Positions 1 through 50,417 of a DNA stretch of 50,417 bases are shown piece after piece. The position numbers and the translations under genes are program-made. The stretch spans positions 1 to 50,417 of the forward strand of contig JAFAQT010000033.1 in NCBI GenBank assembly GCA_019246215.1, read 5' to 3'. This DNA is from Verrucomicrobiota bacterium. Lineage in GTDB: Bacteria > Verrucomicrobiota > Verrucomicrobiia > Chthoniobacterales > JAFAMB01. The notes beneath the pieces are model-generated. The model was not told the origin of the DNA. It saw only the letters and a list, made by a program, of their open reading frames with translations, and did no database searches. How positions within the stretch are numbered: position 1 is the first letter of the stretch; each line of letters starts with the position of its first letter.

Positions 1-142
1 TCAGATCCGCGAAATCCTGAACAACGGCAGGCTTATTAGCCCGCCTCCACCGATCTCGCCTGCAAATCGAGACGATCGCCCTCCAGAGACAACTCGGCCC
101 CAGCCGGAAGGGGTAGGCGGTCTGACTGAGGCTCCGGCCTAG
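1..142 (+). CDS. Partial CDS (3' end), probably the C-terminus of ATP-dependent zinc metalloprotease FtsH
   Basis: Frame from base 2 reads QIREILNNGRLISPPPPISPANRDDRPPETTRPQPEGVGGLTEAPA*, with stop TAG at 140-142. The 'QIREIL..G' segment plus Pro-rich tail resembles FtsH C-termini. Confidence 0.4.
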   Translation, partial: QIREILNNGRLISPPPPISPANRDDRPPETTRPQPEGVGGLTEAPA

Positions 143-438
143 GGGCGAAACTAGGCAGAAGTCGAAACGGTAGTCGACTAGTCCATTTACGGCTCGAAGG
201 TCTCAGGCTGGTGTTGCGCGTCAGCGTTGGAAGCGCCGGATCAGTCGGTCGAAAGAAGCCGTTGAACTCTTCGGCCAAAAGTCAGCGCTATTTCCTGTGT
301 AGCCGGAGAGCCATCTCTGCCGCGTCGCCAAGTTGCAACGCGCGCCGGTTAGCTGATCGATCTTTGCGAATCTTGTGGTTGACGGTGAATAGCCATCCGA
401 GATTTATTGGCTCTGTCTTTCAAAACTTAAATCTCTGA

Positions 439-1488
<1,050 letters not shown>

Positions 1489-1501
1489 CTGGGCGGAAAA
1501 T

Positions 1502-2710
1502 ATGGTGAAACTATCAGTTCGCGACCTTGAGGTAAAAGGTCGGCGCGTGCTGCTTCGTGTCGACTTCAATGTTCCCACCGAGGAAATTGGTGGGAAGATC
1601 CGGGTTACGGATGACACCCGAATTCGTGAGAGCCTTCCCACGATCGAATTGTTACGGGAAAAAGGAGCGAAGGTGGTCCTGCTGGCGCATTTTGGCCGCC
1701 CCAAGGGGCAATCCAATCTTAAGTACTCTCTCAGACCGGTGGCGGACCATTTGGCTCAGATGATTCCGCCGCCTGTGAAGTTCAGCCCGGAGGTGATTGG
1801 AACCGGCGCGGAAGCGGCCTCGAAGGCGTTGCCGGATGGGGGCGTGCTGCTCGTGGAGAACGTGCGCTTCTTCAAGGAGGAGGAGGCGAATGACGACGGA
1901 TTTGCGCAAGAGCTCGCGAAATTGGGGGATGTTTACGTCAATGATGCTTTCGGCGCGGCTCATCGCGCACATGCAAGCACGGCTGGAGTTGCCAAGTATC
2001 TGCCGCAGGCAGCCATGGGCCTGTTGATGGAGCGCGAGCTTGAGTACCTGCATGAGGATTTGGCAAATCCTAGTCGGCCGTTCTTGGTGATTTTGGGCGG
2101 GTCCAAGGTCTCCGACAAAATCGACGTGATCAAATCGCTCCTGGCCAAGGCGGACGTGTTCTTAATTGGAGGGGCGATGGCGCATACGTTTTTTAAGGCT
2201 AAGGGTATTCCAACCGGCGCCAGTCGTGTCGAACTGGACAAGGTTCATCTGGCGGAAGAGCTACTGACGCTGGCGAAAGAAAAGGGAATTAAATTCCTGG
2301 TGCCAATCGATAGTATTGAAGCCCAGGAGCTTAAGGCGGGGGCAAACAGTCGGAATACGCCATTGCTCTCGCCCTCCAAAGGCATTAGCGACGGGTGGCA
2401 AGCCGTCGATATCGGCCGGGAGACTATTGCTTTGTACAAGACCGAAATCGTACCGGCAAAGACGATCGTCTGGAACGGCCCGGTGGGCGTTTTTGAAATT
2501 CCTGATTTTGCAAATGGTACCCGAGAAATAGCAGCTGCTCTGGCTGAATCCGATGCCAAGACAATCATCGGTGGCGGAGATTCCGTGACTGCCGTAAAAC
2601 TATTTGGGTATGCCGATAAGATGACGTTCATTTCCACGGGAGGTGGCGCCTCGCTCGAGCTTTTGGAGGGTAAGGAGCTGCCCGGGATCGTCGCGCTCAC
2701 GGATAAGTAA
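1502..2710 (+). CDS. pgk: Phosphoglycerate kinase
   Basis: RVDFNVP, YVNDAFGAAHRAHAS, GGGDS, STGGGASLE. Confidence 0.98.
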   Translation: MVKLSVRDLEVKGRRVLLRVDFNVPTEEIGGKIRVTDDTRIRESLPTIELLREKGAKVVLLAHFGRPKGQSNLKYSLRPVADHLAQMIPPPVKFSPEVIGTGAEAASKALPDGGVLLVENVRFFKEEEANDDGFAQELAKLGDVYVNDAFGAAHRAHASTAGVAKYLPQAAMGLLMERELEYLHEDLANPSRPFLVILGGSKVSDKIDVIKSLLAKADVFLIGGAMAHTFFKAKGIPTGASRVELDKVHLAEELLTLAKEKGIKFLVPIDSIEAQELKAGANSRNTPLLSPSKGISDGWQAVDIGRETIALYKTEIVPAKTIVWNGPVGVFEIPDFANGTREIAAALAESDAKTIIGGGDSVTAVKLFGYADKMTFISTGGGASLELLEGKELPGIVALTDK

Positions 2711-2711
2711 A

Positions 2712-3482
2712 ATGCGGAAGAAAATTCTGGCGGCGAACTGGAAGATGAACCTCACGCATACTGAGGCGGAAGCCTACTTCGTTACCTTTCTTTCCGAGAT
2801 CGGACAGGTCAACGATCTCGAAGTGGTGATCATCCCTCCCTTTACTGCCATCTCTGCATTAGTGACGGCTTCCGAGAAGATACCAGCCATTCGTATCGGA
2901 GCGCAAAATATGCACTGGGAGAAAAGCGGTGCGTTTACCGGTGAAGTGAGCGCGGCAATGCTTCGGGCGCATTATGTCAAATATGTCCTCGTTGGACATA
3001 GCGAGCGACGGATGATGTTCGGAGAAACAGATGAGATCGTGAACCGTAAGGTGGGAGCTGCACTGCATGCCGGTCTACGCCCAATTCTTTGTCTTGGCGA
3101 AACGCTTCAAGAAAGGGATGGCGGCCGGGTAGAGGAGGTATTGCGGAGACAGTTGGGCAAGGGCTTAGAGGGCCTGGCTCCGAGGGATCTGCCCGAAATT
3201 GTGATTGCCTATGAACCATGCTGGGCCATCGGAACAGGGAGATCCGCCACGCCGGCCGAAGCAGAACAGTCGCACGCGCTTATTCGCGCGATTCTTTCTG
3301 AGCTGTTTGGGAAGCCGACTGCAGACCGGGTCCGAATTCAATACGGCGGAAGCGTGAGGCCCGAGAACGCAGAAGATTTGATGCGCCAGAAAAACATTGA
3401 TGGCGCTCTGGTAGGCGGAGCAAGCCTGGATCCTCGAAGCTTTGCCCGTATAATTTGGCGCACCGAAGCAGCCCTCACCTAG
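2712..3482 (+). CDS. tpiA: Triosephosphate isomerase
   Basis: ATG at 2712, 1 nt after the pgk stop. Motifs ANWKMN, GHSERR, AYEPxWAIGTG, YGGSV, GALVGGASL. Confidence 0.97.
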   Translation: MRKKILAANWKMNLTHTEAEAYFVTFLSEIGQVNDLEVVIIPPFTAISALVTASEKIPAIRIGAQNMHWEKSGAFTGEVSAAMLRAHYVKYVLVGHSERRMMFGETDEIVNRKVGAALHAGLRPILCLGETLQERDGGRVEEVLRRQLGKGLEGLAPRDLPEIVIAYEPCWAIGTGRSATPAEAEQSHALIRAILSELFGKPTADRVRIQYGGSVRPENAEDLMRQKNIDGALVGGASLDPRSFARIIWRTEAALT

Positions 3483-3485
3483 CCT

Positions 3486-3766
3486 AGTGCACTCTATCAC
3501 TGATATCAGAAGCGCGGTTGAGCCGCCGCGGGTCCAGTGGCAAGGCGCGCGGGGAGCATAGCTTGAGTATTAGTTAGGTTCGGTGACCGACGAGCAACTT
3601 AACCAATGGGCCCGCGCCGGCTCAGCCCTTCGGGCCGGAGCACTTTTCGGCCCATGCTGAGTCGCCCAGTCGTCACGTATCACATCGGATACGCTCCTCC
3701 TCCGAATCCTTGCCTAAGACGAGAATTGCTGTGCCCGCGCTTCCGATATTAGTGATCCAGTGCTCT
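3486..3766. repeat. Palindromic MITE/REP-like element, copy 1 (~280 bp)
   Basis: Terminal inverted repeats 3489-3517 and 3735-3763 match at 25/29. Internal degenerate inverted units. Shares motifs with 48269-48480. Confidence 0.75.
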
Positions 3767-3917
3767 CAAAGAGCGAAGGAAAGCCAAGCGGGGGCCAATT
3801 CCGAAAGGCAGAGATTAAGCCAGGTTTGATTGCGGTAAATGGGTTCCAAGCAACAGGTTCACAGGCTGTTGGTATGTTAGTTATAGGGAAAGTTTAATGA
3901 GAGAGAATGAAACCTGC

Positions 3918-4222
3918 TTACTCCTGGAAGAACTCGCGCCAGGTGAACTTGGCCGCGACCCGGAATGCTGCGTTGGTGTTCGCACGCGTGAATATAGACG
4001 GATCGGGGTGAAATGATTTGCGTGTGCGGGCAAGCCGATCCCGATAATGATTTCGAGCCCGAGATCCTGTGCGCAATTCGGCACGAGGTTAGCAGTTATC
4101 GAACGTCGAATAGACGATGTCCATTGCTTCAAAGCCCATTGCGTTGGCTTTGTCCAGAAGCGAGAGGTCGCGTTTCGATAAAGGTGCTCGCAAAAAAGGA
4201 GGGAGTGAATGCCGTATTTCAT
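3918..4222 (-). pseudogene. Decayed remnant of a ketose 3-epimerase/sugar phosphate isomerase family gene
   Basis: Fragments in different frames: MKYGIHSLLF..., DLSLLDKANAMGFEAMDI..., AQDLGLEIIIGIGLPAHAN. These match the N-terminus of the DTE/DPE family; the catalytic core is absent. Confidence 0.6.
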
Positions 4223-4852
4223 AGTCGTGATTTAGTGAGGAGTACGAGGGGAATCGCGGACCGGCTCCAGGGGTCAGGGTGACCCTGCGATGGTGCTGAA
4301 GCTCACGCCGCGGGTGAGAAATCGTTGGAAGGAGTCTTAGAGGTGGAAATAGCAAGGCAAATAGAATCAAGGGCAAGAAAACTAACTTCTGTTTATTGCG
4401 AAAGATTTTTGATGCTGGCGCGAACCTTATACCTTGCTTTTAATCCTCGCGTCCAGTGGTCCTCCGATCTCCTAATGGGGAAAATCTAGTAGTCACAAGG
4501 CCTACTCCCTTCTGCTGATGATTCCCAATCTGCGCTTATATCAATCATCATCTGCGACTAACCCGCGTTTTGCCAACTCGGAAGCGCTCATTTGCCCGGC
4601 AGTCATGACCGATTAACTCCTGAATCACCGCCTGCGGAATGCCGCCTTATTTTGCCCCTTGGGCGGCTTCGTCATCTCCTTCTAGACAGCGGTTTTGCAC
4701 GCTGGCGAAACATTCCGTACGAAGTTGTTGCCGTCGTCAGCGGTTCCCTTTGGCGCGCTCCAAAAGGCGGCGGAAGGGAATTCTTTGACGAATACACCAA
4801 AGCTGGCTATCGGTTATCGGAACGCATTCGAGGCGCGATCTAAGGAGCGGAA

Positions 4853-5701
4853 ATGAAGTTCGGAGCGAGCACTTTTATTTGGGTCTCTCCTTTTTCCAAC
4901 GCCACTCTCGATTTGGCGGACAAGGTCCGCCAGATGGGTTTTGATATTTTGGAGATCTGTATAGAAGATCCCCAAACCATTGACCCAAAAGGCATTCTCA
5001 AAAGGTTAGAGAAGACAGGCGTCGAAGCACTCATCTGCGGCGCGTTTGGGCCGGATCGCGATGCAAGTTCTGACGATCCTGCAGTACGCGCTCAAGCCTT
5101 GGACTACCTCAAGAAATGCATCGATTTTGCAAGAGAGCTTAAGTCGCCGGTCGTTGCAGGCCCGATGTACTCAGCGGTGGGTAAGACCCGCCTGCTTTCC
5201 AAAGATGAAAGACAGAAGCAATCGCAGTTGGCTGTCGATAGCTTGCGCAAAGCCGGTGACTACGCTGGTGAGCACGGCGTTAAACTTGCTATCGAACCTT
5301 TGAACCGGTTCGAAACAGATTTTATCAATACTGTTGAGCAAGGGTTGGAGCTACTGGACCAGATCGCTAACCGAAACGTTGGTTTGCTGCTCGACACCTT
5401 TCACATGAACATTGAAGAGAAAAATGTAGCGACGGCCATTCGCCGTGCCGGCTCCAAAATTTTCCATTTTCACACCTGCGAAAATGATCGCGGTACCCCC
5501 GGGACTGGCCATGTGGAATGGAGCTTGGTTCGAGACGCGTTGGAAGATGTCGGTTACCAGGGACCGGTTGTAATCGAAGCCTTTAACAGTGAGATAAAAG
5601 AAATTGCGAGAGCCGTCGCGCTGTGGCGCCCATTGGCCTCAAGTCCCGATGCACTGGCCGCCGAGGGGCTTTGCTTTCTCAGGAACCTCTTCTCACGATA
5701 A
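4853..5701 (+). CDS. D-tagatose/D-psicose 3-epimerase family sugar epimerase (AP_endonuc_2 TIM barrel)
   Basis: SD AAGGAG. Metal/catalytic motifs AIEPLNRFE, LLDTFHMNIEE, HxCENDRGxPG, VIEAF. Confidence 0.88.
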   Translation: MKFGASTFIWVSPFSNATLDLADKVRQMGFDILEICIEDPQTIDPKGILKRLEKTGVEALICGAFGPDRDASSDDPAVRAQALDYLKKCIDFARELKSPVVAGPMYSAVGKTRLLSKDERQKQSQLAVDSLRKAGDYAGEHGVKLAIEPLNRFETDFINTVEQGLELLDQIANRNVGLLLDTFHMNIEEKNVATAIRRAGSKIFHFHTCENDRGTPGTGHVEWSLVRDALEDVGYQGPVVIEAFNSEIKEIARAVALWRPLASSPDALAAEGLCFLRNLFSR

Positions 5702-5939
5702 TCCTTGCCCCGGCGAGTAATGTCTCAAATCCCAGAACTGCGCAACGCCACAGAAACCTTTCCGTGCGCTGAGCCCTTAACAAGGTACAGTCGCATCTTC
5801 TCGGGTAAGATTCAGTGCCTCATCGGGATACGTGCGGTGGAAATCCAAACTGATCAAAACTCTTGCAGGCCAGTACACGGTGGACAGGCAGTCGCGTTCA
5901 TCGGAAAGAGCTGCTCTCGAAATTAGGGGCACGAAACTG

Positions 5940-6800
5940 ATGGATACCAGGGTAGCGATCCTTATCCTTAATGGGCTGACCCAGGCAGCAATTTTCTTTG
6001 TGCTCGGTAGCGGCTTGACATTGGCCTTTGGGCTAATGCGCGTGATTAATCTCAGCCACGGCGCTTTTTATTTGTTAGGTGGTTATATTGGATACTCGGT
6101 CGTTCATGCCACAGGCAACTGGCCTCTTGCCTTGGTCGCAGGTGGCCTCTCCATTGCACTGTTTGGTTTCTTATTCGAAAGGACTATGCTCTTCCGCGTC
6201 AGAGGCGGCGACCTGCCGCAGACGCTGCTTACGATCGCGCTTTCCATGATCATTGCCGACGTTTCGCTGGCTATCTGGGGTGGCCACCCGCTCACTTTGA
6301 ATGTTCCCGCCTACCTGAATCCCCGAGTGACGATTTTGGGCATCACCTACCCCGGTTTCCGGTACATCCTGATGGGGATAGGCGTCTTCATCGCGCTTTC
6401 GCTTTGGCTGATCCTTTACAAGACAAAGCTAGGCGCTGCGGTGCGGGCTGGTGTGGACGACCGCGAGACTGTGAGCGCTCTAGGCGTGAATATCGACGCG
6501 ATTTACAGTCTGGTTTTCGCGCTTTCGGCGCTCCTGGTAGGTCTTGCGGGCGTGCTTGGGGGCTCCTATTTACAGCTAAGTCCAGGCAGTGATACGACGA
6601 TCTTGACCTATTCGCTAGTTATCATAATTCTCGGAGGAATGGGTAGCCTGCTCGGCACGATTGTGAGTTCCCTTATCTTAGGACAGCTCCTTTCTTTTGG
6701 CCTTGCGTATGCTCCTCAATATTCCTATTTCCTGATCTTTGTTCCAATGGCTATTGTGCTCGCAATTCGCCCTCAGGGGCTATTCGGGACAGAAGTATGA
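5940..6800 (+). CDS. Branched-chain amino acid (Liv/HAAT)-type ABC transporter permease, LivH-like
   Basis: GLTLAFGLMRVINLSHGAFY, TKLGAAVRA, IILGGMGS, RPQGLFG. Confidence 0.9.
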   Translation: MDTRVAILILNGLTQAAIFFVLGSGLTLAFGLMRVINLSHGAFYLLGGYIGYSVVHATGNWPLALVAGGLSIALFGFLFERTMLFRVRGGDLPQTLLTIALSMIIADVSLAIWGGHPLTLNVPAYLNPRVTILGITYPGFRYILMGIGVFIALSLWLILYKTKLGAAVRAGVDDRETVSALGVNIDAIYSLVFALSALLVGLAGVLGGSYLQLSPGSDTTILTYSLVIIILGGMGSLLGTIVSSLILGQLLSFGLAYAPQYSYFLIFVPMAIVLAIRPQGLFGTEV

Positions 6801-7789
6801 TCCTCTGGAAGGATCGGAGGCAGCTCGTTCTCGAAGCTATCGCAGGCGGCTTATTGATCCTGTTGCCATTTTATGCCGGCGAATACACCGTCACCACTTT
6901 TGTCCGGATCATTTATTTTGGTTTTCTTGCGTTGAGCGTCGGTATGCTTATTGGTCAGGCGGGGATGATCAGTCTGACCCAGACGGCTTTCTTTGGCCTG
7001 GCGGGCTACGTCATCGGATTGCTCGGGGCTGAGCGTGATATGCCCTTTCCGTGGCGTGATCTGGTTGCGATTGGAGCCGTACTGGTCATGGCGCTCACCT
7101 TCGGCCTAATCGCCATGAGAACCCACAAGATTGTTTTCTTGATGATCACCCTGGCGTTCGGGCAGATCTGCTGGGCCTTTGCTCAACAAAACACCAGTCT
7201 CCTGCATGGCTGGGCCGGTATCCGCGGGATTCGGCCACCCACGATCGGCGGAATCAATTTCAATCAGACATCGAATTTTTACTGGGCCTCGCTGCTTATT
7301 TTTGCCCTCGGAATTTTCGTCCTCTGGCTCCTGGCAAAATCCCCCTTTGGCCTGGCGCTTAACGGCATTCGAGAAAACCCGCGACGGATGGCGGCCCTGG
7401 GATACCCGGTGTACTGGATTCGAGTCGTAGCATTTCTTATCGCGGCAGTGTATGCAGGGGTTGGCGGGATACTGGCGACCTACAACACTGGCATTATCAC
7501 GCCTACCACGATTCACTTGAGCCGAACGATTTGGGTGCTGCTGATGGTGATCCTTGGCGGAGCAACTTACTTCTGGGGGCCGGTGGTGGGAACGGCCATT
7601 GCCGTATGGCTGGATGTCCTGATCAGCCAGGGCACCGTACGCTACAATACAGTCATTGGAGTAATCTTTGTGATGATCGTTCTCTTTCTCCCGGAAGGGG
7701 TTTTGAGCATTGCCGATTCCCTGGGCGAGGGAGGGAGCCTTTCGCCGTTGCGCAGACTACTCGACCGGAAAATTGCTGATAAACGATGA
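6797..7789 (+). CDS. HAAT-type ABC transporter permease, LivM-like
   Basis: GQAGMISL, SPFGLALNGIRENPRRMAALG, ILGG..FWGPVVG, LPEGV. Overlaps the upstream gene by 4 nt. Confidence 0.9.
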   Translation: MILWKDRRQLVLEAIAGGLLILLPFYAGEYTVTTFVRIIYFGFLALSVGMLIGQAGMISLTQTAFFGLAGYVIGLLGAERDMPFPWRDLVAIGAVLVMALTFGLIAMRTHKIVFLMITLAFGQICWAFAQQNTSLLHGWAGIRGIRPPTIGGINFNQTSNFYWASLLIFALGIFVLWLLAKSPFGLALNGIRENPRRMAALGYPVYWIRVVAFLIAAVYAGVGGILATYNTGIITPTTIHLSRTIWVLLMVILGGATYFWGPVVGTAIAVWLDVLISQGTVRYNTVIGVIFVMIVLFLPEGVLSIADSLGEGGSLSPLRRLLDRKIADKR

Positions 7790-7866
7790 AAAAAAGATCG
7801 GATTAAAGAATAGCTCCTGCTACTTTCGCAACTCCCCCCAACATTCTTCCGAAAATGGAAAAGACG

Positions 7867-9168
7867 ATGCTCAAGAAACTCTTTGTATTGCTCGCGGTGC
7901 TCATCGCCGGAAATACCGATGTTCGATCCGCCGAAAAAGAAGTTAAAGTCGGCTTCATCAGCGCCTTCACTGGGGTATTTTCCTCTTTCGGTCAACAGCA
8001 GAAAGAGGGTGCGGTCCTCGCGCTGGAAGAGGCCAACTACACCGCCGGTGGAGCTAAGATCAGTCTGATCTATGAAGATGACCAACTCGACAACGAGCAG
8101 GCCGTCACTAAAGCCAAAAAATTGGTCGTTCAGGACAAGATTGAGATCCTGACCGGCCTTGTCTCCGGTGATGAAGGTCTCTCAGTCGGCGACTACATGA
8201 AGGATAAAAACATTCCGGTCATTCCCATGTATTCAGCTTCCGAAGACATGACCATGCGGGCGTTTTATCCAATGATTGTGCGGGCGACCTGGACCGGAGC
8301 CCAGTCCATGGATGTGTTCGGCTATTGGCTTTCCAAGGTCAAGGGCTGGAAAAAGATCTACGCCATCGGCCAGGATTACTCTTACCCGTACAACCAGGGC
8401 GGTGGTTTCAAGCGCGGCTTTTTTCGTGGCGGCGGCGAGGAAGTCAAGACCGTGTGGCACCCAGTAGGAACGACTTCCGATTTCTCCTCAATCATCGCTT
8501 CCATCCCAACGGATCAAGGTTATAACGCCGTCCTCTACAATGGCGCAGGTGGCGACGCGGTGAACTTCGTCAAGCAGTATGTGGAGCTGGGCATGGGTCA
8601 GAAGATTCCGCTCATCGGCCAATCCAACACTTTTGAAAAGCCGGATGTGGAGTCCATGCCCGCCGACATTGTCGGCGCGCTCTCGGCGCATCATACTGCG
8701 GATGACCTGGCGACGCTTGCCTGGACGAAATTCAAGGAGGCCTACCATAAGCGCTGGAGCCATGATCCTTCTGCCGCCTCTGAGTTTGCCTACTCTTCTA
8801 TGCGCCTCATCCTTCGCGGGATCGAAATGCAGAAAGGTGATATTTCGGATAAGCCAGCTCTGATTAAGGCGATGACCCAAGTTGACATGTCCGATGATCC
8901 GCGTGGTCCGGTGGCGCTGGACCCTAAATACCACTCAGCCATCGAAAATGTTTACATCCGGGAGGTCGCACAGGACGGAAACGGTCAGCTCTACAACAAA
9001 GGCCTCTGGACGGTGAAGAATGTCGGCCAGTTTGGTCCCTACGATCCGGAACTTTACCTGAAGCAGCCTTCAGATAGTGGAAGCTATCCGCCCGATACGC
9101 GGTCCGCTTTTCCTCCTGAGACGTTAAAAGCCACGACCGAGTACCAGTACATCCCGTTCGGACAGTAA
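7867..9168 (+). CDS. HAAT-type ABC transporter substrate-binding protein
   Basis: Signal peptide MLKKLFVLLAVLIAG, VKVGFISAFTG...G, EDDQ, PRGPVALD. Periplasmic binding protein type 1 pattern. Confidence 0.88.
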   Translation: MLKKLFVLLAVLIAGNTDVRSAEKEVKVGFISAFTGVFSSFGQQQKEGAVLALEEANYTAGGAKISLIYEDDQLDNEQAVTKAKKLVVQDKIEILTGLVSGDEGLSVGDYMKDKNIPVIPMYSASEDMTMRAFYPMIVRATWTGAQSMDVFGYWLSKVKGWKKIYAIGQDYSYPYNQGGGFKRGFFRGGGEEVKTVWHPVGTTSDFSSIIASIPTDQGYNAVLYNGAGGDAVNFVKQYVELGMGQKIPLIGQSNTFEKPDVESMPADIVGALSAHHTADDLATLAWTKFKEAYHKRWSHDPSAASEFAYSSMRLILRGIEMQKGDISDKPALIKAMTQVDMSDDPRGPVALDPKYHSAIENVYIREVAQDGNGQLYNKGLWTVKNVGQFGPYDPELYLKQPSDSGSYPPDTRSAFPPETLKATTEYQYIPFGQ

Positions 9169-9212
9169 GCTCCGATTTTTCCGTGACAATACGAGATTGA
9201 AAGGGTGAAGCC

Positions 9213-9974
9213 ACGGAAAAGCCCGATCAGTTTGCTCTGGTGGCCACGTCGCTCTCAAGGAACTTTGGGGGAGTTCAGGCGGTGCGGTCGGCAGATCTAA
9301 AGGTGCCCGTGGGGGAACGGCGCGCTCTGATTGGGCCGAATGGTGCCGGTAAAACGACCCTGTTCAATATAATCACCGGTGAATTGGCCCCCGATGCGGG
9401 TAAGATCGAGATTTTCGGCATAGATATTACCAAGAAAACAGTTCAGGAACGGGCCAAACTGGGCCTGGGGCGCACTTACCAGATTTCCCAGCTGTTCCTG
9501 AATCTTACTGTGGAGGAAAACCTGTTTCTGGCCGCCGCCGCTGATCAAGGAATGGAATTTCACTTCCTGAGCTCCTGGCGGGTCCGTTCCAAGCTTATTC
9601 AGTGGGCTCACCGGTCCGCTGAGCAGGTCAATTTGACCCCCTATCTCAGCCAACGCGTTTCTGAACTGTCCCACGGCTTACAGCGCCAGCTTGAGGTCGG
9701 CATGGCAATCGCCATGAGGCCGCGCTTGATCATGCTGGACGAGCCAGCCGCCGGTCTTTCTCCCTCCGAACGGCTCATCTTAGCTGGTCTTATCAAGGGT
9801 TTATCGCGCGAGGTCACCTTAATCCTGATCGAACATGACATGGAAATGGTGTTGGGCATTGCTGATTGGATCACGGTCTTACAACGTGGTTCGGTGATTG
9901 CGGAGGGTGTCCCCTCCGAAATCAGGACCAACCAAAAGGTGCAAGACGTTTATCTAGGGACCATTTACGCCTAA
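9213..9974 (+). CDS. ABC transporter ATP-binding protein, LivG-like (start ACG 9213 or GTG 9240)
   Basis: Walker A GPNGAGKT, LSHGLQR signature, MLDEPAAG, IEHDM. Confidence 0.92.
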   Translation, partial: TEKPDQFALVATSLSRNFGGVQAVRSADLKVPVGERRALIGPNGAGKTTLFNIITGELAPDAGKIEIFGIDITKKTVQERAKLGLGRTYQISQLFLNLTVEENLFLAAAADQGMEFHFLSSWRVRSKLIQWAHRSAEQVNLTPYLSQRVSELSHGLQRQLEVGMAIAMRPRLIMLDEPAAGLSPSERLILAGLIKGLSREVTLILIEHDMEMVLGIADWITVLQRGSVIAEGVPSEIRTNQKVQDVYLGTIYA

Positions 9975-10692
9975 GATTACAACCACTTCTCCAACCAGGT
10001 TGGTAGTCACCAACCTACATGCCTACTACGGCAAGAGTCATGTCCTGCAAGGATGCAACCTAACCGTCGAACAGGGATGCGTGGCGGTTCTCGGCCGAAA
10101 CGGTATGGGGAAAACCACTCTGCTGCGCTCCATTATGGGTCTGACTCCGCCGCGATCTGGTGATATCCGGTGGCGGGGCCAGGAAATCACCGGCAAGAAA
10201 CCGTTCGTTATTTCCAGCATGGGCATCGGTTATGTACCACAAGGACGGCGCCTTTTTCCTTCGCTATCGGTCGAGGAGCACCTGATGCTCACCTTTCGCC
10301 GCACAGGGTCAGCCGACGCCTGGACACCGCAGCGGGTGTACGACCTTTTTCCTGAACTGGCTAATCGTCGCAATCTCCGCGGTACACGCCTGAGCGGCGG
10401 TGAGCAGCAGATGCTCGCCATCGGTCGGGCCCTGGTCACCAACCCCTTCCTGATTTTGTTGGATGAACCGTCGGAAGGCCTGGCTCCGGTGGTGATCGAG
10501 CGTATGGTCGAGATTTGTCGTGAGCTGCGAAAAGCTGGCATCTCCATCTTGTTGGTGGAACAAAATATTCATGTGGCTGCGGCTCTCGCGGAACGAATCT
10601 ACATCCTTGTCAGTGGTATGACCGTATACGAATCTGCCGCACTGATCTTTTTGAAAGACCTCGAATTGCGTCAAAAATATCTGGGAGTCTAG
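9967..10692 (+). CDS. ABC transporter ATP-binding protein, LivF-like (start ACG 9967 or TTG 10000)
   Basis: GRNGMGKT, LSGGEQQM, LLDEPSEG, LVEQN. Confidence 0.92.
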   Translation, partial: TPKITTTSPTRLVVTNLHAYYGKSHVLQGCNLTVEQGCVAVLGRNGMGKTTLLRSIMGLTPPRSGDIRWRGQEITGKKPFVISSMGIGYVPQGRRLFPSLSVEEHLMLTFRRTGSADAWTPQRVYDLFPELANRRNLRGTRLSGGEQQMLAIGRALVTNPFLILLDEPSEGLAPVVIERMVEICRELRKAGISILLVEQNIHVAAALAERIYILVSGMTVYESAALIFLKDLELRQKYLGV

Positions 10693-10704
10693 GAGAGTGG
10701 CAAT

Positions 10705-11928
10705 ATGGCGAAGACGATCGCAGTGCTGGGCGCGTTGGATACTAAGGGGCAGGAGTTTGCCTTTCTTAGACTCGAAATTGAAAAGCGTGGTTGTAGGGCA
10801 CTGGTGATTAATGTTGGGGTACTCGGCGCGCCTCTGTTTCAGCCCGAGATTTCAGCGGATCAAATTGCTGCTGCCGGCGGAGGGCATTTGACCGATCTGG
10901 TGGCGCGCCATGATCGAGGCCAAGCGATGGAAGTGATGAATCGCGGCGCCGCCGTTCTTGTTAAAAAACTCTACGGAGAAGGGAAATTCGACGGGATTAT
11001 TTCGATGGGTGGTGGTGGAGGCACGGGAATCGCTGCGAGCGCTATGAGGGCTTTGCCGGTGGGCGTTCCCAAAGTCCTGGTCTCCACGGTGGCGTCGGGC
11101 GATATCAGCCCCTATGTTGGGACGACGGATATAACTATGATGCCGTCGATTGTGGATATCGCGGGCTTAAACCGCATCAGCCGGATTGTGTTCAGCAATG
11201 CTGCCGGCGCCATTTGCGGCATGGTGACAGGCAAAGTTGAAAGATCGGCCGAAGATAAGCCGCTGATCGCAGCGACCATGTTCGGCAACACTACGCGCGC
11301 AGTGGACATTGCACGCAAGATCCTGGAAATGCACGGTTATGAGGTGCTGGTGTTTCATGCCACCGGAACTGGTGGCCGGACGATGGAGATGCTGATTGAA
11401 AACGGTTATTTCGCAGGTGTGCTGGATATGACCACGACGGAATGGGCAGATGAAATCTGCGGCGGGGTGTTCAGTGCCGGCTCCACGCGGATGGAAGCGG
11501 CGGCAAAGGCAGGGGTCCCGGAGGTAATTACTCCGGCCTGCGTTGACATGTGCAATTTCGGGGCCCCGGAAACCGTACCCGCCAAATATAAAGATCGCCT
11601 GTTTTACCGATGGAATCCGAATGTCACCCTGATGCGCACAACGATTGAAGAGAATGCCAAACTGGGTCAAATCTTTGCCGAAAAACTAAACTCAGCCAAG
11701 GGGCCTGTGGCCGTCTTCATCCCGATGGGCGGGTTCTCTGAAATGGACTATCCAGGTCAACCTTTCTGGTGGCCTGAGGCCGACCAGGGATTCCTCGATG
11801 CCCTGAAAAAACACTTACGGCCGGATATCCCGGTTGAACTCAGCGATAAAGACGTGAACCACCCCGAGTTCGCCAGCCGTACTGCTGAAAAACTCCTCGA
11901 ATTCTTGGAAGTAGATAACACGAAATAA
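10705..11928 (+). CDS. UPF0261 / Tm-1-like ATP-binding domain protein
   Basis: GxLDTKGxE, MRALPVGVPK..VSTVASG, TMFGNTT, FHATGTGGRTME, NPNVTLMRT. SD AGGAG. Confidence 0.9.
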   Translation: MAKTIAVLGALDTKGQEFAFLRLEIEKRGCRALVINVGVLGAPLFQPEISADQIAAAGGGHLTDLVARHDRGQAMEVMNRGAAVLVKKLYGEGKFDGIISMGGGGGTGIAASAMRALPVGVPKVLVSTVASGDISPYVGTTDITMMPSIVDIAGLNRISRIVFSNAAGAICGMVTGKVERSAEDKPLIAATMFGNTTRAVDIARKILEMHGYEVLVFHATGTGGRTMEMLIENGYFAGVLDMTTTEWADEICGGVFSAGSTRMEAAAKAGVPEVITPACVDMCNFGAPETVPAKYKDRLFYRWNPNVTLMRTTIEENAKLGQIFAEKLNSAKGPVAVFIPMGGFSEMDYPGQPFWWPEADQGFLDALKKHLRPDIPVELSDKDVNHPEFASRTAEKLLEFLEVDNTK

Positions 11929-11930
11929 TC

Positions 11931-12794
11931 ATGGCAACACCGCGTAGTGAAATTCTTAAGGCTTTCAATGCCAAGGTTAGAAAAGGTAAGCCTATTATTG
12001 GCGGCGGCGCTGGTACCGGTATATCGGCGAAGTGCGAAGAAGCCGCCGGCATCGACCTGATCGTTATCTACAATACGGGGCGCTACCGCATGGCGGGTCG
12101 GGTTTCCATTACCGGCTTATTCGCCTACGGTGATGCCAACGCCATCATGATGGAAATGGCGGGAGAGGTTCTGCCAGTGGTCAAACGCACGCCCGTCCTG
12201 GCAGGTGTCAATGCGACGGATCCCTTCCGGTTGATGCCCCATTTCCTGAAACAGGTCAAAGAGACTGGTTTTTCCGGAGTCCAGAATTTTCCAACAGTCG
12301 GTTTGTTCGATGGGAAGATGCGCGCCAATATGGAAGCAACCGGGCTGGGCTACGACAAGGAAGTCGAGATGATTCGGTTGGCTCATGAGATGGACCTGCT
12401 AACGACGCCTTATGTCTTCAATGAAGACGAGGCCCAGGCAATGGCAAGGGTCGGTGCAGACCTGGTGGTTGCTCACCTGGGCCTGACTACTGGAGGCACG
12501 ATTGGCGCTGCGGTTGCGATGACGCTGGAAGAAGCCGTCAACAGCACCATCCGAATCGCCGACGCTGCGCGCAAAGTCCGCAAGGATATCCTAGTGATCT
12601 GTCATGGCGGCCCATTTGATGAGCCGGAGGTCGTCGGTGAAGCGCTATTGCGAATGCCTGGAGTGAACGGTTTCTACGGCGCGACGAGCATGGAACGCCT
12701 CCCGGTCGAGCGAGGGATTAGCGAACAAGTCCGCAAGTTTACGGAAATCAAAACCGCACCATTGAAGAAAAAAAAGCTTTCGAGCTCTACTTAG
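11931..12794 (+). CDS. TIM-barrel signal transduction / PEP-hydrolase family protein (homolog of the Tm-1 C-terminal domain)
   Basis: IIGGGAGTGISAK, IYNxGRYRMAG, GVQNFPTVG, HGGP, GFYGATSMERLP. Confidence 0.9.
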   Translation: MATPRSEILKAFNAKVRKGKPIIGGGAGTGISAKCEEAAGIDLIVIYNTGRYRMAGRVSITGLFAYGDANAIMMEMAGEVLPVVKRTPVLAGVNATDPFRLMPHFLKQVKETGFSGVQNFPTVGLFDGKMRANMEATGLGYDKEVEMIRLAHEMDLLTTPYVFNEDEAQAMARVGADLVVAHLGLTTGGTIGAAVAMTLEEAVNSTIRIADAARKVRKDILVICHGGPFDEPEVVGEALLRMPGVNGFYGATSMERLPVERGISEQVRKFTEIKTAPLKKKKLSSST

Positions 12795-12919
12795 ACGCAT
12801 CCGGCGACGCGTGAATTCCGTATCGTCATCGCGCTTTGACTAACAACACCTATCGGGACGCACTCGGCTGATTCTTCCTCACTGCCTCTATGTCGTGAAA
12901 GCGTTTGATTGCCTCGCTA

Positions 12920-12990
12920 GTGTACCGTCTCCTAAATCCCTTGAGTTTCGTTGCGTTCAAAATGGACGAAGTATTTAGAAAATCGAATGT
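12920..12990. repeat. Degenerate short MITE-like element (same end sequence as 37553-37628)
   Basis: TA-GTGTACCGTCTC at 12918-12931 is identical over 12 bp to the TIR at 37553. The putative right end is eroded (only ctaaat/atttag pairs). Confidence 0.4.
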
Positions 12991-13159
12991 TTCTTATTGA
13001 CCCGGAATCGGGTGAGGCGTCCATTTGGGTGTCGCTCAGGACCTTTGACCAAAGGCGTTTCCTCTGCCCCCGGCGATACGGCTGTTACCGGAGACTCGGG
13101 AGATCTTAGTTAACAGGTCGGCGGGTGACAAATCGGCCTAAATCCCCCGGGAGGAGATA

Positions 13160-13687
13160 ATGAAAATACGCTTAGTGGTGGCCCTGGTAGGGCTGGCAAT
13201 CGGTTTTACCGCACCAGCCTTTGCACAACAGAAAGACGCGGTCGATCCACAACTAGCCGAGCAGCTTCGTGCGCTCAGTAAAAAAACTGGCGAGGCATTC
13301 AACAATAACGACGCCGCGGCCGTGGCCGCACTTTACACGGAGGACGCGATTTTAGTGCCGGACACAGGACCGGTTTACGGTCGGGCGGCCATCGAGAAAT
13401 TTTGGGCCGGCTTGTTCAAGCAATTTCATGTGAGCAACCAGGCCGACAAGGCGGCTGAGGATTCGCCTCACACGATAGGAACGGCCGGCAATGAGGCATG
13501 GAGTCACGGGCAATGGAAGGTGACGCTTCAAGGCCAAGACGGCAAACCTTTCGAACTGACGGGCAATTGGACAGAAATTTATCGTCGTGAGGGCGATACT
13601 TGGAAGAAGCGACTGGATACCTGGAACACAACCCCGGCACCTCCCGCGGCGCCGTCCCCGACAGCCACCCCCCCGAGCAACCAATAG
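13160..13687 (+). CDS. Secreted NTF2/SnoaL-like (DUF4440, SgcJ/EcaC-type) protein
   Basis: SD GGAGGAG. Signal peptide ending AFA-Q, AFNNNDAAAVAALYTEDA, GRAAIEK, IYRREGDTWK, Pro-rich tail. Confidence 0.85.
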   Translation: MKIRLVVALVGLAIGFTAPAFAQQKDAVDPQLAEQLRALSKKTGEAFNNNDAAAVAALYTEDAILVPDTGPVYGRAAIEKFWAGLFKQFHVSNQADKAAEDSPHTIGTAGNEAWSHGQWKVTLQGQDGKPFELTGNWTEIYRREGDTWKKRLDTWNTTPAPPAAPSPTATPPSNQ

Positions 13688-13767
13688 CATCCTGATCCGC
13701 GCGGTGACAGATTGGAACCCGAGGATCCGATAGCTGAAGGAGCTAAACGTTGTTTTTGGTCCATCTG

Positions 13768-13812
13768 CTATCCGAACCCCTTGTTGGCTTTTACCATGAT
13801 CATGAACCGCAT
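13768..13812 (-). pseudogene. 5' stub of a YciI/DGPF-domain gene
   Basis: SD AAGGAG followed by MRFMIMVKANKGFG*. This matches the family N-terminus MRFMxxVKAxKDSEAG, broken by indels. Confidence 0.55.
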
Positions 13813-13925
13813 CGTCGTGTCTCCTTATGGGTTCGGGTCCGGAGCCGAAGAGTTTCTGTTTGCAGATGAAATGTAATTTGAACAGAGGTATTACCTCGCT
13901 TTGCAATCCGGTTGCTGTTCGATGC

Positions 13926-15194
13926 TCAAATCGAGCGATCATCAGGAGCCGCAGTATCCTTGCTCCGCATCAACGCATTGGGAAGGAGCGGCAGCAGGAT
14001 TAGCACGATTGCCGTCGTGCCGGCATTCAGATAAACGAGGTCGGCGAATGGCCAATTGTGATCCGCAAGGTAGGAGCCGACAACGTCGGCGCCAAAAAGC
14101 GCAGCGTTGCGAATAGAGAGCATAAGAGAGTACCCAATGCCCTCACAACCCTTCGGCGTGGCCCGGGCAGCAAGATCGAGAATAGCGAGTTCGGCGAGTC
14201 CGAAAAAAAGCCCGTTCTGAGATTCGATAAATATCGCCCGGGTCCAGCTAGAATAGAACAGATAGAGTAACGTACCAGCAGCCGCGGTCGTGACTCCGAT
14301 GAATAATAGGATGCGAATAGGGACGCGCTTAATCAGTTGGCCGTAAAGGATAGCTGACAGAATCGCGAACGCTCCACTAAAGACGCCGAGATTTCCGATC
14401 GCCTGCTTGGAGAAATGCAACTCATCGGTCTGTTTGTAGAAAAGCGGCGTTGAAAATCCGGGCGAGAAGTAAAACAACGCGATGAATAGCAACGCCATCC
14501 AAAGATTTCTCGAACGGATAATGGTTTTCAACTGATGGCCCGCGTTTTGTAAAACCACGCTGCTTCGTTGCTGAGCAGCAGGCTGCTCCTTAAGGAAAAT
14601 GTACGCAATTGGGAAGATTGTTAGGGCAAAAACGGCGTTCGCTCCCGCCGCCCACATGAAGCCAGCGGTTGCCAAGAGACCGCCGAAAGGTCCCTGAACC
14701 AATGTGCAGAAATTAGACACGAACATGCGCAGGGCAGTCAGGCGGCCTGTTGCACCCATGCGTTGCCCAGCCTCAACGAGAAAAGCTCCAATAACCGTCG
14801 ACGCCATGACCATGAACAGGTTCACCGTCATTGCACCGAAAAGGAGTGCTTCGTACTTATGCGGAAGAAAACTCATGCCGATCCAGCTCATGCCGGTCAG
14901 CACCGAACTAAAAAGGAGATAGTGTCGCCGCCGCGTCCCGAAAAACGGGAACGCATCTGTCAGAATGCCGGCGAACGGCTTCAGATACCATGCCAACCCG
15001 CACCAGAAGAAGAACGCTGCCATTTGCTCGCGTGTGACCTGGACGTCATTCTTGAGGAGGAATTGCAGCGGCAGCTTTCCCAACCCCTGGGGCTGAGGAA
15101 AGGTCGAGGCAAAAATTCCAAACACGATAATCAAGCCCAGTGGAAGCAGATGGCGCTTGTCGTCTTTTGTCCCCGGGCTTGAGATTTTGCCCAT
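13926..15194 (-). CDS. MFS transporter, BT1 / folate-biopterin transporter-like
   Basis: About 12 hydrophobic segments. WYLKPFAGILTDAFPFFGTRRRHY and AARATPKGCEG are BT1-type motifs. Confidence 0.8.
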   Translation of the reverse strand: MGKISSPGTKDDKRHLLPLGLIIVFGIFASTFPQPQGLGKLPLQFLLKNDVQVTREQMAAFFFWCGLAWYLKPFAGILTDAFPFFGTRRRHYLLFSSVLTGMSWIGMSFLPHKYEALLFGAMTVNLFMVMASTVIGAFLVEAGQRMGATGRLTALRMFVSNFCTLVQGPFGGLLATAGFMWAAGANAVFALTIFPIAYIFLKEQPAAQQRSSVVLQNAGHQLKTIIRSRNLWMALLFIALFYFSPGFSTPLFYKQTDELHFSKQAIGNLGVFSGAFAILSAILYGQLIKRVPIRILLFIGVTTAAAGTLLYLFYSSWTRAIFIESQNGLFFGLAELAILDLAARATPKGCEGIGYSLMLSIRNAALFGADVVGSYLADHNWPFADLVYLNAGTTAIVLILLPLLPNALMRSKDTAAPDDRSI

Positions 15195-15441
15195 ATCGGG
15201 CTCTATCTGTATCTTGCGCTTGAACGGAATCCAAGCAGTGGATTGGGATTTGGCAGCCTTCCGCAATCAGGTGGCTTTACCCCTTGGCTTCTCCCCGAAC
15301 CACTTCGTTGTCACCGGCTGGCTGTTCCGCAAGCTTTTCGTATTGGTGCGCGGTCCTTTGCCCGGGCAGCGCAAATTCCTGTGCGCACTTGGTCGCGGCA
15401 TTCGATGCCTGGCCGATACCAGAGGTTCCGAACTTTGTCGG

Positions 15442-16005
15442 TTAGCTTTGCAGATTGGGTATTTTGTACCCGAGAATCTTCACTATCTGATTCAGTTGCT
15501 CAACCTTCAGGGGCTTCTTCAGGACCGTGACCGGACTGATCTGAAGGATTCGATCGAGGATCTTGTTATCCGGGTATCCTGTGATCACGATAACGTTCAG
15601 CTCCGAATCAATCTGCTTGGCTGTTTTATAAACCTGATCACCCGGAACGTCAGGCAATTGCAAATCCAAAAACATGAGATCGAATTTTTGCTTGCGGAGG
15701 CTTTGGATGGCCTCTTTAGCCGTGCCAACCACCACTCGACTAAAGCCGAGTCGTTTCAAAAATGTTCGAAAGAGATTCTGCAGGTCCCGATCATCATCCA
15801 CCACTAAGACGGTAGGTTGACCTTGTTTGTCTGGGCGCAGAATGTCGTGGTCCAGAGCGGATTTCTTGATCCGCCAGCGACCGCCGATTTGAATCCCGGG
15901 AATTTTTCCGCGTTGGACCAGATAATAGACAGTCGGAAGAGGAATTCGCAGGTACTCGGCCGTCTCTTTTACAGTAAGCAGATTGTGGATAGGGACTTCG
16001 CTCAC
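15442..16005 (-). CDS. Response regulator: N-terminal excisionase-like HTH (HTH_17) plus C-terminal receiver domain, paralog A
   Basis: LLTVKETAEYLRI...GKIPGIQIGGRWRI; VLVVDDD, FLDLQLPD, ITGY, KKP. GTG start. Confidence 0.88.
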   Translation of the reverse strand: MSEVPIHNLLTVKETAEYLRIPLPTVYYLVQRGKIPGIQIGGRWRIKKSALDHDILRPDKQGQPTVLVVDDDRDLQNLFRTFLKRLGFSRVVVGTAKEAIQSLRKQKFDLMFLDLQLPDVPGDQVYKTAKQIDSELNVIVITGYPDNKILDRILQISPVTVLKKPLKVEQLNQIVKILGYKIPNLQS

Positions 16006-16405
16006 AGCTGAGAAGAAAATTAGTCATTAATCATCATCACCTATAGTCACTATAAGAATCGCCTTTGTACTAATTGTACGCTTAGAAATTCTGAATACCC
16101 GTTACTCCGGCCCGACAAAGGAAAGCGACGAAAGTTATCGACTATTTGCTGCCGACTCGCCAAGCGTAAAATTCAAAACGATCAATCAAAACGCCTTGCG
16201 CGTGCCATACCCATGCTTTTGGTTTCACAAGCGAAGAGGCTGGATTAAATGAAGGTTAAGCTTGGCTGGTCGTGTGTCACGGCCGCCGCAAGAACGCGCT
16301 CTGCGCGGCCTTCGGCAGTCAGACCGATCACTAAACTGGAAGCACGATATCTCTTGGGAACCTGGCAGAGCAAGGGGGAGAGAAAAAAGAAATGAACAGG
16401 AGAGC

Positions 16406-17164
16406 ATGATGCGTACTGGGTTAGTGATCATCCATGTCGCGTTTGAAGATCTGGGGTCGCTGGGCCGCGAACTGACGAACGCCGGTTTCAGAACCCAAGT
16501 AATCGATGCTTGCACCGCCAACCTGCGCGCAATCGATGCGCTCGATCCCGACCTGATGATCGTGCTGGGTGGACCCGTGGGGGTTTATGAACACGATTCC
16601 TATCCCTTCCTTGAAGTGGAAATCGAATTGCTGCGCTCACGGCTTGCCGCAAAACGTCCAACATTAGGGATCTGTCTCGGTGCGCAGTTGATGGCGGCAG
16701 CTTTGGGGGCGCGTGTCTATCCGGGAACCAGAGGCAAAGAACTCGGTTGGGCACCAGTTCATGCAGATTCGGGGTTGGGCGTTCCGCCGTGGCTGGCGCC
16801 CGTGACCAGACCTGAATTGCGCGTTTTACATTGGCACGGTGACACGTTCGACTTACCTGAGGGAGCCACACGCGTTGCGGAAACATCTCTCTATGTCAAT
16901 CAAGGATTTGCGGTAGGAAACTATGCGCTGGCACTGCAGTTTCATCTTGAAGTGACAGTTGAAGGACTGGAGCGCTGGTATGTTGGCCATGCTAGTGAGT
17001 TGGCGCAAATCGGGATTTGCGTACGACAATTACGGGAAGAGAGTCGTACTTTTGGGCCAAAACTGGAAAGTGCAGCCAGCCAGGTCTGGCGGCAGTGGCT
17101 CGATCATGTTTTTAATCCCGATGGAAAAGCTACGGACGAGATTCCGCAGATCATTGCCACATGA
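16406..17164 (+). CDS. Class I glutamine amidotransferase (stand-alone, GuaA-like)
   Basis: HVAFEDLG, LGGP, LGICLGAQL (Cys nucleophile), WHGDTFDLP, QFHLE. SD AGGAG. Confidence 0.88.
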   Translation: MMRTGLVIIHVAFEDLGSLGRELTNAGFRTQVIDACTANLRAIDALDPDLMIVLGGPVGVYEHDSYPFLEVEIELLRSRLAAKRPTLGICLGAQLMAAALGARVYPGTRGKELGWAPVHADSGLGVPPWLAPVTRPELRVLHWHGDTFDLPEGATRVAETSLYVNQGFAVGNYALALQFHLEVTVEGLERWYVGHASELAQIGICVRQLREESRTFGPKLESAASQVWRQWLDHVFNPDGKATDEIPQIIAT

Positions 17165-17329
17165 AACTATCAAGCAACGATTGTGGCTCTAAGAGAAGGT
17201 TAAAATGCCCCGACTTGAATGCACGACACCAAACCGCTTTGCTTCGTGCGCAGTACTCCCCTGGCATAGCTGGTTCTAAACTCCTGACGGCAGGAGAGCG
17301 GGTCATGAGCAATTAGTCCGCTTTAGAAT

Positions 17330-18559
17330 CTATCTTCGCAGCGCAAGTATCAGCGTCGCATCCTGCCTGTTGTATTCATAACCGAAACCGAACGGCAGCG
17401 GTTTTGGCGAGCTCGTGGTATAATATTGAAGAAGATCTCGTTGGTAGAAGCTTTTGAACAGATTGATTGGTCCGGTATAAGTACCGAAGAACCGTAAAGT
17501 CCATTTTCCAGGGTTATAGTAGCGGAGTGGAATACCAGAGTCATCCTGAAGAAGCGACGCGCTAACCTGTAGCAAATAGTTGCGCGCAATATTGAAGCCG
17601 TTTTGGTGGAGCAGATAGGAGGCGGCCTTCAAAAGACTGTTTGTCGGGCCCAGGCGATTGCAAAAGCGAAGCACTGCCGAATTCCTCTTCAGTCCGTCAT
17701 CCGAAAGATCTGCGGAAAAGTAGTACAAGGCTTTGTGAACGCCCGTAGTTGGATCCAAAAATGTAACTTTCACGCCACGCACGCCTCCTTGGCCCAGGAA
17801 ACTGTAGTCCACTTTCAGGATCTCCTTTCCTGAGCGAGCAAGAAACACGAAAATAATCGGCAGTACTCCCTTGAGTTGAGAGCGCTGTGAATATTCGCGC
17901 AAATCCTGTGTTTCGAAGTAGCCGAAGTTAAGAATCGTGTTCAGTGAGTTTTCGAGGTTCTGAAGAGTATTCTGCAACAACGGCGGCGGCACGGATTGGA
18001 GTTCCGGGATTGACTCGACCGGCTCCAGACTAACCAGGACATAGGTGTCGCAATCCGGATAAAAAGTGTCTGCGTAGAGAAAGTCCGGCCCGCTGAAGAA
18101 ATAAAGGCAGGTACGGCTGAATCTTGTCACCGGCTCGAGGAACTCGGAGCGCCACGTGCGAATGTTGCTGAGTTGGAGCTGCTCAAGTTTGGAGAACGCT
18201 GCGGTCATCGCGTTGGAGTGCGCGATCCAGCGCGGGTCACTAGTGAACCTGGTCAGCGGTGATTCGGGCGAAACCGGCAACCCGGCGAGGTATCGAGCAG
18301 CGTCGGTTGCGTTGGATGGTTGTATTATTTGCGGCTGAACCGACTTTTGACCAGGGAGAGGCGAAAGTTCCTGTGTTGAAGCGGCTGGCTGCCCTGGGAT
18401 TCCGGGCGCAGACAATCGGGGCGGCGGCGCAACATTCTGGGCCTGAGCGATGGCTAATGGCATAGAATCGGTGGCTAACGCCATAGAGGCGATTAACGCG
18501 AGGCCGACCAACGTTCGCCCGACGACGCCGAGCGCTCCTGGGACCGGAGCAGTGTTCAT
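17330..18559 (-). CDS. Exported hypothetical protein
   Basis: 409-aa ORF with signal-like N-terminus, Pro/Gln linker and a globular domain (YFFSGPDFLYA, LLKAASYLLH, LQDDSGIP, PLPFGFGY). Confidence 0.75.
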   Translation of the reverse strand: MNTAPVPGALGVVGRTLVGLALIASMALATDSMPLAIAQAQNVAPPPRLSAPGIPGQPAASTQELSPLPGQKSVQPQIIQPSNATDAARYLAGLPVSPESPLTRFTSDPRWIAHSNAMTAAFSKLEQLQLSNIRTWRSEFLEPVTRFSRTCLYFFSGPDFLYADTFYPDCDTYVLVSLEPVESIPELQSVPPPLLQNTLQNLENSLNTILNFGYFETQDLREYSQRSQLKGVLPIIFVFLARSGKEILKVDYSFLGQGGVRGVKVTFLDPTTGVHKALYYFSADLSDDGLKRNSAVLRFCNRLGPTNSLLKAASYLLHQNGFNIARNYLLQVSASLLQDDSGIPLRYYNPGKWTLRFFGTYTGPINLFKSFYQRDLLQYYTTSSPKPLPFGFGYEYNRQDATLILALRR

Positions 18560-18646
18560 ACATCAGATTCTTGTTGCAATTCTGCCTACGTGTTTTCCGC
18601 CGCGTTCATCGAGAGTTCGCAGGTGTCCAAAAATAGCGATTTTTGG

Positions 18647-19726
18647 TTATTGTTTCAGGAGCAGCAGCTTGGCGAGTGGGATCAGCATTCGCTCAGGGGA
18701 AGCCGCTAGCCGGGCTGCCACATCGGCCTCTAGACGATTCACGAAGGTGATCGCACGTGAACCAGCTCGGCCGGTTGCCAGGCCGGCGGCAAGCGTCGGG
18801 AACACCGACGCACGAGAGAAGGCAGCCCATTGGGCGCCGAACCCACGGGCGTCGCCGTTATTCTCGAATTCCGCCCAGATTCGATCCTCGCTCAAGAACA
18901 CCTCCATTTGCTCAATTGAAAGACCATTGAAGCTCCCGCTATCGGCGAACGGCTCCACGAAATCCGATCGGCTCCGCCCAACAGTCGGGATGACCATCCG
19001 CCTGGCTTCCTCCGCACCGAGAAAACCCTCCTTGACCATATCGAGAAGCGCCGCGTACATGGCTTCGAGCAGCGGCCGATAGCCGAAATTGCCCGCCTCA
19101 TCGACCGCCATCGTCAGCACAACCAGCTTCCCGCCGGGGCGTAGTTCGCATCCCCGGTGGACAAGGAATGTCCGCCAGTCCTCGGCCGCCTGTCGAGCGA
19201 ACGCCGCGCGCGCGGCCGGATCTTGGCTATAGGCAATCTGCACCTGATCTGGGATCTGCGCCGGCAGCCGACTTAGCCATTGCACCGCCCAGGAGCTCCA
19301 CGCCAAGGTGACACTGCTTGAGGGAAGCAGCTGCTCGTAGAATGACCTTCCGATTGCGGACGCGAACACGGCAGAATCCCCGCGCAGGTAGCTGTTCGGG
19401 TCGACGGCCAGAGTCTGGAAGAGTGCTGTGAAATCATTGTCCGGCAGGTCGGTGTGCACGACCCAGATCGCCCGTCCCGGCCCAGCCCGCTTCCGGAGTG
19501 TACGGATGGCCACCGCCAGCGGGCCAAGCGAGTTATGCCCCTCAGAGGAGCCATAGTCGGCAACGATCACCGGCTGCGGCAGCAGCTCCAACGCGGCGGT
19601 CTTGGCCGCTTGCTCAAGTAGCGGCACCGCTGGCGACAGCCCGGCAGCCTGCACGCGCGAGCTGCGATTGTAGGCCCCGTGTCCTTCCATCGGGGCGGGA
19701 CTAACGACTGCCAGTGAGTCGGTCAT
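18647..19726 (-). CDS. SAM-dependent carboxyl methyltransferase (SABATH / Methyltransf_7 family)
   Basis: MEGHGAYNRSS..Q, VADYGSSEGHNS, TDLPDNDF, GRSFYEQLLP..SV....SSWAVQWLS, DW..FL..R..EL.PGG. Confidence 0.88.
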   Translation of the reverse strand: MTDSLAVVSPAPMEGHGAYNRSSRVQAAGLSPAVPLLEQAAKTAALELLPQPVIVADYGSSEGHNSLGPLAVAIRTLRKRAGPGRAIWVVHTDLPDNDFTALFQTLAVDPNSYLRGDSAVFASAIGRSFYEQLLPSSSVTLAWSSWAVQWLSRLPAQIPDQVQIAYSQDPAARAAFARQAAEDWRTFLVHRGCELRPGGKLVVLTMAVDEAGNFGYRPLLEAMYAALLDMVKEGFLGAEEARRMVIPTVGRSRSDFVEPFADSGSFNGLSIEQMEVFLSEDRIWAEFENNGDARGFGAQWAAFSRASVFPTLAAGLATGRAGSRAITFVNRLEADVAARLAASPERMLIPLAKLLLLKQ

Positions 19727-20509
19727 CGGTTCCGGGGATCTTCGTTCGCAGCGCTGGGAGTCTAACCAGAATGTCGCAAGCGTGGCAAGAATTTGGCGCT
19801 TTTAAAGCTTCGGACCATTGCCCTGGGCAAAACTCGAGCCAGATTCAGCGCGTGGGCTTCCGCGCATTGCTTTCCCTCTCTACATTTGTCCAAGCTACAA
19901 AATGGTGAACGAGGCCGCGATTTTTTCGGCAGCAAACACGGGAGAAAATGTCGCGCCGAAGAGATGGTTTCCGTGCCGCCCAGCGCGAGCCGGTAGACGT
20001 CGAAATCGGCGAAGTTAATCCTTGAAAACAAAGAAGGATTGAACTAGTCCAGAAGAAACTTGGCCTGCGGATTCAGATCGAACTGGGCTATTGTCGCTGC
20101 GCCTTCTTATCCTCTCTCCAAGATCACCCGCCAAGGCGCGGACCCGAAAATCGCGCGAAGTTCGGGAACCGGCTGGGGCGTGTAGATCGAGAGCCAGGCC
20201 CAAGACGGCACACCCGCATTCTGTACGGTCTTGCGATCGAAACCGCTGACATGTAAGATCGGTAAGTGCGCTATTTTAGGTTGCTGCTTTGGCTAGTCTT
20301 TTTCGCGATTGCCACGTTCTGCTGGATTGTTCTTATCGAGCATGGACCGGAAAATTTCATCGAGGGCACCAGGATCGAATGCGAGAACCTGGGTTGGCCT
20401 ACATTTCCTTTTTTCAAGTAGCCGATCGAGTATCAATCCAATCTTTGCAACATGTCAACGCGCCCGTCAGGTTTCCACCCGCACCGATAGCTCAAGAGAT
20501 CTCTGCCGT

Positions 20510-20538
20510 TTGACGCTCTATGCGCCGTCCGATATTTT
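20510..20538 (+). promoter_or_regulatory. Putative sigma70 promoter of rex
   Basis: TTGACG-17 nt-TATTTT, ending 6 nt before the GTG start. Confidence 0.5.
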
Positions 20539-20544
20539 TCATAC

Positions 20545-21165
20545 GTGGCGAAGTTTGTCATCCCTCGGAAAACAGTCTATAGGCTCTCGCTGTACTTCAG
20601 GATTGTAGAGCGACTGTTCCAGAATCGAATCGATACCGTTTCCTCGGCGGCTTTGGCAAAGGCGGCCGGGGTCAAACCGACCCAGCTTCGCAAAGATCTA
20701 ACCTATTTTGGCCAGTTCGGCACGCGAGGTCTCGGTTACAAGGTCGAATCCCTTGAGAGACAACTGGCAAGTGTGCTTCGCACAGCCCGCTTTCAACCGG
20801 TCATTCTGGTCGGCGCAGGAAACCTTGGGTCAGCCCTTATTCACTATGACGGGTTTGCGAAAGAGGGATTTGAGATTGTAGCGGCATTCGATATCCGCCC
20901 GGGGCGAGCGAAAGGCGGCCACTTGAAAATTTCAATTCTGCCGATGGACCGGCTGAAATCGTTCGTCTCCGAACACAGTGTGAAGCTTGCCATTTTGACG
21001 GTGCCCGGAACCAGCGCCCAAGTGGTGACGAATGCTCTGGTCGAAGCGGGCATCCAGGCAATACTGAATTTCTCGACTATCATCCTTCAGGTGCCGAGTA
21101 ACGTAGTTGTGAACAACGTTAACCTCGCGATCGAATTGGAAAATTTGAGTTACTTTATCACATAG
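20545..21165 (+). CDS. rex: Redox-sensing transcriptional repressor Rex
   Basis: IP..TVYRLSLY, QLRKDLTYFGQFGTRGLGY, VGAGNLG, ILNF. Confidence 0.95.
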   Translation: MAKFVIPRKTVYRLSLYFRIVERLFQNRIDTVSSAALAKAAGVKPTQLRKDLTYFGQFGTRGLGYKVESLERQLASVLRTARFQPVILVGAGNLGSALIHYDGFAKEGFEIVAAFDIRPGRAKGGHLKISILPMDRLKSFVSEHSVKLAILTVPGTSAQVVTNALVEAGIQAILNFSTIILQVPSNVVVNNVNLAIELENLSYFIT

Positions 21166-21326
21166 GGCGTTCAACGTTTCGCAGCACACTGAGCGTCCCA
21201 GAGAGGCCACATTTCCTTGACGACCCAAGTTTCATTCTGCTAACGATTCGAAGTCAACCGTAACCTCTAGTGTCTCCCGATTACGCCTGTTCCAGGGCGT
21301 TACATTCCCGCAGGAAAGGTCATCCT

Positions 21327-23216
21327 ATGAATAGATTCAGTCGTTTAACCACCGGGCAAGCTGTCGTTCGATTCATGGCTCGCCAATTCGTCGAAAGAGA
21401 CGGTCATGAAAACCGGTTCATCGATGGGATTTGGGCTATCTTTGGCCATGGAAACGTCGCAGGCCTTGGTCAGGGGATCGTGGAGTTTAGTCAGGCGGAA
21501 GGCCTGAAATTCTTTCGACCGCAACACGAGCAGGCCATGGTTCACACTGCGGCTGCGTATGCAAAGCATCGCAACCGGTTGGCCACGTTTGCCTGTACGA
21601 CATCGATCGGACCGGGCGCCGCCAACATGATTACCGGCGCAGCCGGAGCCACGGTGAACCGTGTTCCGGTTCTCCTTTTGCCAAGTGACTATTTTGCAAA
21701 TCGGGTTCCGGACCCGGTGCTGCAGCAGCTTGAACATCCACTCGAACGGGACGTGAGCGTCAATGACGCGTTCCGGTCAGTGTCACGATTTTTCGATCGA
21801 ATTTCCCGACCGGAACAGTTGCTGGCGAGTTTTCCCGAGGCGTTTCGAATTCTGACAGATCCCGCCGAAACCGGCGCGGTAACGATCTCTCTCCCAGAAG
21901 ACGTCCAGGCCGAAGCTCACGACTGGCCGATAGAGTTCTTTGAGAAAAGGATATGGCATGTCCGACGTCCAGTCCCAGAACCTGAGTTGGTTCAGGAGGC
22001 GATCGAACTGCTGAAAGCAGCGAAGCGCCCAATCATTATTTCTGGGGGCGGAACGATTTACTCCGAAGCGTCGGAAGAGTTGAGGCATTTTGCCGAAGAA
22101 TTCGGAATACCGGTCACAGAGACACAAGCGGGCAAAGGGGTGCTGAATTGGAATCACTCGATGAATGCCGGCCCGATCGGATCCAACGGCGCGACTTCGG
22201 CGAACAAACTCGCACGAGACGCCGACCTGGTTATCGCGATCGGGACGCGCTTAAGTGATTTCACCACCGCCTCGAAATCGGCGTTCCAGAATCCAACCGT
22301 CCATTTTCTCGGAGTTAACGTCGTCCCGATGGACGCCAATAAGCTTTCGGCCCGACCGATTGTGGCGGACGCGAAACGTGCGTTGGACGTTCTACGGATC
22401 GAGCTCAAAAAGGCAGGGTTTGCTGGAACTCGGATGGAGTATCGAAACGAGATTAAAAATCTTAAAGAGGAGTGGGACGCAAAAGTTACCGAATTGCGGA
22501 CACCGCAGGAAGATTCGGGATTGCTCGCGGAGTTAGCGGCGATCGGATTGGTGAATGAGACAATCGGCGGCAAAGCGACAGTTGTTTGTGCAGCCGGCGG
22601 GATGCCGGGCGAGCTCTTGCGCCTCTGGCGTCCAGAAGATCCGAAAGCTTATCACATGGAATACGGTTTTTCGTGCATGGGCTACGAAATTCCGGGAGGT
22701 GTGGGAGTCAAGTTGGCGGACCCGGATCGCGAAGTAGTCGTAATGGTGGGGGACGGCTCCTACTTGATGATGAATTCCGAAATTGTGACCGCCGTGGGCG
22801 AGGGACTGCGTTTGACGATCGTCCTGATCGATAATCATGGCTACCAATGCATCCTCGGGTTGCAACGTGCCGTCGGTGTATCCGATTTTGGCAACGAGTT
22901 GAGGTATCGTGACAGCGGAACGAAGCAGTTGACCGGTGAATACATTCCGGTCGATTTTCAGAAGCACGCCGAATCGATGGGCGCGAACTCGACAACTGCC
23001 CGGACTGCTGACGAGCTCAGGAAGGCGCTGAAGAACGCGAGGAACGCTGATCGCGTTACGGTTATAGTTGTTCCGGTGGATCCAGAAAAAAGGATGCCCG
23101 GAATGGGCACCTGGTGGGACGTCCCCGTCGCGGAAGTCAGTGGGGAGGAGAGAACCCGTAAAACCAGGGAGACCTACGAAAGGGCGACCGAAAGCCAGCG
23201 AACTGTATTCGCATGA
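21327..23216 (+). CDS. iolD: 3D-(3,5/4)-trihydroxycyclohexane-1,2-dione acylhydrolase (ThDP-dependent)
   Basis: RLTTGQA, IFGHGNVAGLG, TSIGPGAANM, PDPVLQQLE, YHMEYGFSCMGYE, GDGSYLM. SD GGAAAGG. Confidence 0.95.
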   Translation: MNRFSRLTTGQAVVRFMARQFVERDGHENRFIDGIWAIFGHGNVAGLGQGIVEFSQAEGLKFFRPQHEQAMVHTAAAYAKHRNRLATFACTTSIGPGAANMITGAAGATVNRVPVLLLPSDYFANRVPDPVLQQLEHPLERDVSVNDAFRSVSRFFDRISRPEQLLASFPEAFRILTDPAETGAVTISLPEDVQAEAHDWPIEFFEKRIWHVRRPVPEPELVQEAIELLKAAKRPIIISGGGTIYSEASEELRHFAEEFGIPVTETQAGKGVLNWNHSMNAGPIGSNGATSANKLARDADLVIAIGTRLSDFTTASKSAFQNPTVHFLGVNVVPMDANKLSARPIVADAKRALDVLRIELKKAGFAGTRMEYRNEIKNLKEEWDAKVTELRTPQEDSGLLAELAAIGLVNETIGGKATVVCAAGGMPGELLRLWRPEDPKAYHMEYGFSCMGYEIPGGVGVKLADPDREVVVMVGDGSYLMMNSEIVTAVGEGLRLTIVLIDNHGYQCILGLQRAVGVSDFGNELRYRDSGTKQLTGEYIPVDFQKHAESMGANSTTARTADELRKALKNARNADRVTVIVVPVDPEKRMPGMGTWWDVPVAEVSGEERTRKTRETYERATESQRTVFA

Positions 23217-24094
23217 AGCTAGCGACGGCACCTGTAAACTGGAATAACAACGACGTTCCGGATTATCGGGAATGGACGCCATATCCTCGGCTCATCGAAG
23301 AGATGGTAGCTGCGGGTTATTCTGCGACGGAGTGGGGTATGAACATGCCGAAAGACCCGCGGATGATGAAGGCCGATCTGCAGCGTTGCGGCTTGCAGAT
23401 GCTTGGCGGGTTTGTCGAATTGGAATTGCGCAACGGAGCACGGCAGAAAGACGAGATCAGCCGAGGCTTGGAGATTGGGCGTTTCTTCAAATCAATCGGA
23501 GGAACCTACCTGATCGGTGCGGACAGCGGAGACGAAAAGAGGCGCAGCCAAGCTGGGCATGTTAATCCCGCCGGAGGACTGACTGGCGAGCAGTGGAAGT
23601 ACCTGGCGGAGGGGCTAAATCAGTTGGGACGAGTCCTTCGAGAAGAGGGCCTCGAACTGGTGTTTCACAACCATGTCGGCACTTACGTTGAGACTGAAGC
23701 CGAAACAGCGAGGCTATTGCAGGAGACCGATCCAAGTTGCGTGGGATGGTGTCTTGATTGCGGGCACTTGGTGTACGGCGGCGGAGACACGTTTGAAATG
23801 CTCAAAGAATACGGCGAGCGGGTGAAGTATGTGCACGTCAAGGATGTGGACGGAAACGTGTTGCTCCGGTCTAAAAAAGAGAGCTGGAGTTTCGAGCAGG
23901 CATTGAAAGGTTTTGTTTTTGCTCCCTTAGGCGAAGGGATCGCGCGGGTGTCGGACGTGATCCGTGCGTTGGAAGACCATCAGTATGACGGATGGTTAGT
24001 CGTTGAGCAGGATACAACGCCTTTGAATCCTACGGAGGTCGCGAGAGAGAATCGGATCTACCTCGAAGGATTAGTGAACAAAAAGAAATCATGA
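23213..24094 (+). CDS. iolE: myo-inosose-2 dehydratase family (IolE-like TIM barrel)
   Basis: APVNWNNND, FHNHVGTYVE, LDCGH, HVKDV, PLGEG, GWLVVEQD. Lies within an iol cluster. Confidence 0.75.
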   Translation: MKLATAPVNWNNNDVPDYREWTPYPRLIEEMVAAGYSATEWGMNMPKDPRMMKADLQRCGLQMLGGFVELELRNGARQKDEISRGLEIGRFFKSIGGTYLIGADSGDEKRRSQAGHVNPAGGLTGEQWKYLAEGLNQLGRVLREEGLELVFHNHVGTYVETEAETARLLQETDPSCVGWCLDCGHLVYGGGDTFEMLKEYGERVKYVHVKDVDGNVLLRSKKESWSFEQALKGFVFAPLGEGIARVSDVIRALEDHQYDGWLVVEQDTTPLNPTEVARENRIYLEGLVNKKKS

Positions 24095-24969
24095 GTGTTA
24101 AGACGGACTACAAAGAGCTGGAGGTACTGGCTCAACGGGGTCGCTGGCTAGTGATCAGCACAGTAGCGGGCAGCGGGGCGGGACACGTCGGTGGGCCATT
24201 GTCGGCCATGGATTTAATGGTCGCGCTTTACTTTCGTGTGATGGACGTCCGGCCTCAAGAACCCCAATGGCCCGAACGGGATCGATTCATACTTTCAAAG
24301 GGGCATTCTGCGATCGGGCAGTACACAGTGATGGCGCTGCGAGGCTATCTTCCGGTCGAAGAGTTGAAGACTTTCGATAAAGGTCGGTCCCGATTGCAAG
24401 GTCATCCGGACGTCACAAAACTCCCTGGCTTGGAAACATCGACAGGATCCCTGGGCCAAGGCTTGTCTGTTGGGCTCGGATTCGCACTTGGCGGGCGTTT
24501 ACGAGGGCAGAAGTTCCACACGTTTATCTTGATCGGGGACGGCGAGCTTCAGGAAGGAATGATATGGGAAGCGTTGCACATCGCTCCCAGGTACAAGCTT
24601 GGAAACCTGACCGCGATTCTCGACTGGAACGGTCTGCAACAATTTGGTTGGCTGCTTGCTCCGGGCGAAAAGCACCGTGGCGACCGGCGCGACCCATGGG
24701 CCGGAGTCGATCTCAAAACCATCTTCGAGAAGCTGGGTTGGCGCGTTTTGGAGATCGACGGACACGATTATTCACAAATTGTTCCTGCGCTGGATGCGGC
24801 CAAAAAGTTCGGAGATTCGGACCAGCCAACGATCATCGTGGCCCACACAATCAAGGGGAAAGGTGTGCAAATCACGGAAGGAAAGTTTGAATGGCATTCC
24901 AAAGTTGCAACGAAAGAGGAATTGTACGCTGTCGCCGCAGAACTTGGCGTTGAGGAGGTGGGCGTGTGA
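24091..24969 (+). CDS. Transketolase N-terminal (ThDP-binding) subunit
   Basis: GHVGG.LS, RDRFILSKGH, LQGHP, STGSLGQG, GDGELQEG, TIKGKG. Confidence 0.92.
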   Translation: MSVKTDYKELEVLAQRGRWLVISTVAGSGAGHVGGPLSAMDLMVALYFRVMDVRPQEPQWPERDRFILSKGHSAIGQYTVMALRGYLPVEELKTFDKGRSRLQGHPDVTKLPGLETSTGSLGQGLSVGLGFALGGRLRGQKFHTFILIGDGELQEGMIWEALHIAPRYKLGNLTAILDWNGLQQFGWLLAPGEKHRGDRRDPWAGVDLKTIFEKLGWRVLEIDGHDYSQIVPALDAAKKFGDSDQPTIIVAHTIKGKGVQITEGKFEWHSKVATKEELYAVAAELGVEEVGV

Positions 24970-25901
24970 AAGCGTTACGGGACGTTTTTGGAGAAACGCT
25001 CGTTGCGCTAGGTAAGACGAACCCGAACATCCTGGTGTTAGACGCCGATCTGGCGAACTCCACTAAAGCGGACAAATTTGCCGTGGAACACCCCGACAAA
25101 TTTCTTGAGATGGGGATTGCAGAGCAGAATTTTGTCGGCGTTGCTGTGGGTTTGGCGTCGCTCGGCTTCGTTCCGTGGCTTTCTTCGTTCACGGTGTTTT
25201 TTACCCATCGGGCGGTTGACCCGATCCGAATGTTAGTTGCGCAGACTCACGCGAACGTGAAGATCGGCGCCGCGTATGCCGGTTTGCTGACGGGTCTCAC
25301 CGGTAAAACGCACCAGGACGTCGAGGACCTCGCGATCATGCGGGCAATGCCTGGGATGACGGTTCTGGCCCCGGCGGACGAATTCGAAGGGGAGGCAATG
25401 ATCCGGTGGGCCACCGAATTCGCTGGACCCGTTTACCTGCGACTAGCGCGAGACGCAAGTCCACCGGTCTTCGATTCGGACTACGCGTTTACCCCGGGCA
25501 AGACATACCATTTGCGAGAAGGATACGATCTGCTGCTGATCTCCACTGGTCCGCAGAGTGTACGTTGCGTCGAAGCGGCTGAGCGCCTCGCTGAACAGGG
25601 AATTTCAGCGGGCGTTCTTCACGTACCCTCGATCAAGCCAGTTAAAACGGAAGAAATTGTTACAGCATGTGAACCTGTGCCGATCATTTTCACGGTCGAG
25701 GAGCACAATGTCTTTGGGGGCCTGGGAGGGTTGGTGGCAGAGATTCTGGCGGAACATCTGCCGAAGTTGATGATCCGATTCGGGATCGAAGATCGCTGGG
25801 GTGAATCCGCGCCGAATGATTTTCTTTTGGACCAGTTTCAACTTTCGGGACCCCGGCTGAGTGAGAGGATTGTGAACCGTCTCCGGGTAGCAAAATCATG
25901 A
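24966..25901 (+). CDS. Transketolase C-terminal (pyrimidine-binding) subunit
   Basis: LDADLANST, MGIAEQN, G.THQ..ED, GPVYLRL, VEEHN..GGLG. Confidence 0.92.
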   Translation: MKALRDVFGETLVALGKTNPNILVLDADLANSTKADKFAVEHPDKFLEMGIAEQNFVGVAVGLASLGFVPWLSSFTVFFTHRAVDPIRMLVAQTHANVKIGAAYAGLLTGLTGKTHQDVEDLAIMRAMPGMTVLAPADEFEGEAMIRWATEFAGPVYLRLARDASPPVFDSDYAFTPGKTYHLREGYDLLLISTGPQSVRCVEAAERLAEQGISAGVLHVPSIKPVKTEEIVTACEPVPIIFTVEEHNVFGGLGGLVAEILAEHLPKLMIRFGIEDRWGESAPNDFLLDQFQLSGPRLSERIVNRLRVAKS

Positions 25902-26908
25902 GAGACAAAATCGGGGTTGCTTTGCTCGGTTTTGGGCGGATGGGCGAGACTCATCTGCGAAACCTCAGTGGGCTATCGCAAGTGAAGGTTGTGGTGGTAG
26001 CCGACCCGAGACGCGAGGCGGCGGAGCGGGGAAAGGCCATCTCCGGCGCCGAAGAAGCGTTGACTGACGTCGAAAAGGCAATAGCGCATCCCGCCGTGGA
26101 TGCTGTGGTGATTGTGACTCCAACCGACACGCATGCGCACTTGCTCGAGTTGGCCGCTCACGCCAGCAAGGCCGTCTTTAGCGAAAAACCGATCGCGCTC
26201 GATCTCGCTGAGACTGCGCGCGTGGTCAAAATCATCCAGGAACGTGGGATTCCAGTTCAGTTGGGGTTCATGCGTCGCTTCGATCCAGGGTATGCGCGCG
26301 CCAAACAGAAAATTGATGCGGGCGAGCTTGGTCGAATTGAATTGTTTCGCGCTCTCAGTCGCGACACCTATCCGCCTAGCTTGGAGTTCTTGCTGGGCAG
26401 CGGGGGAATATTTCTCGATATGGCGGTGCACGATCTGGATCTTGCGCGTTTCCTGGTCGGCGAGGTTGAGGAAGTGCAGGCCTGGGGTACGGTTTTGGTG
26501 GACGAAAAATTTTCCAAGGCCAAGGACGCCGACACGGCAGTGACGTTGCTGAGGTTTCGCAATGGGGCGTTGGGGGTGGTTGAAACATCCCGTCACTCCA
26601 ATTGGGGATATGATATTCGGACCGAAGTCGCCGGTGCTGTTGCTAAGGTCGTGGTGGAGGCTGCACAGAAAACGCCCCTTCTTTTGGCCAGGGATTTCAC
26701 TTCCACTTTCGATCATTTCGAGAATTTCCCGGACCGATTTCAAGCGGCGTATCGCTTGGAATTAGAATCGTTTTTTTCGGCACTGCTGGAAGCCAGGCAA
26801 CCTTCGCCCGGGCCACAGGACGCTCTGGAAACGCTCCGCTTGGGATTAGCAGCCGCCAAAAGCTGGCGGGAAAACCGTCCTGTAAAAACTTCCGAGGTAC
26901 AACCATGA
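25898..26908 (+). CDS. iolG: Inositol 2-dehydrogenase (Gfo/Idh/MocA family)
   Basis: GFGRMG, SEKPI, GFMRRFDP, SRD, GGIFLDMAVHDLD, GYDIRTEV, RFQAAY. Confidence 0.85.
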   Translation: MRDKIGVALLGFGRMGETHLRNLSGLSQVKVVVVADPRREAAERGKAISGAEEALTDVEKAIAHPAVDAVVIVTPTDTHAHLLELAAHASKAVFSEKPIALDLAETARVVKIIQERGIPVQLGFMRRFDPGYARAKQKIDAGELGRIELFRALSRDTYPPSLEFLLGSGGIFLDMAVHDLDLARFLVGEVEEVQAWGTVLVDEKFSKAKDADTAVTLLRFRNGALGVVETSRHSNWGYDIRTEVAGAVAKVVVEAAQKTPLLLARDFTSTFDHFENFPDRFQAAYRLELESFFSALLEARQPSPGPQDALETLRLGLAAAKSWRENRPVKTSEVQP

Positions 26909-26986
26909 AGCGACCGGCGGCTTATCTCTTTTGCGGCCGGCGCGCGAGATGCACTGCGCAAATCGGTCTGGCAAAATCCGTGGTTT

Positions 26987-27550
26987 CTATGATTCCACTC
27001 TCGCGGTGGAGTGCCCAAGGATTTTGACAGTCTGGTTTAGCTGCTCGATTTTAAGGGGTTTCTTCAGAACTGTCACAGGGCTAATCTGCAAAATCCTGTC
27101 CAGAACTTCGCTGTCTGGGTAACCGGTAATCACGATGACATTCAAGTCTGGATCGATGTGTTTAGCCGTTTTGTACACCTGATCTCCGGGTGCATCCGGT
27201 AACTGCAAGTCCAAAAACATCAAATCGAACTTTTGTTTTCGCAGGCTGCCGACGGCGTCCTTGGCGGTTCCGACGACGACTCGACTAAACCCGATTTTTT
27301 TTAGAAATGCTTTAAATAATTCTTGGAGATCAGGATCATCATCCACCACCAACACTGTTGGTTGGCCCTGTTTATCTTGCCGGAGAATATCCCGATCCAG
27401 CGAGGATTTCTTAATTCGCCACCGTCCGCCAATTTGAATCGCGGGTATCTGCCCCCTTTGAACGAGGTAGTAAACAGTGGGGAGCGGTATCCGTAAATAT
27501 TCGGCAGTTTCCTTTACGGTGAGAAGATTATGATTAGGAGTTTCACTCAC
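26987..27550 (-). CDS. Response regulator: excisionase-like HTH plus receiver domain, paralog B
   Basis: 187 aa, colinear with 15442-16005 (about 155/187 identical by manual count). Receiver D/T/K residues intact. Confidence 0.88.
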   Translation of the reverse strand: MSETPNHNLLTVKETAEYLRIPLPTVYYLVQRGQIPAIQIGGRWRIKKSSLDRDILRQDKQGQPTVLVVDDDPDLQELFKAFLKKIGFSRVVVGTAKDAVGSLRKQKFDLMFLDLQLPDAPGDQVYKTAKHIDPDLNVIVITGYPDSEVLDRILQISPVTVLKKPLKIEQLNQTVKILGHSTARVES

Positions 27551-27885
27551 AGGTGCTTTAGATAGTAAAGTTAATTACAACTGTAGGCCTGTTATGGAAA
27601 TAAGTCCAGCGTGTCAACTGCGCATTCTACAACAGGCAAGAAAGAGCCGAACCCGTATCCGGTTTCAGGCGGAGGCGTCCTCATCCAAGTTGGTGTCTGT
27701 ATCTTTTTGCGTTGCGCAATGTTATCCAGGAGTTTGTGACGTTTCTTCAAGGTCCGGCGCACGAGGTGTCTCATCTGAGAATTAGCGCAAGGGTGCGAAT
27801 TAAATGCGGAGTGTTGGGGCTGGAGATCATGAAGAATCGGCTTTCAATTTCCTGGAGGCGAGCAGATCAATAAATTATCCCAAGA

Positions 27886-29295
27886 ATGCAAACACGCACT
27901 GAAAAAGACTCTATGGGCACCATGGAGGTGCCCGCCGAAGCACTGTATGGGGCGACGACCCAGCGCGCAGTCCTAAATTTCCCGATCAGCGGATATCGGT
28001 TCGGTCGGCCATTCATTCGTGCGCTCGGACTTATCAAATGGGCCGCCGCGCAGGCGAACCGGGATCTGGAGAGACTCGACGAGGAGCGCGCCCGTCTCAT
28101 CGTTCAGGCCGCGGAGGAGGTAATTGAGGGAAGGTTGGACAGTCATTTTCCGCTCGACATCTTCCAGACCGGTTCAGGCACCAGCACGAACATGAACGCA
28201 AATGAGGTGATCTCGAACCGGGTGAGTCAAAAGCTGGGAAAACCGATCGGGCTGAAGGATCCTGTCCACCCGAACGATCATGTGAATATGGGCCAATCCA
28301 GTAACGATGTGATTCCGACCGCAATCCACATTGCTGTTGGTGAATCGGTTCGGAATGACCTCATGCCGGCTCTGGAACATCTACAGCATGGACTCGAAGC
28401 GAAAACCCAGGAGTTCTGGGACATTATTAAAATCGGTCGAACACACCTGATGGACGCCACTCCAATCCGACTTGGACAGGAATTCAGCGCATACGCCAAA
28501 CAAATCGAATATGGCAAGCTCCGAGCGGGGAACGCCATAGCTGCGGTCGAAGAGCTGGCCTTGGGCGGAACGGCGGTCGGAACTGGATTAAATTGCCATC
28601 CGGAATTTCCCGGGCGCGTAATGGGCTATCTCTGGAACAGGACTGGCGTGGCCTTTCGCGAAGCGCGCAACCATTTTGAGTCGCAGGGAGCGAAAGACGG
28701 ACTAGTGGAGGCGAGCGGCGAAATACGCGCTCTGGCAGTCAGCCTCTTCAAAATCGCCAACGATTTTCGCTGGCTGAGTAGCGGCCCTCGTTGCGGTATC
28801 GGTGAGATTCAATTGCCTGCAACGCAGCCCGGTAGCTCGATCATGCCGGGAAAGGTTAATCCGGTACTTTGTGAATCAGTGATGCAGGTTTGCGCTCAGG
28901 TGATCGGCAACGACACGGCCATTTGCTGGGGGGGAGCCAATGGGAATTTGGAATTGAACGTCATGATGCCGATGATGGCTCATAACTTTCTTGAGAACGT
29001 CCGGTTGTTATCCAATGTGGTTCGGGAGTTTCAGGACCGATGTGTGAGCGGAATCGCCGCAAATCGCGAACGGTGTAAGGAATTGGTCGAGTACAGTATG
29101 GCCATGGTCACGAGCCTAGTTCCGATGATCGGATACGATCGCGCGGCTGAAATCGCTAAGGAGAGCGCCAAGACCGGGAAAACTGTTCGCCAGATCTGCC
29201 GGGAAAAGCAGATACTCCCGGAAGCGGAGCTTAACCGGGCGTTGGATCCGGTGGAGATGACCAAACCCGGGGGGGAGGGGGCACCAGGCGGCTAA
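27886..29295 (+). CDS. fumC: Class II fumarate hydratase
   Basis: RTEKDSMG, QTGSGTSTNMN, HPNDHVN, KIGRTHLMDATP, GSSIMPGKVNP. Confidence 0.96.
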   Translation: MQTRTEKDSMGTMEVPAEALYGATTQRAVLNFPISGYRFGRPFIRALGLIKWAAAQANRDLERLDEERARLIVQAAEEVIEGRLDSHFPLDIFQTGSGTSTNMNANEVISNRVSQKLGKPIGLKDPVHPNDHVNMGQSSNDVIPTAIHIAVGESVRNDLMPALEHLQHGLEAKTQEFWDIIKIGRTHLMDATPIRLGQEFSAYAKQIEYGKLRAGNAIAAVEELALGGTAVGTGLNCHPEFPGRVMGYLWNRTGVAFREARNHFESQGAKDGLVEASGEIRALAVSLFKIANDFRWLSSGPRCGIGEIQLPATQPGSSIMPGKVNPVLCESVMQVCAQVIGNDTAICWGGANGNLELNVMMPMMAHNFLENVRLLSNVVREFQDRCVSGIAANRERCKELVEYSMAMVTSLVPMIGYDRAAEIAKESAKTGKTVRQICREKQILPEAELNRALDPVEMTKPGGEGAPGG

Positions 29296-29343
29296 GCGCA
29301 GGAGGTAGAAAACAGAAGCTGCAGGAGTCCTGGGCTTAGACGT

Positions 29344-30099
29344 TCAGACAAAGCTCAGCTCGATTGCCCGTTGGATCATCGCAACGTGAGCCTGAATTCT
29401 CGGGCCGAGGTCGTATTCGGAAGGCGTTTCCGCGGTGATCGTGCGCTCACTATGATTTGACGCGAGATAAATTGCTTCCGCGACGACCGGAAACTTCTTA
29501 ATATTGATTTTCCGGGCAATCCAACCTTGGTCGGCTCTGCGTCCTTCGATGGTTTGGCGCGGATCAATCGGTACATAGTATCCGGCTGCCGCCAGGAGTT
29601 CTGGCCCAAAAGTGGTCAGTTTTTTACGTATTTCGTAGAGATAAACTCCTTGAGCGTCGTAATCCTCGTGGAGACACATGGCGAGACGGAATTTTCGATC
29701 CCGCAGCAGTTCTATTTGGGCATTGATGCGCTGGATGGTGTCTAAATGATAGCATCGATTCAAATCGCGGTTTTCAGAATCTGTCCTTCGATTGTGCACC
29801 AGACCCCAGGGATTAAGGCACGGAAAAATCATCACCGGTATTTCGTGCAGAATCGAGCAATGGAGTTCGGCCCATTGAAAGAGTCCTTCGGTTGATGCCG
29901 GCTCATCCCCGTGGATTCCTGCTGATAAGTAGATCCCGCCCGCATTTGTCAATGCCGGTGAGATAAAGCAGAAAAGCTCAAATTCTTCCGCCGTGCAATA
30001 CCCCAATGTTTTCAATCTGGCTTTCCGGGCGAGGTTTTGCCAGCGTTTGCTTAGAAACTGATAGTCATGGACCCGATGCCGTTGAAACTCGAAATTCAT
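29344..30099 (-). CDS. M14 zinc carboxypeptidase / succinylglutamate desuccinylase-aspartoacylase family (possibly MpaA-like)
   Basis: AGIHGDE, PCLNPWG...RR, DLNR, CLHED, ETPS. Overlaps the mpl stop by 4 nt. Confidence 0.8.
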   Translation of the reverse strand: MNFEFQRHRVHDYQFLSKRWQNLARKARLKTLGYCTAEEFELFCFISPALTNAGGIYLSAGIHGDEPASTEGLFQWAELHCSILHEIPVMIFPCLNPWGLVHNRRTDSENRDLNRCYHLDTIQRINAQIELLRDRKFRLAMCLHEDYDAQGVYLYEIRKKLTTFGPELLAAAGYYVPIDPRQTIEGRRADQGWIARKINIKKFPVVAEAIYLASNHSERTITAETPSEYDLGPRIQAHVAMIQRAIELSFV

Positions 30100-31490
30100 G
30101 CGGCCGCTAACTCCGTCAACAAACGTTGGTGAATCCCCTCAAAACCGCCGTTGCTGAAAACTACGATGACATCGCCGGGTCTGGCTAGCGGCTTTACCCG
30201 ATGCAAAATGTCTTCCACGTAAGGTTCGTAAAAGGCGGGGACACCGCATGCTCGGATCGTTTGAACAACTCGCTCCGGATCCAAGCGATCGTCCGATGGC
30301 AACTGATCTACTCTGGCCACCCGTGCAAGGATGACGCCATCCGCAAGCTTCAGCGCTTCCGGAAGCGCTGTCTGAAAAATAGCGCGCCGTGTCGTGTTTG
30401 ATCGGGGCTCGAAGATGGCCCAGATTTTGTGTCCAGGATATCGATGTCTCAGCGCAAAAAGCGTTTCGCGGATCGCTGTGGGATGATGGGCGAAGTCATC
30501 GATCACCTTGATCCCCTTGACTTCGCCACGGAGTTCCTGGCGACGCGTTACCCCTGCGAATCGAGCCAGTGCGTTTTGAATTACCTCAATCGGCAACCGG
30601 TACGCCAACGCAACCGAAACTGCCATCGCCGCATTTCGAACGTTGAACTCCCCGATTAATGGCAATCGAAATGAATGGTCCCTCAGAACGAACTCTGCTC
30701 CGGCGCTGTCATAGTGCACCTCAGTGATCTGATGGGTGACCTCTTCCCTGAAACCTACAGTGAAAACCTGACTGAGCGACTTCGTTACGACCTCCGCGCA
30801 GTTTGGGTCATCCGCGTTGATGAAAATGTATCCTCGTCCTGGCACAATGTTCACCAGGCGTCGGAAGCTGAGCTTGATCTCCTCGAGATCCGCAAAAATA
30901 TCGGCGTGGTCAAATTCGATATTATTGATCACGACCGTTTCTGGGAGGTAGTGAAGGAATTTAGACCGTTTGTCAAAAAACGCGGTGTCGTATTCGTCGC
31001 CTTCGATAATGAAATAATTCGAATTCGTAAAAGCGGCGCCTTGCGCCAAGTCTCTAGCGATTCCGCCGATCAAAAAACCAGGGTCGCAGCCAGCTTCGCG
31101 AAAGATCCAGGCGATGAGCGAGGTTGTTGTTGTCTTTCCATGGGTCCCGGTGATCACGATATTGGTTTTGTCTTGCAGAAAAAATTCCTTGAGAGTCTCG
31201 GGAAGCGAGCGATACGGAAGCCTTTGATCCAGAACCGCTTCTAGTTCAGGATTTCCGCGACAAAGCGCATTTCCGACGATGACTAGGTCAACCTCCGCCG
31301 GGATATTTTCGGGCGTGAATCCATTTGAGATTTTAATTCCTTTTCCTTCTAGGAAGGTAGACATCGGCGGATACGCATTGTCGTCAGATCCCGTGACCAC
31401 GAAGTCCAGTTCGCGGAAAGCAGCAGCAACCGCACCCATGGCTGTTCCGCAGATTCCTAGAAAATGGATCCGATGAACCGGTTTTGGCAT
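30096..31490 (-). CDS. mpl: UDP-N-acetylmuramate:L-alanyl-gamma-D-glutamyl-meso-diaminopimelate ligase
   Basis: IHFLGICGTAMG, YPPMST, GTHGKTTT, EGDEYDTAFFDKRSKF, DDFAHHPTAI, EPRSNT, SNGGF. Confidence 0.93.
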   Translation of the reverse strand: MPKPVHRIHFLGICGTAMGAVAAAFRELDFVVTGSDDNAYPPMSTFLEGKGIKISNGFTPENIPAEVDLVIVGNALCRGNPELEAVLDQRLPYRSLPETLKEFFLQDKTNIVITGTHGKTTTTSLIAWIFREAGCDPGFLIGGIARDLAQGAAFTNSNYFIIEGDEYDTAFFDKRSKFLHYLPETVVINNIEFDHADIFADLEEIKLSFRRLVNIVPGRGYIFINADDPNCAEVVTKSLSQVFTVGFREEVTHQITEVHYDSAGAEFVLRDHSFRLPLIGEFNVRNAAMAVSVALAYRLPIEVIQNALARFAGVTRRQELRGEVKGIKVIDDFAHHPTAIRETLFALRHRYPGHKIWAIFEPRSNTTRRAIFQTALPEALKLADGVILARVARVDQLPSDDRLDPERVVQTIRACGVPAFYEPYVEDILHRVKPLARPGDVIVVFSNGGFEGIHQRLLTELAAA

Positions 31491-31734
31491 GAAAAATTAC
31501 TTGGCACGTTGGGTTGGCTTTCTTTCAAATACCAAGGTGACCGGTTTCGCAAGCGAATGGTGAAAATAGATTCCTAACCGTCGCCCTGGTCAGAGGAGAG
31601 GAAGGCGGAGCGATCGTTTCATTGATGATTCTTCGGTCGCCGAAATGCCGGCAGCATTTCCTCCTTCTGGCGGGAGAGCGAAGGCTCTACCCGAGGCTGC
31701 ATCACCGCTTAAAAGAGCTTCCCTGTATAGACGT

Positions 31735-31763
31735 TTGACGCCGGCGAGAACAGGATTTACGAT
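31735..31763 (+). promoter_or_regulatory. sigma70 promoter of tRNA-Arg
   Basis: TTGACG-17 nt-TACGAT, 10 nt upstream of the mature tRNA. Confidence 0.7.
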
Positions 31764-31773
31764 CCGGGCACTC

Positions 31774-31847
31774 GCGTCCGTAGCTCAACTGGATAGAGCG
31801 TCGGCCTCCGGAGCCGAAGGTTGTGGGTTCGAGCCCCGCCGGACGCA
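31774..31847 (+). tRNA. tRNA-Arg (anticodon CCG), CCA not encoded
   Basis: Acceptor GCGTCCG/CGGACGC, D-arm TAGCTCAACTGGATAGAGC, anticodon arm TCGGC-CTCCGGA-GCCGA, T-loop GGTTCGAG. Confidence 0.97.
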
Positions 31848-32007
31848 GTAAGTAGCCGAGAAATGACGACCGAAGGAAAAGCCGTAGGTATTCGCTCTAA
31901 CGCCGGCTGTTCACAACCAAGCTCTCACCTCTTTCCAATACTTCAGGAATCGGTGGCACAGGGAAAAGTCGATCCGCTGGTCTAAAATTGGTTCGGCTGA
32001 AATTTTA

Positions 32008-32598
32008 TCAATGGCTCGTTGTGACGGTGTCACTGACGTTCTTTCTCTGCCAACTGTTTGATTTCGAAAAGAGTATCCAGCCGGGAGATTTCTCACGTCG
32101 CAAACTTTGATGCCAAAGCGCGATCAACCGCGTTTTCACGTCAACATATCTGGGATGCAGCGATGAGCGAAGTCGTACATGGGGGTTCTTTGTTAGCACT
32201 CGTGCAGAACCTGAGCGCTGCGTCGGAGACCAGGAGATCGCGTTCGGCTGCATTTCGGGGGGATTTGTCTCAGGAGTCAAGTTGTGGTCGACGCTGGTCG
32301 CCTGGCTCGAAGTTATTTCCCCGGTGCTGCGTTCGTTCAAGCCCGCGGCGTCAGAGATCGCGACGGGGTTGGGCTTCGACAAGAGGTCGTTTGTTTTCTG
32401 GCCGCTCTCCTGTCTGAGACCGTCCGCCTGCGCGTGTCGCTCCTGGAGCGCAACCATCAGAGCCGCGAAGATCACGGAACCCAGAAGTCCAGCTGCAACC
32501 CAAGTCGTGTTGCGATTGAATTTTTTGATCACCTTTTTTATGCCAGTCGAAGGCACTGGCTGGTCTGGGATCTGTAACCGAGGTTCATGCGACGTCAT
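32008..32598 (-). CDS. Hypothetical single-pass membrane protein
   Basis: SD AAGGAG. One TM segment (WVAAGLLGSVIFAALMVAL), low-complexity linker, basic C-terminus. Confidence 0.65.
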   Translation of the reverse strand: MTSHEPRLQIPDQPVPSTGIKKVIKKFNRNTTWVAAGLLGSVIFAALMVALQERHAQADGLRQESGQKTNDLLSKPNPVAISDAAGLNERSTGEITSSQATSVDHNLTPETNPPEMQPNAISWSPTQRSGSARVLTKNPHVRLRSSLHPRYVDVKTRLIALWHQSLRREKSPGWILFSKSNSWQRKNVSDTVTTSH

Positions 32599-32770
32599 TG
32601 ACTCTCCTTAACCTTGCTTCAGTTTTATTGTCCAGATCATAATAGACGCCAAGCGGAACGCGCCGGTCACAATGAAATCACGGTTTTTCCGGCCAGGGAT
32701 CGGTTATTTTGTCATAACATGAAGCGCCGGTGGCCCAAATGCGTCTAAATCTTAAGGAATGTTTTGCATT

Positions 32771-33109
32771 ATGAGCGATCAATTCTTTTACGTCCAATTG
32801 AAGTTCACCCCAAAAATCGGGACTGAGAGCGCGCCAATGACAAAACAGCACGAAGCGGTTGTTGAAGTTCCGAAGTACCTCGTCCAGCGCAAGCAATCAG
32901 AAATCACAAAGGAGAATCCAAGAGAGAAGGTGATCGTTCTGGATCTCGCGAGAAGAGCTGCTCTCGGCGCATTCCCAACCGTTCCGGAACGCGTCGTGGG
33001 ACTCTATGATGAAGATCAACCGATCTGGTATGAGGACCGGCCTCACGTGATGAATGAACGCCCCTGCGACAATGAAGAAAACGGCACCAGGGCCTGGAGA
33101 ATCGTTTAG
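32771..33109 (+). CDS. Hypothetical protein
   Basis: 112-aa ORF with protein-like composition and no competing long ORF. Confidence 0.6.
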   Translation: MSDQFFYVQLKFTPKIGTESAPMTKQHEAVVEVPKYLVQRKQSEITKENPREKVIVLDLARRAALGAFPTVPERVVGLYDEDQPIWYEDRPHVMNERPCDNEENGTRAWRIV

Positions 33110-33443
33110 AAATCCCGCCTTCGAACGGAAGCCGCGCCCTTCCAGGATCTTAGAGTAGAGGATCCCGCCGCGTGGGCCTGAGCGAATTCGAGACGCGTCG
33201 TCCCACTCGCGAACTGCTTTACGGCGAGCCTCCGACGGCAGAGCTCTAGAGCCTATCTCAGACAGGTTCCGATCAAATTCAGGCTTCGGATCGAAATGTC
33301 ATAAACGTGAGTGTCGTCGAGTTGACACCCAATGAATGTTCCGACGGCATCGAAGCTGGTCGGGAAAGCGTTTCGGAGCGGATTTTGGCGGCACGATCAC
33401 TGTCTCGTCTTGATGCAGTGGGAGTTGTTTGTCTTTGTTTCTT

Positions 33444-33641
33444 TCAGATTCTTCGCTGTTCCGCAAGACGGCACCGGTATTGGTAATATTCCTCGGCGTC
33501 TTCTATCGACCTTGCGGAATAGCGGTTCTCTTCGTCTTTATCCCTCCAAACGACGGTGTAGCGATTTTCGGGATCAGGTTGCTCTAGATCTTCAATCTCG
33601 ATCAGAGCGTCGTTTATGCGGGCGCTCGTACAGATTTTCAT
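33444..33641 (-). CDS. Small acidic hypothetical protein
   Basis: 65 aa, ATG start, charged globular-like composition (RYTVVWRD...SIEDAEEYY). Confidence 0.55.
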   Translation of the reverse strand: MKICTSARINDALIEIEDLEQPDPENRYTVVWRDKDEENRYSARSIEDAEEYYQYRCRLAEQRRI

Positions 33642-33789
33642 CCCTTAATAATACGCCCTTATCGGCCATGTTCGCCAAAAAAAATGGTTCGATTGCTCAC
33701 GAGTCTGGGTCGTCGTTGCATCGGAAATTCGCACGGTCGACGGCTCGAAGGAAGTTGCGCCAGGTTCATCTTGGTGGAGGTTTGTCCGC

Positions 33790-34007
33790 ATGAAAAAAGT
33801 TCTTCTGGCTCTGGCGGCAGTTTTGGGGTTCTCTGTTGCACAACCGGCCCACGCCGGAATCGGTTTCGGAATCCCGCTGCCTTTCCCATTCCTTGTTTGG
33901 ACTTTTCAAGCCATTGCGGCCAAGGATACCACGGCAATTGCAGTCCGCGGAATCAGGGTGCTACTACCGAAACTCCAAAGTCACGGGGAAGCATCCAGCG
34001 GCCGTAG
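33790..34007 (+). pseudogene. Small exported protein, possibly frameshifted
   Basis: SD GGAGG and signal peptide MKKVLLALAAVLGFSVAQPAHA-GIGFGIPLPFPF. The in-frame reading runs 94 nt into the convergent acylase. A shift near the T run at ~33903 gives SSHCGQGYHGNC...P*, ending at 34007. Confidence 0.4.
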
Positions 34008-36437
34008 CAGAATCTTGTGGGCCGCGATGCCCGGGAGAAACGGCGTTGGGGTGTTCTTCACCCATGCCTCATGACAGTCCCGGTAGTGCGGCGACAGTGG
34101 ATGCCCACTCTCCCCGCATGCCATGATCAGATACCCTTCCTTTTCCCGGCCGGGAGAGACGGCCATTCGAAGTGAAGATCCGAAGGCGGGAGCCTGAATT
34201 CTCGGCATGTCGAATCGGTCGCCGGGCAGTCGATCCACAGGCATGTTAAGCCACGGGCCTAGCCAGGGAAGTGCGGCACCCATCGGATGTTGAATGCGCG
34301 TCGCATTCTTTTCGCCAACCGTGTAGCGGGAGTAATCATCCCCTCGGTCTTTCATTTTCTGAATCACAGAATCTACAGCAGACAAAAACAAGGCATTCCA
34401 GGTATCGTAGCGGCGGTTGAGAAGATTTACCGGCTGCGAGTTTACCATCCTCCAAAGTGGGTCCTCGAACTTGAGAGAATCGTAGGAAAAATCGGGGTAT
34501 ATGTTCTTGGCAGAATCAGAGATAGGCTCAAACGCCCGGCGGGCAACCTCTTCGCGGTATTCCCGGACCAATCGATAGGCGACTGACCTCGCGTCGGCGC
34601 GGCCCGACCAGTCCCCCAGCCGACGTTGGAATTCGCCTCTCTCACGATTCGACACTGCTCCAGGCTTCGATAATGTCGAGAGCAACTGGCTATGCCACCG
34701 TTCGAGAAAGACAGCGCGGTCGTCGAGTTGGATATCGAGCATGTCTTTTTCTTTGGCAGAGCGTAACTGTCGCAAATCGTCGCGAATCTGGCGCGCTCTC
34801 GCCCCCCGGTCGTACCCGCCATCGCCAAGCTTAGCCAATTCACTTCCCCCAACCATTCGATTGTTGGCGTTCCAAATAAAGTCCATGTTGGTCCCACAGC
34901 ACTCAGGATATTGGTCCGAAGCGTACCAGCCGTCCCAGTGATGGGACCCGTCGGACCAGGAAACGGGTAATCGTCCATCGAAGCCGATGCGGTGCGGAAT
35001 AGGACCCATAATGGTCCACCCGATCTTTCCTGAGTTATCGGCAACGAAGAAGTTTAGGTCAGGGACACCTGAAATCTTGGCAATCGCCAAAGCCTCCTGC
35101 GCTGTTCTCGCGGTTTCAAGCTGTAGTCGATTCAAATTAATAGTGCCGCTTTGATCGATCACCTGATGGAGCGCCTGCAGAGTCCCGTCTGGCATTCTCC
35201 CGATAATTGGCCCCCAAACGGTGGTTCGGAATTTGAATATTGCCGAGTCCCGGCCTCTGATCCGGATCGACTCCGAACAATCTTCGAACGATCTCCACCC
35301 TTGGGGGGTTCGGTATAAGTTGGGATCGTTGTCTTTCGTCTCAACCAGGACAACGTCGTCGGCATCGACATATGGAAAGGTTAACCCCCACGTGACATGG
35401 CCATTGCTGCCAATGACAACCGGCGGGGTCCCAGGAATGCTAACCCCGCAAACGTAGTTTGTAGGTCCAGAGGCTGACAACGACCACGAATACGCGATCC
35501 GGTACCAGATGTTCGGCACCCGCAGGTTCATGTGAGGATCATTCGCTAAGATCGGAATTCCGCTGTGCGTTCGGGGAGCGGCTACAACCCAGCAGTTACT
35601 CCCGCTCTCAGGTCCAGAATCCACAAGCCTTCGCCCCGATAAATCCGGCATGACAAGATTAAATTGCTGAGCCGTCCCAGGCGATACCTGGGTCCTCGCT
35701 GTTCGGAGATCGAAATCATTTCCATTCGGGATGGGTGGCTGGGAGCTAGATTCACTCCCATCGAGCGGTGTGTCCCAGGAAGAGAAGCTGGGAGCGAAAA
35801 ATTCAAAGGCCGTTTCCGGCAAAGTCCTCTTCAGCGCGTCCAAGGCAAGCTCAACGTGTCCTGGTCTCTCCTGCAAATCCAGCGCCATCGCGTAGACCAC
35901 CAGAATGCAGTCCTGCGGCGTCCACCTCCTGGGTTCAACGCCGAGTAAATAATACTCAAAAGGTTTTGCTTTGAGCTGGCGTAAGCCCAAATTTGCTCCA
36001 TCTGCATAGGCTTGGAGAAGTTCCTTTTCGTCTTTATGGAACGCGTCAAATTCATCATTGGCTCGAGCCAGGAAACGGTGAACGCGTGCTTCACGGTCGG
36101 CCTGAAGAGTCGCTGGTCCGAAAAGTTCGGAGAGCTCTCCCGCAGCGCGGCGACGCAAGGTATCCATCTGAAAAAAACGATCCTGTGCGTGAACAAACCC
36201 GGTCGCGTAAGCGATGTCTTTGCGATTTTGTCCGCGAATTGTGGGTATGCCCAGAGTATCACGTTCCACTTCCACGGGACGTTCGAGTCCCGCAGCCTCA
36301 AGATTGCCATCCAGAGTGGGCAGGCTTGCGGAGAGCGTACTCCAAGCCAAGCCTAGGACAGCAGTCAAAAAGAGCAACGAAAGCAACACTCCAAAGATAA
36401 CGTTTCTGCGCACGCCTTGCTCGTTTCCTCTTCCCAT
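33981..36437 (-). CDS. Penicillin acylase family (peptidase S45, Ntn-hydrolase; AHL-acylase-like)
   Basis: N-terminal anchor, RDxxGIP, GFVHAQDRFFQMD, GSNCW (Ser nucleophile), LANDPH, ANN, GESGHPLSPHY. Confidence 0.93.
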   Translation of the reverse strand: MGRGNEQGVRRNVIFGVLLSLLFLTAVLGLAWSTLSASLPTLDGNLEAAGLERPVEVERDTLGIPTIRGQNRKDIAYATGFVHAQDRFFQMDTLRRRAAGELSELFGPATLQADREARVHRFLARANDEFDAFHKDEKELLQAYADGANLGLRQLKAKPFEYYLLGVEPRRWTPQDCILVVYAMALDLQERPGHVELALDALKRTLPETAFEFFAPSFSSWDTPLDGSESSSQPPIPNGNDFDLRTARTQVSPGTAQQFNLVMPDLSGRRLVDSGPESGSNCWVVAAPRTHSGIPILANDPHMNLRVPNIWYRIAYSWSLSASGPTNYVCGVSIPGTPPVVIGSNGHVTWGLTFPYVDADDVVLVETKDNDPNLYRTPQGWRSFEDCSESIRIRGRDSAIFKFRTTVWGPIIGRMPDGTLQALHQVIDQSGTINLNRLQLETARTAQEALAIAKISGVPDLNFFVADNSGKIGWTIMGPIPHRIGFDGRLPVSWSDGSHHWDGWYASDQYPECCGTNMDFIWNANNRMVGGSELAKLGDGGYDRGARARQIRDDLRQLRSAKEKDMLDIQLDDRAVFLERWHSQLLSTLSKPGAVSNRERGEFQRRLGDWSGRADARSVAYRLVREYREEVARRAFEPISDSAKNIYPDFSYDSLKFEDPLWRMVNSQPVNLLNRRYDTWNALFLSAVDSVIQKMKDRGDDYSRYTVGEKNATRIQHPMGAALPWLGPWLNMPVDRLPGDRFDMPRIQAPAFGSSLRMAVSPGREKEGYLIMACGESGHPLSPHYRDCHEAWVKNTPTPFLPGIAAHKILLRPLDASP

Positions 36438-36686
36438 CCCTCAGGCGGTTTTTGCAAAGTCCGCACTGTTCCAGCTTCGATGGCGTGATACTAACGTGCA
36501 ACTAGGGCGCGAGTGCAAGATAACGATCGGCGAACAGCCTTTTTCGTGGGACTCTTGCTGAAACCCGACGCGAGATGGCGGTCCAGTTGTACCCTGCCAA
36601 TACCTGCCCTCCTTCTACATATAGTTCCATTGGAGAGGTTGGCACTGCTCTGCCTACATTGGTCCATCCTAATCTCGCATCAGACC

Positions 36687-37358
36687 ATGCTCATCAATTC
36701 CATCCTTGTTTCTCGCAAGCAATGCTGTCTAGCACCCGGCCACTGCGTGCTTACCTTCGATGACGGTCCGGCGGGGGAGGTAACCGACGACCTGCTAGCT
36801 ATCTTGCACGAGTTCGGCGTGAAAGCCTGCTTCTGTCTGGTCGGTTGCCAAGTAGCGATCCGGCCGGAACAGACCCGCGCGATTGCAAACGCCGGGCATT
36901 TGCTGGCAAACCACTCATTTCACCATCAGTTTGCCGATTTGTGGAACTTCGAAAGATTCAGGCTGGATCTTGCCCGGTGTGATCAAGCGATCTGCGAAGC
37001 GGTCGGTGAGCCGTGCCATCCTCTTCGTTGGTTTCGTCCGCCGTACGGGCTCGTGACCTCCGCTGTCCGAGAGATCGCCAGGACGAGACGAATCATACCT
37101 GTCACTCACTTTGTTATCGATCCCTGGTTCAGGTCCGAGCGGACGAAAAGACCTGCGAAATGGATTATTGAAGATGCAAAGTGTCGTGAGGGCGGGATCT
37201 ACGTCCTTCACGACGGACTTATGGTCAGCGAGACTTTGCGGACAGCCAGGGGTTCACCTCGTCGGTGCTGGATCCCGGATGTGGTAAAAGAGATATTGAG
37301 AGAGCTGACGGGGGCCGGTTTTCAATTTCCGGACCCCTGGCAGGTTTTTCAGGTCTGA
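36687..37358 (+). CDS. Polysaccharide deacetylase (CE4/NodB domain)
   Basis: LTFDDGP, NHSFHH, FRPPYG, VLHDG. Confidence 0.88.
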   Translation: MLINSILVSRKQCCLAPGHCVLTFDDGPAGEVTDDLLAILHEFGVKACFCLVGCQVAIRPEQTRAIANAGHLLANHSFHHQFADLWNFERFRLDLARCDQAICEAVGEPCHPLRWFRPPYGLVTSAVREIARTRRIIPVTHFVIDPWFRSERTKRPAKWIIEDAKCREGGIYVLHDGLMVSETLRTARGSPRRCWIPDVVKEILRELTGAGFQFPDPWQVFQV

Positions 37359-37552
37359 AAACAGTCGCGACGGACGTCTCTGCTGTGCACGATAAGCGTC
37401 GAATTCTGAACAACAACTGCAGCCGCTCGACACTCGTGCGTCAACAATTGTGACGCCGGGCAGCACACGACATCGACCGTGGGATTTTCGCAGGAACGCC
37501 GCTTCGGGCTGTGCGAGCGGGCTGTTCACGGGTCTGAAGGCGGCTTCAGCTG

Positions 37553-37628
37553 GTGTACCGTCTCGGACCGCCTTGAACACAGCCAACTGACCTGCGGCAA
37601 TCGCCATAATATACGCGAGACGGTACAC
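37553..37628. mobile_element. 76-bp MITE-like element
   Basis: Perfect 13-bp TIR GTGTACCGTCTCG / CGAGACGGTACAC, flanked by TG on both sides. The same end occurs at 12920. Confidence 0.6.
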
Positions 37629-37674
37629 TGAAACCTGACCGACGCCCGTGAATCTGGTCCAGGAGGCGCCCCCG

Positions 37675-37911
37675 TCATTTTGCCTCTTTGAGCAGAGGCA
37701 GGACTTTTCCTACGCTCGCTTGTACGGGTAGCTCGACAATGGCCCATCCGCTATGCTCAGTTTCACCTTCAGAATTCAGAACTTTGCCCAATTTATCGAG
37801 GGCAAAATCGGATATTTGGTGCGTGCCTTCCCAGCGTAAATTTATCCTTGCTGTCCCTTCCTGGGTGTTCTCGCGAATGCTAACAACCGCTGCTTCAACT
37901 TCGCCTTTCAT
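37675..37911 (-). CDS. Small hypothetical protein (beta-rich)
   Basis: SD GAAAGGA, ATG, 78 aa. Weakly similar to 38808-39056. Confidence 0.7.
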   Translation of the reverse strand: MKGEVEAAVVSIRENTQEGTARINLRWEGTHQISDFALDKLGKVLNSEGETEHSGWAIVELPVQASVGKVLPLLKEAK

Positions 37912-38405
37912 GCTGATTCCTTTCTTTCGGGCAAGAACACACGCGAAAATTCGTACGATCTCATAAGCTTATACGCATGAGCAAATTTGATGCGTGTGTA
38001 TGCCGTAGCATGACGTAACAAAGGAATAAAAGTTTATCAACTCTCCCTGGAGAATTGCCAAGCTTTGCCAGCAGCTCGTCCAGCCGCCACCGCTGTACGT
38101 CTCGCATATAGTGGGGGCTGTCGTTGCGTTCAAAATGGGCTGCCTTGAAAGACAGCAGCTGACCGGCTGGCACCCTCGCCGTTTATGCGAGCGCCACACT
38201 GGCGAAGATGGTGCTTCAGCCCGCCGGACCCAGAAACAATTTCCTCGGGAACCTGCGGAGGATTCGGACTTCCAATTAATTACGGCACACCCCTGAGATG
38301 TATCTAAAATTTCGAGCTTCCCAGTTCGCCGCTTGCTCACAGGGTGGACGACATGTTCCTGGATACGGCTTGACGCCGAGCACCTGTTCATATGAACATA
38401 CAGTT

Positions 38406-38768
38406 GTGTCGATCACTCCTCAAGCACTCCAACATCTCCTCGACGAGCTGGAAGCATCGAGATCCTCCCGAAAACGTGCCTGGGAAATCCTTCAAGAGAT
38501 CCGCTGGGTCCTCAAGGACATCGCGGGAATGGAGCTGCCGCCACCGGCTAGGAAAACAATTGACCTTGAAGGGAGATTGGTTAAAGACGCGGTTCGCAAG
38601 ACGCTCAAGGATCGCCACAACGCCCTCGCTGATCTTGTGAACGTCATTCGCAAATATCGGAAGTTCTCGGAGCAACCATTAACGCTTCGAGGCTCCGATT
38701 ACGCTCATGCCGCCCAGGAACTGAACCAGGCAATCGATCGCGCAGAAGAGTTGTTGCAATCGCTTTGA
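38406..38768 (+). CDS. Hypothetical alpha-helical protein
   Basis: Probable GTG start at 38406, 120 aa, amphipathic helix pattern (LQHLLDELE, LNQAIDRAEELL). Confidence 0.65.
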   Translation: MSITPQALQHLLDELEASRSSRKRAWEILQEIRWVLKDIAGMELPPPARKTIDLEGRLVKDAVRKTLKDRHNALADLVNVIRKYRKFSEQPLTLRGSDYAHAAQELNQAIDRAEELLQSL

Positions 38769-38807
38769 GATCGCTCTGCGCCCGTCGACTCCTGAAAACG
38801 AGGCTGG

Positions 38808-39056
38808 TTACTCCTGCACTACCACAGGAACTTTGTCTCCTGGTTTCAACTTTGGAAGACCACGCGTGGTCACCACGACATTTCCCCATTCGCCAGAGGG
38901 TGGAAATCCGCCTATCTGATGCGGTTGATCGACGAGTTCGTTCAAATCCAGCCGGAATTTTTCGAGGGTCACTGGAACAATGATTTCGATGTCGATCCGG
39001 TAGTTATTTCCGGTCTCTTTCTCGACGTTTGTCGCTATTGCGAAGGGAGTATCCAT
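38808..39056 (-). CDS. Small hypothetical protein (beta-rich)
   Basis: ATG with purine-rich upstream sequence, 82 aa. Weakly similar to 37675-37911. Confidence 0.65.
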   Translation of the reverse strand: MDTPFAIATNVEKETGNNYRIDIEIIVPVTLEKFRLDLNELVDQPHQIGGFPPSGEWGNVVVTTRGLPKLKPGDKVPVVVQE

Positions 39057-39214
39057 ATATCTTTTCTGATTTGCGAAACAGACGCCGCAGATTTAGCGGT
39101 CTAATTCTTGGCTTGGGCTCTTGGGGTTAATCGATCATCCGCACTCTCCAATGAGTATCAATGCGAATCAGGATCAGCGCTACGGCTGAAAATAGAAATT
39201 TTTCCCACAGAGTG

Positions 39215-39619
39215 TCACGTCTCGGGCTGACGGGCGACAACAGGCAAGGAGCTTTTGGTCCCCCTTGGAATCTCTCTTCCGAGAAAATAGACCCACGTTT
39301 GAATCGTCGGATGCAGAAGAGTTACCTGTTTTCTGTAGAAAAGAGCACGGTAGCCAAGCGAGGGGCGACAGGCTTCATATCGGTCAAGGGTTGACCATAC
39401 GGTTTCGCTGAGAACGCGATAAACCTCGACTCTTACTAGCCCCGGGTATTCGAGAACTCCTGGATACCCATTTTGGATGAGCAAAAGGCCTTTCAACACA
39501 CCGTATCCATGAAACCGAAGACTTCGTTGCACCAAAAAACCTTGTTTCGCGAGGGTGCGGCGGCGCAGGGAACCGTAAACAGCCAAGAAAGTTGTGTTCT
39601 CGGATAGCGTGGGAGCCAC
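39215..39619 (-). CDS. Gamma-glutamylcyclotransferase (AIG2-like) family protein
   Basis: AVYGSLR, GYPGV, VEVYRV, LDRYE (catalytic Glu position), FYRKQV, WVYF. Start uncertain. Confidence 0.8.
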   Translation of the reverse strand: MAPTLSENTTFLAVYGSLRRRTLAKQGFLVQRSLRFHGYGVLKGLLLIQNGYPGVLEYPGLVRVEVYRVLSETVWSTLDRYEACRPSLGYRALFYRKQVTLLHPTIQTWVYFLGREIPRGTKSSLPVVARQPET

Positions 39620-39656
39620 CGTTGAACGTAGTGCCACAAATCCAATGATGCTGCGC

Positions 39657-40280
39657 TTAATTGTTGGAGAAATGGAAACCTGCAGAATGGTTGCCGGGTT
39701 TATCTTCAGCACCCTCGGGTTCCTCGCCAAAGTCCCCTAATGCCTGCTGCATCATGTCGTTCACTAGCTCGTCCATGGTTGAAAACCGGTGCGCCTGGTT
39801 CAGTGTCACTTTGTGCAGGACCACTGGATCTCCGGTGGCCAGTTCAACTGCGAAATGCCAGAGATCCGAATCTCCAACGAACAGGTATTTTTGCACTGTC
39901 TCAGGGAAACTGGACCAGTTCACGAGATTCTCGGCCAAAAGACCGGGACCGGAATCAAACTGGTCATCGCGAAACTCCGCGTCGACGCCGTACAATGAGA
40001 CGCCGTTCTGGGAAAAACCATCGACTTGGCGAAGAATATCCACGACGGTGGCAGGCAACTGAGTATGGAGTTTTGCGTAGATCGCTTGTGAGAGCTTCTG
40101 CAGTTCCGCCTCCTCGGCGCCGGGAAGCAGAGGAAACAGCCCCTCTGAAGCGTCTGTTGCCAGTCGGTCATCGAGATGGCGCCGCTCGTCTTTCGGGAGT
40201 GTCCGATAGTAGTCGGACCGTTTGAGGTCGTCTACGAAGAGATCACTCAATTCTTTTAAAAATCGCATATTCAGGGACAT
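39657..40280 (-). CDS. SMI1/KNR4 (SUKH, YrhA-like) immunity protein
   Basis: PGAEEAEL..L, LP....ILRQVDGFSQNGVSLYG, LLAEN..W, YLFVGDSD, FSTMDEL. Acidic protein. Confidence 0.78.
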   Translation of the reverse strand: MSLNMRFLKELSDLFVDDLKRSDYYRTLPKDERRHLDDRLATDASEGLFPLLPGAEEAELQKLSQAIYAKLHTQLPATVVDILRQVDGFSQNGVSLYGVDAEFRDDQFDSGPGLLAENLVNWSSFPETVQKYLFVGDSDLWHFAVELATGDPVVLHKVTLNQAHRFSTMDELVNDMMQQALGDFGEEPEGAEDKPGNHSAGFHFSNN

Positions 40281-40285
40281 GGGAG

Positions 40286-41359
40286 CTAGACCTTTGGGTG
40301 ATTTGCTTGCGGTGGTATTCCCGGCTTTTGCAGTTGGCATTTGACGGTGCGCGACTTTCGCCGCGCTGGGGTTGGTTGAACGACTGTTTCGGGCTGCATT
40401 TTGGATTCAATCAGCGGGATCGATTTCTTTGGTCTGTGATCTGGCGGCAGTCTCTTACCATTCACATAGGCGCCGGCGGGCAGAAAATCAGCAGCCAATC
40501 TTGCTGCTTGCTCGGCGAGGCTGGCACGCATTTGTTGATTCAGCGCCGGATCTTTGTTCTGAGCCGTGTAAAGATCGCCGAACATCCGGGTGATCTCATG
40601 GAATTCTTTTGGAACAGCGTATGGTCGATGCTTGGCTGCCTTCGAAAACTCCAGGATCCGGCTTTCCCAGACTTCCGGAAGCTGAGGGGCCCCCAGCGCT
40701 GCGAGCTTATTGCGGAGGTCTGCCACGGTCCGGAAGCCCTGGGTGATCGGAGGATAAAATGGAAACAGTGGGCGGACGACGTAGACCGGGATCGGTTCGG
40801 TCGGCGCGTTATGGGTTTGGGGGTGAAGAAACAGACTGTGCCAGAAATGATGCGGATTATCCGATTGGTCGAGACCCCGACGGGTTGTTTTGGCGATCAC
40901 GAAATTGGTTGGGTGATTCACTGGAACAGCGCCGGATTCCGGGCGAATGCTTTTTGGGACGATATGGTGGCAATTGTAAGATTCTCGCCGCCCGCGTGCC
41001 GGCCTGCCCCCTTGATAACGAATTTCTGCCACAAACGCTGGTGGGCGTCCTAGTTCCATCAATTCAACGCCGGCCGAACCGACCGCCAGCGCCGCCAAAG
41101 CTCTGCCGACCGGGTGCGCGGCCAACGCCTTGAAATAGTGCCCTCTCAGGGCCTGATAATCGCGATTGACCTTGGCATATTCGGGTCCGTCGCGATCCAG
41201 AGCAGTTGCGAGAACTTTGTCGAGAACGATGCCGGGCAGTTCGGGGCACTGGCCGATAACGGAAGGGTCACTCGAAATTTGCTCCAGATTTCGAAGCATC
41301 TCGGCAACTGCACTGAGCATCTCTGGGACAGGAGGGGAAAATGGGGTGGAACGGCTCAT
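40286..41359 (-). CDS. Putative HNH (His-Me finger) endonuclease toxin
   Basis: YNCHHIVP...VNHPTNFV...PHHFWH motif, preceded by R..Y.K.LA...MELGRPP. Directly upstream of the SUKH gene. Confidence 0.68.
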   Translation of the reverse strand: MSRSTPFSPPVPEMLSAVAEMLRNLEQISSDPSVIGQCPELPGIVLDKVLATALDRDGPEYAKVNRDYQALRGHYFKALAAHPVGRALAALAVGSAGVELMELGRPPAFVAEIRYQGGRPARGRRESYNCHHIVPKSIRPESGAVPVNHPTNFVIAKTTRRGLDQSDNPHHFWHSLFLHPQTHNAPTEPIPVYVVRPLFPFYPPITQGFRTVADLRNKLAALGAPQLPEVWESRILEFSKAAKHRPYAVPKEFHEITRMFGDLYTAQNKDPALNQQMRASLAEQAARLAADFLPAGAYVNGKRLPPDHRPKKSIPLIESKMQPETVVQPTPARRKSRTVKCQLQKPGIPPQANHPKV

Positions 41360-41523
41360 ACTGGAATATAGAACACGTTAAATAAATGTTATTACTATCA
41401 GTGATCGAACCTAGAACACAACAGCAAAATGTAATTTTTATTTCGGCCTCTCTCTTGTGCTGCTGGCATGGGACACTCCGGTCATGATGGAAGTGACACG
41501 AATGCGAGGAGGATTGCGGCGCC

Positions 41524-42405
41524 CTACTCTGATCGGGTCGCGGTAGCGGTGGAGGTATCCCCTTCGATTAGACCGACTAGGTTGCGCGCGGTCGTCTGGA
41601 TGGCCGAAACATCTTCCAGCGAGACCACCGGGGTGTCGCCGAGCTTCTGGCGAACATCTTTGAGCCCTGAGGTGATCTGGGCGACCAGCGGCGTGGATTT
41701 TAAAGGCGGGGAAAGGGTGCTCAGACGCTCTAAATAATAATCGAGCAAATCCAATTGGCGCAGCTTGGAAGCTCGTTCCGGCGAAAAATCCGCAGCGACA
41801 CTGGCAGCACCTATCTCCAGCCCGCGAATCCAGCCACCGAGGCTCAGCAGATGGACCATTTCTTCGTCGCGCAAATCGAGCATGGCCGTTTCAACATCCT
41901 TTTGTGTGACGATCAATTCCTTGCGAAGTCCAGCCCAGTCTACTTGCTTGGCCAGATCGAGCAGCTGCTTGCTGTGCCTGCTCACGCGCTGCTGAACGCC
42001 AAGTCCCTTTGCTCGACGGAACAGTTCGCGGCCGAGTGTTTCGATCGACTTAGTCTCTTCCCCTTCGACAGCGAGGAACCCATCGCCGATCAGGACGCCG
42101 AAGCTCAGTGCAAATTTCGCTCGGTTGTCAAGACGAATGGCCCGGAGAGGACGTGTCAGTTCTCGGATGGGGATCGGTTTGAGGGTATCCAGGGTGTTGA
42201 ACAGTTGTTCGATCGAGGGGGCGGTGTACTGATTGACTCCTAACTCCTCCCGAAAATGAGGATCAGTCGCCAGGTCAGAAGCGTTCTGGGCTTCGATAAC
42301 AGCGGTGGAAGCCAAAGCCAAACCGAAAAAAGGGCTGGCGAAAATCGAGGGCCACAATCCAATACGCATCCGTGTTAAGGTTAAAGATATCGCCTTTATT
42401 GGCAC
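41524..42405 (-). CDS. Exported helical hypothetical protein
   Basis: Signal-like N-terminus (start may be 42369). REELGVNQYTAPSI, GVLIGDGFLAV, SLGGWIRGL. Confidence 0.75.
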   Translation of the reverse strand: MPIKAISLTLTRMRIGLWPSIFASPFFGLALASTAVIEAQNASDLATDPHFREELGVNQYTAPSIEQLFNTLDTLKPIPIRELTRPLRAIRLDNRAKFALSFGVLIGDGFLAVEGEETKSIETLGRELFRRAKGLGVQQRVSRHSKQLLDLAKQVDWAGLRKELIVTQKDVETAMLDLRDEEMVHLLSLGGWIRGLEIGAASVAADFSPERASKLRQLDLLDYYLERLSTLSPPLKSTPLVAQITSGLKDVRQKLGDTPVVSLEDVSAIQTTARNLVGLIEGDTSTATATRSE

Positions 42406-42511
42406 CTGACCAGAGGGGTTATGCCAAGGATTTCCTCTTGACCATCGGAGTCAAAGGGGCATCATGACGCGGGGATTTTCGGCCTTAACCCTCTGATAAT
42501 CACTCCTCAAT

Positions 42512-44020
42512 ATGCATGGACATATCTGGACAGTGCTTTGGACTATTTGCTATTTCTGCGTGGTTCTGGGGCTGTCTGCATATGGCATTCATCGATATTC
42601 GATTCTTTATCTCTATTTCAAAAATCGCAATCGAAAGCCCGCGCCCGCGTCAAAGTTCGATGTTCTCCCGACAGTTACGGTCCAACTCCCTATTTACAAC
42701 GAAGTGCATGTTGTCGAACGGCTCCTGAAAGCCATCAGTGAGCTCGATTATCCGCGCGATAAATTGGAGATTCAGGTATTGGATGACTCGACAGACGAGA
42801 CTCGCGAATTAACTGAGCGCAGCATTGCCAACCTTCAAGGGCGCGGGTTTGATGCAGTCGTTCTGCACCGCAAGGATCGTGTCGGATTCAAAGCCGGCGC
42901 ACTGGATTACGGATTCAAAAAGGCGAAGGGTGATTTTTTCTTTATTCTGGATGCAGACTTCGTTCCGCCTCGCAACATTCTCAAGGAATGCATCCACCAT
43001 TTCGTCGATCCCCGCGTGGGGATGATTCAGACTAGATGGGGTCACATCAATCGGTCATACTCGTGGCTGACGCGGGCTCAAGCCATTCTGCTTGATGGGC
43101 ATTTGGTATTGGAGCAAACAGCTCGCAGTCGAACGGGCCGTTTCTTCAATTTTAACGGGACAGCGGGTCTGTGGCGGAAGCACTGCATCGGCGAAGCGGG
43201 CGGTTGGCAGCACGACACACTGACCGAAGACCTCGATTTGAGTTATCGGGCGCAGTTACGTGGATGGAAGTTTGTGTTTCTGGGCGATATAGTCACGCCG
43301 GCGGAGTTGCCGATCGATATTGATGGATTCAAATCACAGCAACATCGCTGGACGAAAGGTTCGATTCAGACCTGCAAAAAAGTCCTGCCACGCATCTGGA
43401 AAAGCGAGTTGCCTTTGTTCATCAAGATCGAAGCGACCGCGCATCTGATGGCGAACTTTTCGTATCTGTTGTTGGCTTGTCTTTGCGTGTTGATGCATCC
43501 TTCTTCCGCCGGGGCCAGTTCGCCCGCAGCGGGTTGTGTGATGCGATTCTTGGCGATCGATCTACCGATCTTTGTGGCAACTACGGCCTCCTCGACAGTT
43601 TTTTATCTTTGTGCCCAGAGAGAACTCCATCCGAAGGACTGGAAGCGTGAAATCTGGTTTTTCCCATTTGTTCTGGCACTCGGGATTGGGCTGTCGATCA
43701 ATAACGCCCGAGGGGTTCTGGAAGCAATCTTCAATCGTAGCTCAGATTTCTGCCGAACTCCGAAATACGGCGTTGAACGGGCAAAGCATCAATGGAAGAG
43801 CAGCCGCTACGCCGCAGTGCGAACGGTGATCCCGGTCGTTGAATTTGTCTTCGCTGTGTACTTTTCCTACTTCGTATTTCGTGCTTTTCAAAACTGGGAG
43901 TTTGTGTCACTACCGTTTCTCATGTTGTTCCAAGTGGGCTTCGCCTATGTGGCTTTCAGTTCCGTCTGGCAGCGCATTATGTGCGCGCAGTGGAATCCAA
44001 GGGACATTTCGGTTGCTTAA
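42512..44020 (+). CDS. Processive GT2 glycosyltransferase (cellulose synthase-like)
   Basis: VTVQLPIYNE, DDS, KAGAL, DADF, TED, QQHRW (D,D,D,QxxRW). TM helices at both ends. Confidence 0.92.
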   Translation: MHGHIWTVLWTICYFCVVLGLSAYGIHRYSILYLYFKNRNRKPAPASKFDVLPTVTVQLPIYNEVHVVERLLKAISELDYPRDKLEIQVLDDSTDETRELTERSIANLQGRGFDAVVLHRKDRVGFKAGALDYGFKKAKGDFFFILDADFVPPRNILKECIHHFVDPRVGMIQTRWGHINRSYSWLTRAQAILLDGHLVLEQTARSRTGRFFNFNGTAGLWRKHCIGEAGGWQHDTLTEDLDLSYRAQLRGWKFVFLGDIVTPAELPIDIDGFKSQQHRWTKGSIQTCKKVLPRIWKSELPLFIKIEATAHLMANFSYLLLACLCVLMHPSSAGASSPAAGCVMRFLAIDLPIFVATTASSTVFYLCAQRELHPKDWKREIWFFPFVLALGIGLSINNARGVLEAIFNRSSDFCRTPKYGVERAKHQWKSSRYAAVRTVIPVVEFVFAVYFSYFVFRAFQNWEFVSLPFLMLFQVGFAYVAFSSVWQRIMCAQWNPRDISVA

Positions 44021-44026
44021 CGACGG

Positions 44027-44731
44027 ATGGGAAAACACTTTTTTATACCGCTTTTAATGGCCTGGTGTGTGGCACTCGGTCGAGCTCAAAGTCCTTCTTT
44101 GAATTCTAGCCCGTCTCTGGCGCCACCACCTCAAAATGCGGCTCCCACGGTCGCCGTGACGCCGGCGCCTGCGCCGGTACTCGAAACGGCGCTCGTCGTC
44201 AGTATTCCAGAACAGAAGCTGGCCGTAGTGATGAAAGATAAGGTGTATAAAAGTTACAGGATTTCCACCTCGCGTTACGGGGAAGGAGACGCTCTTGGAA
44301 GCTGGTGCACCCCAATCGGCCGTCTGGCGGTTGCCACGAAAATTGGTGGTTCGGTACCGTTGGGCGGCGTTTTCCAAAGGCGCCGCTACACCGGGGAGGT
44401 TTTGTCCGTGAACGCACCTGGCCGGGATCCGATCGTGAGTCGCATTATCTGGTTGCGCGGACTGGACTACACCAACAAGAACGCCTTCCACAGATGCATT
44501 TATATTCACGGGACACCTGAGGAGGACTCTTTGGGCAAAAAAGCGAGCTACGGTTGCATTCGAATGCGTTCTTCCGACGTGATCGAGATTTTTAACTGGA
44601 TCAACATCGGCACGGAAGTTGCCATTGCCGACAAAGCCATTGGGCGTGCCGTCAAGGACCTGATCGAAGATCGACGTCTGGTGGCGACAAACACCCCTAA
44701 ATCGGAGATGAAATCCGATTTGGTCCGCTGA
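44027..44731 (+). CDS. L,D-transpeptidase (YkuD family)
   Basis: Signal peptide, VVSIPEQKL, ISTS, TPIG, IYIHGT...ASYGCIRM. Confidence 0.9.
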   Translation: MGKHFFIPLLMAWCVALGRAQSPSLNSSPSLAPPPQNAAPTVAVTPAPAPVLETALVVSIPEQKLAVVMKDKVYKSYRISTSRYGEGDALGSWCTPIGRLAVATKIGGSVPLGGVFQRRRYTGEVLSVNAPGRDPIVSRIIWLRGLDYTNKNAFHRCIYIHGTPEEDSLGKKASYGCIRMRSSDVIEIFNWINIGTEVAIADKAIGRAVKDLIEDRRLVATNTPKSEMKSDLVR

Positions 44732-44763
44732 TCGCAATCCCGGGCCGAGACAATTCAAGAGGC

Positions 44764-44787
44764 GCGGCCACGAGGGCCGCTTTTTTT
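44764..44787 (+). terminator. Rho-independent terminator
   Basis: GCGGCC-ACGAG-GGCCGC followed by T7. Confidence 0.75.
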
Positions 44788-44860
44788 GCGTCAGGAAAGC
44801 CCCGGAAGGAACTGGGCGAGGCAAAAAAAACCTCAGTGCAGCTTCTTTTTTGCTTGCCCC

Positions 44861-44908
44861 CCACAATATCTAGGGTTTAATGAACAACGCTTCTCCTATA
44901 TAATGGGT
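44861..44908 (+). promoter_or_regulatory. Tandem NrdR boxes
   Basis: CCACAATATCTAGGGT (44861) and CTCCTATATAATGGGT (44893), 32 bp apart, versus consensus acaCwAtATaTwGtgt. Upstream of an RNR gene. Confidence 0.75.
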
Positions 44909-45023
44909 TAGGGAGGTACTTATCCCACAAAAATCACAACTTAACCACAGGATCTAGCCCGGGAATGGGCCAGTTATTAACAACTTATTGTTAGCGGTAC
45001 CCAAATTTCAGGAAGGTCCCCAG

Positions 45024-48000
45024 ATGATAAAATTGAAAACAGGTGTGCGAACCAGTGATTTGAGGACGCGCCGTGGATCGCGCACACGTAAAAAAAAGAG
45101 CGGTCTCAAATTTCAGCGCTATTTTAGTCAAGAAGGCAGTTCGCCTTTTGATGAGATCGAGTGGGAACGTCGCGTCGCGGAGATTACCGATGACGTCGGG
45201 AAGGTGATTTTTCGCCAGGAGGATGTGGAAGTCCCAAAATCCTGGAGTGCGTTAGCAACGAAAATCGCTGTTTCGAAGTATTTCTATGGAGATATCGCGA
45301 ACGGTACAGACCCGCACGCAGGGGGCCGCGAGAGTTCGGTTCGTCAGTTGATTCATCGGGTGACACGAACGATTGCAGATTGGGGGCACAAGGATGGTTA
45401 TTTTTCCGACGAAGCCTCGGCAGAAGCGTTCTATGGGGATCTTACCTGGCTCTGCTTGAATCAGCATGGTGCATTCAACAGCCCGGTTTGGTTCAATGTC
45501 GGGCTCTATCAGCAATATGGGATTGGGAAAGGGTCTGGGCGGGGGAATTATTTCTTTAATCGGGCAGCGGGAGAGGCCGAACGAGCGCCGACGCAGTATG
45601 AGTATCCGCAGGCTTCCGCCTGTTTCATCCAGGCGGTGGACGATACGATGGAAGATATCATGCGGTTAGCTACCAGCGAGGCGATGTTGTTCAAATACGG
45701 GAGCGGGACCGGATCGGATCTTTCGACCTTACGAAGTACGCGCGAAAAGCTCAGCGGCGGTGGGCGTCCCAGCGGTCCATTGTCGTTCCTGAGGGTTTAT
45801 GATCAGGTGGCGAACGTGGTGAAGAGCGGCGGCAAGACGAGGCGCGCAGCCAAGATGAATACGCTCAAGGATTGGCATCCGGACATTGAAGAGTTCATTG
45901 AGGCGAAAACTAAGGAAGAAAAGAAAGCCTGGGCGCTGATCGAGCAGGGATACGACGGCAGTTACAACGGCGATGCGTATGGCTCGATCATGTACCAGAA
46001 CGAAAACTTGTCCGTCCGTGCGAGTGACGAGTTTATGCAGGCGGCCATCGATGGCCATGAATGGTGGACACGCAATGTATTGAATGGAAAACCATGTGAG
46101 AAAAAGGAGGCCCGCAACTTGCTGCGAAAGATTGCCGAAGGGACGCATGTTTGTGGAGATCCCGGGATGCAATTTGATTCGACGATTCACCGGTGGCACA
46201 CCTGCAAAGGAACAGGCCGCCAAAATTCGACGAATCCATGCTCGGAATACCTATTTCTGGATAATACCGCGTGTAACCTCGCTTCGCTGAACCTGATGAA
46301 GTTCAGGCGAGGGAATGGGATGTTCGACGTTGAGAAGTTTAAGGCGGCCGTCCGTGTGTTTATCACTGCGCAGGAGATCCTGGTGGATAACGCGAGTTAT
46401 CCGACGAAGGAAATTGCAGAGAACAGTCATATCTTCCGGACACTTGGCCTTGGCTTTGCGAACCTGGGGGCATTGGTGATGAGTTATGGGCACGGGTATG
46501 ATTCAGCCGAAGCAAGGGCCTTGGCCGGATCAATCACTGCCATCATGACGGGAGAGGCGTACCTTCAAAGCGCTCGCACGGCCTCTACCATGGGGCCGTT
46601 TCCCGGGTATCGTGACTCGAGAGCAACCGGGTTCACACGGACTGTCGCAGCAGACAATGTCGATTCGATGCAGGAGGTCATACGATTGCATCGGCAATAT
46701 TGCGATCAGATCGAGAACTCGATCGAGTTCGCTTTCCTCAAGGAAGAAGCGAAACAGGTTTGGAACAACGCTTTACGCGCGGGCGCAAAAAATGGCTTCA
46801 GGAACGCCCAAGTGACTGTCCTGGCGCCGACCGGAACGATTGGGTTCCTGATGGATTGCGACACGACAGGCATCGAACCGGATATAGCACTGGTCAAATA
46901 CAAGTTGCTTGCCGGGGGAGGCATGTTGAAAATTGTCAACCAGACTGTGCAATCGGCTCTGGAAAAACTGGGTTATTCACCGAAGCAGACGGAGCAAATT
47001 CTGGCGCACATCAATGAGCATGACACAATCGAAGACGTAGCGATCCCTGAGAGTCAGATCGTCCTTAAGAGCGGACTCAAGACGGAACACTTACCGATCT
47101 TCGACTGCGCATTCAAGCCATACAAAGGCGAGCGAAGCCTCCATTACCTTGGACACCTGCGCATGATGGCGGCATGTCAGCCTTTCCTGAGCGGCGCGAT
47201 CTCGAAGACTGTCAACATGCCGAATGGCGCGACAGCCGAAGAGATCATGAACACCTATATCGGGGGCTGGAAGCTTGGGCTGAAGGCGGTGGCGATCTAC
47301 CGGGATGGTTCGAAGCGCTCCGCGCCGCTGAACACCAAAAAGACGAAGGACATGGGTGCTGAAGAGATCGCTCAGGCGGGACTTGAACCAGAAATGATGC
47401 AGCGCCGAATCATCGAACTCGAAAAAGAAATCCAGACACTTCGAGCAGAGGTCGAGCAACCTTCTCGGAACCGTATGCCGGATACCCGGGTCTCGCTCAC
47501 CCACAAATTCGAGATCGCCGGCCACGAGGGCTACATCACCGTTGGATTGTATGATAGCGGCCAGCCCGGAGAGTTGTTTATCCAAATGGCGAAAGAGGGG
47601 AGTACTATTGGCGGCCTGATGGATACCGTCGCGACTTTGACATCGCTTGCGCTGCAGTACGGAGTGCCTCTCGAGAGTCTTGTCAAAAAGTTTGCCTATC
47701 AACGCTTTGAACCAAGTGGCTTTACGAAAAACCCCGATATCCGCAATGCGACGAGCATTACAGATTACATTTTCCGATGGCTCGGATGTCAGTTCATCAA
47801 AGGCTACAAGGAAGCGATTTCGCCAAGCCGGTCGCAGCTTGATCTGCCGATGAAGGAGATCGCTGATATTGACAAGAAAGCGGTCAATCGTCCCGTAGCG
47901 GAACTGTCGCGGACAGCTGAGAGAGAGATCATTGACGTGATCACCAACCGATCGAATTCGGAGGGTACGGTAGAGGCTGTGACAAATGGTAACGGCTTAT

Positions 48001-48146
48001 CGAAGACGCATGCGGACCGAGTTCGCGCGGCTTTGGAGAACATGTATATAGGCATGAGTTGCTCGAACTGCGGCAGCACGAAAGTTATTCGTGCCGGAGC
48101 GTGCGGTATCTGCACGGAGTGCGGAACTTCACAGGGGTGCAGCTAG
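45024..48146 (+). CDS. nrdJ: Vitamin B12-dependent (class II) ribonucleotide reductase
   Basis: FNSPVWFN, SACFI, GGKTRRAAKM, TNPCSEY, LAPTGTI, GAISKTVN, C-terminal TSCPD-like domain and CxxC..CxxC..GCS tail. Confidence 0.96.
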   Translation: MIKLKTGVRTSDLRTRRGSRTRKKKSGLKFQRYFSQEGSSPFDEIEWERRVAEITDDVGKVIFRQEDVEVPKSWSALATKIAVSKYFYGDIANGTDPHAGGRESSVRQLIHRVTRTIADWGHKDGYFSDEASAEAFYGDLTWLCLNQHGAFNSPVWFNVGLYQQYGIGKGSGRGNYFFNRAAGEAERAPTQYEYPQASACFIQAVDDTMEDIMRLATSEAMLFKYGSGTGSDLSTLRSTREKLSGGGRPSGPLSFLRVYDQVANVVKSGGKTRRAAKMNTLKDWHPDIEEFIEAKTKEEKKAWALIEQGYDGSYNGDAYGSIMYQNENLSVRASDEFMQAAIDGHEWWTRNVLNGKPCEKKEARNLLRKIAEGTHVCGDPGMQFDSTIHRWHTCKGTGRQNSTNPCSEYLFLDNTACNLASLNLMKFRRGNGMFDVEKFKAAVRVFITAQEILVDNASYPTKEIAENSHIFRTLGLGFANLGALVMSYGHGYDSAEARALAGSITAIMTGEAYLQSARTASTMGPFPGYRDSRATGFTRTVAADNVDSMQEVIRLHRQYCDQIENSIEFAFLKEEAKQVWNNALRAGAKNGFRNAQVTVLAPTGTIGFLMDCDTTGIEPDIALVKYKLLAGGGMLKIVNQTVQSALEKLGYSPKQTEQILAHINEHDTIEDVAIPESQIVLKSGLKTEHLPIFDCAFKPYKGERSLHYLGHLRMMAACQPFLSGAISKTVNMPNGATAEEIMNTYIGGWKLGLKAVAIYRDGSKRSAPLNTKKTKDMGAEEIAQAGLEPEMMQRRIIELEKEIQTLRAEVEQPSRNRMPDTRVSLTHKFEIAGHEGYITVGLYDSGQPGELFIQMAKEGSTIGGLMDTVATLTSLALQYGVPLESLVKKFAYQRFEPSGFTKNPDIRNATSITDYIFRWLGCQFIKGYKEAISPSRSQLDLPMKEIADIDKKAVNRPVAELSRTAEREIIDVITNRSNSEGTVEAVTNGNGLSKTHADRVRAALENMYIGMSCSNCGSTKVIRAGACGICTECGTSQGCS

Positions 48147-48224
48147 AGCGAAAGATCACGCCAGTGACAGCGCTGGTGAGATTTCCGCCCTGTGAGCAGC
48201 GGATGACTGAATAATGTTGGGGGG

Positions 48225-48266
48225 AGAGGCGCCGGAGACAACCTTAGGGTTTCTCTGGCGCTTTCT
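48225..48266 (+). terminator. Terminator-like hairpin after nrdJ
   Basis: AGAGGCGCCGGAGA(C)AACC-TTAG-GGTTTCTCTGGCGCTTTCT. Confidence 0.55.
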
Positions 48267-48268
48267 AT

Positions 48269-48480
48269 CTAGTGCAGAAGTCCGAGGCTGGTTTTTTCAG
48301 CGCCGTCGCAGAGTTGGCGAATTTGGAAGGCGCGTATCTAAAGTGATACGGGTTGAGTGAGCAAACGCCGCAAAACCGCCCATGCTGCACGGCCCAAGGG
48401 GTTCGGCTGAAAATGACCCGGCGGCTGCGTTGCTCGTCGGTCACCTATCGATTTAGAGACGCTCCCTGCTCGGCGCAGAA
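48269..48480. repeat. Palindromic MITE/REP-like element, copy 2 (inverted, eroded ends)
   Basis: 48429-48445 is the exact reverse complement of 3582-3598. 48332-48350 matches the reverse complement of 3676-3694 at 16/19. Motif spacing is the same. Confidence 0.7.
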
Positions 48481-48504
48481 AGCGAGGGGAAATAACATTC
48501 TATT

Positions 48505-49878
48505 TCAGTCAGACAGTTTGGCGACCATCTCAGGAAAGCGACAACCGTCGCAATTCGTGAAATCGGCCATGCAGAAGTCTTCGAAGATCTGCAGAAGTCC
48601 TTGTTGTTGATAGAGGAAACGGATGTGTTCCCTTGCCCGATTGGTTTCCCCGAAGAGACGCTGGCACACGATCGTCAGCCGTCGATTGCTTAGCTCGGAC
48701 CGGATTCCTTTGTACGATTCCCAGTCGTCCTGGTTCATAGCGACTAACATTGGATGGACGACGTTCGCCAAAATTTCATTGATACGGGTTTGGCCGAGCA
48801 GATGGAATGGCCGAACGGTCCGCTGGGAGGTAAGCGTGAAATGGTGATCCCAGAACGGGTGGGACAATCCGCTGATCCATTCGGCAACTTCTTCGAGTCG
48901 CGGCGACAACAGCCGAACTTCCTTCCATCTTCGGACCAATTCGGCGAGCGCGCCGAGTCGTCGATGGGGATGATTGCTTGGCCGCGTCATTCCGAATCGC
49001 CAAAGGTTCTGGCGAAGGACGAGGTGTGCGTATTGGCTGCGAATCTGCCACCAATGCTCCCAGAGATACCGCCAATAATCCCGCTCCATGACCACCGCAC
49101 GATGGATCTTGCGGTCTTCCAGAAAACCTGAGATGCCGAACAGCAGACTTTCGGCAGCCGACCCCTGCTCACGGAGGATTTGGAGTTTAGCTCGCTGAGC
49201 CAACACCAGGAATGGAATTTTGTTAAGTTTGTAACCGAAAGCGACGGCGAACGCCTGGAAGAGGGCTTCGTCGAGGCCGTGAACGATCGCCACCCGACGG
49301 AGTTGATCCGCTTTCCTCCGCATTCGGACGCGAGCAGCCGTCTCGATCAGTGAATCGATCGTCCGCCCTGGTAGCTGTCGTAGAGGAGCGCAACAACGGC
49401 CTGGGTGTGCAATTGGAGGATGGATATGTAGCAGGTCACTTTCGGCTTGCAAGTGGACTTGTATGACTTCCCGGTTCTGTGTCGTGCGCGTGAAATGGCT
49501 GGCACCGGTTTTATGGAGGAAAAGGTGAAGCACGACTCGATCAAAGGCGGGGTTTTGCGAATGACCGTGACGGTCCCAGTCGGCAACATGCATATCCAAT
49601 TCTATGTCTCCCTCCAGCAACTGCTCTCCGTCGACGCGGAGAGATGCGTGGACAAAGTCGGGTCCAGGCTCGCGATTCCAAAATCCGAACTGGACAATTT
49701 CGACGAGGGAACCGGATACAGCACGAAAACTGGTCCCAAACGCACCCGAGTACCACAAAGCCTGCCACTCGAGCTCGGTCCATTTTTCGCGGAGACTTCC
49801 GTCCGGTTCGCGCAAGAGAGGAGTAACACGGGTGCAAGCCTGTTGGTAGATGGACTGGTTGACGCAACGAAAAGACAT
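48505..49878 (-). CDS. DUF2851 family protein
   Basis: E..LQ.LW-like start, G.WNREPGPDF, GDIEL, W..HGH..NPAF..V.LH, GYKLN..PF, RPSNHPHRRL, QQGLLQ. Confidence 0.85.
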   Translation of the reverse strand: MSFRCVNQSIYQQACTRVTPLLREPDGSLREKWTELEWQALWYSGAFGTSFRAVSGSLVEIVQFGFWNREPGPDFVHASLRVDGEQLLEGDIELDMHVADWDRHGHSQNPAFDRVVLHLFLHKTGASHFTRTTQNREVIQVHLQAESDLLHIHPPIAHPGRCCAPLRQLPGRTIDSLIETAARVRMRRKADQLRRVAIVHGLDEALFQAFAVAFGYKLNKIPFLVLAQRAKLQILREQGSAAESLLFGISGFLEDRKIHRAVVMERDYWRYLWEHWWQIRSQYAHLVLRQNLWRFGMTRPSNHPHRRLGALAELVRRWKEVRLLSPRLEEVAEWISGLSHPFWDHHFTLTSQRTVRPFHLLGQTRINEILANVVHPMLVAMNQDDWESYKGIRSELSNRRLTIVCQRLFGETNRAREHIRFLYQQQGLLQIFEDFCMADFTNCDGCRFPEMVAKLSD

Positions 49879-50203
49879 TTTGTAAGGTCCGATAAAAAAA
49901 CACTACACAAAAGTGTTATACATCTTGGGCAAAAGGGCAAGCCCATAGAGAGCCAATCAATGGTCAGATATAGGCTCGAAGCCTATGCTTCTAGGAGGCC
50001 GAGTTTGTCAAGACCCGCTGTAAAGAGTCTTCAATTTCATTTTTGCTTTATTTTGCTTGCCATCTGGCAAGAACTCACGTCCTGCATCGCCACCGTGACC
50101 TGCCGGATATGCGCATCCAGCCCAGCCTCAGGACCGATTGACGCTGTTGATCGAACTTGCTTTGGCTGTTACGACCAGGGGATATTAATTCGTTCGTTTC
50201 ATA

Positions 50204-50243
50204 GAGCCGACAATTTGCAGCGATTGCTGTTTATTGTCGGCTC
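50204..50243. terminator. Hairpin just downstream of the MBL hydrolase gene
   Basis: GAGCCGACAAT...ATTGTCGGCTC perfect 11-bp stem with an inner stem. No clear U-tract. Confidence 0.45.
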
Positions 50244-50257
50244 ATGTCATCTACGTT

Positions 50258-50417
50258 TCACAGCTCCAAACGAAGGCCGTCGTATGCAAGATAAACGTTT
50301 TTAGGCAATTCCTTTTGCGAAGCAGCATGACCGAAATCATGGCTAAGATGAGTGAAGTAAGTTTGCCTTGGACTCAGCCGTTTGGCCAAAGCCATGCCCT
50401 CGATCATATTCATATGG
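50258..50417 (-). CDS. Partial CDS (3' end): PhnP-like MBL-fold metallo-hydrolase
   Basis: Minus strand reads HMNMIEGMALAKRLSPRQTYFTHLSHDFGHAASQKELPKNVYLAYDGLRLEL*. THxSH and AYDG are typical PhnP-family C-terminal motifs. Confidence 0.8.
   Translation of the reverse strand, partial: HMNMIEGMALAKRLSPRQTYFTHLSHDFGHAASQKELPKNVYLAYDGLRLEL

Follow-up and report, generated by a model that had tools for sequence, protein, structure and literature searches.

The locus raises the question of how an operon can serve the breakdown of inositol when a split transketolase stands among its upper-pathway genes and the usual lower-pathway genes are not beside it. Within the window (the whole stretch of 50,417 nucleotides that was analysed, from a soil Verrucomicrobium), iolD, iolE, tktN, tktC and iolG form a head-to-tail run, all on the + strand in the list of open reading frames (Table 1), and the gene after iolG (26987-27550) runs on the opposite strand. 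The overlaps of 4 nt proposed in the sequence-only reading were borne out at all four junctions, where the start codon lies on the upstream TGA (ATGA, ATGA, GTGA and ATGA, respectively). Such overlaps are frequent in operons and unremarkable alone; the feature that exceeds chance is not the overlap but the conserved linkage between the tkt and iol genes, described below. The absence of iolB, iolC, iolJ and iolA from the window, also claimed in that reading, was confirmed, as family searches of the whole genome gave none of them on contig C3 and Pfam annotation found none among the other large open reading frames of the window.

Table 1 Features of the split transketolase operon and the gene upstream of it
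Feature	Coordinates	Strand	Supporting match
Rex-type redox-sensing repressor gene	20545..21165	+	NCBIfam NF003995, 232 bits (cut-off 126)
iolD, ThDP-dependent ring-opening hydrolase, predicted to yield 5-deoxy-D-glucuronate	21327..23216	+	TIGR04377, 898 bits (cut-off 715)
iolE-like inosose dehydratase, xylose-isomerase-like TIM barrel	23213..24094	+	PF01261
tktN, ThDP/Mg-binding half of split transketolase	24091..24969	+	PF00456 (Transketolase_N), 169 bits; 6YAK, 236 bits
tktC, pyrimidine-binding and C-terminal half of split transketolase	24966..25901	+	PF02779 (Transket_pyr), PF02780 (Transketolase_C); 6YAJ, 261 bits
iolG, inositol 2-dehydrogenase, GFO/IDH/MocA, last operon gene	25898..26908	+	TIGR04380, 351 bits

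The reading frame of iolD can be extended to 21270-23216, beginning at an in-frame GTG. The ATG at 21327, which the sequence-only reading had taken as the start, is preferable, since it has a ribosome-binding site (GGAAAGG) 8 nt upstream and the match to the IolD model starts at residue 25 of the longer frame. This is the single IolD found in the genome, the next match by tblastn being 25% identical. The iolE-like protein scores 228 bits with TIGR04379, below the equivalog cut-off of 290, and shares 63% identity with the IolE from a cluster in genome G046 that carries the canonical genes plus tkt; the iolG product is 4 bits short of its cut-off of 355. From these assignments, the operon is predicted to cover the oxidation, dehydration and opening of the myo-inositol ring (IolG, IolE and IolD, respectively). 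The Rex-type gene is separated from iolD by 161 nt, and a homologue with 78-92% identity lies upstream of the tkt module in four related loci (L012, L040, L083 and L115), which makes it a conserved neighbour and putative regulator of the operon.

Searching the rest of the genome, as suggested in the sequence-only reading, recovered iolB and no iolC. IolB is encoded on contig C43 (5909-6706; 336 bits, cut-off 205), whereas none of the 9 genome matches to IolC exceeds the cut-off of 300 bits. The best of them, at 170 bits on contig C354, obtains a higher score as a KDG kinase and adjoins a KDPG aldolase, and the model for the fused kinase-aldolase (NF047869) reaches at most 81 bits in the genome, compared with a cut-off of 600. 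With 96% completeness and 443 contigs, the genome could still contain a missed kinase. Nor did it show an aldolase in an iol context: the two class II aldolases, on C231 and C318, are near neither an iol gene nor a PfkB kinase, and a weak DUF2090-family (DeoC/LacD-like aldolase) protein (C280, 112 bits) lies beside an FGGY kinase, unlinked to iol genes or PfkB. The claim that iolA is absent holds for the window and not for the genome, where an IolA-type MMSDH (674 bits, cut-off 448) is found beside an Fe-alcohol dehydrogenase on C54, a contig of 2.9 kb without any iol gene. This enzyme also serves valine catabolism.

The linkage of the transketolase with inositol genes, whose conservation the sequence-only reading had proposed to test, is present in 75 of 80 related loci, in which at least one iol homologue adjoins the tkt pair. 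Among the 50 loci flanked by 5 kb or more of sequence on each side, 49 show it. By label, the loci come from Verrucomicrobiota, Chloroflexota, Thermaceae and Steroidobacteraceae, plus one from an Acidoferrum MAG. A single group of 80 rows (SH-aLRT 98) unites the iol-linked copies in the TktC tree, and a sister tier not linked to iol genes stands apart from it. In the sample from the window's order, every one of the 17 iolD genomes has an IolB above the cut-off, as have 5/5 distant tkt-iol genomes, and the gene lies inside the tkt operon in loci from close relatives and in one from Thermaceae, L011 and L045 being among these. The idea that the transketolase also takes the place of iolB is therefore not upheld, IolB being present on C43, in-operon in relatives and kept wherever it was checked (22/22 genomes). 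In two loci (L072 and L076) IolB is followed by a gene of the transaldolase family, which may encode a further transferase that depends on an unphosphorylated ketose, and in another (L048) a PfkB domain is in frame with IolB and adjoins its transketolase. A complete iolBC(J) set elsewhere combined with an unconserved linkage, the outcome that had been named as counting against the sequence-only reading, did not materialise.

The distribution of the kinase was compared with that of the transketolase among 121 genomes of the window's order, 17 of which have iolD. Among these, tkt alone occurs in 11, IolC alone in 5 and both in one, and none is without either. IolC is above the cut-off in 0/12 other sampled genomes of the window's family and in 0/5 distant tkt-iol genomes. 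The pattern in the order rests essentially on one family and hence represents few independent events. The predicted anti-correlation with iolC is thus seen in the split of 11 to 5 but is not absolute, as G046 and G189 have the tkt module together with a complete kinase and aldolase in one cluster (IolC-DUF2090 in one, PfkB with a DeoC/LacD aldolase in the other). Replacement by the transketolase is accordingly not universal, and the enzyme could have a role that coexists with the canonical route. The replicate in Chloroflexota is noisier than the window's order: IolC is above the cut-off in 0/101 genomes, and when sub-threshold kinases are counted, the 21 iolD genomes divide into 9 with tkt only, 2 with both, 7 with the kinase only and 3 with neither. 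A further 11 Chloroflexota genomes encode a roughly 50%-identical TktC without iolD.

The conservation of the linkage raises the question of what the transketolase acts on. In alignments with 6YAK and the human enzyme (4KXU), TktN has the GDG motif and histidines that correspond to human His37, His77, His110 and His258; these catalytic histidines and the ThDP/Mg-binding GDG...N motif are conserved throughout the clade, while Asp96 and an inserted RGDRRDPW loop in TktN are specific to it. In TktC, Glu53 (I-A-E-Q-N) aligns with the cofactor-activating human Glu366, and Arg5, Ser32 and Arg162 are kept at the positions of human Arg318, Ser345 and Arg474. Tyr104 occupies the position of the phosphate-binding His416 and Thr112 that of Asp424, with Leu111-Thr112 in place of the Glu-Asp pair and Lys114 gained. 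The Tyr is found in 80/80 related loci, and G-x-x-G-K-T-H instead of G-E-D-G-x-x-H in 79/80; the Arg, Ser, Arg and the catalytic Glu and His positions are retained across the clade. The canonical sugar-phosphate pocket (human Arg318, Ser345, His416, Asp424 and Arg474), whose residues are described as surrounding the xylulose-5-P-ThDP adduct (PMC8016368), is consequently not matched in full, and the change is clade-wide. Judging from these alignments, the sugar-binding pocket of the split transketolase clade is remodelled. The genome contains two paralogous tktNC copies, each within a cyclitol cluster, and a separate, full-length housekeeping transketolase on C244 (813 bits, cut-off 682). This indirectly supports the earlier view of the split enzyme as a dedicated part of the inositol module.

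The second tktNC copy is at the end of contig C377. Contig C43 starts with an FAD/Fe-S D-2-hydroxyacid dehydrogenase, followed by IolB, an aldehyde dehydrogenase and IolE2. We infer the adjacency of C377 and C43 from synteny, these genes being contiguous in three related loci (L028, L034 and L087); the contig ends do not overlap. The aldehyde dehydrogenase scores above the cut-off for succinate-semialdehyde dehydrogenase (TIGR01780, 732 bits compared with 646) and just below that of the GabD equivalog (NF008415, 814 bits compared with 828). Among its best eight PDB matches, seven are named succinate-semialdehyde dehydrogenases (613-756 bits), and the remaining one (3EK1, 698 bits) is deposited only as an aldehyde dehydrogenase. 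The FAD/Fe-S dehydrogenase reaches 589 bits with the YdiJ model, which has a cut-off of 1350, and its named relative, E. coli YdiJ, is reported to show no D-malate activity (PMC9504171). Linkage of these two dehydrogenases is limited to Verrucomicrobiota and one Acidoferrum-labelled contig. In the Thermaceae locus, a tartrate-dehydrogenase equivalog (502 bits, cut-off 470) is located between iolE and tktN. The type B cluster also holds further TIM barrels, a GolD/DthD-family dehydrogenase and three more genes of the GFO/IDH/MocA family.

On these grounds, we predict that the specialised split transketolase takes over from kinase and aldolase in the lower part of the inositol pathway. IolB would convert the 5-deoxy-D-glucuronate supplied by IolD to 2-deoxy-5-keto-D-gluconate. 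Written from its keto end, the latter is CH2OH-CO-CHOH-CHOH-CH2-COO-, with the D-threo configuration at C3/C4 as in fructose and xylulose, and would therefore be a valid unphosphorylated transketolase donor. TktN/TktC would transfer the ketol unit (C1-C2) of this donor to an aldose phosphate, probably glyceraldehyde-3-P, which would give xylulose-5-P and release (3R)-3-hydroxy-4-oxobutanoate. The succinate-semialdehyde-type aldehyde dehydrogenase beside iolB could then form D-malate, which either the neighbouring FAD/Fe-S D-2-hydroxyacid dehydrogenase would oxidise or an enzyme of the tartrate/D-malate dehydrogenase type would decarboxylate. The whole lower route would cost no ATP. We consider on balance that the transketolase probably does cleave the product of IolB, with the C2 unit going to xylulose-5-P and the C4 unit leaving via D-malate, since 2-deoxy-5-keto-gluconate as the substrate and a C4 aldehyde-acid as the product appear to fit best. 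The alternative C2 donor named in the sequence-only reading, 5-deoxy-glucuronate, was rejected because it is an aldose and hence cannot be a transketolase donor.

Compared with canonical myo-inositol catabolism of the Bacillus subtilis type, described as IolG, IolE, IolD, IolB, IolC, IolJ and IolA (PMC3176187), homologues of the first four are present, those of IolG and IolE scoring below their cut-offs, and the route to 2-deoxy-5-keto-D-gluconate would be the textbook one. Here, however, no IolC was found in the genome, a split transketolase lies between iolE and iolG, and a ketol unit and a C4 acid-aldehyde are predicted instead of DHAP and malonic semialdehyde. A close functional parallel to this chemistry is SqwGH (sulfo-TK), likened here by function and not by sequence, a two-subunit catabolic transketolase acting on an unphosphorylated 2-ketose with an anionic tail; it is reported to cleave sulfofructose and to pass the ketol to glyceraldehyde-3-P, yielding xylulose-5-P (PMC9594981). 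The proposed substrate bears a carboxylate rather than a sulfonate, and a second round of cleavage, unlike with SqwGH, could not take place, since in the C4 product no hydroxyl adjoins a ketone. The bifurcated sulfo-TK/TAL route is described as pairing transketolase with transaldolase (PMC11659671), as some of the tkt-iol clusters do. The nearest solved structure is the split transketolase of Carboxydothermus hydrogenoformans (6YAJ/6YAK; scores in Table 1), which has the same two-gene architecture and catalytic residues but retains the canonical His, the G-E-D-G-A-S-H-Q loop and the N-half Arg and does not have the inserted RGDRRDPW loop. AptAB, an apulose-4-phosphate split transketolase dedicated to D-apiose catabolism, acts on a substrate first phosphorylated by a kinase. 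By description, not by sequence, it is likewise a split transketolase recruited to catabolism; the kinase that precedes it has no linked counterpart here. The NCBIfam matches included no model for SqwGH or AptAB.

Other substrates have to be weighed against this reading. The transketolase might act on another unphosphorylated ketose, either derived from a different or modified cyclitol on which the numerous dehydrogenases (GFO/IDH/MocA) and TIM-barrel isomerases of the clusters act, or a tetrulose such as erythrulose, while inositol itself would be finished by a lower pathway that is canonical or so far unrecognised. The presence of the tkt module in G046 and G189 alongside a full set of kinase and aldolase, the DegT aminotransferase within the G189 cluster, the extra dehydrogenases and TIM barrels of the type B cluster, and sister transketolases with a similar loop that occur without any iol gene are all in line with such a role. 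We nevertheless regard it as rather unlikely: the partners linked most tightly and conserved most widely are iolD, iolE and iolG, IolD is specific for the inositol-derived dione, IolB is retained wherever it was checked, and the inositol carbon would have no outlet in the 11 iolD genomes of the window's family that lack an IolC-type kinase.

The conserved ThDP/Mg motif, catalytic histidines and activating Glu, three of the four phosphate-site residues and the kinship with the Carboxydothermus enzyme could also be those of an auxiliary transketolase of the pentose phosphate pathway, which would use ordinary phosphorylated substrates for rebalancing as inositol carbon enters as triose phosphate. 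This appears improbable, as a canonical transketolase is already present, the phosphate-binding His and the Glu-Asp pair kept by canonical enzymes (including that of Carboxydothermus) are lost, no triose phosphate would be produced without IolC and aldolase, and two paralogous copies are maintained in cyclitol clusters. Still less credible, and to our minds very improbable, is a biosynthetic use of 5-deoxy-D-glucuronate as the acceptor for building an eight-carbon keto-acid. This aldehyde is the last product that the window itself encodes, its operon having no iolB, and from its structure the 2-hydroxyl configuration is predicted to suit transketolase acceptors; yet IolB is in-operon in relatives and always kept, no downstream genes for an eight-carbon acid were seen, and the surrounding genes are of catabolic kinds (transporters, dehydrogenases, and regulators of the DeoR, LacI or RpiR type).

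Cleavage of 2-deoxy-5-keto-D-gluconate thus remains the reading we prefer. Its widest form, to which we give about an even chance, is that a complete ATP-free lower pathway of inositol exists and is widespread among soil bacteria belonging to five or more named lineages. In it, 2-deoxy-5-keto-D-gluconate would be cut by a split transketolase adapted to carboxylates, the ketol would directly join the pentose phosphate pool as xylulose-5-P, and D-malate semialdehyde would be converted to D-malate and on to oxaloacetate or pyruvate, with sister clades of the same remodelled-pocket superfamily serving other pathways for unphosphorylated acid-sugars. No description of a transketolase branch of inositol breakdown was found in the literature searched.

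As a component of phytate, phospholipids and root exudates, myo-inositol is a major source of carbon in soil and rhizosphere, and accounts of its breakdown by bacteria recognise a single textbook pathway and a variant in Thermotoga. A genome survey is reported to have defined inositol clusters by iolB, C, D and E (PMC9430895), and because of this criterion clusters without iolC would go unflagged. If the proposed route is true, abundant uncultured Chthoniobacterales and Limnocylindria-type Chloroflexota of soils would use inositol by a route that surveys and pathway predictors score as incomplete. It would also be the third dedicated catabolic use of transketolase chemistry, after apiose and sulfoquinovose, and would provide a natural transketolase for an unphosphorylated carboxylated donor, of interest for biocatalysis, as well as a physiological source of D-malate.

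The five ORFs of the operon (iolD, iolE-like, tktN, tktC and iolG) were found by ORF listing at the positions proposed in the sequence-only reading, and the 4-nt overlaps claimed between successive genes were confirmed, with the start codons sharing ATGA, ATGA, GTGA and ATGA with the preceding TGA. The iolD start of that reading, an in-frame ATG preceded by GGAAAGG 8 nt upstream, is preferable to a longer GTG ORF at 21270, which the IolD model matches from residue 25 onwards. In a family-model search, IolD scored above its equivalog cut-off (898 bits vs 715), IolG was 4 bits short of its own (351 vs 355) and IolE was below it (228 vs 290); the middle two genes matched the transketolase N-terminal half and the pyrimidine-binding/C-terminal half. 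That iolB, iolC, iolJ-type and iolA-type genes are missing from the window was borne out by the window annotation together with genome-wide family searches.

No palindrome of known type was seen by eye in the 161-nt gap between the Rex-type repressor gene and iolD, or upstream of rex, and a promoter/terminator scan of positions 20000-28000 was uninformative (4 and 10 sites vs 4.3 and 9.6 expected from shuffles). A search of sequencing runs listed no RNA run for the stretch. The class II lyase downstream of the operon was considered as a link to malate and rejected, both because the opposite-strand regulator separates it from the operon and because class II enzymes of its type use L-malate or aspartate; as fumC it reaches 596 bits against a cut-off of 665, and the aspartate ammonia-lyase subfamily fits it better (576 vs 510). 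The regulator, which directly follows iolG, belongs to a pair of paralogous 187-residue proteins in the window, each with a receiver domain behind an excisionase-type HTH, and a homologue occupies the same place in L011, one of the loci matched with TktC. In close relatives (the comparison being with L011), tktC and iolG are followed by a second IolG paralogue, IolB and a DeoR regulator, which appear to have been lost in the window, as iolG there directly abuts the regulator. Elsewhere in the window, a SAM-dependent carboxyl methyltransferase gene (PF03492, 134 bits) lies beside a 409-residue ORF without a family match, in a segment with a G+C of 0.605 vs about 0.53 in its surroundings, which may be acquired DNA.

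Coordinates of features in the window and in the contigs and loci compared with it
Feature	Contig or locus	Position	Strand	Placement
TIM-barrel gene, five-gene Liv-type ABC transporter, UPF0261 and PEP-hydrolase-like (PF09370) gene pair	window	4853-12794		
HTH-receiver regulator gene, paralogue	window	15442-16005	minus	
Carboxyl methyltransferase gene and 409-residue ORF	window	17330-19726		
Rex-type repressor gene	window			161 nt upstream of iolD
iolD, preferred start	window	21327	plus	
Interval from iolG to regulator	window	26908-26987		
HTH-receiver regulator gene	window	26987-27550	minus	downstream of operon, opposite strand
Class II lyase gene, fumarase/aspartase type	window	27886-29295		after HTH-receiver regulator
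Second iolG paralogue, iolB and DeoR regulator region	L011	8933-12655		after tktC and iolG
Joined transketolase frame and joined PfkB-IolB frame	L048 (Chloroflexota)	7101-8963, 1958-3844		
DegT/DnrJ/EryC1-family aminotransferase gene	L105 (genome G189)	14745-15983		between iolD and PfkB kinase
Tartrate-dehydrogenase-type (LeuB-family) gene	G000:C73 (source genome)	13241-14266		unlinked

Throughout the source genome (3.81 Mb in 443 contigs, 95.9% complete), no IolC was found over cut-off, and the fused kinase-aldolase model gave at most 81 bits against a cut-off of 600. The best IolC candidate, on contig C354, is better matched as a KDG kinase and was rejected as a hidden IolC because a KDPG aldolase adjoins it. 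The genome also encodes two class II aldolases and one weak DUF2090-family protein, none of them in iol or PfkB context, for which reason the latter (on C280) was not retained as a hidden IolJ; an MMSDH over cut-off is encoded on a contig of 2.9 kb that carries no iol gene. As an ordinary full-length transketolase is encoded on C244 (813 bits vs 682), the split transketolase is an extra copy.

The proposal that the transketolase also replaces iolB proved wrong: IolB is encoded on C43 (336 bits vs a cut-off of 205). This contig starts 21 nt upstream of the gene for a 975-residue FAD/Fe-S oxidoreductase, followed by IolB, a succinate-semialdehyde-type aldehyde dehydrogenase and a second IolE-like gene, and a protein-vs-genome search found only one iolB, here, and only one iolD, in the window. 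A second split pair, 78-81% identical to that of the window, lies at the very end of C377, behind which are ABC-transporter genes, three GFO/IDH/MocA dehydrogenases and an IolE-like TIM barrel. In relatives such as L028, L034 and L087, genes of the C43 type (FAD/Fe-S oxidoreductase, IolB, aldehyde dehydrogenase, IolE-like) come directly after tktC, and the end of C377 and the start of C43 resemble the two sides of this junction. Since the contig ends share no sequence overlap, we infer the join from synteny and do not take it as a physical one. In relatives, the second cluster has an iolD paralogue, which is missing from C377/C43, and the first has iolB with a DeoR regulator; the two clusters of the source genome look complementary. 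In G021, a genome of the same genus in which tktNC and iolD are each present three times (L115, L116, L117), the locus syntenic with the window (Rex to lyase) has tktN, tktC, iolG and iolB, without iolD or iolE, the modules having been shuffled between paralogous loci.

A pattern scan with TktC yielded 80 loci, the closest labelled as Verrucomicrobiota of the Chthoniobacterales/Terrimicrobiaceae group, whose neighbours were screened by tblastn with the window and C43 proteins. The tkt-iol linkage expected from the sequence-only reading is conserved: at least one iol homologue was found in 75 of the 80 loci, and in 49 of the 50 flanked by 5 kb or more on each side, the lone exception being an Actinomycetales copy of 52% identity. 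The four other loci without a homologue are contigs of 3.3-10.6 kb. By gene, iolD was found in 46 loci, iolE-like in 51, iolG (at least 45% identity required) in 53 and iolB in 33. The loci are labelled as Verrucomicrobiota (37), Chloroflexota (37), Steroidobacteraceae (2), and Thermaceae, Acidoferrum, Actinomycetales and unclassified (1 each). The TktC of the Steroidobacteraceae MAGs (L032, L033) and of the Acidoferrum MAG (L080) is 75-80% identical to Verrucomicrobiota copies, with those from Steroidobacteraceae nesting within the Verrucomicrobiota type A group of the tree, which is due either to recent transfer or to misbinned contigs. In the TktC tree (88 rows, 6 loci with matches of less than 270 residues being left out), a branch with an SH-aLRT of 98 sets 80 rows apart; 77 of these have iol neighbours and the remaining 3 lie on contigs of less than 4.5 kb. 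The copy in the window clusters with the iolD-iolE-tkt-iolG type and that on C377 with the FAD/Fe-S-dehydrogenase-linked type, which makes them old paralogues. In L048, the transketolase halves form one open frame of 620 residues, a fused form, and a PfkB and an IolB domain share a frame of 628 residues; both could be read-through of two genes in G+C-rich DNA. TktC has at least 4715 relatives at E <= 1e-80, publicly named in generic terms ('transketolase', 'transketolase C-terminal domain-containing protein').

Among 121 genomes from the window's order, 17 have iolD, all with IolB over cut-off. Twelve of the 17 have a close TktC and six have IolC at E <= 1e-60 (five of them over cut-off), giving 11 genomes with the transketolase only, 5 with IolC only, 1 with both and 0 with neither; as the 11 all belong to the window's own family, they represent few independent events. 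Five distant genomes with the tkt-iol linkage gave IolC over cut-off in 0/5 and IolB in 5/5. The picture is less clean in a second sample, taken around a Chloroflexota carrier and comprising 101 genomes, 21 of them with iolD. No IolC over cut-off was found in any of the 101; when the sub-threshold kinases at E <= 1e-50 (10 genomes, 9 with iolD) are counted, 9 genomes have the transketolase only, 2 both, 7 the kinase only and 3 neither, and 11 genomes have a TktC of about 50% identity without iolD. Two clusters provide counter-examples. In genome G046, IolE, IolG, IolG', TktN and TktC lie beside an RpiR regulator and ABC-transporter genes, in the same cluster as an IolC-DUF2090 fusion (DUF2090 453 bits), IolB, an aldehyde dehydrogenase and IolD. 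That of G189 comprises IolD, a DegT aminotransferase, a PfkB kinase (260 bits on the IolC model), IolB, a DeoC/LacD aldolase, a TIM barrel, a LacI regulator, TktN, TktC and IolG. Judging from these gene sets, the transketolase is predicted to act alongside the canonical route in G046 and G189, not to substitute for it. The aminotransferase of the G189 cluster may point to an amino-cyclitol or an amino sugar as the substrate of its lineage.

The closest solved structures are the split transketolase of Carboxydothermus hydrogenoformans and, second, the human enzyme. By alignment with the latter (4KXU), Arg5, Ser32, Glu53 and Arg162 of TktC correspond to Arg318, Ser345, Glu366 and Arg474, with Tyr104 at the position of His416, Leu111-Thr112 at Glu423-Asp424 and Lys114 at Pro426. 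Human Arg318, Ser345, Glu366, His416, Asp424, Gln428 and Arg474 we take to serve in phosphate binding and in hydrogen bonding to the C4 hydroxyl. According to PMC8016368, these residues are among those surrounding the xylulose-5-P-ThDP adduct. The tyrosine is present in 80/80 loci and G-x-x-G-K-T-H in 79/80, whereas the Carboxydothermus enzyme retains the canonical His and G-E-D-G-A-S-H-Q. TktN retains the ThDP/Mg motif and the histidines, and in it an invariant Asp takes the place of the Arg of the human and Carboxydothermus enzymes (human residue 101 by alignment count, Arg100 in PMC8016368). Its inserted loop with R-G-D-R-R-D-P-W is missing from the sister tier of transketolases without iol genes. 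Copies of the sister tier read ...G-K-T-H-L-I or ...G-M-S-H-I-I. In two Chloroflexota loci (L109, L110), such sister transketolases are flanked by a UPF0261/PF09370 pair like that of the window, together with a ComB-like phosphatase, a PPDK-like protein and a C_GCAxxG protein; the UPF0261/PF09370 set may belong to an uncharacterised pathway using the sister clade.

In the textbook pathway, as outlined in PMC3176187, IolC phosphorylates 2-deoxy-5-keto-D-gluconate at C6 and IolJ splits the product into DHAP and malonic semialdehyde. Because of the structure of D-glucuronate, the keto-acid, when viewed from the keto group, presents a free CH2OH and shares its C3/C4 configuration with fructose and xylulose, and would thereby match exactly what a transketolase requires of its donor; phosphorylation by IolC would block this CH2OH end. 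A C2-C3 cut would yield OHC-CH(OH)-CH2-COO-, its hydroxyl being in D configuration, and oxidation of the aldehyde would give D-malate. Several gene contexts fit such a route: the SSADH-family aldehyde dehydrogenase adjoins iolB, an FAD-type D-2-hydroxyacid dehydrogenase adjoins tktC in 17 loci, and in the Thermaceae locus iolE and tktN are separated by a tartrate-dehydrogenase equivalog. Transaldolase-family genes right after iolB in two Chloroflexota loci fit the proposed cleavage. The source genome has an unlinked tartrate-dehydrogenase-type gene on C73 (TIGR02089, 559 bits vs 470); this family includes decarboxylating D-malate dehydrogenases, and the enzyme is a possible outlet for D-malate. 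PMC9504171 and PMC10034468 describe D-malate oxidation by some FAD-dependent D-2-hydroxyglutarate dehydrogenases, and the former reports none by E. coli YdiJ. A precedent for the cleavage is SqwGH, a split transketolase that, according to PMC9594981, cleaves an unphosphorylated anionic ketose onto glyceraldehyde-3-P.

The likeness to the sulfo-TK pathway is one of predicted function. No description of a transketolase in inositol catabolism was found in the literature searched, the coverage of which leaves out most subscription journals, and a 2026 paper on ten split transketolases does not mention inositol. On comparative genomics, the core of the earlier interpretation, a predicted transketolase-dependent inositol route, stands and the replacement of iolB falls. 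The route would be the same as the textbook pathway down to IolB and is predicted to differ in its ending; the transketolase ending, well supported by comparative genomics, would be a new variation on the known inositol pathway.
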